Positions 1 through 64,000 of a stretch of DNA of 64,000 bases are shown here, in pieces. Position 1 is the stretch's first letter; the number at the start of each line of letters is the position of its first letter. This DNA is from Cyanidioschyzon merolae (lineage: Eukaryota): assembly GCA_000091205.1 (NCBI GenBank), contig AP006498.2. The stretch is one strand, 5' to 3'. The notes beneath the pieces are model-generated. The model was given only the letters and a program-made list of their open reading frames with translations, made no database searches and was not told where the DNA came from. The position numbers were made by a program, and so were the translations under genes.

Positions 1-875
1 GTCGGAAAGCAAGCCGTGAGCCGTCCTCGTCCCTTTCAAATTCAGCCTTAGAAACAATGTACGCCCGAAGAAAGTTGGTCCGCGGCGGTATAACAAGTGT
101 GCTGCTGGAAACCCTCTGGAGTCGAAGCCTTCGTCTCACATGGCTGTACAAGGCCGTGCGCTCACTCGCGTAACACGAGTTGCAACCCGGTCGCCAAACC
201 GTCGATAGTACGAACGCCAATCGTGGAACAAGTTCACTGCCGTTTAAATCAGCAGTTCTGAAGCGCATGTCTGAAGTCCAAGTGTGACCGCTCCACCTGA
301 AATATCTCCGGCTCATATCTTTGAACCCATGGCTCACTTCTCGTGAATATCTCGCAGCAGACCTGAGCGCTGGTACGTGGCAGCGTCCGTTTCGCCCCAC
401 TGGCGCGAGGCGGTTTCGAATCGCAGAATTGCGCGCGAGCGGCGACCTCCGGGATCGATAAACAGCTCATAGATCGAGCGGTACTTGTGGGCGCTCTGTA
501 GAGAGACTCGAGCGACTTGGTGCCAGTCACTGGAACGTAGTTTCTTGACATCTTTCATCGTGGATATAGGCTTGGGACCTGTCACTGATTCCGTAGCGGG
601 TTCGAGTTCGGTGGTGGAGTGTTCTTTTTCTTTCCCAGGGGAGGCCAGCGTCATCCGCGTAGTTGCTGGACACACACACACACAGACAGACAAGGGAAGC
701 TGCATCGTGGGTTTCTAGTGTTTGCTGCGCAGTCTGCACCGCGCAGATTTCATCAAGTCTTGCTAGTAGTTCGTGTCAGGTGCTGCGGTGACAGCGGCTG
801 CACGCAACTTGCGCGTCGACTGTGTTGCTGGCGTTGGGCCTCTGCTTTTGGTGCGTTTTCTAACAAGCACGCTCC

Positions 876-2813
876 ATGGAAGCTAAGGACGACTGCACAG
901 TCATGAACGAGGCAGACAAGGTTGCAGCGTCGCTCGAGGAGCTCGCTGCGCACGAACCGATAGGAACCCTGCTCCTTCGGCGGGCACTAGCGGCAGATGA
1001 GGCGGTTTCGCACCTACATGAGTACGCTGGAGGCTCTGTATATCTCGAGCGACTTCATGCGCGAACAATGGTGGTGTACTTGAGGGATCGTTTCCGATTA
1101 AATCCACTTTTCGAAAGTTCAGACCAGGTTCTCGAAGTGGCGAATGTCATCCATTCATCGCATCCGCGCTCATTCGAGAAGTGTCAGGATCTGTTCCAGC
1201 GGTTTATGTTGGAACTACTCACCCAATATGTGCTCATGGACGCAATGGAGCGGTTGCAAAACCGTGGAACCTGGCAGGTAGACCTGGAACCTTTAGAAGA
1301 ACTCGTGCAGGAGGATCCATCGTACGCATCCGGTCTGGCGCGTGTGAGATTGCACGAGTTGGAAGCGATATTCGCGAAAAAGCATAGTCCGCTTTCGCAA
1401 AAGTCTTCCTCGAAGGCGAAGAAATCGTCGGCTTCTGCCAACAAGTATCTTGGTCTGGATCAGCGACAGCTGGCGACATCGCTTTTTCCAGAGGACCGCC
1501 TGCTCCCAATGGCCACGGAGTATGTGGAAGCGCTTCTTGAATGGCTTGGAAAGCCACCGTTGACTGCAGCGCTGGAAGCGCTTGCGATGCTCGAAAGGCA
1601 CAACGCTGCGAATCCGCATGGGCATGAAGCCGCATCTCCGTCGAGACTCGATTCCGAAGCACTCTCTGAGACGACTGCACGGCCGCAGAGGACGCAAACC
1701 GGGAATGAGAACCTTTCGCGATCACCGGGAAAAAGAGCGGAAATACGACCTGCCCCAGTAGCTGTTGCAGTTGGTGAGCAAGCGGCACAGACCACCGCGC
1801 TCGCGACCAAGAAGAGCGCTTCGAGGTCGCAAACGTCGACGCCGCCAGCCAGCGCTGCGGTACCACCAGCACCTCGTGGAACAAAACACGCTGAATCTGC
1901 GCTGGATGAAGCGTTTGCGCAGCATGGGCGCACAGGATCGTCAACGCGGGTTCAGGAAGCGTCGTCGACGGTGGATCAACAGCAAACCGAGCATGTGAAG
2001 TCGAGAACGCGAGTTCCGACACCAGCCGCGGACCAAGACCGGGAACCTGCTGCGAAACAGGTGGATCCGACAGATGATGCCATTGCGGAGGCCTTGCGAT
2101 ACAACGCACCAGATGAAAAAAGGCAGAGAGGAAAAGCCGCACCCCGTCTGCCTGCTGCAAAAGGGGCGCGCTTATTCCGACACCCTTCATCACTGACCAC
2201 GAATGAATATGTCGCTACACAGGAGAAGGTATCGGAGCACAAACGGCGGAAACGTGTGCATGAGCCTGTTGCGCCGGCATTCGAGTCAGATGCGGGCGGG
2301 AGACAGCCAGCTCGTCCTACGTCGCAGCCACAGGCACCTATGACGCGACCTGGTTCCCCGCAGCCAACGAAGCCGGCGACCAGAGGCGGTCATGAACTTC
2401 CTTTATCAAATGAGGGCGGCATCAAGCTCGGCCCCCTCGTTCGATACACCCCCGAAGAGGACGAGGCGCTACTTGACGGCATTCGGGCCTGTGGCGTGGG
2501 CCACTGGCGACTCATCCTGAATCGTATTCAGGACCGGCTACAGGAACCGCATCGGAGCTACCAGTCCGTTCGGAAACGAGCGGAGCAGCTGATATCCCAG
2601 ATTGGGACCCTCCCGGAGCCACCACCGCCTTTGAACAGCTTTGCCAAAGTCCACTTCACAGCCGAAGAAGATGCCGAACTGCGAAAGGGGATCGATCTCT
2701 TCGGCTACGGCTCGTGGTCGCGTATTCTCAAACACGGTCGTTTTCACCCAAAAAGAACCGCGGAGTCGCTAAAATCACGCGCTCGGGTTCTGAAGCTCAA
2801 TCGTCTGCTCTAG
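876..2813 (+). CDS. Myb/SANT (TRF/telobox-like) double-repeat DNA-binding protein
   Basis: 645-aa ORF. The C-terminus has two Myb-like repeats with conserved Trp/aromatic spacing: 'RYTPEEDEALLDGIRACGVGHWRLILNRIQD' and 'HFTAEEDAELRKGIDLFGYGSWSRILKHGRFHPKRTAESLKSRARVL'. This resembles TRF-type Myb domains. The N-terminal region is low complexity. Confidence 0.5.
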   Translation: MEAKDDCTVMNEADKVAASLEELAAHEPIGTLLLRRALAADEAVSHLHEYAGGSVYLERLHARTMVVYLRDRFRLNPLFESSDQVLEVANVIHSSHPRSFEKCQDLFQRFMLELLTQYVLMDAMERLQNRGTWQVDLEPLEELVQEDPSYASGLARVRLHELEAIFAKKHSPLSQKSSSKAKKSSASANKYLGLDQRQLATSLFPEDRLLPMATEYVEALLEWLGKPPLTAALEALAMLERHNAANPHGHEAASPSRLDSEALSETTARPQRTQTGNENLSRSPGKRAEIRPAPVAVAVGEQAAQTTALATKKSASRSQTSTPPASAAVPPAPRGTKHAESALDEAFAQHGRTGSSTRVQEASSTVDQQQTEHVKSRTRVPTPAADQDREPAAKQVDPTDDAIAEALRYNAPDEKRQRGKAAPRLPAAKGARLFRHPSSLTTNEYVATQEKVSEHKRRKRVHEPVAPAFESDAGGRQPARPTSQPQAPMTRPGSPQPTKPATRGGHELPLSNEGGIKLGPLVRYTPEEDEALLDGIRACGVGHWRLILNRIQDRLQEPHRSYQSVRKRAEQLISQIGTLPEPPPPLNSFAKVHFTAEEDAELRKGIDLFGYGSWSRILKHGRFHPKRTAESLKSRARVLKLNRLL

Positions 2814-3896
2814 CTTTGCCTCGAGCGCCAACACGCGACCTCGCATTATGCATGTCAACCTGCACTACAAGCGTCTGCTTCAGTTCAAGCCGAGCAAATC
2901 CGGAAACCACCCGGTTACCGCGTCTATGTTCTTGCGGACTGCCCGAGAGCACGCGCGGCTCGCACACGACCTATGAAGCGTGCACCGTGACGTCGCCGTT
3001 GTCGCAGACCCCAAACATCCCTACTTTCCGAGTCTGAACGCTTTGCACCGCTGCTTCTTTCTTCAACCCCAGCGTGCATTCCAAGGACACGTGTTCTCCT
3101 GCGATTCCGCACTGGCATGCACGTCGATGGCGACACGCATCGCAGGCTGCGGCATTGCATGCATCCTGCCACGTGTCCGATCTGCTGTCTCCGATGCGTG
3201 CAAGCTTTCACTTGTGTGCTATCGTGCGAATTTGAAGCGCGCATTGGTGCTTGATATAGTGCAACACATCCAAATTTGGGCACCGTGCCGTGGAAGCCTT
3301 TTTGGTTTTTTGAAGGGCTAAAGATTCGATGTAGGATCGTGTGTACACCAACCGTGATGCCTCGATTCCGCGATGGGTATCTGCGTTCGGGAAGGCATCC
3401 GAGGCTCCACGCCTTGCCACCGAGTTCCGGGACCCATGTCTGCCCTCGGAGATATTGGTCATTTCGCTGGTTCCATCCGGTGCGGAGTCTATCGTGAGCG
3501 CCCCCTGGGACGCTGCCAGCGTCGGTACCGATAGAATGTCCAGAGGGAACGGCTTCGTTATGTCGCTGAGGACGTCCGCCAGAGGCGCCGCTCATCCGAC
3601 GAGGATACGGTCTCGTCGTCCGTTCGTGCTGCAACAGTAGGCGTATGCAAGCCTGCCTTCGTCATACTGAAGAAAATCAGGTGCTAGAACGAATCCTGCG
3701 GACCGAGTTTCCGCTTCGTAATTGTATGCGGCATGCGTCGCTGTTTGGCGATGCAGGCCTTGGCTCGGCATGCACTAGTGCAGAGGATCACGAAGCGCAT
3801 GACCTGCATGCTCGTCCGGTTCACGGGGCCTACCGCTTAGAAGGTAAAATGCCCCGAGTGGGCCGTCTCATGATTTTGGAATACGACCGAATGCGC

Positions 3897-5378
3897 TCAG
3901 GTTGGTGTACGATTCCCGGTTTTTGCCGTGGTCGGCGGTCGCTGCTCCTGCTGCAGCTGCTGCCAGCGGTCATACAGGGCTCCTAAACCAGCGACCTCGC
4001 TGCAGAGTGCCTCTATGGCTAGGCTTCGGTGCAAGCCGTCGAGTATCGGCTGGGATGCTGTTCGACGATCGGCTGCTACAGCTGATGCCTCATAGGGCGG
4101 CAAGGCGACCAGGATGCGTCGCAGGCGTGACCATCGCTGAGCATCTTGTTCGGATAGACTAACATTCGTTTGCGCCGAGGTTTGATGGCTCTGCAGCTCC
4201 TGCACAAAGGATCGAGCGCCGCGCACACACTCTTCGAGCGCACAGACAGACTGCTCGAGAGCGCAGAGCTCTGCGTAGAGGCGGCTGCAGCTCACCGAGT
4301 CCTGTACGCTGCGCAACGCTAGCGACAGCGCCATGCTGAGGACCTCGCTTTGGCTCCAAGAATCCGAGGCTGGCTCGCTAACGCAATCCTCCGTCGAATC
4401 AGCTGTACTGACTGCCTGTGCATGTTTGACACCCTGGACGTTCGGGCAGCTTTCGGTGCGCAGCGCAGTCGGAATGATGCGTTCAGAAAAAACGCGTGCG
4501 GCTGTCGCGCATGTGTCGGTAGCGTCCCGAGTCCTCGACGGTTGGTCGTGCCCAGGTGCGGAAACATCTGCGCCCAATGATTCTTTATCGTCGCTTTCAG
4601 TCCCCGCGTGAATACGACCAGCATTCGAATGTGATGACGACGAGCCCCAAAAAAGCGTTTGAATGACGTATCGCTCGGCTTCGGATTCCTCGACGAGCAG
4701 AGAAAGCTGTCTGATGTGTAAGCTGCCGAGAAACTCCTCCCACTGCTTAATGGTGTGTGTCCGCGGCACCCAAGCAACCTCCGCTGCCCCCGCCGCTACC
4801 TCCTTGCCGTCGTTTTCTGAACGTGGAGCTATCAGCCAGACTCGCACATTAGGATCCGCTGATGCCGCAGCACCAGCAGTAGCAACAACTCCGTCTTCTT
4901 CCCGAGTCAACGTCGCAAACTTGACATCCAACCAGATTGCCTCTTCTACAAACTCATGCATGATCGCGGCGTCGACGCTTAGTTGACTAGCGTCTAATGC
5001 TGTCGATTCGTCTTTTGCACTCGCGCTTCCAGCTGCGTACCATCCGAGAAGCGTCATTTCCCGATACATCAGACGCGCCGCCTGATAGACGCGTTCAATA
5101 TGGTGTGGCGTGAAAGGTACACACTCCGCTACAGCCATAATGCGCCAACAACAAGACCTTGAAACTGCAGCGGCACACTGAAGATGCAGCACGGCCGTCT
5201 CCGCAGGCCAGTCCGGCCTCGTTCCAAAGACAAGCCCCTGTGTCACCACACGCCCAGTAGCCTGGGTGCCACTAGAGGCTCCCCGGGCCCCGGCACAGAG
5301 CCGCTCAAGGGACCGTGTGTAGGTTTCCGATACTCTCAGAAGCGCTAACGGGTGCACGCATACTGCCTGGGCATCCAT
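3897..5378 (-). CDS. MPN(-) domain protein, CSN6/eIF3f-family-like
   Basis: Begins 'VCVHPLALLRVSETYTRS', the classic start of the Mov34/MPN fold. Also has '...REMTLLGWYAAGS' (the LGWYxTG motif of catalytically inactive MPN proteins) and 'SEAERYVIQTL', similar to the TEAERIGVDH segment. A C-terminal helical extension follows. Confidence 0.45.
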   Translation of the reverse strand: MDAQAVCVHPLALLRVSETYTRSLERLCAGARGASSGTQATGRVVTQGLVFGTRPDWPAETAVLHLQCAAAVSRSCCWRIMAVAECVPFTPHHIERVYQAARLMYREMTLLGWYAAGSASAKDESTALDASQLSVDAAIMHEFVEEAIWLDVKFATLTREEDGVVATAGAAASADPNVRVWLIAPRSENDGKEVAAGAAEVAWVPRTHTIKQWEEFLGSLHIRQLSLLVEESEAERYVIQTLFWGSSSSHSNAGRIHAGTESDDKESLGADVSAPGHDQPSRTRDATDTCATAARVFSERIIPTALRTESCPNVQGVKHAQAVSTADSTEDCVSEPASDSWSQSEVLSMALSLALRSVQDSVSCSRLYAELCALEQSVCALEECVRGARSFVQELQSHQTSAQTNVSLSEQDAQRWSRLRRILVALPPYEASAVAADRRTASQPILDGLHRSLAIEALCSEVAGLGALYDRWQQLQQEQRPPTTAKTGNRTPT

Positions 5379-5825
5379 ACTGCTCCTGTGTGCCGTCTAA
5401 ACGCCGAGGGCAAGCTCCACGCCAGGAGTCGCTGCAAAGAGCGCTGCCGGCACTATCAACCAACCAGGGCTTCGAGTCAGTGTGCACGCGCTTCCTTGTC
5501 CACAACGCTGATTGATAGCGATATACCTGCAAACGCGACGTGAACGCCAACCTACCAGGGCTTCGGGTCAGTGCGCACCCGCTTCCTTGTCCACAACGCT
5601 GATTATTAGCGATATACCCGCAAACACAACAACTGATGAAGCAGCGATCTCGCCGGCAAACGTGCACCCAACGCTACCAACTATGCTCGTCCAGGATGTA
5701 GTGTCTGTGCCGCCCAGTCCATGCTGATAGTTCAGTTACCGCTCCACGGAGTCGGTGGAGGATTGTCTAGCCCCCCTGCAAAGCATGCACTGCGGTAGCC
5801 GCGATGCCTGCCCGCATCACTCGAT

Positions 5826-5935
5826 ACGCGGTGTATGGAAGCGTTGGCTGGCTGGCTGCCTGGATGGCTGCCTGGATGGCTGCCTGCCTGCCTGCCTGGA
5901 TAGCTGCCTGCCTGCCTGGATGGATGGATTCGGGG
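5826..5935. repeat. GCCTG/GGATG-rich microsatellite-like tract
   Basis: Reads 'ggctggctgcctggatggctgcctggatggctgcctgcctgcctgcctggatagctgcctgcctgcctggatggatgg'. Short-period repeats are visible directly. Confidence 0.7.
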
Positions 5936-6034
5936 CGGCATCGGTGCGCTGCCCGTGACACCCTGCAATCGACGTGCGCCTAGCCCAGACTGGCCCCAGA
6001 CGCTGCAGCAGTTTTGAGCGAATAACCCTGCTGC

Positions 6035-7597
6035 ATGGGGGACGATAGCTCGGACAAGGGCCCAGACAAAGAGCCCAAATGGGATCAAGCAGGGCAAGGC
6101 TGGTCTCTCCCGAGACCCACGGGGTCATGCTCCGAACCAGGATGCGTTGAGTACGGATCCACTCCTGATTTAGGCGCAAACGAGCCTAGTGCCGCAGGCT
6201 CGACTTCACTTGCCGCGGCGGAAGATTGGAGCAACGTCGCTGGCGTTGACGATGATTTTGATAACGCTGACGACGACGACAACGACGACAACGTCGAGGA
6301 CCTGGAGTTTGTGCACCAAGGCGCGAGCGAGTTCGCTTCTGAGGGTGTCGATGTGGACGGGACGTCAACGCAGACGCGGTCGAAAGGTCGCCAGCGCCCG
6401 GCGAACCAGCGTTCCAGGATTAGTCGGCGTAGCAGACGCTACGACCCGCTTCCCCAGCAACCGGATGGTGTTGTGGTACGCCGAAGAAAGGAGCCTGCGA
6501 AAGTTGAGAACGCCACACAGGGAAACTTTGGTTTGTTCGCACACCAGGAAACTGCCGCAGGAGACAACACGCTGGAGATTGAGCCCGCACCCGAGGATGC
6601 TCCTTCCGAAGGTGTCCCTATCCGAGGCCAGGATCCAAACGAGCTGGCTCCATTCGATCACGCCGAAACGCTGGATTTAGAGCAAGGTGTCACCCATGAA
6701 CCAGTGCTTTTTAACGCAGCAGTACGTCCAAAGCGATGGACTTGGAAGCGTCTCTGGAGGCGGCTTTTTCGATGGCGGCGACCGCTGGACCCCACAACGA
6801 GCGGGAGCGCGCTCACGCCCCAGCCCTATGACGCGCTGCGCAGGGAGCCGGGGCCCTCAAACAACCCTGCGGATGTCGAGTTGGACCCAGAGGATGAAGA
6901 AGGTCCAGAAATGCTCAGCGCAGCCATTGGTGACTTTTTGTCGGCACAGTACAGCTGGGAAATCCACGCGCATCGACTGGTGTCGCAGCCGGATCAATCC
7001 TATGCCATTGCAGTGAATCGAGAAGCGCTGGAGCGCAAGGAGCAGCTCCGTACCGAAGAGCAGCGTCAAGCTGCAGAGCAATCTCGGCTGCGCATGGCAG
7101 CGATGCAGTTCCGTTCGCTCTTCATCAGGGACGCTTCGCATGACGAGGCCATGGCAACCGGTGATCCCGACGCTTTCGACTTGAGTGTTGCTGAGCTTGA
7201 AATGCATGAGAGACGCGTTCGCGCGTTTCGAATTCTGCTGCTCTTTGATGCGATCTTTTTTGTCTTGCTTAGCATTACTTGGCTTGATGCGCTGATTGCG
7301 CACGACGTCAGCAATCTGCAGAGCACTATAATTGACGGAGTCGTGTGTGGCACCAACATCGTCATTGACATTATAGGCCTTCGTGCCGTCAGCGTCCAGT
7401 CTGCCAGGTGGCTTGGCGTCTTCATCGCGCTCTACTGGATATCTCTGATCGGTACCATTATTGCGATTCCGCTACTGCCACTGATTCCGTTGCTGAGATT
7501 CCTTTTGCTGCCCATGGCTGCGGCCATCAAACAGTTCATCGAATTTCAGGAACGGCAACAACAGCAGCTTCAAAATCAAGCAATGATTTTCGTCTAG
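6035..7597 (+). CDS. hypothetical protein with an acidic N-terminal half and C-terminal transmembrane helices
   Basis: 520-aa ORF. Contains D/E/N-rich tracts ('DDDFDNADDDDNDDNVEDLEF'). The C-terminus has hydrophobic segments ('ILLLFDAIFFVLLSITWL', 'WLGVFIALYWISLIGTIIAIPLLPLIPLL'). No family recognised. Confidence 0.35.
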   Translation: MGDDSSDKGPDKEPKWDQAGQGWSLPRPTGSCSEPGCVEYGSTPDLGANEPSAAGSTSLAAAEDWSNVAGVDDDFDNADDDDNDDNVEDLEFVHQGASEFASEGVDVDGTSTQTRSKGRQRPANQRSRISRRSRRYDPLPQQPDGVVVRRRKEPAKVENATQGNFGLFAHQETAAGDNTLEIEPAPEDAPSEGVPIRGQDPNELAPFDHAETLDLEQGVTHEPVLFNAAVRPKRWTWKRLWRRLFRWRRPLDPTTSGSALTPQPYDALRREPGPSNNPADVELDPEDEEGPEMLSAAIGDFLSAQYSWEIHAHRLVSQPDQSYAIAVNREALERKEQLRTEEQRQAAEQSRLRMAAMQFRSLFIRDASHDEAMATGDPDAFDLSVAELEMHERRVRAFRILLLFDAIFFVLLSITWLDALIAHDVSNLQSTIIDGVVCGTNIVIDIIGLRAVSVQSARWLGVFIALYWISLIGTIIAIPLLPLIPLLRFLLLPMAAAIKQFIEFQERQQQQLQNQAMIFV

Positions 7598-8999
7598 TAG
7601 GTGCACGAGGCAGCTTGCACGTGCATGCACGGACGATACGAGTGGATGGTATTCTCTAGCATCGTTTCGAGGCAAGTCTGCAAATGGCATCAACTTGCAA
7701 CGGATCATTCGGCGGAATCCTAGCTCGTTTTCGCGAGCCACGACGGCATTCATCCAATACGCCTCCGAATCTCGCAACAGCGTCTTGTTGACACTGTTGC
7801 CACCTAGTGCAGCTTGCCAGGCGACGTTTCGCACCGAATCCGGTGAACCTACACGCGTTCGCCTACCCTGACGGTGTCGCGTTCCACTTGCGGATACTCG
7901 TGCACGAATACCGCATGTGATGCGAATCCGAGCACCTGGCCTGTGTCGGTGCATGTTGTTTCTCGAGCACGGGTTGCTTTGGCGCTGCTCGGGACATAGA
8001 ATCGCCACGCCGTAGCCAGCGGTGGCTTTGTGAATAAACACGTAGCATGCAACGATATTCTGCTCGGTGCGTACCAGCAGTTGCGGGGCGCATGACCGCT
8101 CAGCGTGTAGTACAACGCACCTGAAACGTCGTTTTGGGTCCGTGTGAGTGCCGCGGTTGCCCGCTGAACCTCATTCATGGCCCTGTCGCACGACACCGTC
8201 TGGGTAGCGGTGATGCACTCGTTTACGTGGAGGGTGTCTCTGAATTAGGCTCGAGACCGCCAACTTCGGTCAGCTGCAGCTGTGTATCGGAGCACTGGTG
8301 CGAGCCATGTGCGCTTCGGTCGCGGGGTTCCAGCCCTCTGTTATTGGTCGGTGTCGAAGACCCGCTTACGTTTCAGGGAACCGCACGCAACAGCGGTACT
8401 ATGCATATCCGGCACCGATACCGGAACCCGAAGGTCTACCGTACCGCCCTTGTCCGGGGACGCAGCGCACCGTCGTTGACGTCGCTGAGCTGCCGCAACA
8501 ACGACTGCCGGTACTGCTTGTTGTAGAGCGACTTACGCGGGCGCTGCCAGTGCTGTTGGTGCTGGTGCTGGTGCCACGGCTCGGCAGCGTAGTTCCAACG
8601 ATGAAGTTGGTACGCAGTGTACCCTGGGTTCGGTTTCACTCGCAGATGCCTTGTGCTGGCTGACTTCGAAAGCTCTCCAGTGCGTTCTGCAAAAAGCCGA
8701 ATCGACCTGCGTGGTGTCGGCAGCTTACCGTCTGGGGTCTTGCTCGCTTCCGCTCCTGAGAGCACCGCGCTCCCTCTATGGACGCGCTTTCCAGAGACGT
8801 CGAGCGCTCACTCAAACCTCTCTGAGTAGCGTAGAACGGTTCGGGAAAATGTCGCCTGCACCGGACACGCATCGAACTGCCGCTGTTCGCTTGAAGCGAC
8901 CTATTTGCACTAGGGCCTCACTTCGCTTTACACCTCAGGGATGCTCGGGTTGAGGCTCAGGAACGCAACGGTGAACACTCGCCTACGCTTCGCCTTGTT

Positions 9000-10571
9000 C
9001 TATGCCTCGACAGTGATGATTCGCAGGAGGTTCGTTGATCCAGAGACGCCCTCTCGCATTCCCGAAATAAGTATCACCAAGTCACCGGTGGCAACGATGC
9101 CACTGGCGCGTGCAGTCTGCAGACCCCGAGCGATGAGACTCTCTGTACCGATCATACTCCCAACGACGACGGGAAAACAATCTCGAGAGAGCAGACATTG
9201 CCGCGCGGTGAGCTCGTTTGAGGTGAGCACCAGACACGGGCAACTGGGACGATACTTGCACACGAGCCGCGCAGTTCTACCAGTCTCACTGAGGCAGAGA
9301 ATCATGGTTGCCTTGAGGTCATACGCTGCTTTCACTGCGGAAGATGCGATCGCTTCGGTGACCGACAGCTCATGACTGCGGGCAAAGTTGCGGATCGCCT
9401 GGAAGACGGCAGCGTGGTCGAGGGCACGCTCCGCCTCCATACAGATATTCACCATCGTTTGGACTGCCTGCACCGGATAGAGACCTTTGGCTGTCTCGCC
9501 GCTCAGCATGACGCAATCGGTGCCGTCGAAAACTGCATTCGCAACATCGCTAACTTCTGCTCTGGTTGGCCGCGGGTTCTTGATCATGGAATCCAGCATT
9601 TGAGTCGCGGTGATGACTGGTTTGCCCGCCACGTTGCATTTACTGATCATATGCTTCTGCGCGCTTGCAACGAGCTCAAGGCGTACCTCTACACCGAGAT
9701 CACCCCTAGCGACCATGATTCCATCGCTGGCTTCCAGGATATCGTCAAAGTTTTCTAACCCTTCCTGGTTTTCGATTTTGCTGATGATCTGAATTGCGGA
9801 ACCGCCATGTTCTTTGAGGAACGAGCGAATCTGCTCAACGTCAATGCGCTTGCGAATGAACGAGGCGGCCACAAAGTCCACACCCTGCGCGATGCCAAAG
9901 AGAATGTCCTGCATATCCTGCTCCGTCAGTGCAGGTAGGTTATAGGTTGCTCCAGGCAGGTTGATTCCCTTGCGCTCACCGAGAACGCCGTCATTCATGA
10001 CTCGGCAGTGAACCTGATCCGCACACACCTCTTCCACGGTCAGAGCGATCAGACCGTCATCAATGAGAACTTGCGCGCCAGGAGAGAGAATGCTGCTCAG
10101 ATCTCGGCAACTCTGGAAGACTCCTTTTGCGTTGCCGCGTTGCCGTTGAGGATCAGACAGATTACTATACAGCGTAAAGGTTTGCCCTGCTTTCAAGGCA
10201 ACTTCACCGTGGAGTTCTTCAGAGAGAAGACCCGTCCGAATCTCGGGACCGCGCGTATCCAACATGACTGCACAGGTACGTTTGGTCTCAGCGAGAACCT
10301 CACGAAGCATGGATATCGTCCCGGCGTGGTAGTCATGCGTGCCGTGGGAAAAGTTCAGCCGCACGACGTTCATGCCAGCGCTGAGCAGCGCAGCGATCGT
10401 TTGCTTCGAACGTGTCGCGGGACCAAGCGTGCACACTACTTTTGTCCGCACGATCCCGTGCCGTGTGGGAGCTTTGGAGATTGCACCACGAAACGTAAGC
10501 CGCACATTGTTTTCGATGGTTGTCATGGGGCAGCAACAGCGCGCTCCCGGAGCGCGCTGTTCGAAGCACAA
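9000..10571 (-). CDS. PK: pyruvate kinase
   Basis: 523 aa. Contains 'KVVCTLGPATRSKQTIAALLSAGMNVVRLNFSHGTHDYH' and 'MLDTRGPEIRTG' (the canonical LDTKGPEIRTG motif), plus 'GIMVARGDLGVE' and 'KPVITATQMLDSM'. These are the full-length pyruvate kinase barrel and C-terminal domain signatures. Confidence 0.92.
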   Translation of the reverse strand: MCFEQRAPGARCCCPMTTIENNVRLTFRGAISKAPTRHGIVRTKVVCTLGPATRSKQTIAALLSAGMNVVRLNFSHGTHDYHAGTISMLREVLAETKRTCAVMLDTRGPEIRTGLLSEELHGEVALKAGQTFTLYSNLSDPQRQRGNAKGVFQSCRDLSSILSPGAQVLIDDGLIALTVEEVCADQVHCRVMNDGVLGERKGINLPGATYNLPALTEQDMQDILFGIAQGVDFVAASFIRKRIDVEQIRSFLKEHGGSAIQIISKIENQEGLENFDDILEASDGIMVARGDLGVEVRLELVASAQKHMISKCNVAGKPVITATQMLDSMIKNPRPTRAEVSDVANAVFDGTDCVMLSGETAKGLYPVQAVQTMVNICMEAERALDHAAVFQAIRNFARSHELSVTEAIASSAVKAAYDLKATMILCLSETGRTARLVCKYRPSCPCLVLTSNELTARQCLLSRDCFPVVVGSMIGTESLIARGLQTARASGIVATGDLVILISGMREGVSGSTNLLRIITVEA

Positions 10572-11598
10572 CGACCCTCAACTGGTGATTGCAGCAATCG
10601 TAGGTGTACTGATGGTGACGGCGGTGATGATGTTGGCACAGATCGTCTTCAGTTCTTGAAACAACGGCCACACTGGTGATCGCCCACGCCAACTGGTCGT
10701 AAAGTGCTCAACTGAAGGTTGAAAGTAGCCCCCGCGACGGTGTCGGCAAACCTGCCTAGCGAAGGCGTCTGTCGATCGCATCGGATTGGCGACGTTGACG
10801 GGAGCGTTTGGCGCCGCCGCCGTAGTCGCAATAGCCGCCGCCCCTGGTATGCGCGCTACAGTAGCGTCTGGTGCTGGAACAGTCGTTTATGCCCTGCTTA
10901 CTGAGACTACATCGATGAATCAAGCTGCTTACGGACTTGAAAGAGAGCATGGATGGAGAGACGTCAGGCTACCTGTGTCTCCACAGTGCCGTGGATTGCA
11001 GATCACTGCGGATAGACGGGCGCGCTCCCGGGGTTCGCAGTCTGGCACGGAGCGCATATGCTTCATTCTTTCAGTGGTGCGCAAGCGTCTGCGCAGTGTG
11101 TTATGACTGACATGGGAGTGGCATGCAGTCCTCCTCGCCCTGTTCCGTATACAATACGTATCCTACAAGCAAGTCGTCTACGATTTTTACTGTTTATTGC
11201 ACTGTGATGTCCATCTCCTGCTATATACGCCGCAGCACGGCTCAAATAAAACAGCGTTGAAAGACTATAAATTGCAGCCAGCCAGCCAGCCAGCGTACCA
11301 GTGACTACACCAACAAGTATCGACGCTCGAGTTGTCAAACACGCGCGAAGGTAGCAGCCAGCTGTCGCTGCAGTGCAGCAGATCGCGCACTGCGAATGCC
11401 GATTTGGATGCCATTCTTGGAGCGGCCACGCGCAGGCGACACGTGTACGTGGAAACAGCCCGACAACGTATCGTACAGGGCGTGCTAGCGTTCGAACTGG
11501 TGCTTGTTGCGGGCTTGGTTGTCGTTTAAACTTGTACCTAGCACCAGGGGGACGCTTTCTGTGCGTTTCCGCATAGAAGCAGGTGTATCACGCTGGTC

Positions 11599-14154
11599 AT
11601 GGAGGAACCTACAGTGCGGCAAGGCCGTGTTCGTCAGCAGACGAGTCGCTGCGGTTTTACGCTCGTAGCGCTGGGTGCGCCAACTCGAAAGACGACGTTC
11701 ATCGAGGAAAAGCCGTCCAGTGCCTGGGCGTTGCCAGTGCGGTTTGGGTCCTTCGACGCTCGTTGGCGGTGCGTCAGCGGGAGAAAGAGGCTGCGGGTTA
11801 GCGCAGTGAACGCTCGAAGGAGCGTGCTCTCACTGAGCTTTGTAGCGCTGCCAGCGTGGGACGCTGCCTTCGTGGAGGCTGTATTTCTCCACGCAAACGC
11901 CGGCTCTGTTCGAAGTTACGAAGAGGAGTACGTCGCTCGCGAACGGATTCGGTCTCTTGAGAAAGCTGACAAGGCTCTATCGGGTAATCCTGCTGAACAG
12001 TCAGCGAGCGGCAGCGCTACACTGCCGAATTTGAACTTGGAGGAGGCGCGAAGTGCGCCTCGGCGCCCTATTCGCCTGCGAATACCGCGCTGGGGTATGC
12101 CAAGAAGGTCGTCGCTACCAGTCGAGCCGGAGCAAAGCACACCTGGGCAACTGAAAGCAACGCAGCAACTGCGGGAAGGTACGGACCCAATCAGAGACCA
12201 GCGCAGCAGCTGGCAGGACAGGGGCTCGATCCTTGCGGATAAGCAAATGGTTCCACCTGATCTTTTACCAGACGCTGACCCAGAAGGTGCGAACAGCGAT
12301 GGCTCTGGTTCGGGCGTCCATGAACTCCCTGACTCTCTCAGTCCAGAGAGCACGTTCGAGCACCCTATGCGTCTGCATGAGCGAATCCGTGCCCTGACTG
12401 CGCCGGTTATGGGTTGGCTCTGGTATATGCTATTTTCGCGCAACTGGAGTGCTTTTTTGTCACGACTGAGCCTCGTTGTCGCACTTTTGATTCTTCTGCG
12501 GTATGGTGTGAACCGCTCACTTCGCTGGCTCTACAAGCGCTTCCAGTCGGTCGACCCCAAAGGCACGACGCTCCCTTTCGAGGATTCAGTCTTCGAAAGC
12601 ATGCAGCGACCGCTTGAGATCTTTGCAGTGACTCTACTGGGAACCTACATGGCGGAAGCGGTCTCGCGTCCTTTGGCAGCGACTGGCATTATCAAGTACC
12701 TGCACCCGCTGCGTGAGCTCGGCATTATCATCGCCACAACCATGTTCGTCCTGCGATGGGTGAACAAGATCCGCCTCCGCTTCCTGCGAGCGCCAGAGTC
12801 GCAACGGCGGGGTATCGACCAGGCCCAAGTGGACGCTGTGAGCCGCATCGTGAGTGTAGCCACTGTCGTTGTCGCACTGCTGATCAGTTTGGATACATTT
12901 GGCGTGAACATACAAGCCGTCTTAGCCTTCGGTGGTATCGGTGGTGTCGCAATCGGTTTCGCAGGTCGCGAAGTCATTTCGAACTTTTTCTCGGGATTCA
13001 TGATCTATTTAACCCGTCCTTTTACGGTGGGTGAATGGATTCGCAGCATCAACGAAGACGACCCCATCGATGGCTTTGTCGAAGACATTGGCTGGTATCT
13101 GACAAGAGTGCGAACCTGGGAGAAGCGTCCTCTGTACATTCCGAATTCAAAATTTTCCACCTTGATTATTGAGAATCCCTCACGGATGACGAATCGTCGA
13201 ATCAAGAAAACGCTCCACTTGCGCATTGAGGATATGCATGTCGTCAAGACCGTGGTGGATGAGATCCGTACGATGCTCATGTCGCATCCGGATCTGGACC
13301 CCAAGCAGCACCGAATGGTTTATGTGGAAGGCTTTACGGAATTCAGCTGTAATATCTGGTTGAGCTGCTACACAAAACAGGTTTTCCTTGAGTCGTACAT
13401 GAAAACGCAGCAGGATATCATGCTGAAAATCCATGAAATTCTGCGAAAACATGGGGCCCGCCTCGCTACAACGCTGGTTCGTGATCTTCGCGACGGAACC
13501 AATCCCGATATCTACGGAGCCGGTGCTCGTTTGCGACCCATGGATATGGAGCAGGAGTACAGAGCTGGCGCGGCACCTGTGGAGTATCACTTGAATCGCA
13601 CTGGGGCTCCGGTTCCCGAGCTTGGGCGCGATCGCCCAGCGCCTCCGATGGAGGCAACAGGTCCGTCGACGTGGGGCGAGGCTGCCACGAAGAACGTCTC
13701 GCCTGGTTCTACAACGACTGCTGGTTACACTAGCGGATCTGGTACCTCCGAAAGCGGCTCGGAATCGTCCGTGGACAGAGCATCGAGCAAGAAATTGCGC
13801 GATATCGGCCAGGGTGGCAACGGCAGTCATGGCTACGTCCGAGAGCCCAAGAGCCCTGCGGGCGCTCTTGGTGGCGTCGCTGCACCCAGCACTGGTGGTG
13901 GGGGCAACACCGCCACCGGCGGCTCGAATGGGTCAGGGAATGGTGCCGGTGGTGTGACCGCAAAGCGCAGCGAGGCGTCGACGCCCCCCGGGGGCGAAGC
14001 GCGCCCCAGGAGTGTGACGACGACGCAACAAGGCATGATCATTCGCGGCGATACCTCGACGAGCGCTGCCTACGGGAATACCAACGAGGAGGAAACAGCC
14101 CGGGCAGGTCGCCGATCGGAGGATGTGAGCGACAAGCCTTCAAAGGGCTCGTAA
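11599..14154 (+). CDS. MscS-like mechanosensitive ion channel (MSL family)
   Basis: 851 aa. The MscS pore/beta-domain signature is 'AFGGIGGVAIGFAGREVISNFFSGFMIYLTRPFTVGEWI' (compare the bacterial MscS 'RPFKVGDWI'). Multiple TM helices lie upstream. The C-terminal tail is G/S/T-rich and low complexity. Confidence 0.8.
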   Translation: MEEPTVRQGRVRQQTSRCGFTLVALGAPTRKTTFIEEKPSSAWALPVRFGSFDARWRCVSGRKRLRVSAVNARRSVLSLSFVALPAWDAAFVEAVFLHANAGSVRSYEEEYVARERIRSLEKADKALSGNPAEQSASGSATLPNLNLEEARSAPRRPIRLRIPRWGMPRRSSLPVEPEQSTPGQLKATQQLREGTDPIRDQRSSWQDRGSILADKQMVPPDLLPDADPEGANSDGSGSGVHELPDSLSPESTFEHPMRLHERIRALTAPVMGWLWYMLFSRNWSAFLSRLSLVVALLILLRYGVNRSLRWLYKRFQSVDPKGTTLPFEDSVFESMQRPLEIFAVTLLGTYMAEAVSRPLAATGIIKYLHPLRELGIIIATTMFVLRWVNKIRLRFLRAPESQRRGIDQAQVDAVSRIVSVATVVVALLISLDTFGVNIQAVLAFGGIGGVAIGFAGREVISNFFSGFMIYLTRPFTVGEWIRSINEDDPIDGFVEDIGWYLTRVRTWEKRPLYIPNSKFSTLIIENPSRMTNRRIKKTLHLRIEDMHVVKTVVDEIRTMLMSHPDLDPKQHRMVYVEGFTEFSCNIWLSCYTKQVFLESYMKTQQDIMLKIHEILRKHGARLATTLVRDLRDGTNPDIYGAGARLRPMDMEQEYRAGAAPVEYHLNRTGAPVPELGRDRPAPPMEATGPSTWGEAATKNVSPGSTTTAGYTSGSGTSESGSESSVDRASSKKLRDIGQGGNGSHGYVREPKSPAGALGGVAAPSTGGGGNTATGGSNGSGNGAGGVTAKRSEASTPPGGEARPRSVTTTQQGMIIRGDTSTSAAYGNTNEEETARAGRRSEDVSDKPSKGS

Positions 14155-16975
14155 CGACCCCCGAGGCTGTTTGCTTTTACGTTGGCGGGGCAAAAGCCCG
14201 AGTGCTGGCGTTGCGCGCTCCGCGGCGCTGCCGACACCCCTGTCATTTTAAAACGCAACACTGATCTGTGCATGCTGTTCCTTGCTTTCGATTTACTTTT
14301 GAGTGTTGTTTTAGATGTTCAACCTCGACATTCTAAGCGCAGCGATGAGGGCTTACGGACGCATGCGAAGTTTCAAGGCGCTCGATTGTCGTTCTGGAGT
14401 ATCTCCTGCGACGCTTTGGCGCTAGATTTCGTGACTACACCGGAATCAGGACGATTCGCGACGCCCTCGAACCTGGTTCCGTAAAATGACCGATTTCGTG
14501 ATCCAATGCATACGCACAAGCCGCCAATTTTCTCATTTCATAACTGTGGGATGCTCAAATCATGCGTTCTTCAAAACTTCGATTTTTTTGTCACCCGGCT
14601 ATTCGTAAGCCCAGCTACTCGCGCCACTGGATTGACGACGAAAAATTCGACATCATACTTTGACAACCAGTTCGCACACTCATGCCGATACCTACCTTTC
14701 CGCGTCAAATAATCGATTTCATTCGAAACAAATCCCCCTCTGTGTCATCGACGAAACGGTAATCAGCTCCAATATGATATCTCTCATGGAAAGCGTTCTC
14801 AGCGCATCTGCGTCTCTTCTGTTTGCACGGGAAAGAATCATGGACTCGAAGCTGAGTGATCGCAGCGACCGCTTCCAGTGGAACAGGCGTTACCGCGTTG
14901 TATGCAGGTAGTATCGACCGATCGAAATCTCTCGACTTGTTCTCCGGAATGTATTTTCTGTTGGGTATTTATGTCATCAAGGGCGAGATCGCGCTCCTCA
15001 AACCCTGTGTCCAATGGGAAAGCGTTCGCTCGTTTGTGCAGCAGATAGAGAACGCGAGCGAGCGGATCGCGCAGAAGAGGCCCGTGATCATTCGGTGCGG
15101 TACCAGGCACGAAAACGAAAATGAACATGGAGTGGCGCTTTTGGTACCCGTCAAGTGCATGTACCGAGCGATGGAGCAGGCTGTCACGCTCCAAAGGACG
15201 GATCTCGCAGGCGAATGAGCAGAGGATATGGTCGAACGCCTGACCACGGTCGAGTGTCATTGCTGCGAAGTGGGCGCACACAAGATGTATGCAAAAAAGA
15301 CACAAATGGCAAGCAAAGCGTATACTGCAAGTTTTGTACGTGTACGAAATAATACGGCAACAGCTGGAAGCCGCGAAAGCCAGAATTGAACGCTGCCATC
15401 AACAAACTTCGACTGCTCACAACAGCTCTTGAGGGAGCCGGCAGACCCACGGACGTAAAGCTGGGGACCACTGAGAAGAAAGGGGAACAGTCGCAAAAAA
15501 CCCACAAACGACCAGTGTTCATCACCGTGAAAAGCGCCCCAGACTACAACGTGTGGGCGTGAGTCAGAGAACCTGGTCCATGTTGAGTCCGACGTTCGAG
15601 GAGTCAGAGGCCAGCGCTTCAAGTGGCAGCGAGCTGCTTGTCCGGCAACCGCCCGCTCTTACGAGCTACTTTACCCCAGTGCAAGCACATTTGAGTTCCG
15701 TGGCGCTGATTCCTAGTTCACCCGCTACTCTAAAAAAAGCTCCGCGCTATGGTGATTCCCAGACCTCCAAGGAAAAGCACCATAATCAGTACAAACGCGA
15801 GCAGTCCGTACCAGGTTTGTTCTTCCTTGGGGCGTGGTTGCTCTGGACGTTTTGTAGCCGAAACCGATGGGAGTCGATTCTCCGGTTCCGGCACAGGAGC
15901 GTTTCCCAGCGGGCTCGACTTGTTGGTCATGCTCCAGCGAGCTGGCCGAGCGCCTGTGCGCCATGAAACGAGTTGCGGCCTCAGTTGAACCTGTCGCTGA
16001 GGGTCCACACGCATCCGCAGCTGCGTTCTGTTGACTGAACCCGGCGAAACCGCAAAAGCTATAGACATGATCCGTTGCTTGGTACACACAAACGTACGGC
16101 CAACCGTCGGTGGCGCTGCTACGATGATGCAGGAGCGGCAGGACGGCTGGGCAACGCCAGTATCATACTTTATCCGATATTATATATTTTGTATGATTTA
16201 TGTCCAGTTATGAACAGAATCCAAGAGCATCGCGAACGAATGGGGACGCTCACGATCCCCGGGGTCTACCCCTGGTGGTGGTGCAGCGCCAGAAACTAGG
16301 TGTCGGCATCCGCGCGCGCGTGCGCAAAACCGCTCGGACACGGGACACCTGCATGGCGCAGGCACCAATAAGCCCATTATTCCTCGACACCAGTGGGCGC
16401 TCGCTGGTCCTTGGTGCACGGTTCACGGCTCGTGGTTATTCAGGGCCCTCGCACGGCGGATGCGAGACCCGACGCGAATGCGTGGCGCCTCAGCGTGCGC
16501 GTCTTCCAGCTCACGAGCGCCTGGAAACGTGGGCGATGCTGTACTCTGGTGTTGACCTCGCTGGTGGCATTGCAGGGTACGCTGTGGCGATGCAGAACGG
16601 AATGGACCTCCAAGAACCGAGTTCGCCGTCTCATCGACTGATACGAGACATGCTGGGGGATACCTAGCAAGCTTCTGGTGCAGGCGACGGTATCCCGAAT
16701 AGCTGCCTCAGTTCGAGATCGCTTCTGATAACCATGACACGCAGCCAGGTCTGTGAGCCGTTCATCCGACTGGGATGCATCGCGCGATCAAGATTCGGAA
16801 CATGAGGCTGCTTCTCCTTCTCTGTTGTCGCGCTCGGAAGCGCCGGCAGCCGCCAGTTACACACCAGGCCCGACAAGCATTCCACAGGTGCCGCACGGGA
16901 TACATTGCGTGGTGGGGTCAGGTCGGAGGTCGCAGGCAACGCTGCAGCGGCGGTTCGCAACCGGTGCATGCCGGC

Positions 16976-17629
16976 TCAGTGGTACGCTTCTCTTGAGCTG
17001 ACGCTCCCTGCACCCACGTTTGGTGCCTCGAAGGCGGCATTCGGCGTCTCGGCGCTGGCCTCATGTTTCTGTTCGTTCATGATACCGAGCACCGTGCCCA
17101 TGGTCGCAACGCTCTGCTGCAGCGCGTTCAAAGTCGCTCGAAGTTCGGCGAGTTGCTCTTGCTGCTCGAGCCGTTGGCTGCTGATGGACTCCAGTTCGGC
17201 ACGTCGCTCGCAGATCTCCAACTCCAACTCGGAACAATTTGGTAGTCGCTCGATCTCGACACACAAAGCCCGCAGCTCTCGCTCGCTAGCTAACTGCGAC
17301 TCAGCAACGCTGAGCGCCTTCTTTTCCTCCGCGTATTGTTCCCGAAGTTGCTTCACTTGCGCCTCCAGTGTAGGCAGTGCTAGGCAACGAAGGTTGTCCT
17401 CGTCAGTGGCGAGCGCCTGCGCGGCTCTGGCGAAATGCTCGGCCGACTGCTCGAGCGCAGCCAGCGATCGAGCCAAAGCGTCCGGGGAGGTTTCCACTCC
17501 GCGTCCTGCTTGCGTGAGTACCAGCACTTGACCTGCTGACTGTAGGAACTCGTCGTAGCGCTGTTCAAGTCGTGCAGCGATTGCTGTTTCACAGTCACCG
17601 CTGTCGCTAACGGTGTACATTAGTGGCAT
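16976..17629 (-). CDS. hypothetical coiled-coil protein
   Basis: ORF rich in heptad-like 'LEQ...AEL...LRE' segments. The track start at 17698 lies inside the conserved Fanzor tail. The first in-frame ATGs are at 17629 and 17620, so the start is uncertain. No family recognised. Confidence 0.3.
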   Translation of the reverse strand: MPLMYTVSDSGDCETAIAARLEQRYDEFLQSAGQVLVLTQAGRGVETSPDALARSLAALEQSAEHFARAAQALATDEDNLRCLALPTLEAQVKQLREQYAEEKKALSVAESQLASERELRALCVEIERLPNCSELELEICERRAELESISSQRLEQQEQLAELRATLNALQQSVATMGTVLGIMNEQKHEASAETPNAAFEAPNVGAGSVSSREAYH

Positions 17630-17747
17630 GTGGCCCGCCCTAGACGAGAGGTCTCCAACTGACGTGCAGACGCGTCCCCGTCTTTTTCGACCGGCCACCC
17701 ACTACTGCTTCTAACTTTTTCTTATATAGTTCGACTTTAAGAGGTTG

Positions 17748-19716
17748 TCAAACAAAGTTCTCTCTTGTCAACTCTGGAGCTCTCGTCTCCAGCACCGCAC
17801 ATCTCCTGATATTGATGGCGGCATCGAAGTCACGATTCACGAATTCCATACGTTTCTTGCCATCGTTGGTTGTACTGACCAATGCGAGTAGTCCACGAAC
17901 TTTCGCCATCCTTTCCATTTGCTCCTCCGTAAGCGGTCCATACTTTATTATATCTTCAGGGCTCCTCTGGCACTTTTCCATCTCCACTCTCTGAAGTGTA
18001 CAACCCAGCTCGTGGTGTGTATACGATGTTCGAAACTCATCTACAGGTATCGTAACGAAACGCCGTGCACACTCCTTGTGCGCTCTCGTCGTTGGAGCTG
18101 GTGTACACCCTTTTTGGGTCTTCCAGCGCCCTGCTCCGTATGCTACGACGAGCCTCTGACTTTCATCCTCCTTCAGGGCGTTCAACTGATTGAAAAAGTT
18201 CGCGAACGCCCGCTGTTTCCCACAGTATAGATTCATACGCAGACGAGCCCACCGAGGCTTTGTATACTCCTCCCACAGCGCCTCCCAATGAGCAACGCGA
18301 ACTTTCATGAATTTCAGAAAAGCTTGAAAGTCCGCTCCTCGGCTCGTCACCTCGCTCATAGCTTCCAAGTGGTCCTTTATTCCTGCATTCCATGTCTTAA
18401 TTTTCTTCCTCGCATTCATGATTCCCGATTCTCGATAGTCTCTTGCTGTCGAGAACCTCAGAAGACGCATGTGTTTCTGACGCAAGTTACCGTCAGTACC
18501 GTCGTCCGCAAGCTTGGATACAGCGATGGATATGATATTTGTGTTTCCGGGGTCCGCGCCAACGACAAAGTCGTTTTCCTGCACTTTCTGCGTCGCAGCA
18601 TCCGCTTGTTTGTTTTCTTCATGTTTCGCCGAGCGCGAAGCCGAGGGCGGAACTGGACGATCTTTCCTCAACCGCAGATAGTGTACACACATGGGTATTC
18701 CATCGCTTTCAATCAACCCAGTGAATTCCTTTTTCTTGCTGACTTTGAGCCCTTTGAAATTGAAGATATTCTTCCAGTACGTCTCGCGGGTTTCGGCGGT
18801 GATCTCTGTGCTCCTTACATCGAACTCGGGACTGGTCTCAGTCATGATGCCGTAAAGGACGCCGGAGTCGATAGTCACAAAATGTGACTTGATGTTGCCC
18901 AACGGAACCACGTTGAAGCGCTCGCCCATTAGGAACGCCTTCCGTCTCTCCCATTCTTCATTTTTTTCCTCACTCAGCTTCATCTCCGCTTTGCGATCGA
19001 GCTCTCGGTCCAAAAACACAAAATACCGTAGGACGAGACGATCGTATCTTTCCTTATCTTTTTTCAACTCTGATATCTTGTCTGTCGGATTCGCCAGCCC
19101 CGAAACTGCACGGTGCTCTTGCATAACCGCACGGATTACAGAAGCTGCATTCGTGATCTCTTTTGACGCCTTCTTGTCGACGAATCCGATCCCATCTACA
19201 CGCCGGCGATTGTTCGTGATGCCATTGATAATCGCCCATATCCCTTTGGGAGAGATGCCCGGGATAGAGTGCAAATGCGGCGCGTATCATGAAACGTTCG
19301 AGGTTCGTTGTCAAACGATTCTCCAGATTCGTGAGTCACTTCATCGCCCCATAGTCGTAAATATCCCGGTCATCCCTGTACTGGGTACCCTCGAAGCGGA
19401 ATTCCGCGAAGTTTTCGTGGAGGGCATGCACCCGCTCATTTTCCATCCGCGCATCCTTTGTACCAAGCATCAGCTGACGAATAAACTTCTTATCGAAAAA
19501 CTCGTCCGGAATCTCGACCGTTTCCATGTGCGTCACGTCGCGATACATCTCCCGTACCAAATGCATCAGTCCTGACGACGCCTTTACAATACTCTTGGAG
19601 TACGAGTCGACACGGTTTCTGATAGCGTCTCGCAACTTTTCCCTGTAGGGATCCTTGATATGCTTAAGGACACCGGCTTTCACCACCATCTCGTCGTACA
19701 TTCGTCTTTCTTGCAT
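17748..19716 (-). pseudogene. Fanzor1-like TnpB-family RuvC nuclease, disrupted (~655 codons)
   Basis: The three track ORFs 19336..19716, 19054..19314 and 17748..19274 are pieces of one gene. Motifs: '[12 protein letters not shown]' (RuvC-I), 'CTPAPTTRAHKEC...HHELGCTLQRVEMEKC' (zinc finger) and 'KKRMEFVNRDFDAAINIRR' (RuvC-III). An in-frame TGA at 19333-19335 falls where copy B has Tyr. Near 19272 a 1-bp insertion ('tatcccggg' vs copy B 'tgcccggg') shifts the frame. Confidence 0.75.
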
Positions 19717-19733
19717 CGTTCGACGTAGAGCCT

Positions 19734-19743
19734 CCCCCCCCCC
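19734..19743. repeat. poly(C) tract (10 nt on + strand; poly(G) immediately 5' of the copy-A Fanzor start codon on the - strand)
   Basis: Reads 'cctccccccccccttt'. Confidence 0.8.
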
Positions 19744-20703
19744 TTTGGTCCTTCTTCTTTTCCTTTTCTTCTGGACTCGTCACTGTTTTTTGTTTTTTCT
19801 GGCAGCCGGCGACACTGGGCCTCCAGGATCGTGGACTTGCTTTTTCATCACTTTCCTTTTCTTGTTTGTTTTTGAAAAACAACGCTCTTTGATCCCTTCT
19901 GTTATACACAGCAAAAAATCAATCGAGCATTTTTCCTTGAGGTTTGAAACACAAATGAACTGAAAACTGTACTTTGCTACGACCTCAACGCAAACACAAC
20001 TTTTACAGCTGAACAAGACGCTTCTGATCGCGATTGCGTCTCCCTTCAACGGCGACGGGCGCGTCGTGTCTAATGCCTGCCAGATAAGGATGTGCGCGTA
20101 TCGGGCGCACTCTATAGAACAAAGAACAGATACTGACCATTAAATCGCCACGAGATAACGATTTCTTTCCCCTCTACGATAAACGTTGAGACGGGGAAAA
20201 CTGTCGGTACTTTCGAAAGTTTACCTTCTAGACGCAAGGTCCCGCGGATTGCACGAGTCTCCCAGGCTCGTGCTTCACGCTCCGCCACTGGCAGGTGCTT
20301 TCGTGACATCTGAGCAACTCGTCCGTAACGCACTCCACTCTGGGACTTGGAACGGGTAGCCGCCGTCTGGGCGTTGCCCATGATGCAGTGGACTCCTGGT
20401 ATATCGCGTTGCGCTGCCGCAGGCACTAGATCAATCTGCGCAGCTTGCAGACTCCTAGAACGACTATGAGCCACGACTCCGTTTCAGGTGAAGCGTTCCT
20501 CGGTCCGACGCCCTCAGAGGTATGGCAAAGCCGTTCAGTCTCCGTGATGCATCGGCATCAGCGATAGAACCGCAATTGCGGGTGCTCAAAGCAGGTAATC
20601 GGCGCTCGATAGAGCATAAGAATCGACCATTACATCCGAAAAGGTTTATGGGTCATGTAGCTTGAGGGTAAGTGCATCATGATGGATGCTTTCCCGAAAC
20701 CCA

Positions 20704-20728
20704 ACATCCATCCATCCATCCATCCATT
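20704..20728. repeat. (CATC)n microsatellite
   Basis: Reads 'catccatccatccatccatccat'. Confidence 0.85.
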
Positions 20729-21050
20729 CTGCAATCTAGGATCCATGGTCCACGTAAACGTTTTGTATAAAAAATTCTCATCAGCAGCAGCGACGGCGCT
20801 AGGCCCCAGCCGTCATCCTGGCGCCCGCTGAAGGCTCGCTGCGAAGCCTCGGCTGCATCGCAAGCCCAGGTGTCGTTCCGTTGTCAACCGAAAACACTTG
20901 TAGATCGAGTTGGTGCTGAACAACGTGGGCTCTGTGACTCCTCCCTAAACTCTTGCTCGCTTCTGATTGGGAAAAGGTTTGCAGCCTCAAACAGTGTGTG
21001 GAGAACACTAGAACTTAACCAACACCACACCGCCCACGACACAGTTACCC

Positions 21051-22034
21051 ATGGACCTGGTGCCAGTCGCTGGCGTTACAGGCCAGACGCTGCAGGTGCA
21101 CGCTTCGCCCACGGTTATTCTTGAGATTCTTGAACAATTCTTTCTGAAGAAACCAGACCAGGAACGGGTGATCGGCGCACTGCTCGGCGAAGTGAACGTG
21201 CTCGACGATGAGCACTCCACAAGTGCAGGCACCGACGCAGCGGTGCGTCGGCAAATCGAGGTCTGGGGGAGTTTTTACGTCCCACATAGCGAGACGGACA
21301 CGGAAATCGCTTTAGATATCGATTACTTTGGACAAATGCGTGCACTGAGTTTACAGGATGGGAGCACGGGCCCGACCGTCGACATCATCGGCTGGTACAC
21401 GACCGGCGGGATCGACAAGCCCACGTCGATCATCATTCACGAGTTCTTTGCACGTCAGTGTAACCTTCCCGTTGACCAGGTCGTCTGCTTGCTGGTGCGT
21501 CCGGATATACGCGAGAGCAATGCTTCCAAACGCGTGGTCCATCCACCGCTGATCCAAGCATACTCAGGATTTGCTTCCGTTCTTGGCCGTCAGAACATGA
21601 GCACGGACTTGGAACCCGTGCCTCTGGAAGTAACCGCATCAGACGCAGAGCAGTTGATGCTGAATGGTGTCGTTCAGGCGCTCGCAGCACAGAGCAATGT
21701 GCATTCGCGCTTCGGGCGGATAACACGGGCGACGGCGCTCGGCGGGGCGACGCACGAGCTCGTCAACCTGACGCGTAGCCTGCGCAAACTGGTTGACGCC
21801 TTGGACACTGTCCTCGAGTACCTACGAGATGTGGTATCTGGTGAAAAAGCTGGCGATCCCGCTGTGTTGGAGCTGTTGAACTTGGTAGAGGCTGAGCTGA
21901 ATGCCTGCGGCGACGAGGCGCTCATGCACGCGCTGGATACGAATCTGAAAGACCAGCTCATGACCCTGTACCTCAGTAGACTCACGAGTGCGAATCTCGT
22001 TCTGGGCGAACGCCTGCTCACTCTGGAGAAATAG
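21051..22034 (+). CDS. eIF3 subunit F-like MPN(-) domain protein
   Basis: 327 aa. 'LQVHASPTVILEILEQF' opens the MPN fold. 'DIIGWYTTGGIDKPTSIIIHEFFARQ' closely parallels the eIF3f segment '[25 protein letters not shown]'. CSN6 is the alternative assignment. Confidence 0.55.
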   Translation: MDLVPVAGVTGQTLQVHASPTVILEILEQFFLKKPDQERVIGALLGEVNVLDDEHSTSAGTDAAVRRQIEVWGSFYVPHSETDTEIALDIDYFGQMRALSLQDGSTGPTVDIIGWYTTGGIDKPTSIIIHEFFARQCNLPVDQVVCLLVRPDIRESNASKRVVHPPLIQAYSGFASVLGRQNMSTDLEPVPLEVTASDAEQLMLNGVVQALAAQSNVHSRFGRITRATALGGATHELVNLTRSLRKLVDALDTVLEYLRDVVSGEKAGDPAVLELLNLVEAELNACGDEALMHALDTNLKDQLMTLYLSRLTSANLVLGERLLTLEK

Positions 22035-22618
22035 GGAACCTGACCTCGCAGACCCAACGAGCGAACGAACGATAGGGACCCAGGGAAGCGACGCGCGCGC
22101 AACGCAGCTGCAGCACTTGCCTTTGCCGAGAACTATGGAGGTGGCATCGCTCGGCAAGAGGCATCTGTTCGAATCGCTTTGTTGTTGCACAGATCAGAGC
22201 ATGGATGCGCGAGACTCACCAGGTATGGCAATGGCTTTACAGGCGACAATGAATACCACGATGCAATCATCCACGCATGCGTGCATCTATCAAGCGTGCA
22301 CAGGCAGGACACGTGTAGCACACGTGTCCCCGAGTCAAGCGCCGCTGCGGCGGCATCGACGGCACCACCGCCGCACGGCAGCCCTGATGCACTGGCAAGC
22401 GCGTGCAGTGCCCGGCTATCCCACAGGTTTGGACGACTTGCTAGCCACAGGCATGACATGGGAAGTTTGATCCGTAGTATACCCACTGCGCCTTCTCTGT
22501 GCATACTGCCTGGATGCGTCCGTGCAGGAACCGCTGGTAACCGTACTGGTAGTCCCGATGACCTCGCACTGGCCTCAACAACGCTGCAGGTGAATCGGAG
22601 GGACCGGTGCAGCTCTTT

Positions 22619-25453
22619 TCACACGGATGCAGGGCGCTGGTCATCGTCTTCGCTCGAGTAAAACGATTCCGGTGTGCGCATCGTGTCACTCATCGCACCA
22701 ACTGGATCCGAGTCCGCTGCAGCCGCTGTTCCGATAGGGGTCTCTGCGCGCAGGCCGTCGAGCCGTGTCATAAACGCCGACCGCACCGTCGGATACGCAG
22801 CAGACAGACGATTGGAAGGCGGCACAGACTGGTGCACCACTGCAGGGCGCTCGGGTGCTGCCTGTGCCCGCTCGGCGTCGTCCTTTGTGAGGTCGCCGCC
22901 TACTTGCTGCGGAACGGCCGTCGAGACGCCACATAACATCGTTGGCATGCCGTCGCGTGCCTGCCCGTCGTCGTTACCATGTGGAGGCGTTGCGACTACC
23001 GAGCGCTCGACCTTGTTGTCGGCGGGAAGGCGCTTTTCCGACGCATCCAGTAGTGCTGTGCCGGGTGCGTACGACGCGTATGGCAGCGCTGGATCCAACG
23101 CTTCCGCTGTACCCGATATGGACGCAGCGCGATCATCACGAATCGATGCAGCGATGTTTGCATTGGACTCTGCTCGAGCGGCTCTTGTCGTATGCCCGTT
23201 GCTGGCTTCTGACTCGGGCTGCACCAGACCCGATGCGGGTGACGGGCTTGCCGGCCCCGGGCAGACCGTCGGGCAAGGCGTTGCTCCTTGTGCCCTGCTT
23301 TGTGACTGGTGCTCATGCGCTTTCCCAATGCGCGGACTCGTTGCGACGGATTGTTGGTGCTGTCGCTCCAGTTGCTGTCGCAGAATATACTGGATAATAA
23401 AATAGGCCACATCTCGCGACCGCCAGTAATTCAAATGCGCCGACAAGCCCCACAGATCTTCCATAAAATTTGGTCGCATCACATAATCGATCCGAAACTG
23501 GCAGACCAACTTGCGAACAGTTTCGAGCTGGGGGAACCATCCATGAGGCTGCGGCGATCGTGTCCAGTGCAGGGGCTGCGTAGTCGCGGGGTCTCCCGTC
23601 GACGACTCTTCGGGGAGCTCGCGTTGCACCGGCGAAGTGCCATTTCTTGGTTTGAACGCTGCGCTGCCCAGTTGCTTGCCTGCTGTTGACGCCGCAACCG
23701 GTGCGCAGGACAAGGTCCCTGAATCGTGGTCGCTGACAAAGTCGCCGCTGCCGCTACCGTCTGCACTACCATCCTTGGCGTTAGCGGTGCGCGCCCTGCC
23801 AGAGCGACCAGTGGACTGGAACGACAACCACGAGCTCGCACCACCAGCCATCGCAGGGATCTCCACCGGTGGAATATCGGCAAAGAACGGGTCCAGAATC
23901 GGTTCAATTCGACAGGCGGCCGGGTCGCTGGGATTGATAATGTTCACCAGTCGGAACGGCCAGTATCCTATAGTGGATCGAAGATGATCATCGACATTGA
24001 GCACGTGCCCGAGCGGCGATCCGGTTAGAAACAGGTTGTGCACGGGAAAACGTAGGCGCAGGCCTTCACGTTCCAACATAATAGGGTCACTGAGCACTTG
24101 CTGAACCAGCAGCTCGTACGAAATGACGCTTCCAAGCGAGTGACCTAGAATAGAAATATCGCCGCGAAATTCCGGATACTTCTGGCGGAACCGCTCGTAC
24201 TCTTCGTTGAGTTGCGCGACCACTTCGCACTGAATAAAGCGTTTGATTCGAGGCGTCAAGTAAAACAGTATATCCATCAACTTGTTGTTGACGAGTGTGC
24301 GCCAGCGCGACGGTGTTTGGTCGCCCAGTGGATTGAGCTGCAGCATCCGTTGGTATACATCGAGCTTTCGCAGCGCTGCACGCCAATGGCAGTATATTGT
24401 CTTAATCCCAAAGTGCGTTAGCGCATCGGGAAGCGTGTTCTGCATAACCTCATCGAGCGCATCATGAAAGTTTTTCAGGTTCTCGCGCAGCCGCTGTTCA
24501 TCAGATCCAATGCCGTGAACGATACAGATCAAATGTTGCGGTGGGGTCACTTCCGCCAACATGCCGCGAATACTACGGCGATGGGTCACCGCATCGTTCG
24601 TTTGTTGGCCCTTCTGGATATTTGTTTTGGCGACAACCGAGGCCGCCTCGGCCATGGAGGGAATCGCATGTGCGGGTGGTGCAACCGAGCGTGCGCGGAA
24701 GAATGCCTCCTTCCAGCAGATCAGATCCTCCTCGGAGTCTGCCGCGAAATAGTGCACAACGCCCTTGGCATCTTTCACTTCCAAAATATAGGGACGTCGT
24801 GGATCGCTATAACTTGGCGTTCGAATATAGTCCCAGTAGAAGAGAGAGATGGTGTGAATGAGCCGGCCACGCCGTCCCGTTCGTGGGTCGTGTTCGAAGA
24901 ATCGCAGCAGCGAACCGTCCAGGGACAACCAACATCGCTGCCAACGCATGCGCCAGCGATAATAGAGATAGCCGGCCATGTCCGGCTTTACGAGTTTGTG
25001 CAGCATCTCCGGGGACAGCAGCACAGCGGACGCGTCGATGGTGATCTGTCCAACACTCCGTCGCTTGAGGTTCGGGCTAGAGGAGGCAGCGGTCTGCGTT
25101 GCAGGTACACCAGCGTGAACCAGTTTCCGAGGAGGGCTATCAGCTGGCGAGCGCTGCTGCACCGCAGGTTCCCCTGTGGCACCTTGAGCGTTTGAGGAGC
25201 GCGCTCGTTCCGCTGCTCGCGCTGCTGGTTCAGGAGCCACCAGCGCCGAGCTCCATCCCGTTGCAGTTGAAGTGCCTACTTGCTCACCAGGTAACTCGTT
25301 CACGTGACGCTCTGCATGATTTGTGTTTTTCTGTGATGCCGAACGATACCACCAGCGGGCGAGCGCGGAAAGCGACGACTCGGACGTAATACGAGCCCAT
25401 TTGTCGGGAGCTGCCCCACTGTCGTCGTTTTCACTCTCCATGTTTTTTAGCAT
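22619..25453 (-). CDS. PH-domain protein with a GxSxG lipase/alpha-beta hydrolase region (PA-PLA1/DDHD-like phospholipase candidate)
   Basis: 944 aa. The PH-like segment is 'MAGYLYYRWRMRWQRCWLSLDGSLLRFFE'. The nucleophile elbow is 'ILGHSLGSVISYELL', and 'ICIVHGIGSDEQRL' lies upstream, a lipase-class arrangement. The termini are low complexity. Confidence 0.55.
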   Translation of the reverse strand: MLKNMESENDDSGAAPDKWARITSESSLSALARWWYRSASQKNTNHAERHVNELPGEQVGTSTATGWSSALVAPEPAARAAERARSSNAQGATGEPAVQQRSPADSPPRKLVHAGVPATQTAASSSPNLKRRSVGQITIDASAVLLSPEMLHKLVKPDMAGYLYYRWRMRWQRCWLSLDGSLLRFFEHDPRTGRRGRLIHTISLFYWDYIRTPSYSDPRRPYILEVKDAKGVVHYFAADSEEDLICWKEAFFRARSVAPPAHAIPSMAEAASVVAKTNIQKGQQTNDAVTHRRSIRGMLAEVTPPQHLICIVHGIGSDEQRLRENLKNFHDALDEVMQNTLPDALTHFGIKTIYCHWRAALRKLDVYQRMLQLNPLGDQTPSRWRTLVNNKLMDILFYLTPRIKRFIQCEVVAQLNEEYERFRQKYPEFRGDISILGHSLGSVISYELLVQQVLSDPIMLEREGLRLRFPVHNLFLTGSPLGHVLNVDDHLRSTIGYWPFRLVNIINPSDPAACRIEPILDPFFADIPPVEIPAMAGGASSWLSFQSTGRSGRARTANAKDGSADGSGSGDFVSDHDSGTLSCAPVAASTAGKQLGSAAFKPRNGTSPVQRELPEESSTGDPATTQPLHWTRSPQPHGWFPQLETVRKLVCQFRIDYVMRPNFMEDLWGLSAHLNYWRSRDVAYFIIQYILRQQLERQHQQSVATSPRIGKAHEHQSQSRAQGATPCPTVCPGPASPSPASGLVQPESEASNGHTTRAARAESNANIAASIRDDRAASISGTAEALDPALPYASYAPGTALLDASEKRLPADNKVERSVVATPPHGNDDGQARDGMPTMLCGVSTAVPQQVGGDLTKDDAERAQAAPERPAVVHQSVPPSNRLSAAYPTVRSAFMTRLDGLRAETPIGTAAAADSDPVGAMSDTMRTPESFYSSEDDDQRPASV

Positions 25454-25662
25454 GACGCGCAGAACAACGCGGACTTGGAAGCGAAGTCGCTGATGCCCAC
25501 TGCACTACCCGTACGAGTCCAGGGGTCTAAGCTGTGACTGTCCGGCGTCCAGCACGAGCAGCGAAAATCGCGAAAGCGTTTTGGCTTGACGCTGGGCGCT
25601 GTGTCCAGTGTGACTGGATCCGCCAACGTTGACGACGCGTGCGCCGCACGTGGCATTCCTGG

Positions 25663-26130
25663 AGCGGGCGTATGCGAACCCTGAACCTACGGAAGCGAGT
25701 TGCTCTCAGAGCGGGCGTGTGCGAACCCTGAACCTACGGAGGCGAGTTGCTCTCAGAGCGGGCGTGTGCGAACCCTGAACCTACGGAGGCGAGTTGCTCT
25801 CAGAGCGGGCGTATGCGAACCCTGAACCTACGGAAGCGAGTTGCTCTCAGAGCGGGCGTATGCGAACCCTGAACCTACGGAGGCGAGTTGCTCTCAGAGC
25901 GGGCGTGTGCGAACCCTGAACCTACGGAGGCGAGTTGCTCTCAGAGCGGGCGTGTGCGAACCCTGAACCTACGGAGGCGAGTTGCTCTCAGAGCGGGCGT
26001 ATGCGAACCCTGAACCTACGGAAGCGAGTTGCTCTCAGAGCGGGCGTATGCGAACCCTGAACCTACGGAGGCGAGTTGCTCTCAGAGCGGGCGTATGCGA
26101 ACCCTGAACTTACGGAAGCGAGTTGCTCCC
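25663..26130. repeat. 47-bp minisatellite, ~10 tandem copies
   Basis: The unit 'gagcgggcgt(a/g)tgcgaaccctgaacctacgga(a/g)gcgagttgctctca' repeats head-to-tail with a/g variants at two positions. It lies ~200 bp upstream of the 25453 start of the lipase-like gene. Confidence 0.9.
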
Positions 26131-28261
26131 GGAACGAGCTTCGGATTCTGGAAAAGCGTTCGCAGTCTATGGAAGCGATGAAATCCTGTAGATGCGTTGA
26201 GATTGTATGGAGGCTCCCGCACCTGTAGTGGCGTTTGCTCAGTATTCAAGCTTCCGCTGAAGATGCGCTTGACCATTTACCGAAGCATCGATGCTCTTCG
26301 GTACGTGACTGCTCGAATCCGAATTGATTTCCGCTACACAGACAAATTTGAAGGTGTCGGGTTTCGCTCCTTCTCCTAATCGTATTTTCGACGGTATTCC
26401 CGGTACCGAGCCTGACGGTTCACAGACTCGATCCTGTGGCGATCTGGAGGCCCCGAAAGCGTCTAGCAGAATAGTAGTTGCGCGGAGCACTTGGTGGCCT
26501 ATGATTATCGATCTAGTCTGCAGCAAGTATGTGTTTTTAAATGCTCGGCGTTTTTTTGGCGTCTGCGACCCCAAAACGTTCTCTTGTATTTAATGAAGAA
26601 CAAGCTCGACGGCCGAGTCTGCGCACACGGATACGGAACACGTGCTGAACGTCGATGCACTGGCAACGCGCGAAGCACGCTGCACTTTCAGAACAGCAGC
26701 GTGTGCGGCTCGCTCGATTTCATGCATCCGCAGCAAGTCACCAGCAAAGCGACGAGCTGCGCGACTCTCGTATTCTCGCTAACAGGTCGCTGGCGACTTG
26801 CTCAGGTTTCCATACAGCCGAGGCACCATGGGTATATGCTCCAAACGACCCCGCTCGCTGCTTGTTGAAGTTCACGCGAAACGTTTGGGCCGTAAATGTG
26901 CGGACCCGCCCCAAGGATCTGGAGAAACGTTCCACGCGATGCGTCGCTGCTTGCTCGCAAGACTCAAACCCGTTTTCAATCGATGCTCTGTGCGAAGAAC
27001 AGAGCGCCATCCCGGTTCGGCGGCTGGGCCTCAGATCGAGCACGGGTGTACTACCTCTTATGGGGCGGGCATCTTTATCCTATTCGTCTTTTTATGATAG
27101 GCTCGGACACGTGTCCGCGACACGCATATCGGGCTCGCCTGCCCTGAGCGCCCCCCGGACACGTAGCGCTCAGATGCGTGCGTGTCTGAGTACCTAGACA
27201 TGAATGTACAATTAGGACGATGCAGGGTGAATTCTCCACAACGCCTCTTTACCTCTCGTGTGATCCCAGGAGCGAAGCGCATGCATCCCAGCAATATGCA
27301 TCCTGCATATAGCGCAAAGACAATGAAATGATGTCCAGTTCAGTTGCTTCGGGATACTAATCGGAGCGAACGGACCTGGACTTGTGGTTGTGCAGGTTGT
27401 CGTCTTCTAGACCGCACGTGGTTCTGGGCCCGAGTCCAATCGGCATTCCAGGAGGACGCTAGCAGCTGGCATGCCATGAGCATGAGCGAGCGACGGAAGC
27501 GGGTAATGGACGAGTCGATCGCCGGCTACAGGCCCAGCAAACCAGCGCTCGGTTTCGCAGCTCGTTCTTTCACGATATCCTCTTAGCGGTGGCTGCAAAG
27601 CGCGTTGGATAAGTACAGTCCAGGCACTGGAGCGAGCTTTAACGGAACTGCGAACAATATCCATTCCAGACGCTATTCAGCTTGCGTACGTACAGCGTTG
27701 CCATAGGAAGCAACCAGGCCCCTTGAAAAGAAAGGGTTGTTCTGGGCTCCCGTCCCGCTGATGAAGCGTACCTCCATCTATCAAACGCTCATCTCCAGAA
27801 CGTCGCAAGTTCGGCGACAAGACAATCAAGTGTGGGATCAGACGGGCCTCAGCGGCTGGCGTCATGTTGGCGTCGGAGTAGTTCTCAAAGGGCGTGTGTG
27901 TGTGTGTGCCGCCGCCCCAGCTTTTTCTTATGGCTCGCACTCGTTGCGTCCCCGAACCAGGTTCCCCGGAAGCGGGGGTACGGCAGGTACGTCAGGACGA
28001 TGAACAGAGCTCGTCCGCAGTCGATTCCATATACGCACTGCTTCTGCACCAGACAGGAACTCGTTGCTGACAACTGGCCTCAGCCGCACGAAGCGAGCCG
28101 TGCTGAGCGATGATTCGGGGGCGTCCAGAGATCCAGCGCAGTCGAGTCGTTCTGGGGCCCGAGGTGCACTGAACTCAATACCCGCTGTTACTCGCTCGCA
28201 TTCCTATTCATCAAAGTTCGAATCGGCCGACATATGCGTGCCATTGGGTCACTGAACGTCC

Positions 28262-30406
28262 ATGTCAACCGAAGAGAGCCGTGTAAAGCGCCTTGAACTT
28301 GTGCTCAACGGCGTCGAAGACGAGCGAGAACGCGAGCGAGCGCACGCAGTTCGGACTTTGCAGTCGCTGCTCCCGTTACAACCACTGGAAGTTTTGCTGA
28401 TTGTCAAAAGAATCGACGCAGCTTTACGAGCAGAGCGGCCACCTCACTGGAAGTACACAACGGGGGCTTTAACGGTCGCTGCTGCACTCTTGTCAGCCGA
28501 ACGTGGAGAGGCGCTGGAGCAGCTCACGACCACAGCCCGGGTCAGTAGAAGAAACGTTGCACCGGGGGTTGCTGAGAGACATTGTTTCCAGGAAACCCCG
28601 CAAAGGATGGCACTGGTTCAATCCGTTGACCACGAAACACTCGAAGCACTCCTTGAGCTCTTAACCGCAACCTTACCCGTGTTTCTGGGGCGGTCGGAGG
28701 CAGCGCTTCGGGTAGCTGCCGTCGAAGCCTTGCGCCAAGTTGTCTCGCACCGGAGTCTTGCGGCCTGGACTTACCTTGTCCCTACACTTTTATGTCTACT
28801 GGAAGAACAACTGGTGCGCTCGCGCTCCTCTGAGTCTATCACACTAACACAGGACAAAGCGAAGGCCACGATTTCCGAGACTTTTGCAGTTTCCGACAAA
28901 CCAGTAACCACAGCGCAGGAGACTTTCGCACTAGAAAGCACACTAGATGCGATTGCAGCGGGTTTGAGTGCCCTCGCACCGCTCGATCTGGTTCCCAGTC
29001 TCGTACTTGCGCATCATGCCTTCTTGGAAAGCAACGTTCTATCCCGCTGTTTACAACATCGCAACCGTTTTGTTCGTGAATCGCTTCTGCATCTTGTATG
29101 CGAGTTGATAAGACGTTGTCAGGATTTGCTGGATCGTTGCGAAGGCCAAGTTCAGGATAATCGACAGCTCGTCCGAGCGACTGCGCTGGCATGTGCGCCG
29201 CTGATCGCCCGGGGCCTCGACGACAACTGGAGCCAGGTTCGCTTCGCGGGCATGCTCGCTGCGCACCGTCTCTACCTGGTGTTCGAACAGCTTCCACTAC
29301 AGCTTCGTTTCAGCGTTGATCGCCTCCTGTTACCTCGCTTGTGTCTGAATCGACACTACTTGGCTGAAGGCGTTCGAGAGTATGCCCGTAAGACCTGGCT
29401 TGCGTTGTTTGGTGCGCATGGACGAGAGCTGGTGGCCACCAACTTGGCGGATGTCATTCCGTATGTATTGAAAGAGTCGCAGGCTGAGAACCATGCCGTG
29501 CGAGAGGCCGCTTGCCATTTGATGGCGGAGATCGCGGATCGCCTGGATCCTTGTCTAGTGAAGCCGTACGTCGATGCGCTGCTTACGGCGCTTATCGACT
29601 GCTTTCACGACGAGAGCTGGCCCGTTCGGGATTGTGCGAGCAGTGCTTGTGCAGCGCTCGCCATGGTGTTTGATCTCCACGAGCAGCCTCCAGAACGTGT
29701 TGATGAACTCTTTACCCTATGGTTCAGACATTGCGCGGATAACATCCCTTCGGTACGCCAGCACGCTGCGGAGGCGCTGGCGAAAGTGAGCGCTCGACTG
29801 CAGGGCGCCTACCTGGAACGCGTCTTCGAGTACCTGGGTTCGGCGCTCGCTCGAGCAACGGAGCAGCCTCCAGACCTTGTCGCTGGCGAGAGTGCCTCCA
29901 CGGAAGTGACGGAAACCACATTTCAATCGATGAAACAAGTTCGCGACAATGATGTGCGTCTGCATAGCAATCAAACCATGTATAGCTGCGGCTCCTTGGC
30001 CCCGAAAATGCGCGCTCGCCATCAGCGAGTGGGCTGTATGGATTGCGCGTACCTGCGTGAACCAGAACCCTGGGAGTATACTGATGGAGCGCTTTATGTA
30101 TGGCGGCATCTCTCAGAGCTAGGATATGGCGAGCGTTGCGCTTCGAGTCCGTATCTGGAGCTTATTGTGGAGCGCCTGATCCAGCTGCCCATGTTTCATC
30201 GCTTGCCCACACTCTGGGCTACGTTATGGACCCAGTTTGCGCTGGCTTTGCCTTTTTTGCCACCGCAACGAATCGCAGAGATGCTGCCCAGGATCCGTGC
30301 AGCCATGGGGCGTGTTGCAGACTGCGGACAAGCGCATGTCCTCAGAGCACTCGAAGAGATGCGGCAGGCACTGAAGCCATGGGAAACGACCGACGATTCC
30401 AAGTGA
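28262..30406 (+). CDS. hypothetical alpha-helical (HEAT/ARM-like) repeat protein
   Basis: 714-aa uninterrupted ORF with regularly spaced Leu/Ala-rich helical segments. No specific motif recognised. Confidence 0.4.
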   Translation: MSTEESRVKRLELVLNGVEDERERERAHAVRTLQSLLPLQPLEVLLIVKRIDAALRAERPPHWKYTTGALTVAAALLSAERGEALEQLTTTARVSRRNVAPGVAERHCFQETPQRMALVQSVDHETLEALLELLTATLPVFLGRSEAALRVAAVEALRQVVSHRSLAAWTYLVPTLLCLLEEQLVRSRSSESITLTQDKAKATISETFAVSDKPVTTAQETFALESTLDAIAAGLSALAPLDLVPSLVLAHHAFLESNVLSRCLQHRNRFVRESLLHLVCELIRRCQDLLDRCEGQVQDNRQLVRATALACAPLIARGLDDNWSQVRFAGMLAAHRLYLVFEQLPLQLRFSVDRLLLPRLCLNRHYLAEGVREYARKTWLALFGAHGRELVATNLADVIPYVLKESQAENHAVREAACHLMAEIADRLDPCLVKPYVDALLTALIDCFHDESWPVRDCASSACAALAMVFDLHEQPPERVDELFTLWFRHCADNIPSVRQHAAEALAKVSARLQGAYLERVFEYLGSALARATEQPPDLVAGESASTEVTETTFQSMKQVRDNDVRLHSNQTMYSCGSLAPKMRARHQRVGCMDCAYLREPEPWEYTDGALYVWRHLSELGYGERCASSPYLELIVERLIQLPMFHRLPTLWATLWTQFALALPFLPPQRIAEMLPRIRAAMGRVADCGQAHVLRALEEMRQALKPWETTDDSK

Positions 30407-32346
30407 AGCTCGCGCACCCATGTGATATCAGCATGCTCAAGTTCGCAAAGCAGGTACACTGGAGCGATGGAGAGACCCGTTGCTGCGACAGGGGCTCAAT
30501 GCTCCTGTCTGCGTTAACGCACCACTTGATTCGTACCGGCTGCGTGCCAGCGACGCTGCAGCCGTGGCGGCGCCCACTGCTGCCTTAGTATGGCGGTTTG
30601 GCCCGGCGCAGTGCATCCGAGCGAGCCGGCCTGCAGCCAGGCACCTTGTCGGGTTCATGGCGCATACGCCACCGTGAAACCCGATACACCAATACGGGCA
30701 AACTGGGCTAAAGCAGCCGAGGTGTTCGTGCGCAGCCACAAGCTTCACTTGCCCTGCTGCATGTGCGAACGGTTCGCGTTATCATCCCTATTTCCCGCTG
30801 AAAGTCCTGTTCATGCGCACGTGGTATACCTGCTCTGCATCGGAGCTTGAGTTGCTCACCGATAGGTAGGGGCGCGCTAGACCTCGTGTTTTTGCGGGCC
30901 TGCCCCACAGCCAGTCAACGTGGCGGACCCACATGGCCAGCGCCAACGCACTCGGGGCAGAACAGTTCTTATGCAAGTTTCACAGCAGACCCTGAGGAGG
31001 CCGCCGCTTCGTCTTCCTGACGATCTTGAGCAAAGATAACACGCTGCTTGTCTGTCTGCCTTTCTGCCTGTCTGTGTCCGTTGAACAAGCATTCGGCAAT
31101 ACAACGCGCTGGCGTCAACGCCGTGCCGCTGCTCATGGCTTCTCATGTTGAAACCGAATATCGTTCACTCTATCATGTTGAAACATGGATCCTGGTCGTA
31201 AACTTGGATGTTTCCATGGACATGGTCCAAGCATAAGACGCACCATTCACTGATCCAGATACATGTATGCATGGTTGGAACGGGGCGGTACCTCCGCATG
31301 CACTGCAGCTGTGTTGCGTGCACAGGACGTCGGCAAGCGCACACACGTGAGGATGCAGAAGCAGCGCTCAGTCACCTGCAATTCAAACGGTACAGGTGCA
31401 CTTGACATCGGCGAGTCGAGCAAGCGCCACCTCCCGTGAATGAAGACAATCAGAGCTCTGACGCTGCGAGCATCGTGGTAAGCGTCTCTTCCAGAAGAGA
31501 GGTCGTTCCTTCGAAAACCCGCCGAGAAACACGCCGCCCTGAGCGTACCGTGTAGATCTGGCCTAATGAAGACACCGACATCGACAATGCTGACATGTAT
31601 CTGGATCAGCGACTTGGACCCGGTGGTCGGTGCCGCTGCCCCCTGACCGAGGCTCTCGCTGTGATGGACAGTTTGCCGCTAATGGACCCAGTTTATGCTT
31701 GAAGCTCTATCCGGCGTGCACCATCTCGACACAGATTGCCTCGTTGTTAACGCCGGAAAGCGTCAGGTCGATCCCATGCACCACCGGCTGCTAGACGCGA
31801 TCAATTGCCTGGGCGGCACGATCGACAACACGCATACGATGGATCGTTACACGATAAAGTCACGTTCTGTCCATAAAAATAGATAATTGTATTGCCTCAG
31901 ATGACGCTGACGTTCCCATAGCACGCAGCGCACCACAAGTACTGCATACACGCATACGATGGATCGTTACACGATGAAGACACGTCCTATCCATAAAAGT
32001 ATAGCTTTGTACTACCCCTCATGCCACCCTCGTTGCCACGGCACGCGCAGCATCACCGAAGGCACCCCAGGGCATCGCGGCTTTGGCCCGCCTCCAGTCA
32101 AGCGCGCGCGCCAATTCGGCAGCGATTCGAAACCGACGCGACGACGCCCGGGCGCTGAGGTGCAATCGTTTTTTCTCGAACGTGAGAAGGCCGTTGCAAG
32201 TAACCGCTTCTGTGGGGTGCGCTCGTTCCTCGAACCACATAACGCCTAGACTTGGAATACTTTCAGAAGACAATTTATTCCTAGGAACTGTCTTGCATAT
32301 AACATCGTGCTTGTGGAGAGGTTGCGGCGCTACATGGGCGTTTTGT

Positions 32347-33153
32347 ATGGAGCAGCAGAGCCAAAGACCAAGCGACGCCAGCGCCTGGGAGCGAGGAACG
32401 CCACAACCTGAAACGAGCCCGCGTGCCGATCTGGCGTCATTGAGGCACGCAGAGGGATATGCAGAAGATCCCTTGTTGTCTACGGAGTTCATCGGTGAGA
32501 TCGACGTGGACCAGTTGGTTGCCGAACTGGAGAGCCAGGCGCCACAGCTTCTATCTCAAGGGGGAGGCTTTTTCGCGGAAAGCTCGTTTGGTGAAAGCAC
32601 CCGAGGCGCGCCTGAGGCGAGAGAAGTTCCCGGCATACAGCGCGGTACAGTCGCGCCCGCTTATGTGGAAAGGAGCGTTTCTGGTGGCGTCGGTAACGCT
32701 GCTGCCTCAACCGGCGCCAGGCGTTACAGCAGTGGCTCCGCAGCAAGCGCCAGCACCAGAGCTGTTGGCCTTGAGACGGCCGAGGTCAGCTCGTTTGAGG
32801 TGAGCTCGCTCGGCAAGCGACCTAGTGCGCTGGGCAGCCCATTCTTGCATCGGAGTCGCAGCCTCACGGCAAGTATGGCTGCAGCTGCTGCCGCCGCCGC
32901 CGCTGGAGTCGGCTCAAGCGCTGAGTTTCGCCAACAGTTCGAGGAGCGGCTACGCAAGCTTGAGCAAGACTACATGGAACTATGTCGATATGTGAATGAG
33001 ATCCAGGCCAACGTGGCCATAGAAAGACATGTGGAACTCCATCGTTTACAGCGAGATAATGCCGAGCTCGCGGCGCTGAACCGCCGCCTGGCCGAGGAAC
33101 TCGCTCGTATGCAGAAGCGCCTCCAGGAGGGTCACGGCGGAGCCCAGTCGTGA
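32347..33153 (+). CDS. hypothetical protein with a poly-Ala tract and a C-terminal coiled coil
   Basis: The track ORF begins at 32083, and the first plausible Met is at 32347 ('MEQQSQRP'). The C-terminus 'FEERLRKLEQDYMELCRYVNEIQANVAIERHVELHRLQRDNAELAALNRRLAEELARMQKRLQE' is a heptad coiled coil. 'MAAAAAAAAAG' is a poly-Ala tract. Confidence 0.3.
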   Translation: MEQQSQRPSDASAWERGTPQPETSPRADLASLRHAEGYAEDPLLSTEFIGEIDVDQLVAELESQAPQLLSQGGGFFAESSFGESTRGAPEAREVPGIQRGTVAPAYVERSVSGGVGNAAASTGARRYSSGSAASASTRAVGLETAEVSSFEVSSLGKRPSALGSPFLHRSRSLTASMAAAAAAAAAGVGSSAEFRQQFEERLRKLEQDYMELCRYVNEIQANVAIERHVELHRLQRDNAELAALNRRLAEELARMQKRLQEGHGGAQS

Positions 33154-34296
33154 ACGCGAGCCCCTATTTATACGAACAGGCTGGGATTCCATTGCCGCGG
33201 TTGCCGTCATTGCCATACGTGCACGTGTTTGGGCATGGTAATGCGCTGGAAGGCAAACATGCATTTAAAGAGTGTTTGACAAAACATCACTGCAAAGAAA
33301 GTACTGCCAAAGGCGATTCAGCCAGAGACTCCATGCGCATTGCAGCGTTCGTGTCTTGAGCGGTATGGAGTGCGCTGCCCGCTTTCCAAGACGAACACGC
33401 CTCCGAGTGCGCCGGTGGCTTTCCGCAACTTCAAGCGACACTGTGCTGCCAGAGACGTTGCGCCCAAGATATTAAAAAACAAGGAGCGCAAACGATGTCG
33501 AACGCGCCAACGACCAAGTGCAGTAATCCAGCGTTGAGGCGCTACCCTCTCGAAAAACGGCGACTCGTTGGGAAGCCACCAGCAAAACAACCCTTCTTTG
33601 CGCTCATCCCCGAGGCAATACCTTCTTGCCACGTGACCCGAACGTCGTGCACAGGTCTCAGGTTGCGCTATGCGCCGCTGCAGCTCCTCTACACGGGTAG
33701 CAGCCGTCGTGCACCAGTGTCGCAACCCAGTCCCCTGGGCGACGTTTTCCGCTCTGTCTCACCGCCGTGTCAGCCGCGTGTCAGCTTCGGTGCGCACAGC
33801 TGCTGACCATCACACCCATACATATGCGACTCGAAAGCACTAGGTTGCTTCTATCCCGGGCCCATGAAGCATAACCGCTCTGGCATGCACACCCAGTGCA
33901 CACTGCCGCTCCAGTAGATGCGGCAATTGCATCGATGATGAGCTTGGACTGCTGCTGCAAGGGCGCGCACGACCTCGACGACGACGACGACGACGACAAC
34001 AACCACGCCCGTCGTGGCGTTCGGCTTAGGGCTTTGGGAGCTACCTGTCGTGAGCACGCTACATGCCTAAAGCTTGCAAGGTTTACCGACACTTTTCAGG
34101 TCCTTGATTCGGTGCAACCATGTTCATCTCGTATAGTGTCAGCAGCTTGTGGCGAGTGAGCGATTATGACACGAGCTTCGTGTCATCAACGGGTCCACGC
34201 GCCCCAAATAACGAACGGCAACGGCGGGTAAGCACACGTCCATTTGCGCAGAACTTGCGTCTGGCAGAGGAACCAGTCTGGGATCGCAGACAACTT

Positions 34297-35052
34297 ATGA
34301 AGCAAGCTGGAGTTCTGCTTGAGTTGCTGGCGATAAGCTCTGTTGCATCAGCCAAGGCAGCACAAGTTGCAGACAATCCGCCGACACAGCACACCAGCTG
34401 CCGAGCGGGGACTCCGTTCGCGAAAGTGACCGATAAAGCTCGTTTCGTAGTGCAAATAGGTACAACTAGTGGAAGCGAGCGGCTACCTCTTGTTATAGGG
34501 CTCTTCGGCACCGAGGCGCCTGAAGCGGTCGAGCGTTTCAAGCAACTCGTGGAACAGCGACTGGTGCATCACGGCCGACAACTCGGCTATTCGTATACAA
34601 CGGCGTCGCGCATCATACCTAACCAAAGGATTGAACTGGGTCGTATATCGCAACTGGAGGACTTGGCAACAGCTGATGGTGTCCCACTTCGCCCGAGGAT
34701 GCTGCTCTCCCCGGGGACCCGGGATCGTAACGCACTCCGGCATCGATGTGCTGGGACTGTATCGATTCCGCATGAGCCGGGACGCGGTTTCGAGTTTTGC
34801 ATTCTACCTGTTGATGTATCCGATGAGCATGCATTTGTTCAGGAGCTCGATGCGGAAAATGTTGTCATTGGCTGCGTGATCCAGGGTATGGATACCGTGC
34901 GCCAGCTCAACGAGATTCCAGTGAGTCGACCTACCCCGCGTGACATGCTGCGGCGAGTGGGGCAGGCCCTGGGCGACGTGCGTGCTCGCCAGGATCCAAC
35001 GTGGCGACCGCTGCGTAAAGTACGCATCCTGGAATGCTCCTTAATTCCCTAA
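34297..35052 (+). CDS. divergent cyclophilin-type peptidyl-prolyl isomerase-like protein with an N-terminal signal/transit-like peptide
   Basis: An internal Met gives 'MKQAGVLLELLAISSVASA', which is signal-like. The cyclophilin-like blocks are 'RFVVQIGTTSGSERLPLVIGLFGTEAPEAVERFKQLVE', 'AGTVSIPHEPGRGFEFCILP' and 'ENVVIGCVIQGMDTVRQLNEIP' (compare 'HVVFGKVIEGMDVVKKIE'). Confidence 0.5.
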   Translation: MKQAGVLLELLAISSVASAKAAQVADNPPTQHTSCRAGTPFAKVTDKARFVVQIGTTSGSERLPLVIGLFGTEAPEAVERFKQLVEQRLVHHGRQLGYSYTTASRIIPNQRIELGRISQLEDLATADGVPLRPRMLLSPGTRDRNALRHRCAGTVSIPHEPGRGFEFCILPVDVSDEHAFVQELDAENVVIGCVIQGMDTVRQLNEIPVSRPTPRDMLRRVGQALGDVRARQDPTWRPLRKVRILECSLIP

Positions 35053-36328
35053 GGGATTTGAAGAGATATGGTGATCTCGATTCACAGTGAGCGCGTCCAT
35101 GCATCCTGCTCAGCAAGGCACAGAGGATCTGGGCATTCGAATCTGCGCCAAATGATGGGAGAACAGCTCTTTCGGAGGGAGGACGTCCATGCTCGTGTAT
35201 GCACAGCTTCGATATCTGCTTCCATTTCCCTGAGGAGGGAGGATGCAAATTCAGGAACTTGTCCAAGACGCCGGGTGACGGCTTTATATGAGCGACGGCG
35301 TCGTTGTTTTTGCCTGTGTACATGTTGCGTGGATTCTTCTCCTCTAACGAGTAACAGAGCCTTGGTTGTTCGTCTTCCAAGGTGTTTGTTTAGCAAGCGA
35401 TACGTCTCGCAGAGGAACAGGAACGCAGTCTATATACAAATATGGGGTCAGTGGGAGTCTTCGTGAACCAGCAAGTCGTAAACATGAGACTCGTTTCATG
35501 CTACATGAAACAACGAGTCGATAGTTCGACACAGGGGAAACTTGGATCGTGCATAATTCACTGGAGAACTGAGTGTCAGGAACCGTCCTTTTTCAAGAAC
35601 CGTCTAGGGCAAGGCGGGAAGCGCAAGGGTGCGCTGCGTCCAAGGGCCTCGCGCAACTGGCGGCTGTCCCCCAGTGCCGACGAGGCAGCGATATGCCCCG
35701 ATACCATCTCAAAGTATATTGGAGCTCTGAAAACTCTTGCATATGAAATAGCTCGGGATTCAATCTCTCAACGCCAAGGCGGTATCCAGGTCAACAATGC
35801 ACCCGTCATCCGATCCGTTTATTGCCGGCAAACTGAAACGCGTCGCTTCGCCTGCGAAACGCTACCGCGAAGCTCGCTATGCACTGTCGGCATCCGACGA
35901 GTGACCGACGCGTCAAAAAACGCTCTTCGGGTGACACCTCCTTTTCATGGAACCAACCTGTCCGAGAGAAAGTTTCGGAGTACGGTCGCTTACGGCCTTG
36001 TCCTGGACCGCAGTAGACCCGGTGAAGCGGCACAAGTCAACAGCGCGTACTCCTTGCGCTCATCAGTTCTTGCACTATGTATACTTGGACACAGTGAGCG
36101 CACCCGCTCCGCCAGGGAACCGCAACGAACGTCCATACCTATTTTATGCAGCAGCTGGAAGCCTATGCGTGGGCTCGAACTGAGCCCACACACATCAGCT
36201 GTGAATCCCTCTGGCAGTCGGTCCGCTGACGCTCGTAAGCGGAGACCGCTCCACAGGCACTCAACAGGCCTGATGTCGGCAAATCACAGCCTACCTTTAA
36301 CCGTGCAAGTGACTAGCGCCACGGAACA

Positions 36329-39300
36329 ATGACGTGCAGTTGGGGACAGGTCGCACCCAGCGGCGCTCTTGCCTCAGCGCGAACGTCTAGCAGGTGCACT
36401 CGACTGCCCGTGTTCCAGTGGTGTGCGCAAGAGCCCGCTGCATTGAGCCTAGAGACACCGCCAAAAACCCTCTTTCGTATCACTGGCCCATATCCTGCTT
36501 GGGAGAGAGAGCGCATTCCTCTCGTCTGGCGTACGTGCAGCGGCAGCGGAAAGTGCCTACCCCAAAATACCGCTGCCGCCGTGGTTGCTTCCGCGACTCA
36601 CAACCTCAAGGCCTTCAAACGTTCTGGTTCCCTCGCGCGTCGGCTACGGCTCCTACGACTGTGTCTGCTGACGCAGCCTCTTACGGAAAACGTGCTCTGT
36701 CTTCCGCTCATGTCCGTGGAGGATGTGTCGGACATCGTTTTCGAAGAGGAGAAGCTGAAGTTTGTACAACTCGGCCGCCTCGCTGAACCTTCCATCCGAG
36801 CAGAGGCGGTGCAAAAACCCCGAGGTGTGCTCGATCTCGGAAAGTCTCTGGAAGCAGCTGCGCCAACAGCACCAACAGATGAGCTCTCGGAACGACACTA
36901 CCTCTGGCAGAACCATTGTGTAGTTGCAGCACCGTTGAATGTACTCCTTTTGGCCACTGAGGACCGTCTGGTTCGCCTGCCACTGGCAGAGACGCTTGCT
37001 GCCGCCCAGCAGTACCAGAAACCAGAGCTACTGCGGGAGAACCCGTTTCCCGAATGGGACGAGACCCTACCGGGCAAGAGTGGCCCAGCGAGCACCGTTC
37101 GTTCTGCTCCGTTTGATACGAACACGTTCGGTGCAGTCTGCGACTTGCAGGTAAACGTGGACCTGGCTGTTGTCGCTGTGAATACGACTCGGGGGCGGGT
37201 TCTCCTGTACACGCTCTCCGACTTGCGCTTGGCACGAGTGCTGCCAGATGCGTTTGATCGCTTATGGTGCTGGATACCGGAGACGCCGGCGGGTGCCGTG
37301 CTCACGAGACGAGCGGACCGTTGCGCAGCTGTGGTAGCAGACATCGTCGAAGCATCGACCAAAGCCCAAGTACTCGATGTACCCGCGGTACAGACACTCG
37401 TCATGGTTCCGGGGAGCAATGTTGTGCTGTGCCTCGTGTTCAAGAATCATCAGTGGAGCTGCGTTCGTCTCAGGGTGCGTAGCCAGAGCGTATCAGACGC
37501 TACAAACGTCACAGTGGATTCGCTGGACACGACCGTCTTGCAGACTGCAGGAAAGTTGCAGGCCATCTGCCGAATGACGCCTTTGAATGCCTCCGAGTTC
37601 ATCATCGCGTACACGGAGCAGGACAGTCTACTTGTGTCTCCGGATACGATCCAGTTCGCTCTGGTGCGTCTCGCTGGAGTCGAAACGTCCCTGCGCGGCA
37701 CGCCCGAAGCATCCCAGGTGACATCGTTTCGCGCCCCGCACTGGATCACTTTCGGAGAAGTCTGTCCCATTTTGTTGGATGATGAGGAGGATAGGAGCCG
37801 CTGGTTCACTTTCCTGGTGGCGCTCCCCGGATGGGGTCTTTGTGTGTGCGCGTTGGCACCTAGCGATGAACTGGAGCTTTTGGGAGATAGCCGCTTTCAA
37901 GAATCCGTGCCAGCTTGGCGTATTTTGCGTCCGCCTGACGCGTACCGAGCACAGTTACCCGCTTTCGAGAACAGTGAGTATGTGCGGATTCTCGGCATGG
38001 ATGTGTTCTACCGAAAGAGCAGTGCGAGCGGGGACACACCCAGCGCTGAGGTTTTCGAGCCACTCCTTGTCGTCTTTACGAACAACGGACTTGTACATTG
38101 GTTTTGTCTCCAGGGACGGGAGCGTTGTGCTGAGCGTCCCCCTCGAGAAAAAACATGGGCTCGTGCACCCTTCTCGAAACGCTTGCTTACGTTGCCGCCG
38201 GCCACGACGACGACTTTGGAACTGCGTGAATCTGCATTGGACGATGTTGCGGCATCGCGGCGAGTCCCTGCTGCTGCGGACGTTGCCACGAGTACCGGTA
38301 CGGCCACTAGGGCTCCTAGAGATGTTGCCACTGCCACCGGAACTGAAGGCGCTACTACCCGGACTGGTACGCATGCGACTGCCGCATGGAACCAAGCACC
38401 CCCGCGGATGGAAATGTCGCTATCCGAATCCACGTCAGGAGCGCTCCCTGAGCAAGGCAGACATCAGATAGATCCGGAACGTTCCGTTTTAGGCTCTAGA
38501 CAAGAGACGGAGTACCTGAAGCATTCAGCGGAACACCGCACGCATTTTTCGAGCGAAGCCAGCCGAGCGGAACAGCACCAGCTCGTGAAATCCATCCTGC
38601 AGCTTGGTGTCACGGACACAGAGGCGGTACCAGTTCCCGACGCAGATATCCGTCATGACGATGAACAAAACATATTGAAACAAATTCGTGAACAACAGCG
38701 ATTCATGCTGCGACAGATGTGGGCGACCGTGGATCAGTTCGCACGGCTGGTTGACTTGTTTTCCGATCAAGTCGAGGAACAATCGTCTCGAATGGACGCT
38801 TCGCCACAGCACGCCGCCCAGACGGCGTCGACACGCTCGCTACAGAGCCTCAGTGAACAAATTCATGACATTCTGAAACAGAGCAACGAATGTCTTGATC
38901 AGTGTGCGGCATCCATAGGGCTTGTCTGGAAACAGGTGGCACCGCTCGAGCGTCAAGTTCAGCTGATGCAGCGGGAAGCTACCTTATCGGTTGCGTCCAC
39001 GGACTCGGACCTTGCACTCGATTCCTCGACCAGGCGGTTCCTTCAACACGTGCACCAGATTGAACGTCAGGCGGAACGAGTGCAGGAGATGGTGGACCAC
39101 CTTGAACGCCTCCTGAGGAGTAGGCACGGGGGCGCGAGTTTGTCATCACACCAACGGACTCTGTCATCAACCGGCGTCACGGAAGCGATGGGACAATTAC
39201 GATACCAATACGGGGAACGGCTGCGGCAGCTGTACGAGACGCTCTTCCGATGCAGCGTAGCCACTGCGCAAGCGGAGCAAGCATGGGAAGCCCTTGCAGC

Positions 39301-41521
39301 GCGAGCACAACGCATCTCCGAACTGTTACAGGATGAGAGGTTGCCGGCAGCACGGGCGGCGCTCCAGCGACTACTCTCACAGAACGACGACCAGGAACAG
39401 CAGTTTTACTCGGAGTTGTTCGCAGACAAGTTTCTGGTGCCACCAGGTGCACCCCTGTTGAGGAACGCACCCGACACCAGTTCCGACAGCAGAGCGAGCC
39501 CGACGTTCCCCAGAGCTGAGACGACGCTTCCGTCGTCGCTGCGATGCAGTCGTAGTGCCTTGCAAAACAGAGTGCGGCAAGCACTGCGTCATCAAGCATT
39601 GAAACAAGGTCGTGATGCTATTGGTCTCGCGGGGCTGCAAACAATTCAGCACTACGCGAGGAGCTGGAGTGTCTCATCAACCCCGGATCCGTCACCAGGG
39701 GCTTCCTTGTCACGTTCGTGTCGTCGCAGCGAGCCTCCTAGCAGCCAGACCAGATCACCGTCGCAGCGTCTCGAGTTGCGACAGACAGCAGATGCGAAAA
39801 CTTTCCCCGAGGGAGCGTCCGTCGCTCATGCATCTGCAGCAGCAGTTACCGTCACTGGAACCCAAGCACGCGATCCGGGTATGCATCCTGATCGGAAAGC
39901 AGACGAGATATCTGTGCGAAGGACACTTTCGATCGAGCGACCAGGTGCTGGTGAAATAGGATCGGAGCATCCCAGTGCTTCATCGTCGATCACGGTGCCA
40001 TGGCGTTTGAAAACGCCGTCGCAAGCGTCCGCCAGTCAAGCGCCTGCCTCCAATGATGCTCCTGCTACCTCTAATGACGCCCAACGTGTACGGCCTCAGA
40101 ATGGGATCGCATCGTCGAGAGAGCAAGCGCCGGAGCAGCTCGGTCATGATCTGAACCCTCTGGCGAAAGAGCAACACCGAGGGAAAGCAGCGAACGCTGG
40201 TTTCGAAGATGCGCTGCAAGCGGTATCTAGTCTCGAGATGTCCAGCAAAACAGAAAGCAAGACGCCGCGCGATACCTGCCAGCCATCTGCCGATATTGAA
40301 GCGAAACCAGCAACAGGCACCGGACTCCAGGAAACAGCACAACGGAAATCTGCAGGTTCACCAGTGCAAGTTTCCTGGACCAGAACACCGCAGAGCTCGC
40401 AGCCGCTCGAGGCTTACCCGAGTACGTCGTTTCGAAGCACTGCTGCTGCTGCTGCTGCTGCTGCCGGCAAGTTTGACGCCAATGAACGCAGCGATACGAA
40501 TTTGCCTGTATCTCGTTTACCAGAGGAAACGGAACCTGAACAAGCCAAAAGCGAGACTTGGGCATCGAAACACGCGGAACAAACGCTTGCTTCCGATACC
40601 CAAACCGCAGCGCAGCGTATAGAAACGACCACATCGCTCATGATGCAGCCAGGCGTTGCATCGACAAAGCCAGAGCCGAGGACGAAAGACATCACCGCAA
40701 GCGCCTCCACTGAAGACGACACCAACAGTCGGATAGATCGTGCATCGGACTCGGTAGCGCTGGCATTGTCGCCATCGTCAGCACCGAGCGCAACGCAAGC
40801 GCCAACACCCGTCGTACCCGGGAAGCAGTCCAGTGAAACCGGTGCCGCCAATCTACCAGCGTTACCCGCCTCTACGCCTTTCGAGGGCATACATGCGTCA
40901 GAGAACGTACCACAGGTGCCTGAGGGTGCTCGTGCCGCCATCCAGTTCGGGCTGGTGCATCGTGAGCCTCCAGAGCGCCCCGCAGCACAGCATACCACCT
41001 CGACGACTGGGTTCTTCGCGGGCCCATCGGTGTTCACGAATCAAGCTCCGAAACCAGTATTCGGTGCACCTTCTACCCTGGGGAGTGGGTTTGGGTTCAA
41101 TGCACTGACACCGGGGTTTCCAGCTGCAAGCAGCAGCAGCAGCAGCAGCAGCAGCATCCCAAGTACAGCGAGTTCGGTATTCGCCGCGCCTGCTACGACC
41201 TCACCTGTGACGTTTGGTCAGTCGCTGGGCACGGGTACCGGAACGCCGCTGTCGTTTGGGGCACTCGCACAGGCACCGCAACCTCCGAGTAACCCGTTTG
41301 GAGCACAGCCTGCTACACCAGGTGCGTTCGGAGCCCAGGGGCCAACGAACCCTCGTCCAGTGGGGTTTGGGTTCGCCACTGTTGGCGCCCCGAACGACGC
41401 GGTATCCACTGGGAGCCAGCCGCCCCGTGACAACACCAGTTGGTTCGGTGGCGTATCGGCTGCAGCTGGAACGAATCGCCGTCCGCTGCAGTCACCAGCT
41501 TTCACCCAACGTCGAGCTTGA
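36329..41521 (+). CDS. FG-repeat nucleoporin (Nup214/Nup159-like architecture)
   Basis: 1730 aa. The N-terminal ~600 aa is structured. A central region has long coiled coils ('QVQLMQREATL...ERQAERVQEMVDHLERLL'). A Ser/Thr/Pro-rich linker follows. The C-terminus has FG/GFGF repeats ('VFGAPSTLGSGFGFNALTPGFPAASSSSSSSSSIPS...FGALAQAPQPPSNPFGAQPATPGAFGAQGPTNPRPVGFGFATVGAP'). Confidence 0.6.
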   Translation: MTCSWGQVAPSGALASARTSSRCTRLPVFQWCAQEPAALSLETPPKTLFRITGPYPAWERERIPLVWRTCSGSGKCLPQNTAAAVVASATHNLKAFKRSGSLARRLRLLRLCLLTQPLTENVLCLPLMSVEDVSDIVFEEEKLKFVQLGRLAEPSIRAEAVQKPRGVLDLGKSLEAAAPTAPTDELSERHYLWQNHCVVAAPLNVLLLATEDRLVRLPLAETLAAAQQYQKPELLRENPFPEWDETLPGKSGPASTVRSAPFDTNTFGAVCDLQVNVDLAVVAVNTTRGRVLLYTLSDLRLARVLPDAFDRLWCWIPETPAGAVLTRRADRCAAVVADIVEASTKAQVLDVPAVQTLVMVPGSNVVLCLVFKNHQWSCVRLRVRSQSVSDATNVTVDSLDTTVLQTAGKLQAICRMTPLNASEFIIAYTEQDSLLVSPDTIQFALVRLAGVETSLRGTPEASQVTSFRAPHWITFGEVCPILLDDEEDRSRWFTFLVALPGWGLCVCALAPSDELELLGDSRFQESVPAWRILRPPDAYRAQLPAFENSEYVRILGMDVFYRKSSASGDTPSAEVFEPLLVVFTNNGLVHWFCLQGRERCAERPPREKTWARAPFSKRLLTLPPATTTTLELRESALDDVAASRRVPAAADVATSTGTATRAPRDVATATGTEGATTRTGTHATAAWNQAPPRMEMSLSESTSGALPEQGRHQIDPERSVLGSRQETEYLKHSAEHRTHFSSEASRAEQHQLVKSILQLGVTDTEAVPVPDADIRHDDEQNILKQIREQQRFMLRQMWATVDQFARLVDLFSDQVEEQSSRMDASPQHAAQTASTRSLQSLSEQIHDILKQSNECLDQCAASIGLVWKQVAPLERQVQLMQREATLSVASTDSDLALDSSTRRFLQHVHQIERQAERVQEMVDHLERLLRSRHGGASLSSHQRTLSSTGVTEAMGQLRYQYGERLRQLYETLFRCSVATAQAEQAWEALAARAQRISELLQDERLPAARAALQRLLSQNDDQEQQFYSELFADKFLVPPGAPLLRNAPDTSSDSRASPTFPRAETTLPSSLRCSRSALQNRVRQALRHQALKQGRDAIGLAGLQTIQHYARSWSVSSTPDPSPGASLSRSCRRSEPPSSQTRSPSQRLELRQTADAKTFPEGASVAHASAAAVTVTGTQARDPGMHPDRKADEISVRRTLSIERPGAGEIGSEHPSASSSITVPWRLKTPSQASASQAPASNDAPATSNDAQRVRPQNGIASSREQAPEQLGHDLNPLAKEQHRGKAANAGFEDALQAVSSLEMSSKTESKTPRDTCQPSADIEAKPATGTGLQETAQRKSAGSPVQVSWTRTPQSSQPLEAYPSTSFRSTAAAAAAAAGKFDANERSDTNLPVSRLPEETEPEQAKSETWASKHAEQTLASDTQTAAQRIETTTSLMMQPGVASTKPEPRTKDITASASTEDDTNSRIDRASDSVALALSPSSAPSATQAPTPVVPGKQSSETGAANLPALPASTPFEGIHASENVPQVPEGARAAIQFGLVHREPPERPAAQHTTSTTGFFAGPSVFTNQAPKPVFGAPSTLGSGFGFNALTPGFPAASSSSSSSSSIPSTASSVFAAPATTSPVTFGQSLGTGTGTPLSFGALAQAPQPPSNPFGAQPATPGAFGAQGPTNPRPVGFGFATVGAPNDAVSTGSQPPRDNTSWFGGVSAAAGTNRRPLQSPAFTQRRA

Positions 41522-42063
41522 GCGGATGCAACGTTTCTTGCTCCTGCTCAGCGGGTACAGCGCACCCCGTCTAGTACGAGGAAACAGTGAGCGCGTCTGT
41601 ATCCCAGACTGCTGCTGCTTCGGATACGTCCAGGGCAGCATCGGTTATGTTCGCGGGCGCACGATACGTTCTACGTTGAACGACTTGCTTAAAGTCATGT
41701 TTCGTTCTCCTCCTTGTTCTGCTTCTTAACCGAGGGCGTGGTGCGTCCGTCCATGTCCGTGCCAAGGGCGGTTCATGCGCCTTCGGCACCGAAATCCAGG
41801 TGCATCACATCGTTCCACGCTTGTGACAGTATGCTTGGACGCAACCAAGGTACCGCTACTGAACGAGACACGGTACTGGAACGTGGTCATTTCCTACAGC
41901 AGGGGCAGCGTGTCACCCACAAAAGGTCCATCCGCGGTTCGTAGCGACCTTTTTTCGCACGCTCAACCGAGCATACATCTCCTAGGTTTGTGCTGTGGGT
42001 GCCTCTGAGGACAAAAGCTCCAAACGTGAGAAGCTTGAGGCGTTGGCAGTGCCGTTCATCGCC

Positions 42064-43197
42064 TTATGAGGACCATCTTCGTTTCGCAGCCTCTTGGTCA
42101 GGCTGCCAATACCAGCTGGGTGCCTGCAAACGCTCTAATGCGGCCGGGTTGTAACGATAGTTCAGAAACAGTTCTTCATCCTGCAAATCGCGCAAAGCGA
42201 TGAGAACGACGCCCGGAATTTCGGTTAGAGACATGTTATCCTGGTGCCCAAGCGAATCGAACCAGTGGCGAAACCGAGACCAGAGCATCGACGTAGGTCC
42301 AAGTATCCCGGATGACAGCTGCCGATACTTCGTAAATAGTCGATTGGGGATAAAGGAAAGCAGGCTCGGTTCCAGACGCTGCAAATCGAAATTCCATGCA
42401 CAAGGCATGACGTTCGCTTCCCGTCCTCGAGGCGGGTGGTTAACGCGGTGACCCAGCGCGTACGGGTTGAGGCCCACCCAACACTCATGGAGCGATTCAG
42501 TTTGCCGCGTATGTCGGACAACGCTCTCAAGTGCATGATCAAGGATCGGTATATTCATGAGCCCACGTGACACTTCGAGGTTCGGATTTGCGTCGACAAT
42601 TACACGATCGTAGCGGGCGAATAGGTACGGATTCTGGGCTGTGATGTACGGGTACCCGGGTATCGAGGTCCAGTGCCGGACCCTGTACGCAATGCCCGGA
42701 TAGAATGCAACAACGGAACCCATGCGGGCGTGCCCGTTCAAGATGACACCATATCCTGCATTGACATTGGATTGGCTCGGGCGCAAACTCAAGGTGAAGG
42801 CTGGCCCGCTCGTAGCCGCAGAGGCGCTAGTTGGCATACTCGCTGCTGCTGCAAGTAGATTGTGTACTTGACGTGCATTGACCCGTTCTATCAAGCGTGA
42901 CTGGGCGCCCTGATCATCAAGTATGTGCTGTGGAGAGTCTGTCTTCATTTCGAGAGAAGCGGAATGCTTCCAAACCGATAAGGCACGGCGAAACATGAGG
43001 AGTGGACTGCTTGCGCGCGTTGCCTGCTCCGCCGACGAAACTATTTCCTGAGCGAGCGCCCGCGCCTGTTCGAAGCCTTTTTCATAAGATACTGCGAGAA
43101 GAAAGAGCTGCATGTTATCGCGTTGGTGTTGTAGCTCGCGCCAGTTCGTCTGGCGCTCGCTCAGCGCGTCGACGAGACGCGTCCATAGCCGTCGCAT
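42064..43197 (-). CDS. SET-domain protein (putative lysine methyltransferase)
   Basis: 'GYGVILNGHARMGSVVAFYPG' is SET-N-like. 'NHPPRGREANV' aligns with the NHSCxPN motif. 'DEELFLNYRYNP' aligns with the GEELtfdY SET-C motif. Confidence 0.45.
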   Translation of the reverse strand: MRRLWTRLVDALSERQTNWRELQHQRDNMQLFLLAVSYEKGFEQARALAQEIVSSAEQATRASSPLLMFRRALSVWKHSASLEMKTDSPQHILDDQGAQSRLIERVNARQVHNLLAAAASMPTSASAATSGPAFTLSLRPSQSNVNAGYGVILNGHARMGSVVAFYPGIAYRVRHWTSIPGYPYITAQNPYLFARYDRVIVDANPNLEVSRGLMNIPILDHALESVVRHTRQTESLHECWVGLNPYALGHRVNHPPRGREANVMPCAWNFDLQRLEPSLLSFIPNRLFTKYRQLSSGILGPTSMLWSRFRHWFDSLGHQDNMSLTEIPGVVLIALRDLQDEELFLNYRYNPAALERLQAPSWYWQPDQEAAKRRWSS

Positions 43198-43595
43198 GCT
43201 ATCCGGTGTCGTGGCGATTCAAAGGTTTCGACCGCTCTGTGTTAGCCAACGGGTAAAACGTAAACAATCTGAGGGATCAATGGAAAATCCCACTCTAAGG
43301 TTCACGGAGCAGTGACCTGCTCGAACCTCGAACGCCAGGCAGAAGCTACATAAGCACAAGGCCACGGGACGAAGAAGCGCTGCCCAGACCCGCGTGTACT
43401 TCCGACAGCCAGCGCTCGCGTACAGATCCAAGACTTTTTCATAGAACCATACGTCAAACTAGTGTTATTCTAGAGACGTGCCGTTAGCATTGGCAACGCT
43501 TGGTGGAGCGCTAGCGTGCGCTTGTATTGTATGGACGGCAAATGGACTGGAGTGTATTCGGGTGCGGGGTACACGCGCGAACGACGTTGCTTGCG

Positions 43596-43925
43596 CAGAC
43601 AATCAGAATGTCCGTCTCGTTCTATAAACTACTGGTATGAACGTCTCTGCGAGTCGCTTGTCGTCAGGATGTCCGTCTCTTTCCATAAAATACAGGTATG
43701 GCAAGTTTCTACTTGCCGCTTGTCGTCAGAATGTCCGTCTCTTTCCATAAAATACAGGTATGGCAAGTTTCTACTTGCCGCTTGTCGTCAGAATGTCCGT
43801 CTCTTTCCATAAAATACAGGTATGGCAAGTTTCTACTTGCCGCTTGTCGTCAGAATGTCCGTCTCTTTCCATAAAATACAGGTATGGCAAGTTTCTACTT
43901 GCCGCTTGTCGTCAGAATGTCCGTT
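43596..43925. repeat. 62-bp tandem repeat, ~5 copies
   Basis: The unit is 'cgcttgtcgtcagaatgtccgtctctttccataaaatacaggtatggcaagtttctacttgc'. The first copy is degenerate and four are near-perfect. Track ORFs 43516/43760/43822 are artefacts of the repeat. Confidence 0.9.
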
Positions 43926-44421
43926 TATTCAAGCAAATTTCATATATGCATCATTTCGAGGAGTCGGTGAAATCGTCCGTTGTTCGCCGCGCACGCATCC
44001 TGGCGTTCGGGATGCGCGCGGCGTTCGCGCAATCTTCGGACGGCTCATGTTATGATCGAGTTTCCCCGCTGATGTTCCGGAACAAGTAGTCAGATGTTTC
44101 CCATCCCTACCACTGGACCACGTCAAATCAAATGTACTCGTTTATACAGCATAATTTTGATCAAGTTCCATGACATGTGAAACGCAAACTGAGCCGCGTA
44201 CGCTTCTTGGTTCCGAGGCCTCTGGTATCTATCGGTCCGTGCTGAGCAGCTCACAAGCACATGAAGACCAGTTTCGGTTCGTCGACGCTGTACCGCGTCA
44301 TGCGGCGGGGCGCGATAGCGCTTCTAGTTCAGCCCTGCAATGAGGTCGGCCTAGCACTTCACGGTTCTTGGGCGTTCTTGGGCATGATTTAAATATTTAC
44401 GCGACAAATCTAGACGACTCG

Positions 44422-45690
44422 CTAGGCCTGCGCGTTTGCCTGCTTGTCTAGCGGTTTCCGGGCGACAATAAAAAACGAGGGTGTAAAAATTCCCAGCTTT
44501 CCGGCCGCGATAAGGTCTCTAGCTCCATCCATGAGCGTTCGACTCATTTTCGCGCTGCCTCTAGGCGCGATGCGCACCGTCTCCAGTGCGGAGACCAGCG
44601 CGTGCGTCATATAGTGCCCCAAACGCGTGTGGCGAAAGCCGCTCCAATGGAAAGCGTTTTCACCACTCAGTGGCGTGTACCAGGGCTTGATGCTGAGCGT
44701 CGTGGCATCGTAGGCGTCCTCGATTTGAAACCCAACTTGTCGCATAGCGTTGACGATTTCTTCTGTTTTCATCAAATCCGGAATGCCGTTCCCGATCTCG
44801 ATACCAAACTTGAGCCGCTGGTGTTCCGAAGCAGCGGCATCGAAGCGATCCGTAAGCGCCCATTCGTAACCGACAAAACGAGCGCCTGGCTTCAGGACCC
44901 GGAAGACTTCACCGTAGGTTTTCAGCTTGTCGGGACTGTGACAGGTGGCTTCGATCTGATACGCACCGTCTTTTGAATTTTCTTCAAAGGGAAGGTTATT
45001 AAAGTCGGCTTTGATTATCGTGCACTGATCCATGAGACCATCGTCCTCGATATACCGAAGGCCACGAAGAATCTGGTAGTCACAGATATTCACGCCGACA
45101 ATCTGGCAGCGTGCGAAGCGAGCAATATTCCGAAGCGGGCCTCCGACTCCACAGCCAAGGTCAATCACCGCAGCCCCAGGGTCCAGCTTGAGCCGTAGAG
45201 CAATCGTGTACTCGTATCGGCGCGTGGCTTCCCGAAACGTCTCATCTGGCCCGTAGACTGCAAAGTGGAAGCTTGGACCCCAACCCCACTCGTAAAAGTC
45301 TGTTGCAATATCGTACATGCCGTTGCTTAACTCTTTATAGCGGCGTTTGCGCAGCGCGATATCCTCTGCGGAGCCAGAGCCGCGCGCAAACAAGGTCAGG
45401 TACTCTCTAAGCTCCTCCTCAGTAGATTTTCCAGTCGTTTTCGTGTGCCCTCTGCGACCTACAACTGGCAGGAAACGGAACAAGAACTCCCAAAAGTTCG
45501 CCGCAGCGTCCGCGCTCTTCGCCGTAGCCAGCTGCCAAAGGCCGCCGTCCTTTCGAATGGGCACCTTTAGCAACGTGAACCGGCGGTTTCTCGCGCTTTG
45601 GCGAGCACCTGTCCCTTTCCTAATGCTCTCGCGTGCTCCAGGTGTACTGTCCTTTGTTCTCTTGGTCATTTTCGTACGTAGCGCTACCAA
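44422..45690 (-). CDS. SMT1: sterol 24-C-methyltransferase (SMT1/ERG6 family)
   Basis: Contains 'YDIATDFYEWGWGPSFHFAVYGPDETFREATRRYEYTIA' (compare ERG6 'YEYGWGSSFHF'). The SAM motif I is 'VIDLGCGVGGPLRNIARFARCQIVGVNICDYQI' (compare 'VLDVGCGVGGPAREIARF...GLNNNDYQI'). Confidence 0.88.
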   Translation of the reverse strand: MVALRTKMTKRTKDSTPGARESIRKGTGARQSARNRRFTLLKVPIRKDGGLWQLATAKSADAAANFWEFLFRFLPVVGRRGHTKTTGKSTEEELREYLTLFARGSGSAEDIALRKRRYKELSNGMYDIATDFYEWGWGPSFHFAVYGPDETFREATRRYEYTIALRLKLDPGAAVIDLGCGVGGPLRNIARFARCQIVGVNICDYQILRGLRYIEDDGLMDQCTIIKADFNNLPFEENSKDGAYQIEATCHSPDKLKTYGEVFRVLKPGARFVGYEWALTDRFDAAASEHQRLKFGIEIGNGIPDLMKTEEIVNAMRQVGFQIEDAYDATTLSIKPWYTPLSGENAFHWSGFRHTRLGHYMTHALVSALETVRIAPRGSAKMSRTLMDGARDLIAAGKLGIFTPSFFIVARKPLDKQANAQA

Positions 45691-45789
45691 CGCGAAGCCC
45701 TGCAGCGCTGTGGGCCACGCCGCACAGAGCGCCTATTGGTGTGCGCCGCTCGCTCAAATCCTGCTCCGCCGATCGCTCTATCAACGTCT

Positions 45790-46310
45790 GGCGTACAAGC
45801 AACGTCCCAAGTTGATCCATCCATCTATGTATTTATACTCAGCAAAACGGATATCTTTCTAGGACCATAGAGTGTGTATAGAAACCTACTGACAGACGCC
45901 CCGTAGCATCAATGGACCCATGGGCTGCAATCAGCTTAAGTTTATACCTGCACACTTCGTGCATCAAAGGCTGCGTCGCAAAATTCACTCGTGTCTGCTC
46001 CGCGAGTCTCGTCTTCAGCACCGCTTTCCGTCTGACATTGATGGCGGTGTAAAAGTCCCAGTTCACGAATTCCATGCGTTTATCGCCTCTGGTGAAACGG
46101 ACGTATGCAAGGATGCCTCGAAATCATACCCTCCGTGCCACTAGTCTCGTGGATCTCTCCTCTTCTTCCTCACCTACTCTTCTTCGCACGACGGTCGGCG
46201 AGAAAAGGATCTTTTTCGTTATTTTTCCGGGAGCCGGCGACACCGGGCCTCCAGTATCCTCGATTTCCATGTACATAACTTTTCCTTGATTCTTTTATTT
46301 CTTCAAATAA
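45790..46310 (-). mobile_element. internally deleted Fanzor-family element (5' conserved block fused to the RuvC-III coding remnant plus 3' tail)
   Basis: ORF 45839..46075(-) reads '...RGILAYVRFTRGDKRMEFVNWDFYTAINVRR', matching the copy-A C-terminus 'RGLLALVSTTNDGKKRMEFVNRDFDAAINIRR'. The DNA below it is homologous to the copy A/B tail ('ggtccattgatgctacggggcgtctgtcagtagg' vs 'ggtccaaaaaaggggaggcgtctgcacgtcagttgg'). Positions 46141-46310 match the copy-A 5' block ('gggagccggcgacaccgggcctccagtatcc' vs 'ggcagccggcgacactgggcctccaggatcg'). Confidence 0.6.
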
Positions 46311-46389
46311 ATGCAGTTCTTTGTGCCCGTAGATAAGGAACTTCCCGGAGGGAGTGGGACTTGCGGAAGAGAGCCGAAACGTGTCCCGG

Positions 46390-46880
46390 TGTGTCATTGT
46401 GTGCCGAACGCTTTCGTGATTCGCCCAGTGGAGTGATCGTCACGTTTCACGATACAAAACGCTCCTTCGATGTGGTTGAGTCAAGTCGCGTACTGAGGAG
46501 TGAAAGGCGGCTCTACTCCGATAGAATCGGCAATAGCTCGAACACATGGGTAATGGTGAAATGCAACGTCGTCGAATGGACGGACGTCACCAGACTTCAG
46601 CGAGAAGTCTTCAATGATTCGACGAACTGTGTTCTGTTGTATATGCCTTCCCCAGGAGCGAAACGGAGACCTCCAAATGAGTCCACATCAGCAAGAACAG
46701 ATGATGTCCTCGTTCTGTTGGGGATCGATCGGACATACGACGATCCGCCCCTCCGCGAATACCCATGTACCATCCGACAGTTTCATCCGAATCAAGTCTC
46801 ATTGACTCAAAAAACAAACCAAAGTCCCTGTGCTTCACATCGATCGTGGCGTTCCAGGAACGCTGTAGGTGCAAATTCTG
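46390..46880 (-). pseudogene. possible Tc1/mariner-like DDE transposase relic
   Basis: Minus-strand frames give 'RLDSDETVGWYM...' and '...DVRPFDDVAFHHYPCVRAIADSIGVEPPFTPQYAT*'. This is reminiscent of the Tc1 DNA(x)H ... PPYSPDLNP C-terminal block. It is interrupted by stops. The resemblance is weak. Confidence 0.25.
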
Positions 46881-47612
46881 TGGAAGATGGCGGTGATTGA
46901 ACTAGGACTCTTTTTTGCGATTAGATTCCAGTGATCTCAGGATCCGCACCATCAAGCTGTTGAGAATCAGAGATGCCGGTTGCGGCTACTATGGTCGCTT
47001 TTGTTGCTCGTAAGTAGTTCATGTTGAAACCATTGACCGAAAGCAGTATCTGATATTACCATTTTTTGGCGCGGAGCGCAGATACTTGTTTCACTCAGTA
47101 TTCCTCAAGCATTTGAGTACTGTGTCAAGACTCACCTGAAGGAAGAATGTTGTCCTTCTTGCACGATTCAGTAAAGAATATATCCTGCAAACAAGTCGTC
47201 GACGATGCATACGGCATGTAGCATCATGATGTCGATCTACTGCTACACACTGAGAAGGAGCATTCGATGACACAGACACCAGAGATGGAACGTAACTGAG
47301 ATGAAAGACGATAACACCGTATTCGATACAGAACTATAACATAAGGGTCAATGTGGACACATTTTCTAAGTGACCTACATGAACTCTGGGGCTGTCGCCT
47401 AACTTTCATAACCGCAAACTCTTCGCGTGGTTTCCAGTGCTCGCTGCTGCGTCTCCACCACACTGCCCTGTAACCTAGTAGTTGCAGTGGAGGCTGCCGG
47501 TGTGGAGAAGCAAACGGGCTGTATACCGTGAACGTGACAGCGAGCGGCGAGTCTTCCTAGAACGTTCCTGTTCGCTGGCCGGGAGTGTAAACCTGCACCG
47601 GGCCTCGCCATC

Positions 47613-49028
47613 ATGTGGTGGAGCGCACTTTCGCGAGCAGCACAGCAGCGAAGCTGTTCGCTGTGGACGCCACTTGCGTGGCATTGGCGTCAGCGCTTCG
47701 ATAAAAAATTGGACCTGAGTTCGCGCTCTGCGAGCACAGACGTCGGGGCCATCATCGGCAACAACGAGAGTATACAACGCAAGCTTGCTGTCGATCCGAC
47801 TCGTCCGCGCGTTCGGAAACGCAAACCAACAACGCCGTCAAACCGTGCTACCGCTTTGATCGACTTTTCAGTGCTTTACCGAGGTCCTCCAGTCAAGCGA
47901 CTTACCGGGGGACTGCGGCGTTCCACCGGGGGGCGGAATAACCAAGGCCGCACGACTGTCTGGCACCGGGGCGGTGGACACCGACGCCTCTACCGGATTC
48001 TCGACTTGCATCGACGTCAGTACGCAGGATTGCCGGGCTGTGTTGAACGTGTAGAGTATGATCCAAACCGCAGTGGCCTCATTGCTCTACTGAGATATAC
48101 GCTGCCCGAGAAGGACGCGTCATCGGATACGACGACGACGACGTCGTCGTCATCAACGACGGTGTTTAGCGATCTGTATCGAAACCTTGCCAACGCACTA
48201 CAAGGAGCGACGACACCGCTGCCAACGTCGCCTTCTCCGGAGCCGAGACTTGTGTATCTTCCTTACGAGGTAGCGAAATCCGGGGCAGGCACGTCAGTAT
48301 CGGAGACTGGTACCAGTGCCCCGGCGACGATCACGGCAAATTCGTCAACGAATGCCTCGACGGCTTTGCCCAGCAGTGACGCCCCTGTGGAGCCATCGCG
48401 ACGCCCTGAACCAACAGTTCACATGGAAACCATTCGATCGAATGTGCGAGTTCTGAAAAGGCGCTCCGGATCCAGCCCCAAAACCCATCTATCGTACATT
48501 CTATGCCCGCAGGGTATTCGAATCGGGGACTTGCTGCTTTCTCGCACAGATGGCCCCGTAGAACCGAAACCGGGGAATGCGTGCCCCCTGCGTTACTTGC
48601 CCATCGGTACCACGGTACACAATATCGAAATGCGACCCCGCTCTGGAGGGCAACTCTGCCGCGCCGCCGGCACCAGTGCTCAGTTGCTCGAAAAGGACGA
48701 AAAGCGCAAACGAGCTTTATTAAGATTGCAGAGTCGTGAGGTGCGCTACATCCACTTGGACTGTATGGCCACAGTAGGCGCGGTGAGTAATCCAGAGCAT
48801 CGCAACCAATCGATTGGCAAAGCAGGTCGAAGTCGCTGGCTAGGCCGTCGACCAGTGACGCGCGGTGTCGCCATGAATCCGGTGGATCACCCGCACGGCG
48901 GCGGCGAGGGCAAGACCAGTGGCGGGCGACCGTCAGTGACCCCGTGGGGAAAACCAACCAAAGGGTATCGGACCGTGCGAAAGCCACGCGGTGCGAATTT
49001 CATCGTACGAAGGCGTTTCAAAGAGTGA
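47613..49028 (+). CDS. RPL2: bacterial-type ribosomal protein uL2 (organellar, nucleus-encoded) with an N-terminal presequence and a ~110-aa low-complexity insertion
   Basis: 'GGRNNQGRTTVWHRGGGHRRLYRILDLHRRQ...VERVEYDPNRSGLIALLRY' matches bacterial L2 '[29 protein letters not shown]...VERLEYDPNRSANIALVLY'. 'VTRGVAMNPVDHPHGGGEGKTSGGRPSVTPWGKPTKGYRTVRKPRGANFIVRRR' matches the L2 C-terminus. An S/T-rich insertion lies between 'LLRY' and 'HLSYILCPQGIRIGDLL'. The N-terminal 'MWWSALSRAAQQRSCSLW...' is targeting-peptide-like. Confidence 0.8.
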   Translation: MWWSALSRAAQQRSCSLWTPLAWHWRQRFDKKLDLSSRSASTDVGAIIGNNESIQRKLAVDPTRPRVRKRKPTTPSNRATALIDFSVLYRGPPVKRLTGGLRRSTGGRNNQGRTTVWHRGGGHRRLYRILDLHRRQYAGLPGCVERVEYDPNRSGLIALLRYTLPEKDASSDTTTTTSSSSTTVFSDLYRNLANALQGATTPLPTSPSPEPRLVYLPYEVAKSGAGTSVSETGTSAPATITANSSTNASTALPSSDAPVEPSRRPEPTVHMETIRSNVRVLKRRSGSSPKTHLSYILCPQGIRIGDLLLSRTDGPVEPKPGNACPLRYLPIGTTVHNIEMRPRSGGQLCRAAGTSAQLLEKDEKRKRALLRLQSREVRYIHLDCMATVGAVSNPEHRNQSIGKAGRSRWLGRRPVTRGVAMNPVDHPHGGGEGKTSGGRPSVTPWGKPTKGYRTVRKPRGANFIVRRRFKE

Positions 49029-49672
49029 CTGTGCACGAGCGGGAAAGCGGCGACGTATCGCGCGTACTGGAGTGGATGGCGACTCCCGGACCCTCGCCGC
49101 AGAGGTGCACCCGCAACGGCTTCCGATACGATGGTCTGGTACGCGCGGGACCGTTCGACATTCTTGGATGCTGCTTGGCGTGGATCGAACGCTCAACCAT
49201 TTGTACCGTACTGAAGCGGTGACACCAGCTTGACGGCACGTATATGAGGCTACGTCTGGCAAGCACGTTATGCTCGGTAAACATCTCGACGCTTTTTCCG
49301 GCTAGACATTACACTGAGCAAAGTGAAACACAACGCTTAGGAGAACAAACTCGTTTAAACGTACTCCACTGGATTACCGCGATGCGTTGGCTGGCATCCA
49401 AGCCGGGTGTTCAGCCTCAAGGGCGCACGCTCGCCTGACACCCGCCTTTGATGCCGGCAGATGGTCGCCGTCGGCTCCCCGGTACGCTGAGGCTCGAACA
49501 CTTCTCCAGTGCCTCTATGCTTCTGATTTTCCTATCCTAAATGCATTAAAAAATGGTCTGTTTGCCTCGACTAGATACGAAGCACGACTGAGAACGGTTT
49601 TGTCGGGCGCACAAGGTTGCTCCCGCGGGCGGAAGCCACGTCAGTCGTAGGCTCGCGCACCTACCTCCACAT

Positions 49673-49951
49673 CTACTGAACCTCCGAGCCAAAGGATGAC
49701 CCTGCTAACGAGTCCACTTTGGCAATGTACTGACGCATGGCATCGTCAGCACTCATGCCTTTCAGGGAGTTCCAGGCTTCCCATTTGGCGCGTTCCTTGG
49801 GGTTAAGTATTCCCGGCTTTCCAGTGTTGCAGTCTCCGACCTTTGCCTGCTTGAAGCGACCATAGAGATACTTTTGATCATCCTGTGAAACAGATGACAG
49901 TGTTTTCACGTGTTCCGCAGCTTTGTCGAATACCTGTTTAAGGTTGCTCAT
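49673..49951 (-). CDS. ACBP: acyl-CoA-binding protein (ACBP)
   Basis: 'MSNLKQVFDKAAEHVKTLSSVSQDDQKYLYGRFKQAKVGDCNTGKPGILNPKERAKWEAWNSLKGMSADDAMRQYIAKV' follows the ACBP pattern (KQAtvGD ... RPG(M/I)ldfkgkAKWdAW ... GmSkedAmkaYIakV). The track start at 49999 is upstream of the conserved Met. Confidence 0.82.
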   Translation of the reverse strand: MSNLKQVFDKAAEHVKTLSSVSQDDQKYLYGRFKQAKVGDCNTGKPGILNPKERAKWEAWNSLKGMSADDAMRQYIAKVDSLAGSSFGSEVQ

Positions 49952-50095
49952 ACTCGTCACGAAACGCGAGCACAATACGCACAGCTCCGAGTCGGGCATC
50001 TGGCAGTGCAGGTGCTCTCGACGGGGGTATCTGGCGCGGCAGTCGCGATCCGCGGCGCTTTCGTTTGTGACGCTCGGCGATCAATTCGTGACAGC

Positions 50096-50101
50096 ACGAC
50101 G

Positions 50102-50133
<32 letters not shown>

Positions 50134-50255
50134 GCAGCGGCTGGAATGCGCACCTAATCGGAGAACGCTGGCCCAAGTAAACGTTTTGTCAATGAAAAAA
50201 AAGCTGGAATGCGCACCTAATCGGAGAACGCTGGCCCAAGTAAACGTTTTGTCAA
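50096..50255. repeat. (GCGT)n microsatellite followed by a ~62-bp tandem duplication (2.3 copies)
   Basis: 'acgtgcgtgcgtgcgtgcgtgcgtgcgtgcgtgcgg' is followed by 'gctggaatgcgcacctaatcggagaacgctggcccaagtaaacgttttgtcaatgaaaaaaaa' twice plus a partial third copy. It lies 150-300 bp upstream of the ACBP start. Confidence 0.85.
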
Positions 50256-51014
50256 TGAAAAAAAAAGCTGGAATGCGCAGGCGCTCTGCATTCGCCAAAT
50301 GCGATCGTGCGGTGCCTGCTTCCGCTGCTGCTTCTCGCGCATTCGGGCCCTGGGCAGTGCCTCGTACATTCGTCGATACTGTACCACACGAGTCGATCCG
50401 GCTGCATCAGAGAGCAGCAGCTTTAGCGGGATACGAGTTTTGGTCGAAGGTAGGTCGTTTAGATTCAAGGAGCTCATGATGTGGAGTTTTGAAGTGAATA
50501 GCGCCCGCGACATCACCCGAGTCGATGCAATCTGCTTTCGCTGATGCGGGAGACGGAGTATTTCCGATCACAAAACGTTTACGTTGACCATGTATCCCAG
50601 ATTGCGGAGTGGTTACTGGTTTTCGGGAAAGCGTTCATTATAACGCAACCTACCTTCAAGTTCTATGGCCTGTTCTCAGATATTCTGGTCGTTTTGTTCG
50701 TTCTATTATGCGCCGAGTTCCTGTCTTACTGCACCCGCCGTGGCGCTTATGCCGTTGAGGCAGATGCTTCACGGAGCTGAATAGCATTGCCATATCACTA
50801 GCGGCTTCGGTTCGAGGCATGATTCATTCGACATGGAGTCGGGCTATATGATTATCCTGGGAGCCTGCAAGCTGCGCAAACAGGCCGACAGTCTGCGACA
50901 GCGTGAAGCGATAAGCTGGGAGTCCATTGCGACCAGGGCGACGCCCAGATGTAGCGTTCCAGTCCCAGTTCCAGAATGAACTGCATTGCGGGCGAGTTGC
51001 TTGGATCTCCCTAC

Positions 51015-53195
51015 AGCTTTAGCTACTGAGGGGTGAATGAAGCACGAGCCTAGGGGACATTCTTGGACATATCAAGGATCCGTACGAGCAGGAATTTCGA
51101 GAGGCCATCAGAAACCGTTTCGCGTCCCACTCCATGAGTATTAAAAAGGCTTCTTCAGAACTAATGCATATGGTGAAGGAGATTTATCGCGACATGACTG
51201 ACATCATAACAGTGGAGGTTCCGGAAGAATTTTGGAACAGGAACTTTATTCGTCACCTGATGCCTGGCACATGGGAAACGTCAAAGAGAGATGAACTCGT
51301 GCGTGCGTTCCACGAGGGTCGCGCCGAATTCCGCTTCAAGGGTACTCGATACAGGGGCGATAGGGATATTTACGACTATGGGGCTATGAAGTATCTCACG
51401 AACCTGAAGAACCATTTGACAACCAACCTCGAACGTTTCATAATAAGAGCCGTATTTGCGCTCTGCCCGGGCATCTCTCGCAAAGGGATATGGGCGATTA
51501 TCAATGACATCACGAACGATCGCAAGCATGAAGATGGGGTCGAATTCGTCGACAAGAAGGAGTCAAACGAGAGCACGAATGAAGCTTCTGTGATCCGTGC
51601 GGTTGTACAAGAGCACCGTGCAGTCGTGGGGCTGGCGAATCCGCCAGAAAAGATATCAGAGTTGAAAAAAGATAAGGAAAGATACGATCGCCTCGTCCTG
51701 CGCTATTTCCTGTTTTTGGACCGAGAACTCGAACGCAAGGCGGAGATGAAACTGAGTGAGGAAAGCAATGAAGAGTGGGAGAGACAGAAGGCTTTCCTAG
51801 TGGGTAAGCGCTTCAATGGCGTTCTGTTGTGCAACATAAAGTCACATTTCGTGAGTATCGACTCCGGAGTCCTCTAAGGCATCATGAAGGAGATCTGTCC
51901 GGAGTTCGATGTCAGCAGGGAGGAATTCACCGGCGAAACCCGTCCGACGTACTGGAAGAGTATCTTCGATTTCAAACGTCTCAAAGTGAGCAGGCAAAAG
52001 TTGTTCACTGGGATAATCGAAACCGATGGAGTAGCCATGTCTGTAAACTATCGGCTGTTGAAGAAAGATCGTCCAGTTCCGCCCTCGGCTTCGCCAGTGA
52101 CGAAGGATGAAGAAAAGGAGGAGGCCGGTCCTGCGACACAGGATGTGCAGGATAACGACCTTGTCGTTGGCGCGGCGAAGGATGAAGATGAGGAGGAGGC
52201 GGGTCCTGCGACGCACAAAGTGCAAGATAACGACTTTGCCGTTGGCGCGGACCCCGGAAACACAAATATCATCACCATGGCAGTACCCAAGCGTGTGGAA
52301 GATGGCGCTGACGGCAACTTACGTCAGAAAGACATGCGTTTGTTGAGATTCTCGAGAGCGAGACACTATCGAGAATCGGGAATCATGAATGCGAGGAAGA
52401 AAATCGAGACTTGGAATGCTGGAATAAAGGACCACTTGGAAGCTATGAGCGAGGTGACGAGCCGAGGAGCGGGCTTTCAAGCTTTCCGGAAATTTATGAA
52501 AGTTCGCGTTGCTCACTGGGATGCGCTGTGGGAAGAATATACAAAGCCTCGGTGGGCTCGTCTGCGTATGAATCTATACTGTGGGAAGCAGCGGGCGTTC
52601 GCGAACTTTTTCAATCAGTTGAGCGCCCTGAAGGAGGATGAAAGTCAGAGGCTCGTCGTAGCATACGGAGCAGGGCGCTGGAAGACCCAAAAAGGGTGTA
52701 CGCCAGCTCCAACTACAAGAACGTACAAGGAGTGTGCACGGCGTTTCGTTACGATACCTGTAGATGAGTTTCGAACATCGTATACACACCACGAGCTGGG
52801 TTGTACACTTCAGAGAGTGGAGATGGAAAAGTGCCAGAGGAGCCCTGAGGAAATCGCAAAGTACGCACCGCTGACGGAGAAGCAAATGGAAAGGATGGCG
52901 AAAGGTCGACGACTACTTGCATTAGTAAGTACAACCAATGATAGCAAGAAACGTATGGAGTTCGTGAACCGAAACTTTAACGCCGCTATCAATATAAGGA
53001 GATGTGTGGCGCTGTAGAAAAGACCCTCCAGAGTTGAGAGAATTTCGTGGGACAACCTCTCAAAGTGGAACTATATGAGAAAAAGTTGAGAGAAGTAGTA
53101 GGTGGCCGGTCCAAAAAAGGGGAGGCGTCTGCACGTCAGTTGGCGACTTCGTGTCTAGGGCGCATTCGCCGCCACTACTGTACACCGCTGGCGAC
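51015..53195 (+). mobile_element. Fanzor/TnpB-like element copy B (5'-altered decayed ORF plus conserved 3' non-coding tail)
   Basis: Homologous to copy A at the protein level and along the 3' tail through ~53195. Copy B lacks the 5' 'ccggcgacac' block seen in copy A and the deleted copy. Confidence 0.7.
51037..53017 (+). pseudogene. Fanzor1-like TnpB-family RuvC nuclease, disrupted (copy B)
   Basis: An in-frame TAA at 51878-51880 falls where copy A has Tyr (TAC). A ~14-nt indel near the N-terminus sits between ATG 51037 and 'catatcaaggatcc'. A 75-bp in-frame tandem duplication (52103-52252) gives '[25 protein letters not shown]|[25 protein letters not shown]'. RuvC-III reads 'NRNFNAAINIRR' (Asp to Asn) and the stop comes earlier ('CVAL*'). 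Confidence 0.75.
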
Positions 53196-53326
53196 TGCTT
53201 TCGACTTTTGAAAGGCGTTCGCTGTCGCTGCCATGTGCTTCCGCAAAACCGCCTCCTCTGAACGGCCTCGACATCCGCTTTCGCAATAAAAGGCTCCGCG
53301 GGGTTTCCAATTGCTAAAACACGAGC

Positions 53327-54376
53327 TTAAAGACGGCGGTGTCTTTGAAAGATAAACACCGACTTGTCCCCGAGATCGTCCCGGATATTCTGCACAAATT
53401 TCCGTAAGGAAAATACCGTCATGAAAATGGCGACTACTGTGCTCAACGCGAGTCCCGAGTTTCCGGACGCGGTGCTCCACCAACCCAAGAAGTGTCCACC
53501 AACGAGTACCGGGACCAGCATGGCAAGCACCGACGCTTCTGCGCGTCGGAAACAGAACGCTTCCTTGAAGAACACGCCTGTCAGCGCCGCCGCCACCCAG
53601 CCGGCTCCCGTTAGAACGCCAACTGGATGCTGTATCAACCAGTGCACATACAAGTCGTGCGTGTTTGTCCATACCATCCACTCACTCAGTGCCGAGGTGA
53701 GTATTCCAAAGCCCAGCAAATACTGCAGCGCTCGATGAAGCGGCTTCAAGTAGATGTGGATGTAGTGTAGTGCGATACCCAGCCCGGCGACGCCACTCCA
53801 GTAGAGCGCCTCCACGAACGCAGTCGACCTGAATTGAGCCAAGTCCAGTGGGAGCTCTCCGTTCCCACTCGTTAACCAGGCCGCTCCAACAGCTGTCACA
53901 GCAGCTAAGGTAACCAACGCCATGCCCGCACGGTAAGCGCGCACCTCGCGAACGTCGGCCTCGGTTAGGAACCACTCACCAAAGGCGCCGGCGTACGGAC
54001 CACCGAGAACTTTATCTTCGTTTTGGCTGGACTTGAACGAGTTTGGTGAGAGCGACAGGCGCCAGCAGCGCTCCATACCACCATTACAACGCCGGCGACC
54101 TTGTCGTCGCTGCTGAACGCACCTGCTGTTCCGTGCTCTGAGCAAGGCGCGCATCTCAAATTGACGAGACGCTTGCCGACAGCACGTCTTGCTCCCATGT
54201 GTGCTAGGTAATAAAACCGTTCGAGAAAAAGACGAGTAAACAAAGTTGAAAGTCATGACGAACGGACCGTCGACGAGAGCGAAAAGCGCGTCTCGAAACC
54301 CAAGGAGATTATCGTTCCAGTGTTTCCGCCACTGCACGGCGGCCGATGACGACTTCGAGCTGCATACGCGGCACAA
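53327..54376 (-). CDS. hypothetical multi-pass membrane protein
   Basis: Several hydrophobic helices ('GMALVTLAAVTAVGAAWL', 'WSGVAGLGIALHYIHIYL', 'LLGFGILTSALSEWMVW', 'GVLTGAGWVAAALTGVFF', 'VLAMLVPVLVGGHFLGWW', 'LALSTVVAIFMTVFSL'). The true start is uncertain ('MRALLRARNS' or 'MERCW' are plausible internal starts). No family recognised. Confidence 0.35.
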   Translation of the reverse strand: MCRVCSSKSSSAAVQWRKHWNDNLLGFRDALFALVDGPFVMTFNFVYSSFSRTVLLPSTHGSKTCCRQASRQFEMRALLRARNSRCVQQRRQGRRRCNGGMERCWRLSLSPNSFKSSQNEDKVLGGPYAGAFGEWFLTEADVREVRAYRAGMALVTLAAVTAVGAAWLTSGNGELPLDLAQFRSTAFVEALYWSGVAGLGIALHYIHIYLKPLHRALQYLLGFGILTSALSEWMVWTNTHDLYVHWLIQHPVGVLTGAGWVAAALTGVFFKEAFCFRRAEASVLAMLVPVLVGGHFLGWWSTASGNSGLALSTVVAIFMTVFSLRKFVQNIRDDLGDKSVFIFQRHRRL

Positions 54377-54519
54377 CGCTGGACTTGGATACGAAACCCG
54401 GTACCTGATTCAAATCGAAGTTTGAACGGGTAGCTGTGTATCTCGAAAATCGAGGCTGTATATATACAAGAACGAAAGAGTGCAACATAGCGAGCTGTTG
54501 TTTGTGGCACTTTACATAT

Positions 54520-55250
54520 TGTGAGTAAACCAGAAAATGTTCCACGGATACTGGGGGTAGATTCATACCCACCAATAGAAACATCCGAGCATTTATGGAC
54601 TGGCCGCCTGCTTTCGGCATCAGCTTCTCCTTATAAAAGCATCAGAGGCTGCATCATGATTTTAGATCGCCTCAGGTCTTCAAGTCTGTTCTTCAGTGCC
54701 GCAAATCGTCTGATATCTATGCTCGCGTTACAGTCTCGTTTCACAAACTCTAGGCGTTTATTGCCACTGGTTGAACTCATGATTGCAAGCATTGCTAGCA
54801 CTGGTGCCGTCAACCACTCTACAGTTTCGTCTGTCGCTCATCTTCTCCTTTTCCCATTTCTTCGTTATTTGCTCTTCTTCGCTCCATGTTCGGCGAGAAG
54901 AGCTATTTGCCCGACGACACAATGATGAGCCTGTCGTGGCACTGAGGTCGCGAGTTCTAGCAATCCTTGCATATCTGCGTTCAACCAGAGGCAATAAACG
55001 CATGAATTCAGTGAACCGAGGCGTCGACGCCAGCATCAATATCAGACGAGTTGCAGTGCTAAAGACGAGCCCCCAGGAGCTGACGCGAGCCAACGCTGTC
55101 CGGCAACCTCTGATACTCCAGGTATTCCGGGAGAAACGGAAGCCGATAGCATTCGACCGCTCCATAAATGCCACGAGACGTCTCCAAGTGGATATACCAT
55201 GCATCCCCATGATTGGGGAATGTTTTTCGTTTTATCGTTATTGCCCGCGG
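54520..55250. repeat. ~730-bp near-palindrome (inverted repeat) built from two Fanzor 3' ends, arms ~54520-54850 (-) and ~54910-55250 (+), centred ~54885
   Basis: The reverse complement of the left arm aligns with the right arm at ~80% identity. Each arm encodes a RuvC-III remnant: 'NKRLEFVKRDCNASIDIRRFAAL' on the minus strand and 'NKRMNSVNRGVDASINIRRVAVLKTSPQELTRAN' on the plus strand. Each continues into sequence homologous to the copy A/B non-coding tail ('ggcaacctctgatactccagg' vs 'ggacaacctctcaaagtggaac'). The centre is itself palindromic: 'gctcttcttcgctccatgttcggcgagaagagc'. Confidence 0.75.
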
Positions 55251-55372
55251 CGGCTTCAGAGGCGTTGTCGCTCCGCAGGGTTTCCAGCCAAATAGCTTCA
55301 ACGCACTACGCTGGCACGTTTTCGGCACTACCGCCACCAGCTTGTCTGTGTGTTGGTGTATTTATCTGATCC

Positions 55373-58300
55373 ATGCGTCTTTCCGAGAGGCCGTGGTCAC
55401 CGGTGACGCCTTTCTTGGGCGCCTTTCAGTGTTTGCGGCGATCAGTTGATCCTGAAGCTGCAAGCTCCCGGAAGACGCCTGTCGACGGGGTACGGACGAC
55501 GACTCGAAGTCACTCGGTAACCGCTGTCGGAATAGAACGCGCTAGCTCGCTCGTGTCAAACGTTACTGAGGATGAGCTTCTTGATCAGTCGATACGCCCA
55601 GAACTTGTGCGACTCTTATCGAAAGGCGAGGGTGCACTCAAGTCCGAAAAGGAACCAGCAGCGCCCGTTACGGTACGTCTGCAGCTGAAACGCTGGCGAC
55701 GACGAGAGGCGTCCTCGGTAGAACACTGGAATCCAGCGGTTACGTGCCATGTAAGGCAAGGTCCCGACTGGGAGACCGCCTACGGTTCATGCCCAGCATC
55801 TGTCTACCTTGATGAGTTGGACTCGCTCTGGAGTATTTGTCAACGAAGTGCGCTGGATTCATCGAACACGGAGCAACCACAGCGCGTTGCATTAGCCGAT
55901 CGGTTGTGGTCTCTGTCGCTTCAACTACAAAGCATCGTGCATACTGGACGAATCAACTGGGCCAAACTTGCAGGTGCATGCGAGAGCGGCTGCCTGAATG
56001 CTTCCGGGCCTCGTCACGATACCGTTTCGGACTTGGGCGGTTCATCGACGACGCGTCTCATGACGGATGACGGACAAAACCTCCTGAATCATTCGTCCGA
56101 ATCTCCTTCATGTTACCAAGCGCCCGCTCAGGAGACGCATCATGACGATTCACCATCGTGGGTGTCGTCCAAGACGAGTCAAGGCAGTGCGGAGCTACCA
56201 TCGGTGCCGCTTTCACCTCAGATACGCCCGAAAGCAGCATTCGTATCCGCTGATATGGAACTAGTGGCTATTGCCGATGATCAGGGGCGGGCGGCATCGT
56301 ACGCTGACGGTGAGCATGCCACAGCAGTGTGTGCAAAGCTCGTTTCATGGCCCAGCGACGACGACGACGACGACGACGACTCGCAAGTATGGGATGCCTC
56401 TGCAGACGAGACGATGCGACGCTCACGAAGAAAGCACGTGCTCCGGATCCCGAAAGCAAAGCAGGAATACCTCGTGTCGGTACCTGCGTCATGTCCACAC
56501 TGGGGCATCTGGTGGCTGCCTGGAACCGCAATCCTCGAACCGCTCCTGGAGATACTGGAGAGCCCTACCGCCTCGATCGCCGTTGTTACCGCGACGCTGG
56601 AAACACTAGAGCGCCTCCTGCGGCGAGGAGCTGCTCGTGGCCTTGTGCTCGATGAACAGCGGGATGTTGTTGTCACAGTGGCGACAAGTAGCGTAGCAAC
56701 CGACGCAGGTTGCACCCAGGGATCAGCGACTGCCTCTATAGAAAGCTTTCGCGTACTTGGCCGCCGCTGGCTTGACCTCTACGCCCGGGAACGGGTGCTC
56801 GCGAGACTCGTGGTGGTTGCCCTCACGCGCTGGTATCAGCAGCAAGTTCGCGTAGCCGGCGCCGAGTCCGCTCTACTTTGCTTTCTTCATTTGGTGCAGA
56901 CCATTGTGGACGCTGGCGTTCCCAGTCTCGATGGAGACGCTGTCGCGTCTTCTACCGCTCTGAATAGAGACACCGGTGCCGCCTCGAGTTGCGGAGCATT
57001 GCCAGTCAGCGCGCTCGAGTCGCTCTGCCTGATGTGTCTGCACTGTGCCGCGGGACGTCATCGACTTCGTTCACCGCTGTTACGACGTCGCGGGGAAGAG
57101 GTGCTGGTGAAGATCAGTGAACTGCTCTTCCGTCGTGCGTCTGGAGCAGCAATTCGCAAGTGGATGCTTCGGCTGATTGCAGCGATGATAGACCCCACGG
57201 TTGCGGATGCTGCGCTTGTCATTTGTGGTGAAGACGCAGCGTCGATCACCGCGGAATCGTCATCTCCGGGGGAAACGGTGAACGATGATCACGTTGCAAA
57301 CCCCGTTTCTGAACTCCGTCGCATCCTCTGGGAGGACAAGTCCACTGGACGCGCTGCCACGGAATGGCTCGGCCTCGGCCTGCTGAACAGTTCCGTGGAT
57401 GCCAACCGTCGACGAAAAGAGACACAAGTACTGGGATTACGCATGCTGCATCCAGTTCTGGATGCCCTGATCCAGGCTCAGACGCCCATCTCCGAGCAGG
57501 TGCTGGGCGTGGATGCAACGCTTCGAGCGCTGGTGCTGGGTCCACTCAGCCTGGCCTTGTTGCGCTGTTTAGCCCAGAGCGATGACGCCTTGTGCGCAGA
57601 GGTACATGCGTTAGCGTTTCCACTCGCGCTCAAGCTCGTGGAATGCCTGGGACCGGAGGCGCTCACCTTTTTTCATACCCTGTTGACTGTGATCCTGCCG
57701 AGCGCCCTGGAGGGTGTCCGCGAACCCGCGATGCGCTCGAACGGCTCCGTTGCTCAAGAGCTGTGTTTCCCGCTGCTGCGTCAGCTGCTGTCGCGTCTGG
57801 ATCTACTCTGGAGCGCCTACCTTGCCTATGACTGCAGCCTGCAGTTTGCCGACGCTCTCGGGCCGCTGTTCCAGGTCATCGCGAACGCATCGCACCCGTT
57901 TGCGGTACCGCTCATGGCTACGCTGCTGGAGAGCCTCCAGCAACGCGACTGGGGTCCACGGCCGCTGCGGCTAAAGCCCTGCACTGCCGCGGACTGGGAC
58001 ACTTTGTACCAGCAGCGAGCACAGAAGCAGCGACGTCAACAAGTGCTGGATACATTGGCGGGAAACGGGGCCTCCCAGCGAGACTGGAATGCCACTGACT
58101 TGTGGAAGAGTCTCCAGAAAAGTCAGCTGCTCGGCGAGGGCACTCCACCAGAGCCAGCAGCAACACCATCTGCAGCGTCTTTGCTGGCGCAGTTTCTCCG
58201 CGCTACACCCGAACTTGACAAAGTCCTCATTGGCCAAGTGATCGGCAGTCCAGACCCGTTCAGTCAACAAGTGTTGGCTGCTTACGCGCAGACCTTTGAC

Positions 58301-61300
58301 CTGCACCAGCTTCCCATTGATGCAGCGCTGCGTCTCTTTCTCGAGTCGTTCCGCTTGCCAGGAGAGAGTCAGAAAATCGATCGCATCATGCAGGCATTTG
58401 CCACCCATTACTTTAACCAGAATCAGGGACCATCGTTGCCGCTGGCTTCAGCAGACGCTGCTCATGTACTCAGTTTCGCGATGATTATGTTGAATACGGA
58501 TCAACATCATGGACAGGTGAAGCAGCGCATGACTCTCGCAGATTTTACGCACAACAATCGAGGTATCAATGACGGTGACGATCTCCCTGCGGCCTATTTG
58601 CAGGGCATCTATGAGCGCATTCGTCAACAGGAGATACGACTCAGCGATGATCACGGTGTTGCTGCGCTCGACCGTGTCCACTGGGAGGCACTGCTGCGGA
58701 ACCAGCAGCATGCCCTGCAGGTAGGCAGCGGGCATGCCGAGCAGCTCTGGACGTCCCCAAGACGTGCTGCAGCGTGTTTGCTCGGTTTCATCTGGCCTAC
58801 GCTGCTCGAGGCGTTTGGATCACGACTCGTGCTGTTACTGTTTCCACCGGGAGTCGCCAGTGCAGAGGCCGGTGCCACGACTGCACATTCGTCGTCGACG
58901 ACGACGTCGACGCTGTCCAGCGCCCTGACAGAGCGACCCCAGTCCGCGGAGCACCGGAGCATGCGGCGTGCTGGGCGTTTGCTTAGCCAGGGCACCAGCA
59001 GTGGTAGCGGTAGCGGCTCTGAGCATCCTGCCGAGCCGCTTCTATTACCGGTGCTTGGTGCCGCTGACCCGTCATGGGATCAGGTCGAAGAGGACGCTTT
59101 GCCGTCGGGCGATGAGTCACGTGTCCAGTTGCAGGAACGCTGGCTCACACGTTGGGATCACTGGAGACGTACCATTGTTGAGGATCAAGGCCCGTGGCTC
59201 GTTCGCTATCGAACCCGAGCTGCGCTCCGCGAGGCCGTTCTCCGTCTCTTTTGTCGACTGGGCTGGACTGCGCATCTGCTGGCGATGCCTACGATTCTTG
59301 GACAGGTGCTCGAGCTTCTGACGCTGCTCACGGGTGTCGTCGATGATCGTTGGCCAGAGCCGACTCCGGAAACCGCAAGCCACCGCTGCTCGCTACCAGA
59401 AGCTCCATGTCCGTGTATCCAAGCACCTGAACAAGATGAAGCGGTCTGGGTGTTTCTAAGTCACTGGAAACGCTCCCGCCGGAAGACGCGCTCTGCTACC
59501 TGGCTCGGACGACATCGACCAGCACAGCAGGTTCTGGTTGCAGTCCTCGGGCTAGCAGCTCGGTGTCTACCCGGTTTGGACGCCGCCGCCTGGTGTGCGT
59601 TAACTGCGCTCCAGTTACGGCTGGTGGAGATGCGCCTCACGAGTCCGCTGCTCATCGAACCCGAATTCGTGAACTGGCTGCCGGCACTCTGGGCGCCCGA
59701 CGGGACCCTGTTGCTGCCGGGACGCTTTGCACCGCCCTGGGCGTCTATGCTGCGGGATCTGGCTCTTCGAGAGTGCCCTGAGCTGCAGTTGCTGCGGCCG
59801 TCAGCGGCGGACGTAGCGTCGCCTCAGCCGGAGCCAACCAGTCTGTCGGGGTGCGTGGCGGCCGGTACACCCCAGTCACCACAGCAGCGACACATGCGAA
59901 AGACTCGTTCCGCTGAGGAACGCCTCGAGAGGCGCACCAAACACACTGCTGCCGATGCCGACACCCAGAGCCTCATCGCCTCCAGAGGCATCGGAGGCGA
60001 TGACGGTGATGATGATGAGGATCATGCAACTGCGTCTGCTGCACAGCATACCGTGGATGCCCCTAGACTGGGTGACAGGATGCAGGTGCTACCCCAGGAG
60101 CTCGTGGATATGGCCGACGATTCCTCCGAGGCCAACAGTTACGGTGCGAGCGGAAGCGGGCTCTTGGCTACGCTCCTCAGCGGCATCGGGTTCGGATTCA
60201 GCGGCACCGAGACGAGTACCAGCACCAGTGCAGACTCCGCTGCGGCCAAAGGGCGTCCTCGACACGACAAGACGCAGACCGGCGGCGACAATGACCTTGA
60301 GCGAGCGCGTTCTTGGCGAGCTGTCGAGCGACTCATCGCGGATCCCGAGCCAGACGAGTTGTCGGACCTGGATGCGTATCGCAGTCCAACGGAATGTGCA
60401 CCTTCTACTCGAAACGCAGATGCCTCGCTTTCGCAGCCTGCAACGACGACGACAACCACCGCTGCCGATACAGGCGCTGGGAAGACAACAGCCCCTGAAA
60501 CGGAGCCGTGGCGGCGTCTGGTCGTCGAGGACTCGTGGGACCTCGTGCGAGCGGTTTTCCCGCGGTATCTACGGAAACCTGATATGGACGCGGAACGAAG
60601 GGCGCTTACCCGCCGCTGCCTAGTCTATGCCCTGCAGCAAGCGAACCTCTTTGACCCGGCTCGTTGGATGACGGCTTCCGCCGGACTGCTGGAGGCTCTC
60701 GGCCATGCAGCGCGTTGGGCGTACCAGCTGCCGATGCCCGCGGCAACACGGCCTGTTGCACTGGAAACCCTGCACCCAGACTCGGGGAATCAGCAGCACG
60801 AGCAGCACCAGCAACACCAGCAGAAACAGCAGCAGCCTGAGAGCGCTCTCACATCGACCTGGACTGTGTCAGCATGTCGCTGGTTTCCGCGTAGAGCGCT
60901 GTGGCGGTACGCACACCTCAGCGCCGCAGATACCGCAACCTGGCGCAAAGCCTGGCTCCTGGAACATGTATCACTGGTTGTGCTGAGTGATGTGGGACGA
61001 ATGCTTGCGCACTGGGGCGTGCTCCAGGAGCTCGTGCACATGGAAATGGCCACTGCCGTCGATGACCCGACGCTTTCCCTAGAATGTGCGGTGTTTGCTT
61101 TGGTGCGTTTGGTGCTGCGTGTGCTTGCCGTAGCGGAGCGCAACTTGTCCGATAGAGTCTGTTGGACAATTCTGGCGGCTGTCTACAAGAATCTGCGTCT
61201 GCTGATGCCGTTGGCGACCTCCGCCTTCGACGCGCTTTGTTTACCGGTGTTGGTTGCACTGGGAACGATACTGGAGCGGTATCCACGCTGGATACCCCCT

Positions 61301-62533
61301 GAGGACGGCTGGGAAACGCTGTGTCTTGTATTGGAGCGTGCTCTCCGACAGTCAGAGTCGACGGTGCAGGTAGCTTGGCAGGTGCTCATGCTTCTGCTTG
61401 CGCGGCTAGATCAGCAAATGGAGCATGGAACGCTCCACGAGACCGAGGAGTTTTCGCTCCAATGTCTCGAATTGCTTCTCACGGCGATCGAGCAGCCGTA
61501 TCGTCCAGCAGCTACTACTGCTGCATCCACTGGCACAAATGCCGTCTCTCCATATGGATGCTTTCAGCGCTTGTTTGCACAGCGTGCGGCTCTGTTGACT
61601 GGAGCCGAGCGTTGCTTACCGCTCCTCGGACGTCTCGCACGTGTCGTCGCTACCCACCGGTCCATATCGGTACGCTACGAAGCCCTGGTAACACTGGAAC
61701 GCATCCTGATGGAGCCGCTCTGGCAGAATATCTCGGAATCGTCGCGCGTAGAATTGTTTACCGGTGTGTTGCTGCCGCTCGCTGAAGCGCTGCAATGGGA
61801 GGTGCTCTCCAACGAGAGCACGTTGCACACAGATCCGGTGCTCCGAGAGCGCCTTCTCATCCGCTTGGTCATGGTGCTGAACCGGTTCTGGCTTTTGCAG
61901 CACATGCTGTTGCAGCAAGTACCAGAAACGACCATCAACGACTGGTGGATGCGCCTAGTGCGCATCCTAGGTGACCTGTACGCTGTTGCGGTACGGCGTT
62001 CGCGAGCACAGCGCCTCGCTGGCGTCTCCGACGGCCGCTGGGCATCGGCACCGGTGCCTGTAGCGGCCTCGGAGACGCTCGCGGAGCACATCCATGAGAC
62101 GCTCAAGAATACGCTCCTGGTTATGGTAACGGGTGGTTTTCTGGATCCAACTCTGGAGCTTGCTGGTGCAGAAACGACCGCTGTCACTGAGAATGCGTGC
62201 AGTACAGCTGCTCGACGTTGGTCGGAGACGTTCACGCTTCTGGCTCCGCTGTTTCCCGCGCTCGAGGAGGACCTGTTGGGACTTTTGGCGCAAGCACCGA
62301 TGCATCGCTCTCGCGCTGTTCAGCGAGACACGGACGCCGCCCATACGCTTGCCGAACAAAAAATCAGTCCGACACCCGTGGATGTTCCACAGCGACCGGA
62401 TGATGTCACGACGCATACACTGACCGAGACGAGCGCTCAGACAACGGACGCCAGCACGTCCACCTATGAATCGGCAGCGCCGAGTGCGGTGCTCTGCACC
62501 GACGAGCACTCCTGTACCGAACTGGACAAGTAA
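55373..62533 (+). CDS. large Sec7-domain ARF guanine-nucleotide exchange factor (BIG/GBF1-like)
   Basis: 2386-aa uninterrupted ORF. The Sec7 domain reads 'FRLPGESQKIDRIMQAFATHYFNQNQGP...VLSFAMIMLNTDQHHGQVKQRMTLADFTHNNRGINDGDDLPAAYLQGIYERIRQQEI' (canonical FRLPGE-QKIDRIME-F and IMLNTD blocks). Long helical regions lie on both sides, as in the DCB/HUS/HDS regions of large ARF-GEFs. Poly-Asp and (QH)n tracts are present. Confidence 0.85.
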   Translation: MRLSERPWSPVTPFLGAFQCLRRSVDPEAASSRKTPVDGVRTTTRSHSVTAVGIERASSLVSNVTEDELLDQSIRPELVRLLSKGEGALKSEKEPAAPVTVRLQLKRWRRREASSVEHWNPAVTCHVRQGPDWETAYGSCPASVYLDELDSLWSICQRSALDSSNTEQPQRVALADRLWSLSLQLQSIVHTGRINWAKLAGACESGCLNASGPRHDTVSDLGGSSTTRLMTDDGQNLLNHSSESPSCYQAPAQETHHDDSPSWVSSKTSQGSAELPSVPLSPQIRPKAAFVSADMELVAIADDQGRAASYADGEHATAVCAKLVSWPSDDDDDDDDSQVWDASADETMRRSRRKHVLRIPKAKQEYLVSVPASCPHWGIWWLPGTAILEPLLEILESPTASIAVVTATLETLERLLRRGAARGLVLDEQRDVVVTVATSSVATDAGCTQGSATASIESFRVLGRRWLDLYARERVLARLVVVALTRWYQQQVRVAGAESALLCFLHLVQTIVDAGVPSLDGDAVASSTALNRDTGAASSCGALPVSALESLCLMCLHCAAGRHRLRSPLLRRRGEEVLVKISELLFRRASGAAIRKWMLRLIAAMIDPTVADAALVICGEDAASITAESSSPGETVNDDHVANPVSELRRILWEDKSTGRAATEWLGLGLLNSSVDANRRRKETQVLGLRMLHPVLDALIQAQTPISEQVLGVDATLRALVLGPLSLALLRCLAQSDDALCAEVHALAFPLALKLVECLGPEALTFFHTLLTVILPSALEGVREPAMRSNGSVAQELCFPLLRQLLSRLDLLWSAYLAYDCSLQFADALGPLFQVIANASHPFAVPLMATLLESLQQRDWGPRPLRLKPCTAADWDTLYQQRAQKQRRQQVLDTLAGNGASQRDWNATDLWKSLQKSQLLGEGTPPEPAATPSAASLLAQFLRATPELDKVLIGQVIGSPDPFSQQVLAAYAQTFDLHQLPIDAALRLFLESFRLPGESQKIDRIMQAFATHYFNQNQGPSLPLASADAAHVLSFAMIMLNTDQHHGQVKQRMTLADFTHNNRGINDGDDLPAAYLQGIYERIRQQEIRLSDDHGVAALDRVHWEALLRNQQHALQVGSGHAEQLWTSPRRAAACLLGFIWPTLLEAFGSRLVLLLFPPGVASAEAGATTAHSSSTTTSTLSSALTERPQSAEHRSMRRAGRLLSQGTSSGSGSGSEHPAEPLLLPVLGAADPSWDQVEEDALPSGDESRVQLQERWLTRWDHWRRTIVEDQGPWLVRYRTRAALREAVLRLFCRLGWTAHLLAMPTILGQVLELLTLLTGVVDDRWPEPTPETASHRCSLPEAPCPCIQAPEQDEAVWVFLSHWKRSRRKTRSATWLGRHRPAQQVLVAVLGLAARCLPGLDAAAWCALTALQLRLVEMRLTSPLLIEPEFVNWLPALWAPDGTLLLPGRFAPPWASMLRDLALRECPELQLLRPSAADVASPQPEPTSLSGCVAAGTPQSPQQRHMRKTRSAEERLERRTKHTAADADTQSLIASRGIGGDDGDDDEDHATASAAQHTVDAPRLGDRMQVLPQELVDMADDSSEANSYGASGSGLLATLLSGIGFGFSGTETSTSTSADSAAAKGRPRHDKTQTGGDNDLERARSWRAVERLIADPEPDELSDLDAYRSPTECAPSTRNADASLSQPATTTTTTAADTGAGKTTAPETEPWRRLVVEDSWDLVRAVFPRYLRKPDMDAERRALTRRCLVYALQQANLFDPARWMTASAGLLEALGHAARWAYQLPMPAATRPVALETLHPDSGNQQHEQHQQHQQKQQQPESALTSTWTVSACRWFPRRALWRYAHLSAADTATWRKAWLLEHVSLVVLSDVGRMLAHWGVLQELVHMEMATAVDDPTLSLECAVFALVRLVLRVLAVAERNLSDRVCWTILAAVYKNLRLLMPLATSAFDALCLPVLVALGTILERYPRWIPPEDGWETLCLVLERALRQSESTVQVAWQVLMLLLARLDQQMEHGTLHETEEFSLQCLELLLTAIEQPYRPAATTAASTGTNAVSPYGCFQRLFAQRAALLTGAERCLPLLGRLARVVATHRSISVRYEALVTLERILMEPLWQNISESSRVELFTGVLLPLAEALQWEVLSNESTLHTDPVLRERLLIRLVMVLNRFWLLQHMLLQQVPETTINDWWMRLVRILGDLYAVAVRRSRAQRLAGVSDGRWASAPVPVAASETLAEHIHETLKNTLLVMVTGGFLDPTLELAGAETTAVTENACSTAARRWSETFTLLAPLFPALEEDLLGLLAQAPMHRSRAVQRDTDAAHTLAEQKISPTPVDVPQRPDDVTTHTLTETSAQTTDASTSTYESAAPSAVLCTDEHSCTELDK

Positions 62534-62576
62534 AAAAGCAAGACGATGAGGCGCGCATTGCAGTGCATGCTCGATG

Positions 62577-62597
62577 GTGTGTGTGTGTGTGTGTGCA
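62577..62597. repeat. (GT)n microsatellite
   Basis: Reads 'gtgtgtgtgtgtgtgtgtg', just 3' of the Sec7 gene stop. Confidence 0.85.
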
Positions 62598-63577
62598 TTC
62601 TGAAACCGCTCGCGATTGTGTATGATGGAAAGCAACGTTCACAAATAGGCGTGTAGGTGCGTAAAGGCGTATACGCGTCTGTGTGTGCGTCTGCGTATGC
62701 ATTCGTGCATTCCTCTTTGTTACATCGACCTCTTCGCGGGGAGACGAGTGCAAACGTCGCGAACCGGGTGCATAGAGAGAGGCCAATAGCGCACAGTTCG
62801 CTGCGAAAAAGGACCAAGAAACGAGACAAGGTAGATCGACCGTATCTGCATGGCTACACCTGATCGGAGTGCACCCTTCTGCAAACGATGCGGTTTGGTT
62901 CAGATCGTAGGCACCCAAAGTCATGCGCCTTGGTGAGAGCGTTTCATGGTGCAGAGCAGTCGCGCTCGCCTTGTCCCGTGTCGTCTATTTGTGATCAGGG
63001 CAAGTGCGAGGCGTCCAGCAGCGCACAGAGTTCAACGCTCGACTAGGTCGCTCGGCTCGTACACTCTGTGGTATTGTTGTTGTGACTGCGGTTGCCGTGC
63101 TCTGGGGAATCAGCGACAAGCCGCGAGCATTCCATCTGGGGATGGTTTTACGAAACGTCTTCTCTTTGCTGAACCCCGGCGGGTTGGCACTTGAAAGGAC
63201 TCCACAGGGCAAGTGAACGCGTACGAGCACCAGCGCGTCTTCAATCGTGTGCGGGCACTTGTGGAAAACGCGACGCCGACTGGACTTGCAGGATGCATCA
63301 AGCTGTTCATCGCGAGTTTCGATCGCGCAAGGAATCAAGAACGACACGGTGCTTGCATGACAGCTAGCCTCGAAAGCGATGAACAAAACACCACCGATCG
63401 AGGCCTAACATTGCAGTGACGCAATAACGGATCATGAACGGCATTGTGCTTGCATCAAAAGGTCGTACCTGGTTGGCCTGGAACTTTGGCGCTGCCTCCA
63501 CAACGATAACTCTCGGAGCCACCACCATAAAATGAAATTGCGTGCTTCTTCACTTGATACCCGAGCGCACATGCGCT

Positions 63578-64000
63578 TCAGCATATGTGCTCCGTGGCGA
63601 GCACACAAAGGATGCCACTGACCAAGCCAGTCATTTGCCAGAGCGTGCGCTGCATATGCTTTCGACGTGGACTCGCGAAAGTTTTCGTTGCTCCCTGATG
63701 AACCGGAGCGAAGAACGGTACAGTTTGTTGCATCTGAGATAGCAGATTCGTTGTGGCGAGGTAGAGGAGTCCACCTGCGGCGAACGGGGCTACTCGCCGT
63801 TGGACAGAAGCGAGCATCATCGGAACAGAAGCATCCAAGGATTCGCCTAGTCGATATCCAAGCATCCAGTATCCACAAAAGACGACCAGTGCACCAGCAA
63901 CAGCACTCAGCGAACATACCAGGTTCAGGTAGAGCGCCCGGAACGGGGTAAAACCTGCCTGTACGAGCACCAGGTAGTCACTGATCTCCTGCGGGAGCTC
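63578..64000 (-). CDS. ZIP (Zrt/Irt-like, SLC39) metal transporter, 3' portion; the gene continues beyond the window edge
   Basis: The reading frame is open to the window end: '...ELPQEISDYLVLVQAGFTPFRALYLNLV' matches the ZIP TM5 signature 'HE(L/I)PHE(L/I)GDFA(I/V)LLQ(S/A)G(F/C)(S/T)'. 'VAPFAAGGLLYLATTNLL' matches the TM8 'IAFAAGTFLYVAL' block. The track 'M' at 63970 is a CTG codon, not a real start. Confidence 0.6.
   Translation of the reverse strand, partial: ELPQEISDYLVLVQAGFTPFRALYLNLVCSLSAVAGALVVFCGYWMLGYRLGESLDASVPMMLASVQRRVAPFAAGGLLYLATTNLLSQMQQTVPFFAPVHQGATKTFASPRRKHMQRTLWQMTGLVSGILCVLATEHIC

Follow-up and report, generated by a model that had tools for sequence, protein, structure and literature searches.

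Among described mobile elements, the closest to the locus analysed here is CMe-1A, reported from the same organism, Cyanidioschyzon merolae, as an element of ~3 kb without TIRs that is present in ~150 genome copies, ~80% identical to their consensus (Bao & Jurka 2013, Mobile DNA 4:12; Repbase). The authors of the family, who also defined Helitron2, listed CMe-1A as a Fanzor1 element and treated it as non-autonomous, while leaving the transposon itself unclassified. They found its 5' module (approximately consensus positions 1-635) to be 95% identical to a separate element, TE-N2_CMe, and some of its copies in C. merolae are said to be intact (Bao & Jurka 2013). Its only gene, CMe-1, encodes a Fanzor1 protein of 734 aa in the consensus.

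More distant systems provide the structural frame for comparison. SpuFz1 from Spizellomyces punctatus (PDB 8GKH) and PpFz1 from Parasitella parasitica (PDB 9CF0) are the best fold and profile matches to the CMe-1 family, with the motifs DPx, DE(Y/F)(K/R)TS and NRD in alignment, although their identity to CMe-1 is just 11-16%. SpuFz1 also has a CCCC zinc finger, which CMe-1 does not, and its activity was shown experimentally, whereas that of CMe-1 would follow from homology. The TnpB proteins of bacterial IS200/IS605 and IS607 elements (e.g. ISDra2 TnpB) belong to the same superfamily, with RuvC in three motifs, and like CMe-1 are encoded at the right end of the transposon, where the guide RNA arises. 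Unlike CMe-1, they read D-hydrophobic-G at RuvC-I and carry the canonical Glu ~50 residues before the finger, where CMe-1 has DPG, a Gly and a shifted Glu, respectively; single-sequence searches of Pfam, NCBIfam and PDB gave no direct match between TnpB and CMe-1.

Copies of CMe-1A in the window and in hot-spring metagenomes

The window, by which we mean the whole 64,000-nt stretch of C. merolae contig AP006498.2 that was analysed, holds two long CMe-1A-type copies and three fragments:

17582-20770, minus strand: full-length copy A of CMe-1A (consensus alignment; 5' edge from copy B and metagenome copy L010, 3' edge from many copies)
20122-20770, minus strand: 5' module of copy A, approximately consensus 1-635 (published statement; absent in the copies L001 and L005)
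50565-53217, plus strand: copy B of CMe-1A (DNA 82-88% identical to copy A)
45839-46294, minus strand: short Fanzor1 remnant, internally deleted or older, with a piece upstream of the ORF and the last ~50 codons (sequence comparison)
54589-54802, minus strand, and 54953-55171, plus strand: two inverted Fanzor1 3'-end remnants, with the C-terminal ~55 codons each (sequence comparison)

That positions 20770-17582 of the minus strand are a single decayed full-length copy of the ~3.2-kb C. merolae element CMe-1A is, in our judgement, close to certain. In a global alignment, copy A spans positions 1-3169 of the published 3169-bp consensus, which we took from the supplement of Bao & Jurka (2013), at 85% identity, and its termini agree with those of the consensus (5' ...GACAAAACGTTTAC, 3' ...TTTTGAAAGGCG). 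The 5' boundary is sharp, at 20766-20770, in comparison with copy B and L010, whose flanks differ. In L001 and L005, from which the 5' module is missing, homology to copy A begins at 20103/20085. The element is larger than the interval 17603-19900 given in a preliminary description of the locus, which had been made from motifs alone. Because the family was already described in 2013, with both a consensus sequence and the assignment to Fanzor1, copy A is not new, and as a dead member of a published family it carries little weight as a discovery.

Copy B is also degraded. It is missing ~580 bp, namely the promoter region, some of the 5' module and ~59 codons from the start of the ORF. It also has two stops (TAA at 51875-51877 and TAG at 53015-53017), 75 bp are duplicated in tandem (52101-52250), three small indels lie close to the C-terminus, and the RuvC-III Asp is changed to Asn. 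The window belongs to C. merolae 10D; elsewhere in it, a 2386-aa ORF at 55373-62530 exactly matches the protein XP_005537918.1 of that strain.

Related hot-spring metagenomes contain 217 stretches encoding relatives, and the hundreds of copies in such metagenomes sharpen the element termini; profile searching yielded 5321 hits. None of the 86 loci examined is a fully intact copy. The expectation of intact paralogues voiced in the preliminary description matches the statement of Bao & Jurka (2013), and one relative, P0050, is intact. L001 has an open frame of 819 codons, but without the consensus ATG, because it carries the same A-run frameshift as copy A.

Reading frame and decay of copy A

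Three minus-strand ORFs (19336-19716, 19054-19314 and 17748-19274) occur in copy A exactly as listed in the preliminary description, which had joined them into one gene of ~655 codons. They do belong together in frame, since the repaired 655-aa translation is matched over 97-100% of its length by full-length homologues that have just one ORF; the repaired part is 82% identical to residues 50-698 of consensus CMe-1. The gene is longer than supposed, however, with a consensus ORF of 734 aa, and the end of the last ORF at 17748, which had been read as a natural stop, is a nonsense codon relative to the consensus. Whereas the consensus ORF is open, copy A combines 15% substitutions with five disabling lesions, so that the earlier count of only two was too low:

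17640-19848, minus strand: decayed Fanzor1 ORF, 734 codons in the consensus (the consensus ATG corresponds to 19848, and its stop would lie near 17640)
~19799, minus strand: lesion 1, 1-bp deletion (frameshift) in an A-run of the N-terminal Lys/Arg-rich segment (consensus alignment)
19739-19743, minus strand: lesion 2, 4-bp insertion (GGGG) in a G-run (consensus alignment)
19336-19338, minus strand: lesion 3, in-frame TGA at consensus Tyr170, which is TAC/TAT in other copies (common to L010, not L007)
19264, minus strand: lesion 4, 1-bp insertion (T), the frameshift between ORFs 19054-19314 and 17748-19274 (common to L007, L010 and L066)
17748-17750, minus strand: lesion 5, GGA>TGA nonsense at consensus codon 699, with loss of the last 36 residues (consensus alignment)

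Lesions 1 and 2 in combination restore the frame after ~18 garbled codons that include a stop. The two lesions recognised earlier are both real but had been slightly misplaced: the in-frame TGA lies at 19338-19336 rather than 19333-19335, and the 1-bp insertion, a T, is found at 19264 rather than at ~19272, in the context CTCTA[T]CCCGGG as opposed to TACCCGGG in most other copies. An alignment of ~50 copies confines this extra T to the lineage of copy A. The same alignment ruled out a compensated frameshift at this site in copy B, which has a plain TAC>TGC change. Because of its two nonsense codons and three frameshifting indels, copy A is a pseudogene fossil that cannot make the Fanzor1 protein.

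It might be argued that copy A is nonetheless expressed as a working protein, whether by ribosomal frameshifting or stop-codon read-through, as separate N- and C-terminal polypeptides, or by means of an intron taking out the lesions. The 508-aa ORF at 17748-19274 contains the entire RuvC half with an intact catalytic triad, and of the differences between copy A and L007, which also carries the extra T, 26 are synonymous and 27 non-synonymous (ratio 0.28), a pattern that resembles continued constraint. However, expression would need to bypass five independent lesions, and the 508-aa ORF begins only ~190 residues into the consensus protein. An intron explaining both the TGA and the frameshift was ruled out, the intervening segment encoding family-conserved residues (KYLTNLKN.L..N). 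The apparent constraint, moreover, has to be read alongside L010, a mosaic that has the TGA in common with copy A but a different stop and the motif NVRKKIETW in common with L007; this speaks for recombination between copies, a process able to import selected-looking differences. We regard continued expression of copy A as very improbable.

Still less probable is that the lesions are errors of sequencing or assembly in what is really an intact gene. Two of the indels do fall in homopolymer runs (the A-run at ~19799 and the G-run at ~19743), the most error-prone places, but separate hot-spring metagenome assemblies also contain the T at 19264 and the TGA at 19338-19336 (both in L010, the T also in L007 and L066). 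An orthologous contig, L048 (98.8% identical, 18567-14751), covers the position of the TGA at 17750-17748. Since the frameshifting T is found in independently assembled copies that are 3% diverged, an error of assembly is ruled out for it, as is a very recent origin. A fossil with five lesions, at least one of them common to copies this diverged, is no longer well described as 'recently decayed'.

Active site, fold and the missing zinc finger

The motifs on which the locus had been recognised are all present, including MEFVNRDFDAAINIRR, and the catalytic positions fall in the following codons:

18552-18554, minus strand: RuvC-I Asp in GADPG (D388 of the repaired 655 aa, D431 of the consensus; family and Fanzor1 alignment)
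18036-18038, minus strand: alternative RuvC-II Glu in VDEFRTS (E560, consensus E603; aligns to SpuFz1 E541)
17829-17831, minus strand: RuvC-III Asp in VNRDF (D629, consensus D672; family and Fanzor1 alignment)

The active site of SpuFz1 consists of E541, D383, N385 and D606 (PMC10432273), and the RuvC-I Asp, the RuvC-III Asp and the rearranged RuvC-II proposed in the preliminary description align at three positions to its residues. RuvC-I reads GADPGNTNI, with D, P and G invariant in all 14 family members, and its DPG aligns with D383-P-N385 (DPN) of SpuFz1 and with DPG of PpFz1. At the canonical RuvC-II position, where Fanzors are reported in the literature to replace Glu with proline or glycine, there is a Gly, VVAYG(527)AG. 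E560 is invariant in the 14-sequence alignment, and DEFRTS aligns with DE541YKTS of SpuFz1 (LDEYKTS). At RuvC-III, NRD aligns with the NRD of both SpuFz1 and PpFz1, with R and D invariant in the family; the SpuFz1 motif presumably contains D606. DPG combined with a Glu that precedes the zinc-finger position by six residues is the signature described for Fanzor (Yoon et al. 2023).

A search of PDB with the 14-sequence family profile returned PpFz1 (E=1.6e-13), SpuFz1 (4e-10) and GtFz1 (7e-4), Fanzor1 chains being the only significant ones. An AlphaFold model, built from the exact 508-aa ORF and a 20-row alignment, is of moderate confidence (mean pLDDT 65.6, with the region before RuvC-I poor); in a Foldseek search it placed Fanzor1 at ranks 1-7 (best SpuFz1, E=7e-12), Cas12 from rank 8 and Fanzor2 at rank 12. 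Together with the identity of the element as CMe-1A, these searches bear out the earlier identification of a decayed Fanzor1-type homologue of TnpB. The profile check that had been proposed for the 655-aa protein gave a divided answer: whereas the family profile reaches Fanzor1, single-sequence scans of the repaired 655 aa matched no Pfam family at E<=10, PF07282 (formerly OrfB_Zn_ribbon) included, gave only noise in NCBIfam and produced no match by phmmer in PDB. Relatives reach PF07282 at just E=0.1-0.2. Many of these relatives bear a precomputed annotation as PF26935 (DUF8286), a family of which we found no mention in the literature. The locus is useful as a worked check, in that motifs alone let a reader without tools identify a Fanzor although the protein has no Pfam match.

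The C/H zinc finger of the preliminary description is not a canonical one. The CCCC positions read H567..L570 and L/V..T in both copy A and the consensus, and CTPAPTTRAHKEC, which had been assigned to the finger, shows no conservation and sits on the upstream side of the alternative Glu. Of 140 relatives that have an alternative Glu as well as an RD motif, 119 possess neither Cys pair, and 15 more distant ones retain CxxC...CxxxxC. A C4 finger between the alternative Glu and RuvC-III has been called 'strictly conserved' in Fanzor (Bao & Jurka 2013), but elsewhere is found in 'many', not all, TnpBs and Fanzors (Yoon et al. 2023). Because the family's authors themselves list CMe-1 as Fanzor1, we regard the finger as a usual feature of the group and not as a criterion for it.

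Purifying selection has acted in the history of the family: between copies, dN/dS is 0.28-0.43 (~0.3) in the gene frame and 0.7-1.4 (~1.2) in the other two frames, and since it is low in the gene frame only, the Fanzor1 protein was long under selection. Because the canonical CCCC finger is absent, nuclease activity would be only putative even for an intact CMe-1, and the family might be a nuclease-dead or re-purposed derivative of Fanzor (e.g. an RNA-guided DNA binder or a transposition cofactor) that has lost the finger supporting its target-nucleic-acid-binding (NUC) domain. The widespread loss of both Cys pairs and the persistence of purifying selection in spite of it would fit such a derivative. 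However, the 14-sequence alignment shows no variation at the active-site D, E and D or at the nearby K486, R488 and W489, as expected of an active RuvC enzyme, and the reported absence of the finger from some TnpBs and Fanzors likewise speaks against this view. We consider such a loss or re-purposing quite unlikely. In any case, a large clade without a canonical zinc finger yet with protein-level constraint may interest Fanzor specialists.

Element ends, a candidate omega RNA and the carrier transposon

By homology, an intact CMe-1 would be an RNA-guided endonuclease of the TnpB/Cas12 type, with a single RuvC site made up of the D of D(PG), the shifted Glu within DEFRTS and the NRD Asp. It would bind an omega RNA transcribed from the 3' end of the element, whose guide part would pair with DNA beside a short motif, and the RuvC site would then cut the target. 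In TnpB systems, RNA-guided cutting helps the element to persist. We infer RNA guidance, an omega RNA and nuclease activity for CMe-1 by analogy with these systems, and one segment of copy A is a candidate for the RNA:

17582-17800, minus strand: candidate omega-RNA (right-end RNA) scaffold, overlapping the tail of the ORF (analogy with other Fanzors; modest structure-count support)

The conserved 3' domain includes a 9-bp long-range complement (CAGTAGTGG/CCACTACTG) and a terminal hairpin, which stays paired in two sequence variants. In structure counts, 77.6% of cells are paired, as against 36-51% when the structure is slid, and the covariation score is 0.138 as against 0.066-0.089, both for a structure derived from the consensus of the same alignment. 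RNAalifold kept just 3 pairs on 46 3' ends, and Rfam gave no match in the whole window at gathering thresholds, nor in 17400-18100 at E<=1.

The ends of CMe-1A also offer hints as to its carrier, the closest comparison being CRe-1/2/3 of Chlamydomonas reinhardtii, which are non-autonomous Fanzor1 elements of Helitron2 type. Like these, CMe-1A has no TIRs and carries hairpins close to either end; 10 nt at the 5' terminus are complementary to a subterminal stretch on the 3' side (reached in 1/500 shuffles); a T-run stands in the 5' flank and a T at the 3' flank; and truncation at the 5' end, or reduction to a 3' end, is frequent among the copies. Of 11 distinct 5' flanks, 8 have a T-run ahead of the element, the termini having been placed by comparison of copies. 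On the 3' side, TT follows in 14 of 21 flanks, and flank positions 1 and 2 are each T in 17 of the 21. There are also differences: the 3' complement lies ~62 nt from the end in CMe-1A but 20-30 nt in Helitron2-type elements, and CMe-1A begins with C where these begin with T. No RepHel gene was noticed among the sequences analysed. A Helitron2-like carrier is a lead only, hinted at by ends and flanks.

It is tempting to speculate that CMe-1 and its acid hot-spring algal relatives form a large Fanzor1 clade that has lost the CCCC finger, has kept its D-E-D site under purifying selection and travels on a Helitron2-like rolling-circle element inserting into T-runs, with a 5' end shared with TE-N2_CMe. 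We offer this reading tentatively and think it rather unlikely to be correct as it stands. If true, however, it would provide a natural Fanzor scaffold free of the zinc finger, and would settle the class of a transposon that was without one in 2013.

The locus as a copy of CMe-1A

The minus-strand feature at 17603-19900 is real, and is a decayed copy of CMe-1A, a Fanzor1-bearing element already published in 2013 with its consensus, its protein and its assignment to Fanzor1. CMe-1A is the one Fanzor1 family listed for Cyanidioschyzon merolae, with ~150 copies each ~80% identical to a ~3 kb consensus (3169 bp in the table), some still encoding an intact protein; it was reported without TIRs and with TSDs undetermined, and it shares its 5' 635 bp, at 95% identity, with another element, TE-N2_CMe (Bao & Jurka 2013, PMC3627910). 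When aligned to the consensus from the supplementary file of that paper, this copy (copy A, window 20770-17582) spans consensus positions 1-3169 at 85% identity, and its repaired protein is 82% identical to residues 50-698 of CMe-1, the Fanzor1 protein of the element. A second long copy (copy B, plus strand, ~50.6-53.2 kb), 82-88% identical to copy A in DNA, aligns to the consensus over 50565-53217 with ~580 bp of internal 5' deletions.

The three minus-strand ORFs of the preliminary description (19336-19716, 19054-19314 and 17748-19274) were all recovered, and joining them into one gene is justified because full-length homologues cover the repaired 655-aa protein at 97-100% in a single ORF. 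The complete gene is nonetheless longer than 655 codons: the consensus ORF has 734 (consensus positions 906-3110), starting at the equivalent of window 19848 with a Lys/Arg-rich N-terminus (GKKRKTVPSPEEQEKTKKQKRE), possibly a nuclear localisation signal. Copy A does have an in-frame TGA opposite TAT in copy B, and a 1-bp length difference does follow ~70 nt downstream, although the exact positions of both differ from those first assigned. That these are the only two lesions does not hold, since the consensus adds a deletion, an insertion and a nonsense codon, bringing the total in copy A to five. The supposed natural stop at 17750-17748 is that nonsense codon, which cuts off 36 residues that distant relatives also have.

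Disabling lesions of copy A and nonsense codons of copy B
~19799, minus: copy A, -1 deletion in an A-run (consensus alignment)
~19743, minus: copy A, +4 insertion in a G-run (consensus alignment)
19338-19336, minus: copy A, in-frame TGA (TAT in copy B)
19264, minus: copy A, extra T (+1 frameshift)
17750-17748, minus: copy A, GGA to TGA at codon 699 of the consensus ORF
51875-51877, plus: copy B, TAA
53015-53017, plus: copy B, TAG

The first two garble the Lys/Arg-rich segment in copy A. In copy B, the 5' deletion is joined by a tandem duplication of 75 bp, three small indels close to the C-terminal end and an Asp-to-Asn change in RuvC-III (NRNFN). The duplicated segment (52101-52250; ~25 residues, …KHEE.K.A.PATQ.VQDND.VV.A) lies directly upstream of the RuvC-I Asp and occurs three or four times in some metagenome elements (L001 7223-7450; L004 5431-5651); its expansion explains the 752-aa length of one relative protein, P0001, and it is a hot spot of in-frame expansion.

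Other features of the window
45839-46294: Fanzor remnant, last ~50-60 codons of the gene only, plus a match to the region upstream of the ORF
54589-54802 and 54953-55171: Fanzor remnants, inverted pair ~150 bp apart, last ~50-60 codons only
55373-62530: 2386-aa ORF, identical at every residue to XP_005537918.1/BAM81882.1 (C. merolae 10D)
16976-17698, minus: longest ORF of the gene directly downstream of copy A
25662-26128: tandem repeat, 47 bp x 9.9 (97% matches)
43603-43924: tandem repeat, 62 bp x 5.2 (94%)
5457-5625: tandem repeat, 91 bp x 1.9
31828-32046: tandem repeat, 120 bp x 1.8
11043-11223 and 47067-47245: direct repeats of ~180 bp, 70% identical

A G+C content of 56% and long ORFs without introns are both consistent with the C. 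merolae genome. In the inverted pair of remnants, the C-terminal tails resemble the longer tail, of older type, seen in distant members of the family, and the pair may represent another, older subfamily of Fanzor1. The downstream ORF extends into the 3' end of the element, with an in-frame ATG (MPLMYTVSDSGDCETAIAARLEQ...) in the terminal ~45 nt, and the transposon may supply or displace the 5' end or start codon of this host gene. The four tandem repeats and the direct repeats are unrelated to the element; the latter may be another dispersed repeat.

A Fanzor1 protein lacking the canonical zinc finger

A direct scan with the repaired 655-aa protein gave no match in Pfam or among PDB sequences and only noise in NCBIfam, and its relatives reached E=0.1-0.2 at best against PF07282. 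PF07282 is the Cas12f1-like TNB domain, earlier named OrfB_Zn_ribbon. A family profile from a 14-sequence alignment, run against all PDB chains, did succeed, and its significant matches were Fanzor1 structures only: Parasitella parasitica PpFz1 (E=1.6e-13), Spizellomyces punctatus SpuFz1 (E=4e-10) and Guillardia theta GtFz1 (E=7e-4). These alignments place RuvC-I vvgiDPGrtni on VLMDPGRRD and VVIDPNKRD, vdEFRts around the alternative Glu on IDEFRTS and LDEYKTS, and RuvC-III nRD on NRD. The metal-binding residues of SpuFz1 are E541, D383, N385 and D606 (PMC10432273), and the Glu of LDEYKTS becomes E541 once the deposited chain is corrected for its MBP offset. The exact 508-aa ORF as modelled with AlphaFold2 (mean pLDDT 65.6; mostly 70-89 within the RuvC half, residues 231-508) likewise has SpuFz1 as its top Foldseek match (E=7e-12), followed by PpFz1 and GtFz1, then Cas12 proteins, with Fanzor2 at rank 12.

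Fanzors are defined in the literature by a RuvC-I DPG, an inert Pro/Gly in place of the canonical Glu of RuvC-II, and, six residues ahead of the zinc finger, an alternative Glu. Copy A has all three traits: D388 in GADPG, G527 in VVAYGAG at the canonical Glu place and E560 in VDEFRTS, which, like the RuvC-III Asp (D629 in VNRDF), are invariant in the family alignment. The catalytic motifs and Fanzor1 assignment proposed from the sequence are right. Homologues formed 76 clusters, almost all of unannotated JGI metagenome proteins; Haematococcus lacustris, a green alga, supplied distant matches. Among 1.84 billion representative proteins, a profile search recovered 5321 relatives at E<=1e-3 and 712 at the stricter E<=1e-30.

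The C/H motif read earlier as a zinc finger is not supported as a canonical one. According to the literature, a CCCC finger is common to SpuFz1 and ISDra2 TnpB, whereas the four equivalent positions in CMe-1 all lack cysteine. The first Cys of CTPAPTTRAHKEC, a stretch that precedes the alternative Glu, lacks conservation in the 14-sequence alignment; HHELGC...C is conserved within the CMe-1 lineage only, with HH and the first Cys also in two nearer relatives. Of 140 relatives in which the alternative Glu and the RD motif both occur, 119 have neither Cys pair, six keep the second and 15, more distant, have CxxC...CxxxxC; loss of the finger is thus a feature of the clade.

Element ends, a candidate omega RNA and a possible carrier

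The 5' end is sharply defined: the same start, ...(C)GATG/CAGTG-ACAAAACGTTTACGT, is seen in three copies whose flanks are unrelated. A 63-bp unit repeated 2.2 times (98% matches) at 50140-50279, ~300 bp upstream of copy B and oppositely oriented, begins on the minus strand with the CMe-1A/TE-N2 5' terminus (TTTTTTTTTCATTGACAAAACGTTTAC...), and is found again close to related elements at L001, L008 and L020. The 3' end, defined from ~50 copies, reads ...CGCCACTACTGTACAC-CGYTGGCG-[hairpin]-GGCG. Pairing is kept in each of the two sequence versions of its hairpin, CGTTCGA-CTT-TCGAACG and AACGTTTTTC-TTTT-GAAAGGCGTT, a compensatory change, and the G-T wobbles are consistent with the sense strand. 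The folded consensus of 46 3' ends contains a 9-bp long-range helix (CAGTAGTGG/CCACTACTG). Paired cells amount to 77.6% against 36-51% with slid partners, and the covariation score is 0.138 against 0.066-0.089 (reached by 1/500 shuffles), both for a structure derived from the same consensus in a mostly coding region. Because of that derivation and coding overlap, and since RNAalifold alone kept three pairs on the 3' ends and Rfam gave no match, an omega RNA at the 3' end is a candidate, plausible by analogy.

The 2013 authors left CMe-1A unclassified (PMC3627910). Nucleotides 1-14 of the consensus include GACAAAACGT, a 10-nt 5'-terminal sequence complementary to a site ~62 nt from the 3' end, a match equalled in length in only 1/500 shuffles. 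Flanks were compared at window 20771-20790 and 50545-50564 and at L008, L010, L024, L038, L067, L081 and other loci: a T-run ends the 5' flank in 8 of 11 distinct cases, TT comes first in 14 of 21 3' flanks, and T occupies position 1 in 17 of 21 and position 2 in 17 of 21. The ~10 nt after these T's are G/T-rich and common to members of a subfamily; the element may thus extend ~10 nt beyond its published 3' end, or else have a T-run as its target. Terminal complement, T flanks and common 3'-only fragments recall the Fanzor1-carrying Helitron2 elements of Chlamydomonas. A Helitron2-like carrier is nevertheless unlikely, given the different spacing, the lack of a known RepHel partner and the decision of the 2013 authors to leave the element unclassified.

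Constraint, decay and probable recombination among copies

Comparison of copy A with ten other copies gives Nei-Gojobori dN/dS values of 0.29-0.40, against 0.7-1.4 (mostly 1.1-1.3) in the two wrong frames, used as a control; being low only in the gene frame, the ratio indicates that much of the family divergence arose under protein constraint, in agreement with the long-lasting coding capacity remarked on in 2013 (PMC3627910).

A scan of metagenome contigs found 80 related loci in hot-spring samples. Both the TGA and the extra T are present in L010 (97.2% identical to copy A), and the extra T only in L007 (96.9%) and L066; the flanks of L007 and L010 differ from those of copy A, while the 3' part of copy A has its orthologous locus in L048 (98.8%). 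The frameshift is therefore no assembly artefact and, predating ~3% divergence, is not as recent as had been thought. Low dN/dS between copy A and L007 despite their common frameshift probably reflects recombination among copies. L010 is itself a mosaic, sharing the TGA with copy A, and a different premature stop (ARD*RESG), NVRKKIETW and several substitutions with L007, a pattern suggesting that copies of CMe-1A exchange sequence by recombination or gene conversion.

Across the JGI samples (Ga0078972, Ga0080006, Ga0123519, Ga0207433 and others; L001-L086), 217 stretches encode relatives at 57-96% identity. Some of these loci are orthologous to C. merolae 10D sites at ~99% identity, and the metagenomes therefore hold near-complete genomes of Cyanidioschyzon-like algae, offering a population-scale view of the CMe-1A transposon family.

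Follow-up and report, generated by a model that had tools for sequence, protein, structure and literature searches.

A candidate omegaRNA scaffold at the 3' end of decayed CMe-1A Fanzor1 elements in Cyanidioschyzon merolae, with a revised right end and guide position

The window, that is the whole 64,000-nt stretch analysed, is nuclear DNA of Cyanidioschyzon merolae 10D; three of its ORFs match proteins of this strain exactly. It contains two copies of CMe-1A, a Fanzor1 element of this alga with a 3169-bp consensus (Bao & Jurka 2013, Mob DNA 4:12; PMC3627910). The family comprises ~150 copies of ~3.2 kb without terminal inverted repeats (TIRs), and its consensus has a single Fanzor1 ORF of 734 aa that stops at a TAG (3108), followed by a 59-nt UTR. 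Copy A was delimited by consensus alignment, family similarity and profile envelope to 17581..20766 on the minus strand: consensus positions 6-3151 align with 20766-17599 at 85.1% identity, family similarity covers 20766..~17600, and the profile match ends at 17586/17580. Its ORF is broken in two at ~19300, and a TGA nonsense codon at 17748..17750 (minus strand), in place of the GGA (Gly) found in the consensus and in intact relatives, truncates it further, so that copy A is a pseudogene. Copy B (50565..53219, plus strand), also a pseudogene, was aligned to the consensus in three segments (1-492 with 50565-51051, 1081-2196 with 51060-52175 and 2117-3169 with 52171-53217), with 78-89% identity over 1-492 and 1081-3169. 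It has lost consensus ~493-1080, contains a tandem duplication of 75 nt, and is further disrupted by indels and by a premature TAG at 53015-53017. With the consensus the two copies share the single 734-aa ORF, now decayed, the absence of TIRs and the 5' ~635 bp. The alignments, which overall put A and B at 85-89% identity to the consensus, establish the identity of the element, and judged in this way A and B are ordinary decayed CMe-1A members, structurally nothing different.

The original description of CMe-1A reported that TIRs are absent and that the target site duplication (TSD) is not determinable (PMC3627910). Our searches gave a similar picture. When left ends were compared with right ends (copy A and another family copy, L009), TIR scores were no better than chance, and inspection by eye of copies with both ends for a TSD gave inconsistent results. 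A ~30-nt direct similarity between the two ends scored below the inverted control and was dropped. The left flanks of copies show a recurrent GAT followed by a run of T, which may belong to the element or to the target; together with GGCG+TT at the right, it suggests from the alignments that the element ends reach slightly past the published consensus. TE-N2_CMe, with ~70 copies, has only the 5' 635 bp in common with CMe-1A (PMC3627910), and solo copies of this ~635-bp segment were present in related contigs. Right ends lacking an ORF were not found either in the window or in ~0.4 Mb of related contigs. Two unanchored matches of the right-end profile both lay at locus edges, and a scan of viral contigs gave two weak, unrelated-looking matches.

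The ORFs had been assigned to Fanzor from the sequence alone, and this was confirmed at the level of Fanzor1. The family profile matched the solved Parasitella and Spizellomyces Fanzor1 chains (hmmsearch against PDB sequences: 9cf0, E=2.8e-20; 8gkh, E=2.3e-11), with no other credible match. The criteria for the RuvC motifs were a D within DPG, a segment of the form D/E-x-x-[TS][TS], and RD..AA.N towards the C-terminus; the family motifs DPG, DEFRTS and NRD..AA.N aligned to those of PpFz1/SpuFz1, and the split RuvC motifs, including NRDFDAAINI, can be recognized in the copy A ORF. The segment between RuvC-II and RuvC-III (SYTHHELGCTLQRVEMEKCQ...), where the C4 zinc finger motif of Bao & Jurka would be expected, has two His and two Cys and not a clear CxxC...CxxC. 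A search of Pfam-A with the ORFs and distant homologues gave no match; the database lists only DUF8286 (weak).

Two further loci carry Fanzor remnants. Copy C, a divergent relative on the minus strand (45836..47204), consists of a DDE_3 (Tc1/mariner-type) transposase remnant at 47204-46400 (tblastn with the DDE_3 protein of element L086, E=1.3e-14) followed by an internally deleted Fanzor remnant at 46307-45836, whose right end reads ...GTTTTGCTGAGTA|TA. It had been proposed to keep the same tail as A and B at 45790-45840. This interval is almost entirely flank; the tail of copy C is 45979-45836, with the terminus GCTGAGTA|TA, and has no significant nucleotide match to A or B. At 54480..55300, two diverged C-terminal fragments of Fanzor are arranged head to head, one on the minus strand (54800-54480) and one on the plus strand (54960-55300); translated in frame, they still show the RuvC-III motif and the QPL... 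tail. The similarity of these palindrome arms to the tail, also claimed earlier, was weak at the protein level or below threshold at the nucleotide level (E=0.4, 1.5) and confined to the coding part.

Copies A (reverse complement) and B remain co-linear past their stop codons, as had been noticed: BLAST aligns 18634-17600 with 52170-53198 at 87.7% identity, and the tail alone gives E=3.5e-36. The description of this tail as non-coding did not hold. About 108 nt of it correspond to the final 36 codons of the consensus ORF (734 aa), and only 59 nt are non-coding in the consensus. Read through the TGA at 17750-17748, copy A gives ...ENFV*QPLKVELYKKKLEAVVGGRSKKTGTRLHVSWRPLV*, and the peptide QPLKVELYKKKLEAVVGGRSKKTGTRLHVSWRPLV with its TAG stop is common to an intact relative of 93% identity (P0001) and the published consensus; the peptide is also encoded by P0007. 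The SpuFz1 and PpFz1 chains, when aligned, likewise terminate no more than a few residues from ENFV, where the stop of copy A lies. In copy A the ancestral C-terminal coding sequence, 35 codons, occupies 17643..17747 and the ancestral TAG 17640..17642 (both minus strand), the latter within the 3' arm of a conserved AGAC-N5-GTCT stem. The corresponding remnant in copy B (GGA CAA CCT..., 53050..53158, plus strand) has a 2-nt deletion near 53104 and ends with the ancestral TAG at 53156-53158. Coding of the tail was cut off in copy A by the change of GGA to TGA and in copy B by the upstream TAG and indels. Among 57 non-redundant copies the tail frame is open to the canonical stop in 19, and the C-terminal F.GQPLV..VG is conserved down to 40% identity. 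Comparison across the family therefore establishes that most of the tail is ancestral coding sequence.

The pairwise identity of A and B does fall after GCGAC (A 17603, B 53195), as had been reported, and the right end had been placed there. When the flanks of many copies were aligned, the conserved block did not end at GCGAC, the outcome that the earlier reading had itself named as refuting this boundary. In ~50 independent copies it continues for another 22-24 nt, across a terminal hairpin, as far as ...GAAAGGCG(TT), and the published consensus terminates in ...GCGTTTTTCTTTTGAAAGGCG. The family hairpin has the form CGTTCGA-CTT-TCGAACGGCGTT or CGTTTTTC-TTTT-GAAAGGCGTT. Column entropy rises to 1.6 bits only after GGCGTT, and beyond it the flanks are random. 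Closest-pair analysis yielded one informative pair, L067/L034, which is 99% identical up to GGCGTT and unrelated beyond. The right end is thereby set at 17581 in copy A and 53219 in copy B. In many copies a G/T-rich bias (..GGTG..) was seen after the element end.

Since conservation continues 22-24 nt past GCGAC, the segments put forward as guides, 17585-17602 (minus strand) and 53196-53215, lie inside the element and are its own terminal hairpin. The former falls within the terminal-hairpin region of copy A (17581..17602, minus strand), which is diverged and was assigned by alignment to the family hairpin; the latter matches the family consensus hairpin nearly base for base. Copy-specific sequence directly 3' of the conserved block is present at GGCGTT and absent at GCGAC, where the family is still conserved. 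The first 20 nt of true flank are 17561..17580 (minus strand; tcgctgcacgacttgaacag) in copy A, defined by the jump in family entropy after GGCGTT, and 53220..53239 (plus strand; cgctgtcgctgccatgtgct) in copy B. A guide would lie in the former if copy A gives rise to an omegaRNA; the latter is the revised guide position.

All characterised Fanzor and TnpB systems derive their omegaRNA from the 3' end of the ORF together with the right end (PMC10432273, PMC10530073), which makes it reasonable to place a candidate omegaRNA here. The right end of the family was analyzed for signs of an RNA element. Column entropy by codon position was 0.34/0.31/0.66 upstream of the tail, 0.48/0.26/0.61 over tail codons 1-15 and 0.53/0.58/0.67 over codons 16-35; it can be seen that codon periodicity is gone from tail codon 16 on, that is over the last ~20 codons. 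Along the right end, conserved blocks, some of them complementary, alternate with hypervariable loops: the entropy is 0.17 bits for GGCG, 0.35 for CGCC and 0.46 for ACTACTGTA, against 1.25 for the loop and 0.66 for third codon positions. The 3' 130 nt of the consensus fold in the sense orientation with -55.9 kcal/mol (z -3.64; 0/200 shuffles as good), and in the antisense orientation with -39.3 kcal/mol (z -1.58). Similarly, the terminal hairpin of 46 copies has a mean of -10.6 kcal/mol in sense versus -6.5 in antisense; it occurs in two sequence classes, each of them hairpin-forming. The conserved foldable ~130 nt begin 68 nt ahead of the stop and reach as far as the right end of the family, a position like that of an omegaRNA.

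In copy A the predicted structured domain, a candidate omegaRNA scaffold, spans 17581..17708 (minus strand), with an MFE of -50.6 kcal/mol (z -2.86). A long-range stem, GCAGTAGTGG with CCACTAaTGT, is predicted to enclose internal hairpins and to be followed by the terminal-hairpin region. Hairpin 1 (GGCG...TGCC, degenerate in A) and the motif ACTAATGTACAC (family consensus ACTACTGTACAC) lie at 17613..17639 (minus strand) and are marked by low column entropy. In the candidate scaffold of copy B (53092..53219, plus strand; profile match to 53219), hairpin 1 occupies 53159-53173 and is followed by the motif ACTACTGTACAC at 53174-53185, with the terminal hairpin at 53193-53219. The same long-range stem is predicted as in A, but the fold of this copy does not surpass shuffles (z -0.09).

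Covariation, the test that the earlier reading had asked for, was sought by RNAalifold and by pair counting, in both cases with a negative outcome. RNAalifold on 46 tails gave a consensus stem of only 3 bp. Among six hand-defined helices, none covaried above shuffles (124/500 and 262/500 in one set, 109/500 and 103/500 in the other); the helices tried included CCGGTC/GACGGG, which was inspired by the earlier reading, GGCGTCT/AGACGTT, and a long-range one, GCAGTAGT/ACTACTGT. In most stems both arms are conserved, which leaves them uninformative for covariation. Among departures from Watson-Crick pairing, G.U weakly exceeds A.C (35 vs 21), in the terminal hairpin only. The palindromes that had been offered as scaffold stems fared no better: GACGCGTC is not conserved (family consensus GAGGCGTC), and neither it nor 'GGCCGG' forms a supported stem. 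A search of Rfam with 17300-18100 at E<=10 matched nothing but a chance snoRNA. The nucleotide profile of the right end did not detect the 3' regions of relatives of 40% identity. An apparent motif, hairpin-TTACTGTA-GGCGTCGG, common to CMe-1A and P0081 elements of 41% identity was missed by this nhmmer profile and is for that reason anecdotal.

Taken together, these results are best read as follows: the interval is the decayed 3' end of CMe-1A, and in functional members its last ~130 nt probably serve as the omegaRNA scaffold. An omegaRNA overlapping the ORF end is the best functional reading, plausible though unproven. What stands of the sequence-only reading is the location of the candidate, supported by analogy with characterised systems, the sense-strand fold and the loss of periodicity; its borders and guides fall, and covariation does not support it. 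In this layout, the closing 36 codons of the ancestral ORF (734 aa) and the ancestral TAG are followed by an untranslated right end of 59-61 nt that contains the GGCG/CGCC hairpin, the ACTACTGTACAC motif and a terminal hairpin of 8-12 bp ending ...GGCG(TT). The scaffold of functional members would start at GCAGTAGTGG, 68 nt before the stop, and run to the end of the terminal hairpin. It would overlap the end of the ORF, an arrangement shared with ISDra2 TnpB and GtFz1. Pairing of GCAGTAGTGG with CCACTACTGT may close the structured domain, with the terminal hairpin abutting the guide, which would comprise the ~15-20 nt of host sequence that follow GGCGTT (17580-17561 in A, 53220-53239 in B). 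The nuclease genes of both window copies are dead, so any RNA that these copies make could act only with the protein of an intact copy.

A passive relic is the strongest competitor of the omegaRNA reading, although we hold it distinctly less probable. According to it, the tails of A and B resemble each other by shared descent of two pseudogenes, have no present function, and any guide role is extinct there. The lesions of both copies (split ORF and nonsense codon in A; deletion, duplication, stop and indels in B) agree with it, as do the lack of covariation, the z of -0.09 in copy B and the tail identity of ~83%, no higher than that of the ORF (88-90%). Part of the conservation in the family reflects common descent, since its copies are old, at ~80-85% identity, with many of them dead. 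Descent alone does not account well for GGCG, CGCC and ACTACTGTA being less variable family-wide than third codon positions while adjacent loops are hypervariable, nor for a consensus fold that beats shuffles significantly only in the sense orientation. Besides, a relic explains A and B alone; the same sequence in intact members may still function.

It is rather unlikely that the right end is primarily a cis-acting signal in DNA or mRNA, with the terminal hairpin serving in transposition, for instance by a single-strand or rolling-circle mechanism that depends on a hairpin, or in mRNA 3'-end formation. An element end exactly at the hairpin base, the G/T-rich bias past it in many copies, and the lack of TIRs and of a determinable TSD would suit such a signal. 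The hairpin, however, is markedly more stable as sense RNA, with its G.U pairs, than as the complement, which is not expected of a duplex-DNA signal, and CMe-1A encodes no transposase. TE-N2_CMe has reached ~70 copies without the CMe-1A right end, so mobilisation by that route does not require this end. The two roles are compatible in any case, since a TnpB right end does both. More speculative still, and in our view quite doubtful, is the proposal that CMe-1A is a eukaryotic Fanzor1 element that abandoned cut-and-paste ends: having neither TIR, TSD nor transposase, but a sense-strand hairpin as its right end and the recurrent GAT + T-run ahead of its left end, it would spread by a route dependent on the hairpin or on the RNA-guided nuclease. 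This route would resemble IS200/IS605 'peel-and-paste', or homing, more than Tc1/mariner transposition, with the omegaRNA reaching ~22 codons into the ORF. Finally, a wholly non-coding scaffold of 145-180 nt ending at GCGAC and followed by the guides 17585-17602 (minus strand) and 53196-53215 accords with the fall in A/B identity but is extremely improbable, because the consensus and ~50 copies go on through the hairpin, which the copy B 'guide' reproduces, and 108 nt of the supposed scaffold are consensus ORF.

The candidate omegaRNA of CMe-1A can be compared with known ones. Fanzor1 omegaRNAs originate from the 3' end and right end, and they may overlap the ORF and may carry just two stem-loops (PMC10432273; PMC11423790). 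Those of SpuFz1, PpFz1 and GtFz1 (Saito et al. 2023, PMC10432273; Xu et al. 2024, PMC11423790) belong to nucleases that are profile relatives of the CMe-1A nuclease. Like them, the candidate RNA lies at the ORF 3' end and right end, with few stem-loops before the guide position. Its overlap with the ORF, ~22 codons, would be longer than that of GtFz1 (17 aa). Unlike these three systems, CMe-1A has a non-coding right end of ~60 nt and no TIR, and no equivalent of the 7-bp SL1 of known Fanzor1 omegaRNAs could be confidently assigned in the candidate. In ISDra2 TnpB (IS200/IS605), the scaffold of the omegaRNA/reRNA extensively overlaps the 3' end of the nuclease ORF, as in the CMe-1A candidate; also ISDra2-like are a candidate guide in the flank right after the right end, the lack of TIRs and a structured right end. 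In contrast to ISDra2, CMe-1A is a eukaryotic Fanzor1 without a Y1 transposase, and no defined target motif/TAM is established; compared with the IS200/IS605 traits of a Y1 transposase, subterminal hairpins at both ends and insertion 3' of a fixed short motif, it shows no transposase gene, a hairpin at the right end only and, at the left, the recurrent GAT + T-run, which may be element or target. The Fanzor1 lineage is said to come from IS607-type TnpB (PMC10711439).

Tc1/mariner elements with Fanzor1 (for example PUl-1, the metagenomic P0081 elements L085-L090, and copy C) share ~41% identity in Fanzor1 and the C-terminal F.GQPL with CMe-1A, and in them, too, the nuclease gene adjoins the right end. 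Their own features, a DDE_3 transposase, imperfect TIRs (TACTC...GGAACACC), TA duplication and a non-coding 3' region of ~183 nt, are absent in CMe-1A, whose ORF extends 22 codons further. The Tc1/mariner traits (TIRs, TA duplication, DDE) were present in L085-L090 and at the right end of copy C. In A and B there was no TIR above chance, no TA rule and no DDE ORF, nor were DDE_3 remnants found in the 5' kilobase of copy A.

The check has corrective value: the guide positions and scaffold borders first drawn from the sequence are not to be used. The 2013 description of CMe-1A predates omegaRNA biology and gave no function to the 3' end. The omegaRNA principle has been known since 2021-2023 and the element since 2013, and for this well-established class the present reading is an incremental step. 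If the 3' ~130 nt are indeed an omegaRNA, CMe-1A would provide an example of a Fanzor1 guide RNA reaching deep into its own coding sequence in a TIR-less element, and would represent a native RNA-guided nuclease system for C. merolae, a genetically tractable, intron-poor model red alga.

Three ORFs in the window are exact matches of C. merolae 10D proteins (BAM81879.1, BAM81869.1 and BAM81872.1). CMe-1A, described by Bao & Jurka 2013 (PMC3627910), is one Fanzor1 family of the C. merolae genome, with ~150 copies, each ~80% identical to the consensus; this consensus is 3169 bp long, encodes a 734-aa protein in a single exon, has no TIRs and undetermined TSDs, and shares its 5' 635 bp with TE-N2_CMe (PMC3627910). 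We aligned the published consensus to the window. Copy A (20766-17599, minus strand) corresponds to consensus 6-3151 at 85.1% identity, while copy B (plus strand) corresponds to consensus 1-492 (50565-51051), 1081-2196 and 2117-3169 (to 53217) at 78-89% identity, which indicates that copy B has lost an internal segment and has 75 nt in duplicate. The ORF of copy A (19274-17748, minus strand, 508 aa) carries the motifs DPGNTN, DEFRTS and NRDFDAAINI and stops at a TGA (17750-17748); that of copy B (plus strand, ending at 53017) is a second, frameshifted copy. A Fanzor profile made from 15 homologues matches the solved Fanzor1 chains of Parasitella (E=2.8e-20) and Spizellomyces (E=2.3e-11) with the catalytic motifs aligned, and so the label "Fanzor" in the sequence-only reading is correct. 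In a BLAST search of copy A against the window, 18634-17600 aligned to 52170-53198 at 87.7%, with further matches to short, diverged pieces near 46000 and 55000; a comparison restricted to the two tails gives E=3.5e-36. The claimed co-linearity past the stop codons thus holds far beyond chance. A and B are an ordinary pair of decayed copies of a transposon family already known, and the nucleases that they encode are dead. Copy B retains the left ~490 bp (50565-51051) and so is not 5' truncated; consensus ~493-1080 is missing. Its 75-nt tandem duplication (52101-52250) falls within the ORF, shortly before the RuvC-I motif, and the 25-aa unit concerned occurs in 2-4 copies in the metagenomic relatives P0002, P0007 and P0009.

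The tail 3' of both ORFs had been taken as non-coding, but it is mostly coding. Translation through the TGA of copy A reads ...ENFV, stop, QPLKVELYKKKLEAVVGGRSKKTGTRLHVSWRPLV, stop, and a related peptide is in frame with the RuvC-III motif in the diverged copies C, D and D2. P0001, the protein of an intact relative (93% identical), ends in ...ENFVGQPLKVELYKKKLEAVVGARSKKTGTRLHVSWRRFV, with its stop at the same position; the C-terminus of ~40%-identity relatives is ...F.GQPLVHRVG..L.R. The consensus ORF ends GGA CAA CCT ... GTC TAG, with the stop at 3108 and only 59 nt thereafter. Seventy-nine related loci were gathered from metagenomes in which C. merolae-like genomes predominate, and were reduced to 57 non-redundant tails. 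The 49-codon frame is intact to the canonical stop in 19 of the 57; early stops near ENFV-GQ or after PPE occur in 16, and the remainder are frameshifted or read through. Copy A was truncated by GGA->TGA; copy B has a TAG (53015-53017) and two deletions, of 5 nt and 2 nt. Premature stops in the family concentrate at two spots: a TAG replacing the hypervariable T[TGC]G codon after RPPE (~10/57 copies), and the codon for G or Q that follows ENF[VI]. In the profile alignment, the solved chains of SpuFz1 and PpFz1 end at approximately this second spot. The premature stops are found in L006, L019, L021, L023, L024, L027, L042, L049, L051, L065, L066 and L076 (metagenomic loci) and at window 17748-17750, and could reflect subfamily ancestry or truncation tolerance.

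After the stop, the family order is GGCG-loop-CGCC, ACTACTGTACAC, a short variable linker, a hairpin of either of two sequence classes (CGTTCGA-CTT-TCGAACG or CGTTTTTC-TTTT-GAAAGGCG) and GGCG(TT). The published consensus ends ...GCGTTTTTCTTTTGAAAGGCG. In family alignments the copies become unalignable only past GGCG(TT); the entropy of alignment columns, 0.2-0.5 bits within conserved blocks, reaches 1.6 bits past GGCGTT; two loci (L067 and L034) that are 99% identical upstream part exactly after GGCGTT; and the match to a profile of the untranslated part extends to 53219 in B and to 17586 in A (envelope to 17580). From these results we therefore place the true right end at A 17581 and B 53219 (the published consensus puts the latter at 53217), 22-24 nt past GCGAC, where the element had been thought to end. 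Pairwise A/B identity does fall at GCGAC (A 17603, B 53195), but family conservation continues to GGCG(TT), the end found on aligning many copies; A and B seem to part earlier because the terminal hairpin has diverged in copy A. The guides proposed at 17585-17602 (minus strand) and 53196-53215 are the element's own terminal hairpin. At the left ends of most copies (window ~20766-20790 among them), the start of the published consensus (CGATGACAAAACG) is preceded by GAT and then a pyrimidine-rich run (e.g. GCTGATTTTTTTC); the element either exceeds the consensus by ~15 nt or prefers a target of this kind. A 240-aa ORF (16976-17698, minus strand), on the same strand as copy A, is open from inside the right end into the flank, where it has coiled-coil-like sequence and no ATG until far downstream. 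Copy A may have inserted within a host gene or just 5' of one.

Retention of the same tail at 45790-45840 and in both arms of the palindrome around 54880 was not upheld: the former interval is nearly all flank of copy C, and the arms hold diverged C-terminal coding fragments, nothing more. The tail of copy C is at 45979-45836 (minus strand), ending in GTTTTGCTGAGTA followed by TA. Its internally deleted Fanzor remnant (45836-46307, minus strand) has a DDE_3 (Tc1/mariner-type) transposase remnant directly upstream (47204-46400, minus strand), and the right end of copy C resembles those of the distant P0081 elements, which are flanked by TA. Both a mariner-type and a TIR-less Fanzor1 lineage are thus present in the window. 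P0081, a 41%-identity homologue, occurs at several loci within Tc1/mariner-type elements in which a DDE_3 gene lies upstream, the TIRs are imperfect, TA is duplicated and 183 nt of non-coding sequence separate the stop from the right end; this is the classical Fanzor1 arrangement. In contrast, CMe-1A has no transposase, TIR or TA, and its ORF is 22 codons longer, reaching into the would-be RNA region. A profile scan of the window and related contigs found no ORF-less right-end "ghosts". At L074/L081 (~3470-3960), the right ends of a CMe-1A copy and of a divergent mariner-type Fanzor copy abut in tail-to-tail orientation, similar to the inverted arrangement around window 54880.

The window also contains three tandem repeats, at 25568-26225 (about fourteen 47-nt units), 43643-43952 (about five 62-nt units) and 50140-50265 (a perfect 63-nt duplication ending in an A-run ~300 nt upstream of the left end of copy B), and a 66-nt fragment (3783-3848) 77% identical to consensus 471-536, within the part common to TE-N2_CMe. 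Related contigs also have solo TE-N2-like copies of ~645 bp (e.g. L051 2933-3538). One of the 79 loci, L004 (Ga0123519_10004544), corresponds to the copy A locus itself: it has that insertion and its TGA, and the flanks are 99% identical. Other CMe-1A loci are numerous in environmental JGI metagenome contigs. These old insertions are thus common to natural C. merolae-like populations.

Covariation, proposed as a check on a structured tail, did not emerge: RNAalifold on 46 tails predicted just three pairs, six candidate helices showed covariation not above column shuffles, and Rfam gave no match for the tail. In most candidate stems both sides are conserved, which makes them uninformative for covariation. 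At the three codon positions, entropy is 0.34/0.31/0.66 in the upstream coding sequence, 0.48/0.26/0.61 in tail codons 1-15 and flat (0.53/0.58/0.67) in codons 16-35; over the last ~20 codons the pattern of evolution is therefore not that of protein-coding sequence. The non-coding blocks GGCG (0.17), CGCC (0.35) and ACTACTGTA (0.46) are conserved above third codon positions, and the loops between them are hypervariable (1.1-1.25). For the final 130 nt of the consensus, the folding energy is -55.9 kcal/mol in sense (z -3.64; 0/200 shuffles as good) and -39.3 in antisense (z -1.58). In the predicted fold, GCAGUAGUGG of the ORF pairs with CCACUACUGU of the UTR, and the terminal hairpin is separate. 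Copy A has the same topology (z -2.86); the fold of copy B does not stand out from shuffles (z -0.09). The terminal hairpin is formed by both sequence classes, with a mean over 46 copies of -10.6 kcal/mol in sense versus -6.5 in antisense. The predicted structured domain starts at tail codons 14-16, where codon periodicity ends.

In all tested Fanzor/TnpB systems, the omegaRNA derives from the ORF 3' end plus the right end, with the adjoining flank as guide; the GtFz1 omegaRNA overlaps its ORF by 17 codons, and the SpuFz1 and PpFz1 scaffolds have two stem-loops only (PMC10432273, PMC10530073, PMC11423790). The general idea of the sequence-only reading was reasonable, but its anatomy was wrong as to non-coding status, boundary, guides and retention in other copies. 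A candidate omegaRNA of CMe-1A is plausible but unproven. As the best-supported reading we infer that its scaffold would be the last ~130 nt of the element (17708-17581 in A, 53092-53219 in B), with guides at 17580-17561 and 53220-53239, respectively.

Follow-up and report, generated by a model that had tools for sequence, protein, structure and literature searches.

Fanzor1 genes of Cyanidioschyzon merolae have been described as the family CMe-1A, which has ~150 copies in C. merolae and a superfamily given as unknown (Bao and Jurka, 2013; PMC3627910). The same study describes Fanzor1-bearing Mariner elements, PUl-1 and PGv-1, in which the transposase gene comes first and Fanzor1 follows; PUl-1 is 3.6 kb long, with terminal inverted repeats and TA duplications (Bao and Jurka, 2013; PMC3627910). 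Our literature search found no description of a linkage between a transposase and Fanzor1 in Cyanidiophyceae.

The window, by which we mean the whole 64,000-nt stretch of DNA analysed here, contains at 45838-47310, on the minus strand, what is very probably a single long-dead copy of an IS630/Tc1/mariner-type cut-and-paste DNA transposon, in which Fanzor1 followed the transposase gene (Table 1). The Fanzor remnant and the adjoining transposase relic together make up a single decayed transposon copy of ~1.5 kb, and the fossil amounts to ordinary transposon remains in a Cyanidioschyzon-like red alga, with a housekeeping gene on either side. A previous, sequence-only reading of this locus had remarked that Fanzor1 rides in Tc1/mariner-class elements, and this is indeed what explains the locus itself; the deleted Fanzor copy and the relic, which that reading had treated as separate neighbours, instead belong to one collinear unit, of which further loci have copies. 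The homology boundaries of the fossil were read from multi-copy alignments. Homology begins at the 5' terminal motif among at least 15 distinct copies, with unrelated flanks upstream, and conservation of the 3' tail stops at ...GTGAAACGTTTTCNGTTTCACTGA in an alignment of 17 tails.

Table 1. Features of the fossil unit, its neighbouring genes and related copies in the window
Feature	Coordinates	Strand	Remarks
Whole fossil, Tc1/IS630-like: transposase pseudogene, then internally deleted Fanzor1 gene	45838..47310	-	~1473 nt; collinear with paralogous copies
5' terminal motif of the family	47283..47310	-	window CGTCTTTCATCTCAGTTACGTTCC; family consensus AGTCTTTCAACTCAATTTTGTTTCAC
Transposase pseudogene, DD34E DDE_3	46400..47204	-	residues 7-276 of 301-aa relative (L037)
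HTH region of transposase pseudogene	47204->47082	-	
Catalytic core of transposase pseudogene	46920->46400	-	
Spacer, transposase stop codon (46394-46396) to Fanzor leader	46324..46399	-	collinear conservation in L009, L010, L011, L015, L085
Fanzor1 5' fragment: 39 nt leader and first ~40 codons	46146..46323	-	CMe-1A consensus 867-1026, local alignment
23-nt core block within Fanzor1 5' fragment	46232..46254	-	element strand CTGGAGGCCCGGTGTCGCCGGCT; consensus 928-950; encodes PGGPVSPA
Deletion junction, purine-rich stretch	46146..46172	-	aligns to consensus ~1000-1026 and also ~2792-2815; the two alignments overlap
Fanzor1 C-terminal fragment, last ~105 codons	45884..46172	-	consensus 2792-3096; RuvC-III motif mutated (NWDFYTAINV)
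Family-specific 3' tail, ends ...CCGTTTTGCTGAG	45838..45883	-	mini-ORF stop codon 45839-45841
Sterol 24-C-methyltransferase (SMT) gene	44422..45669	-	Pfam Sterol_MT_C and Methyltransf_11; ATG 45669, 168 nt from fossil 3' end
Ribosomal protein L2-family gene	47613..49028	+	Pfam Ribosomal_L2_N/C on syntenic called genes; ATG 302 nt from fossil 5' end
Second deleted-Fanzor remnant, 54.7k	54516..54908	-	same junction, without transposase, 5' side truncated; aligns continuously with 46k remnant across junction; also a tblastn match
Third deleted-Fanzor remnant	54872..55234	+	head to head with 54516..54908 remnant
Copy A, full-length CMe-1A, degenerate	17599..20766	-	consensus 6-3151, 85% identity
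Copy B, CMe-1A without consensus 493-1080	50565..53217	+	

Judged by its homology to the CMe-1A family, the remnant is an internally deleted Fanzor1 sequence with a C-terminal end, as had been proposed. In alignments with the published CMe-1A consensus (PMC3627910, supplementary file 2), consensus 867-1026 (46323->46146) is joined to 2792-3096 (46172->45884), and ~1.77 kb of the Fanzor ORF is missing at the junction; identity to the consensus is 83% over 96 nt for the N-fragment (BLAST) and 71% for the C-fragment. CMe-1 residues 643-730 match the C-fragment at 48% identity (tblastn, E=2e-13), and the C-terminal remnant on the minus strand, RGILAYVRFTRGDKRMEFVNWDFYTAINVRR, matches the 3' end of copy A at 76% over 110 nt. 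The ATG equivalent to the consensus start is at 46270; the listed ORF 46124..46276 begins two codons upstream and reads MYMEIEDTGGPVSPAPGK.... The C-fragment is in frame with the N-fragment across the junction, but one stop interrupts this mini-ORF, and the set of TnpB-like motifs is incomplete, RuvC-I (DPGNTN) and RuvC-II being deleted and the RD motif reading NWDFYTAINV. As for the family itself, a CMe-1 profile aligns over 140 columns with CRe-1, the canonical Fanzor1, in its RuvC-II/III region (hhalign E=1.8e-4). Pfam-A gave no family for copy A, copy B and seven homologues, the precomputed PF26935 on Fanzor homologues being a DUF only (DUF8286); PDB sequence searches with copy A and a 13-sequence profile returned nothing meaningful, and an AlphaFold2 model of the CMe-1 family from a 16-sequence alignment was of too low quality for a fold search (pLDDT 42.6, pTM 0.24).

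The similarity between the 5' part of the remnant and copy A, on which the sequence-only reading was built, is real: 46211-46300 matches 19783-19872 at 73% over 90 nt (78% over 83 nt), and the 64 kb contain exactly two occurrences of the 23-nt core AGCCGGCGACACYGGGCCTCCAG, against 0 expected from shuffles. Its position, however, had been misread. The block was placed just upstream of the copy-A start codon and taken for an element end or promoter, but it is coding sequence, comprising codons ~8-16 (PGGPVSPAA) of CMe-1A: the consensus ATG lies at 906 and the core at 928-950, as part of MEKEVEDPGGPVSPAAGKK, while the true start of copy A is 19848 (MKKQVHDPGGPVSPAA..., then a stop) and 19716 is an internal residue of the consensus protein. 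All 7 distinct occurrences of the core in the sequences examined sit at this position of a Fanzor N-terminus. Nor does the remnant keep both element ends, as had been supposed; the CMe-1A left end (consensus 1-866) is absent from the fossil, and the transposase pseudogene takes its place on the same strand, collinear with the Fanzor sequence.

On the basis of sequence similarity, the neighbour of the Fanzor remnant is the relic of a DDE transposase of Tc1/IS630 type. Read in its minus-strand frames, 46397-46687 matches Pfam DDE_3 with E=8e-5 and 23 bits, under the 28.6-bit gathering score; the suspicion of a Tc1/mariner-type relic at 46390-46880 is nonetheless upheld by alignment to an intact relative, L037, and by paralogues that pass the threshold (P0122, P0123, P0125 and P0130, 33-41 bits). 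L037, which comes from another organism, is 3.45 kb long and has a 301-aa transposase, scoring 97 bits on DDE_3, and an intact 702-aa Fanzor1. Its transposase aligns to the relic in three collinear segments in three frames (tblastn, E 5e-5, 2e-10 and 4e-13): residues 7-47 correspond to 47204->47082 (E=5e-5, 2-kb database), and residues 104-276 to the catalytic core. The helix-turn-helix matches of the L037 transposase (HTH_Tnp_Tc3_2, HTH_23, HTH_28) are weak. The catalytic residues of the relic are N (VNET, formerly D), D (FDDVAFHH) and E (NHIEGAF), and the spacing from the second D to the E is 34 residues, counted from the alignment, in the relic as in L037. At least four in-frame stops and at least two frameshifts disable the gene. 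A word-indexed homologue search with the relic matched only the same locus in the sister strain, and an index-free HMMER search of 1.8 billion representatives yielded 12 further matches; the 10 that were retrieved are all short ORF fragments, four of which exceed the DDE_3 gathering score. No intact member of this transposase family turned up in the Cyanidioschyzon-type genome, where all copies are decayed.

Further loci in the same kind of genome carry the transposase with the first ~40 and the last ~105 Fanzor codons as a collinear unit, at 65-72% identity and with unrelated flanks. In a single metagenome, a scan with a 4-sequence alignment found the transposase relic on at least 17 different contigs; what lies downstream varies by contig, being the N- and C-fragments, the C-fragment alone, the 635-bp TE-N2 module or a full Fanzor. 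Paralogous copies on L010, L011, L015 and L085 are collinear over window 47273->45997 (67-72% identity), those on L010, L011 and L015/16 matching 47273->46153 and then 46127->45997 in a single run at 68-72%. The L085 copy retains a full-length Fanzor (consensus 869-3009 at 76%), with its relic collinear with window 47186->46212, and CMe-1A homology starts at the same consensus position, ~868, in L085 and in every composite copy. The same junction architecture is found in the 46k and 54.7k copies of the window and in L010, L011 and L015; by BLAST boundaries, L028, L046/54 and L083 have an N-fragment ending at consensus 968-970 and a C-fragment beginning at 2833-2913, and further transposase-free deleted-Fanzor copies lie on L056-58 and L074/78. 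Because collinear copies share the junction and have unrelated flanks, the ~1.77-kb deletion probably preceded the spread of these copies; it is a family trait that did not originate at the 46k locus. The N-fragment of the 46k copy is nearer to the CMe-1A consensus (83%) than to the other composite copies, for which gene conversion may be responsible.

The ends of the element are clearer in L037 than in its decayed relatives. L037 has imperfect terminal inverted repeats with 28-nt arms that are 79% complementary, and TA is the outermost dinucleotide of each arm, a single case in which a target duplication and the repeat's own end are indistinguishable. In ~17 Cyanidioschyzon-type copies the termini, with AGTCTTTCAAC... 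as 5' consensus and ...GTTTCACTGA as 3' consensus, do not form clear inverted repeats, the 3' end having only a short GTGAAAC/GTTTCAC hairpin, and inverted repeats sought around the relic inside the window were only chance-level pairs of 13-19 nt. A TA target duplication was not found, the 5'-flank dinucleotides in ~10 copies being AT, CA, AA, CC, CT, TC, TG and others, although its absence is weak evidence because the copies are old. Both L037 and a second foreign contig, L050, carry a transposase followed by a Fanzor1-like ORF that is 41-42% identical to CMe-1 over residues ~17-702; partial Fanzor1-like matches to CMe-1 occur on L039 and L041 (39-41%) and, more weakly, on L084 and L089 (27-30%).

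We propose that an in-frame deletion of ~1.77 kb at the purine-rich microhomology would have removed Fanzor1 codons ~41-629 before the lineage spread, while the beginning of the ORF, its final ~105 codons and the 3' tail remained. Since the transposase gene would still have been present, the shortened element could have gone on transposing, inserting at several loci. One copy would have entered a ~470-nt bidirectional promoter region between the L2 and SMT genes, with 302 nt of the original spacer remaining on the L2 side and 168 nt on the SMT side, and would later have decayed through point mutations and frameshifts. The fossil probably has no present function.

One alternative to simple decay is that the Fanzor 3' module (C-fragment and tail) was kept as a guide (omega) RNA or cis element, its carriers being served in trans by full-length CMe-1A. 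TnpB/Fanzor systems carry the sequence of their guide RNA at the element's 3' end, and the last 250-430 nt are retained in all deletion classes that keep any Fanzor sequence, but any mobile deletion derivative would need its 3' end anyway, and one copy class has no Fanzor sequence at all. While the 3' 281 nt of the CMe-1A consensus fold somewhat better than shuffles (z=-2.29, with 2 of 200 equally good), the window remnant does not stand out in folding stability (z=-0.27) and matches nothing in Rfam, and the copies, which are 28-35% diverged, have no obvious conserved non-coding core besides short motifs. We therefore consider this reading very unlikely. A broader version, that CMe-1A descends from and was mobilised by this DD34E Tc1/IS630-like transposon and also that 3'-module elements persisted as carriers of a guide RNA and right end using Fanzor1 in trans, strikes us as quite unlikely; if true, it would provide a eukaryotic counterpart of protein-less TnpB guide-RNA satellites.

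It is highly improbable that the fossil was co-opted, whether to supply SMT (or L2) with promoter or 5'-UTR sequence or to encode a domesticated mini-protein. The fossil does lie close to both genes, the SMT ATG being 168 nt away and the L2 ATG 302 nt. The distance to SMT had been put at ~100-150 bp from a start at 45690, but 45690 is a TTG that merely extends the ORF; the fossil ends at ~45838 and the ATG is at 45669, the exact 415-aa product from which is called on 16 metagenome contigs. The spacer left on both sides is of normal length for this compact genome (L019, 342-400 nt). DNA and protein searches did not find the element in the syntenic L2-SMT spacers of L017, L018 (Cyanidiococcus yangmingshanensis) and L019, related taxa with the same gene pair, an absence that is not precisely datable because divergence is so high that the spacer DNA is saturated. 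In a comparison of two strains with 98.8% identity, 0.6-0.8% of sites differ within the fossil versus 2.1% in 46901-47612, but this contrast consists of only 8 versus 15 differences, and the sister strain L007, which has the same 1944-nt spacer, is too similar to say anything about constraint. The mini-ORF keeps its frame over the junction and several paralogous C-fragments are stop-free; against this, the window mini-ORF has a stop and a mutated RuvC-III motif, and dN/dS is near neutral (~0.67-0.75 for deleted-Fanzor C-fragments versus 0.37-0.49 for full-length copies). A selected mini-protein was rejected on dN/dS of 0.67-0.75 and stops in many copies. Elsewhere in the window, the third remnant ends ~139 nt before the ATG (55373) of a 2386-aa Sec7-domain gene.

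Least probable of all is that two independent events, a local internal deletion in a CMe-1A copy and an unrelated Tc1/mariner relic, came to adjoin by chance: CMe-1A is abundant (~150 copies in C. merolae, PMC3627910, and two more in the window) and nested or adjacent transposon insertions are common, but the order transposase, spacer, N-fragment, junction, C-fragment is collinear at independent loci, the 5' 866 nt of CMe-1A are missing with a constant onset of homology at ~868 in the composite copies and L085, and the flanks of the other loci, together with 28-35% divergence, disfavour assembly chimeras of one locus.

The fossil differs from CMe-1A as published in several respects. CMe-1A has an 866-nt 5' region in which 1-635 is a separate element, TE-N2_CMe, and there is no transposase, whereas the fossil has a DD34E transposase gene there; the fossil also has a different 3' tail past consensus ~3096, of a composite type unlike that of CMe-1A, and lacks ~1.77 kb of the ORF. 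Since a transposase precedes Fanzor1 from ~868, and given the full-length relic copy L085 and L037, the linkage suggests a Tc1/IS630-type origin of CMe-1A. The fossil resembles MITE-like internally deleted derivatives in that a deletion at short microhomology was followed by amplification of the shortened form, but differs from them in that the passenger gene, Fanzor1, was deleted rather than the transposase. A non-autonomous derivative keeping both ends is the wrong model, because the derivative kept its transposase gene, and for the same reason it was probably still autonomous during its spread. The spread of forms that keep the transposase and have lost most or all of Fanzor1 fits the view of Fanzor/TnpB as a passenger dispensable for transposition itself. 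For the 46k locus, an intergenic spacer with a dead transposon, this means very little. In gene order and orientation the fossil equals PUl-1 and PGv-1, but the similarity between the PUl-1 transposase and the window relic is marginal (tblastn E=0.18), and the relic therefore represents a different lineage of the superfamily. PUl-1 has inverted repeats and TA duplications, whereas neither is demonstrable in the Cyanidioschyzon-type copies, for which reason we only infer that the DD34E transposase moved the element. L037, with its imperfect inverted repeats and outermost TA, resembles PUl-1 also in size (3.45 kb versus 3.6 kb); it and its relatives are candidates for intact Fanzor1 systems whose right end is defined.

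The sequence-only reading had placed an internally deleted Fanzor element beside a possible Tc1/mariner transposase relic, and both the observation and its interpretation were partly right. The transposase profile does find the relic, as a minus-strand frame at 46397-46687 that matches Pfam DDE_3 (E=8e-5, under the gathering score). Twelve other matches, mostly short ORF fragments from decayed copies, came from an index-free HMMER search against 1.8 billion representatives; of ten relic homologues scanned, four exceed the DDE_3 threshold, and a metagenome scan seeded with relic-homologue fragments yielded 80 loci. One of these loci, contig L037, carries an apparently intact element: its 28-nt terminal inverted repeats (62-89 and 3488-3515) are imperfect, both arms having TA as the outermost dinucleotide, and it has a gene for a 301-aa DD34E transposase (97 bits on DDE_3) and a 702-aa Fanzor1-like ORF with 42% identity to CMe-1. 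Residues 7-47, 104-207 and 197-276 of this transposase align to the window at 47204 to 47082, 46920 to 46606 and 46639 to 46400, segments that are collinear and in three different frames; in this alignment the relic has at least four in-frame stops and an N in place of the first catalytic D, and it retains the D-34-E spacing. The relic is thus a DD34E IS630/Tc1-type transposase pseudogene; the kind suggested earlier stands, but at ~800 nt its real length is about twice that of the stretch flagged. A transposase followed by a Fanzor1-like ORF with 41-42% identity to CMe-1 along almost its entire length is found on the foreign contigs L037 and L050; L039 and L041 have the same order with partial matches, and L084 and L089 are weaker (27-30%). 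The elements on L050, L039 and L041 (brine metagenome) resemble that on L037.

CMe-1A is a 3169-bp Fanzor1 element with ~150 copies in C. merolae and no terminal inverted repeats; its class was left unknown, and its 5' 635 bp correspond to a separate element, TE-N2_CMe (Bao and Jurka, 2013, PMC3627910). We aligned the CMe-1A consensus (supplementary file 2 of PMC3627910) to the window, whose repeats share 85-89% identity with it. The remnant at 46 kb aligns to consensus 867-1026 (46323 to 46146) and 2792-3096 (46172 to 45884). Its likeness to a block in copy A was borne out (46211-46300 versus 19783-19872, 73% over 90 nt; 78% over 83 nt), with a 23-nt core that occurs exactly twice in the window versus zero expected from shuffles, as was its C-terminal coding remnant (minus strand, ORF 45839..46075), which matches the copy A 3' end. 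The core had been taken to lie upstream of the copy A start codon, but it corresponds to consensus 928-950, N-terminal coding sequence of an ORF that starts at 906 and reads MEKEVEDPGGPVSPAAGKK; all seven distinct occurrences in the collected sequences are at this position. Copy A in fact starts at 19848, and the supposed start at 19716 corresponds to an internal residue 3' of a premature stop. The remnant retains the Fanzor start (an ORF listed from 46276 reads MYMEIEDTGGPVSPAPGK; the equivalent of the consensus ATG is at 46270), and its N-fragment and C-fragment (the first ~40 and last ~105 codons) are in one reading frame, broken by one stop. The deletion junction falls within a purine-rich stretch, which can be aligned to the sequence on either side of the deletion. 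The 5' 866 nt of CMe-1A, including its true left end, are missing, so the remnant does not keep both element ends.

Sequence searches with the parent family gave no Pfam-A and no PDB matches, and its AlphaFold model was unusable. The family profile aligns by hhalign to the RuvC-II/III region of CRe-1 Fanzor1 (E=1.8e-4, 140 columns; family/CRe-1 pairs VVAYGAGR/VVVGWGSW, DEFRTSYT/DEYKTSKT and NRDFNAAINI/NRDVSAANVI). We use the Fanzor label because of this match and because CMe-1 was placed in Fanzor1 by Bao and Jurka (2013, PMC3627910).

The deleted Fanzor and the relic are not separate neighbours. Contigs L010, L011 and L015/16, whose flanks are unrelated, align to the window from 47273 to 46153 and on from 46127 to 45997 (68-72% identity), such that transposase, 76-nt spacer, leader plus N-fragment, junction and C-fragment form a single collinear unit. 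We classified the sequence 3' of the transposase across the 80 scan loci (Table); CMe-1A homology starts at consensus ~868 in all composite copies, and in one metagenome (Ga0078972) the relic is present on no fewer than 17 distinct contigs. Since the same unit recurs at paralogous loci, and since foreign contigs have the transposase-then-Fanzor1 order, the Fanzor deletion is ancestral to a subfamily that spread with the transposase gene still aboard.

Two related remnants at 54516-55234, overlooked earlier, share the junction of the 46-kb remnant; they lie head to head with 3' ends outward, with no transposase relic adjoining or nearby. The plus-strand remnant ends ~139 nt 5' of the ATG (55373) of a 2386-aa Sec7-domain gene, and its 170-aa ORF (54783..55295) is open throughout. 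Junctions between the 635-bp TE-N2_CMe module and the transposase relic recur: in some the module directly follows the transposase, in others it comes immediately after the Fanzor C-fragment in inverted orientation. The genome's repeats resemble a mosaic built from three modules.

According to multi-copy alignments, the composite element runs from ~47310 (5' end, family consensus AGTCTTTCAACTCAATTTTGTTTCAC) to ~45838 (3' end, consensus ...GTGAAACGTTTTCNGTTTCACTGA, window ...CCGTTTTGCTGAG); in these alignments neither terminal inverted repeats nor TA duplications were demonstrable in the old Cyanidioschyzon-type copies. A palindromic core, AAACGTTT, is found at the CMe-1A/TE-N2 5' terminus (ACAAAACGTTTAC; CMe-1A consensus 8-18) and in the composite-family 3' end consensus (GTGAAACGTTTTC; window ~45838-45860), and the CMe-1A 3' terminus (TTTGAAAGGCG) is similar to the reverse complement of the composite 5' terminus (AGTCTTTCAAC). 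Swapping of terminal repeats may have left these likenesses.

The genome is compact and nearly without introns. The fossil (1473 nt) is housed in the 1944-nt spacer between the ribosomal protein L2-family gene and the sterol 24-C-methyltransferase (SMT) gene; without it the spacer would be ~470 nt, close to the spacers of 342-400 nt at the syntenic locus L019. The 415-aa SMT is identical in sequence on 16 metagenome contigs, and its nearest named relative is from Cyanidiococcus yangmingshanensis (79% identity). These features and the match of the window's repeats to CMe-1A mark the organism as a Cyanidioschyzon-like cyanidiophycean red alga. In the related taxon L019 a ribosomal protein L44 gene (5209-5658) occupies the position of the fossil; no L44 homologue was found in the whole of the window, L017 or L018.

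The locus is organised in the same way in the sister strain L007, which is 98.8% identical. Three more distant relatives (SMT identities 87%, 79% and 76%) keep the ACBP-L2-SMT order, with no DNA or protein match to the element in the spacer. Composite copies diverge ~28-35% from one another. Deleted-Fanzor C-fragments have dN/dS values of 0.67-0.75, versus 0.37-0.49 for full-length copies; the remnant shows no excess folding stability (z=-0.27; consensus 3' region z=-2.29) and no Rfam match. Everything points to the fossil being neutral. Compared with L007, the transposase N-terminal region plus L2-side spacer (46901-47612) differs at 15 of 712 nt (2.1%), other parts of the fossil at 0.6-0.8%, and flanking coding sequences at 0.2-0.3%.

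Table. Genes, repeats and composite-element forms in the window and on comparison contigs
Feature	Coordinates	Strand	Description
SMT gene	45669 (ATG) to 44422	minus	divergent from L2-family gene
Ribosomal protein L2-family gene	47613 (ATG)		divergent from SMT gene
Copy A	20766 to 17599	minus	full-length CMe-1A, 85% identity; stops, and frameshift near 19275
Copy B	50565-53217		CMe-1A without consensus 493-1080; in-frame stop 51875-51877
75-nt tandem duplication in copy B	52101-52250		present in other copies too (L020, L096)
Two exact 63-nt tandem units	50140-50265		each with GTAAACGTTTTGTCA, reverse complement of CMe-1A/TE-N2 5' terminus; ~300-430 nt upstream of copy B; (GTGC)n run ahead (~50108-50135)
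TE-N2_CMe-like fragments	3364-3503, 3783-3848		like CMe-1A consensus 36-176, 471-536
Tandem array, 47-nt unit	25568-26225		~14 copies
Tandem array, 62-nt unit	43643-43952		~5 copies; just downstream of SMT gene
L037 (Ga0209923_1001289)	1-4090		4.1-kb contig, different organism; element apparently intact, 3.45 kb
Class (a)	consensus ~868-970 and ~2833-3090		N-fragment plus C-fragment; window copy and at least 5 other distinct loci
Class (b)	starts at consensus ~2737-2850		C-fragment without N-fragment
Class (c)			TE-N2 module joined directly to transposase
Class (d), L085 (Ga0080006_1188598)	3872-6923; consensus 869-3009		undeleted composite: transposase relic, then full-length degenerate Fanzor1 (76%), collinear with window 47186 to 46212
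TE-N2_CMe joined to relic	L015/L042 5929-6562, L069 5889-6522, L011 7214-7455		also L060-L067, L074-L082

What is new here is modest: a C. merolae Fanzor1 family hitherto without a class has a physical link to a DD34E transposase, and forms of the element with deleted Fanzor went on spreading. The fossil itself is ordinary, a dead example of the known arrangement in which a Tc1/mariner-type transposon carries a Fanzor1 gene.

Follow-up and report, generated by a model that had tools for sequence, protein, structure and literature searches.

Fanzor1 proteins are the eukaryotic descendants of bacterial TnpB: they are RNA-guided endonucleases that make double-strand cuts in DNA by means of a split RuvC site of the Asp-Glu-Asp type, and in active elements they carry an omega-RNA whose template is the 3′ end of their own gene together with the transposon end. 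Cyanidioschyzon merolae is a red alga with a compact, intron-poor genome. One Fanzor1 family has been described in this alga, the element CMe-1A (Bao & Jurka 2013, Mob DNA 4:12, PMC3627910), for which the available part of the description gives about 150 copies with some 80% identity to a consensus of about 3 kb, no terminal inverted repeats, undetermined target-site duplications and a few copies still intact; its 5′ 635 bp are 95% identical to TE-N2_CMe, a separate element of about 70 copies (PMC3627910).

The stretch of 64,000 nucleotides analysed here (the window) belongs to chromosome 16 of C. merolae 10D, and it was recognised as nuclear DNA of the red alga because eight of its long ORFs are letter-for-letter identical to annotated 10D proteins of the CMP25x–CMP27x locus-tag series. 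Its GC content is about 56%, and the flanking genes are ordinary eukaryotic ones, encoding a Myb protein, an MscS-like channel, a DDHD lipase, the mitochondrial ribosomal protein L2, a Sec7 GEF and a DUF2301 membrane protein. The window contains two related elements, copies A and B, lying 31 kb apart in opposite orientation and sharing the same composite layout, a 5′ module followed by a Fanzor unit. Copy B, a degraded Fanzor1 element, occupies 50570–53219 on the plus strand, as delimited by the A/B alignment and by the conservation of the 3′ ends in the family; the limit of 53195 first given for its 3′ end was thus moved to about 53219, and the 5′ end reaches 50570. Copy A, on the minus strand at 17590..20766, is a composite element of complete length, about 3.17 kb (20766–17590), with the 5′ module at about 20766–20100 and the Fanzor unit at about 20085–17590; it is a pseudogene as well. 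The original prediction proposed to define the host transposon by terminal inverted repeats or target-site duplications. No inverted repeats were found between the ends of copy B, no target-site duplication was evident on inspection of its flanks, and the element was instead recognised from the available description of CMe-1A. Matched in this way, copy B is very probably a dead CMe-1A insertion, composed of a non-coding 5′ module of about 0.6 kb and a Fanzor1-encoding unit of about 2.5 kb.

Standard searches gave little information on the encoded protein. Scanned with Pfam and NCBIfam models, the window ORFs and five homologs, close or distant, fell into no family, neither copy A in phmmer nor a profile of 15 sequences had a meaningful match among the PDB sequences, and the precomputed tag PF26935, of which there was no mention in the literature searched, stands only for DUF8286. 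A homolog search returned 143 relatives, of which JGI metagenomes supplied nearly all; the full-length ones among them are 676–731 aa long and have basic MPPK(G)KRK N-termini, compatible with nuclear import. Four of ten sampled relatives gave sub-threshold matches to Pfam PF07282 (Cas12f1-like TNB). A second, profile-based search added only about 10 new sequences, a central distant representative being needed as seed, and an exhaustive HMMER search with the family profile collected 2,842 cluster representatives with E values of 1e-3 or lower; the green alga Tetrabaena contributes one annotated relative. The resulting family alignment (A3, 131 sequences with copy A first) gave a profile that matched the Fanzor1 of Parasitella parasitica (PpFz, 9cf0; E 2.7e-19) and of Spizellomyces punctatus (SpuFz, 8gkh; E 1.1e-12), with the motifs FTGTIETDG, DPG, DEFRT and NRD of the family in register with the solved proteins. 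Recognition as Fanzor1 required this depth of alignment. An AlphaFold run with 15 sequences had a pLDDT of 42.7 and was unusable. The AlphaFold2 model of the 508-aa ORF of copy A, which leaves about 190 N-terminal aa outside, reached a pLDDT of 88.4 and a pTM of 0.82, and when it was compared with the PDB by Foldseek, ranks 1–7 were all Fanzor1 (SpuFz, PpFz and GtFz; E 1.6e-13 to 3.6e-9, TM about 0.5), followed by Cas12o, Cas12i, TnpB, Cas-phi and Cas12f; the protein thus has the Fanzor/TnpB fold, of WED-REC-RuvC-TNB architecture. The solved relatives found in this search are structures of Fanzor–omega-RNA–target-DNA complexes. The agreement of the deep profile with the seven best Foldseek matches confirms the Fanzor-like nature originally proposed for the locus and places it specifically in Fanzor1.

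One hallmark of these proteins is missing. In the alignment, the CxxC...CxxC zinc finger of TnpB and Fanzor is absent from the window copies and from the whole 131-sequence family: at the positions aligned to CxxC...CxxxxC of SpuFz and PpFz the window copies have T-H-H-E...A-L-V-S and the family mostly H/Y...W-C; the finger is degenerate throughout the subfamily. The Fanzor1 motif is given as D-X-[TS][TS]-X-X-[C4 Zn finger]-X-RD in the available part of the paper by Bao & Jurka (2013, PMC3627910), where CMe-1 is nevertheless classed as Fanzor1.

The Fanzor1 pseudo-ORF of copy B comprises 652 codons on the plus strand (51059..53014), identified by the family profile, which matches solved Fanzor1, and by the fold of copy A, and it runs in a single frame with one TAA inside. 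As had been predicted, the ORFs 51134..51877 and 51884..53017 are one frame split only by this TAA (51875..51877), where copy A has TAC; the residue lost is the Tyr of a ...VLYGIM... motif present in nearly all relatives. The catalytic triad of the family is D/E/D with near-100% conservation, and copy B reads D, E, N. The RuvC-I Asp codon (GADPG, 52250..52252) is intact and corresponds to D241 of copy A, invariant or nearly so in the family alignments and aligned to DPGR/DPNK of PpFz/SpuFz. The RuvC-II Glu codon (VDEFRTS, 52766..52768) is intact too, with Glu in all 129 aligned sequences and IDEFRTS/LDEYKTS at the same place in the solved Fanzor1. At the RuvC-III site (52973..52975), aligned to the NRD of solved Fanzor1, the family codon GAC is AAC in copy B, giving NRNFNAAINIRR where copy A has NRDFDAAINIRR; 128 of the 129 aligned sequences carry Asp and copy B is the sole one with Asn, so the substitution reported at first sight stands. 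With Asn as third residue of the triad copy B is catalytically dead, and it fails the triad because it is a pseudogene and not because it was assigned to the wrong family. The early stop that had also been noted is a TAG at 53015..53017, where copy A and the family carry GAG; beyond it a +1 and a −5 indel (53024 and 53036, a net −4 frameshift) and a −2 deletion (53119) break what remains of the C-terminal frame.

The 5′ part of copy B is damaged more heavily than had been supposed. Its 5′ module, similar to the non-coding TE-N2_CMe (50570..51058, plus strand; 489 bp), matches 20766–20257 of copy A at 68% identity in BLASTN and opens with the terminal 13-mer ACAAAACGTTTAC, which occurs only four times in the window. 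In the family this module of about 680 bp may be present or absent 5′ of the Fanzor gene, which yields two classes of 5′ end, starting at the equivalent of about 20085 of copy A (Fanzor unit only) or of about 20766 (with the module); it also occurs in other orientations near Fanzor units, and alone in metagenome loci. At the breakpoint 51058..51059 of copy B the pairwise alignment shows that about 586 bp of copy A (20256–19671) are absent, a segment that comprises the last part of the 5′ module together with the start codon and the sequence for the basic N-terminus. Homology to the coding part of copy A starts abruptly at 51059, and in the translation of copy B the first residue corresponds to position 37 of P0001, a homolog. 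The N-terminal indel of about 14 nt claimed for copy B is not found in the alignment; what is missing instead is this segment of about 586 bp, with the start of the gene. Taken together, the 5′ loss, the two nonsense codons, the Asp-to-Asn change and the C-terminal frameshifts mean that no nuclease can be made from copy B, in agreement with its initial description as a decayed copy.

Among the supposed signs of decay was a 75-bp in-frame tandem duplication across RuvC-I. The duplication exists, as two units of 25 codons with 86.7% identity (52101–52175 and 52176–52250, together 52101..52250 on the plus strand), but it is not decay, since 64 family members carry from 1 to 7 units: by TRF, 1 unit in 21 copies, 2 in 10, 3 in 6, 4 in 11, 5 in 11, 6 in 3 and 7 in 2. 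The homolog alignment likewise shows members with 1, 2, 4 or 5 units, and none in a sister clade of about 40% identity. Open frames of nearly full length are found with 3–4 units (L001 with 819 codons, L071 with 778 and L005 with 772). The 25-residue unit consists of an acidic linker stretch and the first half of the RuvC-I β-strand, and the catalytic Asp directly follows the last unit, so the Asp described as lost from the first repeat, in what was read as a duplicated RuvC-I, is merely the boundary between units. In the AlphaFold2 model of copy A the linker, between a WED strand and RuvC strand 1, corresponds to residues ~201–235, which have a pLDDT of 47–60 and form the sole long stretch of low confidence inside the ORF. 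The repeat is therefore a variable-number tandem repeat within the coding sequence, situated in a disordered linker, and not a lesion of copy B.

Copy A carries its own set of lesions. It has a TGA at 19336–19338, the codon being TAT in copy B, as well as a +1 frameshift at 19264 and a second TGA at 17748–17750 in place of the Gly of ...NF(V/I)GQPLKVELYE...; in the N-terminal region, a G10 run probably holds another frameshift. It keeps the D/E/D triad; two residues past the RuvC-III Asp, an Asp replaces a near-invariant Asn conserved in 127 sequences. The consensus frame of the family ends about 36 codons past the stop of copy A, at a TAG in GTCTAGGGCG, indicating that both window copies are truncated.

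In copy B the interval 53018..53219 (plus strand) holds a remnant of the last ~45 codons and a conserved non-coding terminus with small hairpins, as deduced from 39–49 aligned family copies. Across these 39–49 distinct copies the last ~200 nt are conserved up to a sharp boundary, ...TCGAACGGCGTT, which falls at about 53219 in copy B. Four short hairpins were recognised, two of them within the final codons and two beyond the stop, the terminal one lying at 53197–53216 in copy B. In the alignment 79% of the cells were paired, against 34–48% when the partners were slid, a control in which the tested helices are favoured by having been read off the consensus; double-change cells numbered 27 versus 13.5 in shuffles, and none of 500 shuffles reached the observed value. 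The compensatory examples include G-C to C-G or A-U, as well as G-U wobbles which are workable only on the sense RNA strand. When the whole 3′ alignment was folded with RNAalifold, the global consensus was weak (−3.4 kcal/mol), with partly implausible long-range pairs, and an Rfam scan of 50000–54000 had no match. These data are suggestive of a candidate omega-RNA scaffold in the 3′ region.

The two copies were then compared in order to weigh different histories of the locus. In BLASTN against the window, 51068–53198 of copy B matches 19662–17600 of copy A on the opposite strand with 82–88% nucleotide identity (E = 0), a homology of about 2.1 kb that, as the original prediction held, goes well beyond short motifs; within it the indels are 1 bp, 75 bp, +1, −5 and −2 bp, and no others. 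The identity of 85–95% claimed for the proteins proved too high: it is 78% over 624 aligned codons and 82% over the second ORF without the gap, and comes near 90% in the RuvC half alone. With the same composite architecture in opposite orientation at a distance of 31 kb, one might think that copy B arose from copy A by local or segmental duplication, or the reverse, all the differences being neutral decay after the event, which is the model that the first description implied. Such a history would predict a dN/dS of about 1, whereas the value measured by the Nei-Gojobori method was 0.36 (bootstrap 95% CI 0.28–0.47; dS 0.32), falling to 0.19 in the RuvC half, and the differences at codon positions 1/2/3 were 71/65/130, that is, twice as many at the third position as at either of the others. 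Furthermore, homology ends at the ends of the element and none was found in the flanks, copy A and the metagenome copies resemble copy B to about the same degree, and about 150 dispersed copies are reported in the available description of the family. We consider a duplication very unlikely and rejected it on the dN/dS and the flanks. Most of the A–B divergence arose under purifying selection, in separate transposon lineages which were then still functional; copies A and B are thus independent insertions and not a duplicate pair decaying in place, each was disabled later, and the disabling mutations make up only a small, later part of the differences. The phrase ordinary neutral decay, used for the pair at the outset, holds for the disabling lesions and not for most of the divergence.

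A quite different possibility is that copy B is still a functional gene, its stops being passed by stop-codon reassignment, readthrough or editing. The TAA of copy B and the TGA of copy A do both fall at Tyr codons, and the main frame of copy B is otherwise open for its 652 codons. As first observed, however, the Tyr codons hit are different ones (TAA in copy B against TAC in copy A, TGA in copy A against TAT in copy B), and copy B has lost the start codon and the N-terminus and has an Asn for the catalytic Asp, unique among 129 sequences; its +1/−5/−2 C-terminal frameshifts are beyond rescue by recoding, and the neighbouring C. merolae genes correspond exactly to protein records in the standard code. 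Since each copy holds frameshifts or deletions, recoding could rescue neither of them. A functional copy B is hardly credible, and reassignment was rejected on the frameshifts, the lost start and the differing stop positions, leaving the nonsense codons as ordinary mutations, as the earlier reading had concluded. It could also be imagined that the protein gene is dead, the locus being kept for a non-coding function, for instance with its 3′ end supplying omega-RNA in trans to intact CMe-1A nucleases. In favour of this, no other non-coding part of the family is as well conserved as the 3′ ~200 nt, the hairpins are kept in copy B, and the guide RNA of TnpB/Fanzor systems is generally known to be made from exactly this region; one solved complex, 8gkh, is among the Foldseek matches. 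Copy B, however, has three indels inside the 3′ region, and recent common ancestry of the transposon copies would explain the conservation equally well; we therefore give this role little credence. The element is one already published in 2013, and copy B is an ordinary pseudogene of it.

For the ancestors of this pseudogene the following mechanism may be proposed by homology with the solved and tested Fanzor1 relatives. Active CMe-1A proteins would bind an RNA derived from the gene's 3′ end together with the end of the transposon, in which the 3′ hairpins may act as omega-RNA, and the loaded protein would cut DNA matching the adjacent guide through its D-E-D RuvC site. In these active ancestors the protein was under purifying selection, and the 25-residue linker unit expanded and contracted to 1–7 copies; after its insertion, copy B lost function through the 5′ loss of ~586 bp, the nonsense change, the Asp-to-Asn substitution, the second nonsense and the C-terminal frameshifts. 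It is conceivable, although we regard it as improbable, that the acidic repeat array of 1–7 copies is not a tolerated minisatellite but a selected functional module, such as a DNA-mimicking or autoinhibitory disordered linker, in a Fanzor1 lineage still active in hot-spring Cyanidiales. If so, the near-intact metagenomic members together with the 3′ hairpin RNA would be a natural source of thermo-acidophile RNA-guided nucleases.

The locus matters little for biology at large, being the re-identification, from raw sequence, of a Fanzor1 family published in 2013, in a copy that is a pseudogene. Its use lies in part in corrections: the apparent RuvC-I duplication is not to be scored as a lesion, copies A and B are to be treated as independent insertions, and there is no anomaly of the genetic code. 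Two by-products may serve Fanzor mining in thermoacidophilic red algae, namely the coding repeat of variable number in its disordered linker and the 3′ hairpin region conserved across about 60 hot-spring metagenome copies, some of which are nearly intact; the available part of the paper by Bao & Jurka (2013, PMC3627910) makes no mention of the 75-bp coding repeat or of the 3′ hairpins.

Compared with known systems, the closest is CMe-1A itself. As in its available description, the element studied here resides in the same genome, measures about 3.1 kb (copy A), has a 5′ part of about 0.6 kb that is also a separate repeat, lacks terminal inverted repeats, is present in copies about 80% alike and encodes a TnpB-like protein with a D...E...RD motif; nothing essential differs in this comparison with the published description. 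The solved Fanzor1 proteins SpuFz (8gkh, 9ceu–9cez), PpFz (9cf0–9cf3) and GtFz (9cer) share the same fold and a profile-level homology, but the identity is only 12–18%, the family is without the Cys finger of SpuFz and PpFz and has the acidic variable repeat before RuvC-I, and the window copies are pseudogenes. Bacterial TnpB (IS200/IS605, IS607) and Cas12 have the same RuvC fold and the same order of the catalytic triad, with the TnpB 8h1j among the Foldseek matches, but the similarity is far weaker (E 3e-4 to 3e-2, TM about 0.2); unlike TnpB, CMe-1A resides in a eukaryotic nucleus, with no TnpA gene nearby and with a larger N-terminal half. As in TnpB and Cas12, the guide RNA is expected to come from the 3′ end of the gene.

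The non-coding TE-N2-like module, which forms the ~680-bp 5' part of the CMe-1A elements and occupies 50570-51058 in the pseudogene copy B, was also found standing alone in several metagenome contigs, at loci L015 (7193-7556), L027 (4737-5342) and L028 (7193-7798), and, in reverse orientation, at L031, L033 and L038. Since these solo modules lie downstream of Fanzor units or are inverted relative to them, they suggest that the module is an independent element, which repeatedly inserted beside Fanzor units or was mobilised with them.

The sequence ~300 bp 5' of copy B bears on the same module. Here, a (CGTG)8 run (50100-50133) precedes a 63-bp unit repeated 2.2 times in tandem (50140-50279), and each unit contains an inverted, exact copy of the 13-mer ACAAAACGTTTAC, which is the 5' terminus of the module in both copy B and copy A, the second CMe-1A pseudogene; this 13-mer has four exact matches in the window, compared to 0.07 expected. 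About 45 more bases, adjoining an A9 run, resemble the module 5' terminus, and a 57-bp match (95%) is present in the metagenome locus L001 (2401-2455). These sequences may represent termini of the module that stand alone. When the two ends of copy B were compared for an inverted repeat, none was found. Self-comparison of the window also revealed two unrelated tandem arrays, with periods of ~94 bp (25662-26139) and ~62 bp (43603-43924), and 91-97% unit-to-unit identity.

Similarity to copy A identified further remnants of the Fanzor element. An internally deleted, minus-strand derivative of ~400 bp (45894-46294) joins a piece similar to the N-terminal, basic-region part (46294-46212 to copy A 19786-19863, 78%) to one similar to the RuvC-III/C-terminal part (46087-45979 to 17753-17861, 76%), nearly all the sequence between them being absent. 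Part of this derivative (45894-46141) is also related to a set of C-terminal-piece fragments at 54589-55183, in which 55111-54979 matches copy A 17740-17875 at 73%, and where an imperfect inverted pair (54589-54802 and 55171-54953, 70%) immediately precedes the gene encoding the Sec7 GEF.

In many copies of the family, the conserved 3' end is directly followed by a T/G-rich, triplet-like sequence (GTTGTTGGTG, GGTGGTGGTG, GTTTGTTGTTCGTGGT), corresponding to columns ~272-286 of the 3'-end alignment A4 and to 53220-53235 in copy B, which may mean either that the element prefers certain target sites or that it extends further in particular subfamilies.

The DUF8286 Fanzor1 subfamily, to which copies A and B belong, counts 2,842 cluster representatives. 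Relatives at 31-41% identity (loci L056, L057 and L072-L082) lie on contigs of metagenomes sampled outside hot springs, brine and freshwater among them, and a green alga, Tetrabaena socialis, contributes one NCBI protein. Hence, this subfamily has a wide distribution among algae.
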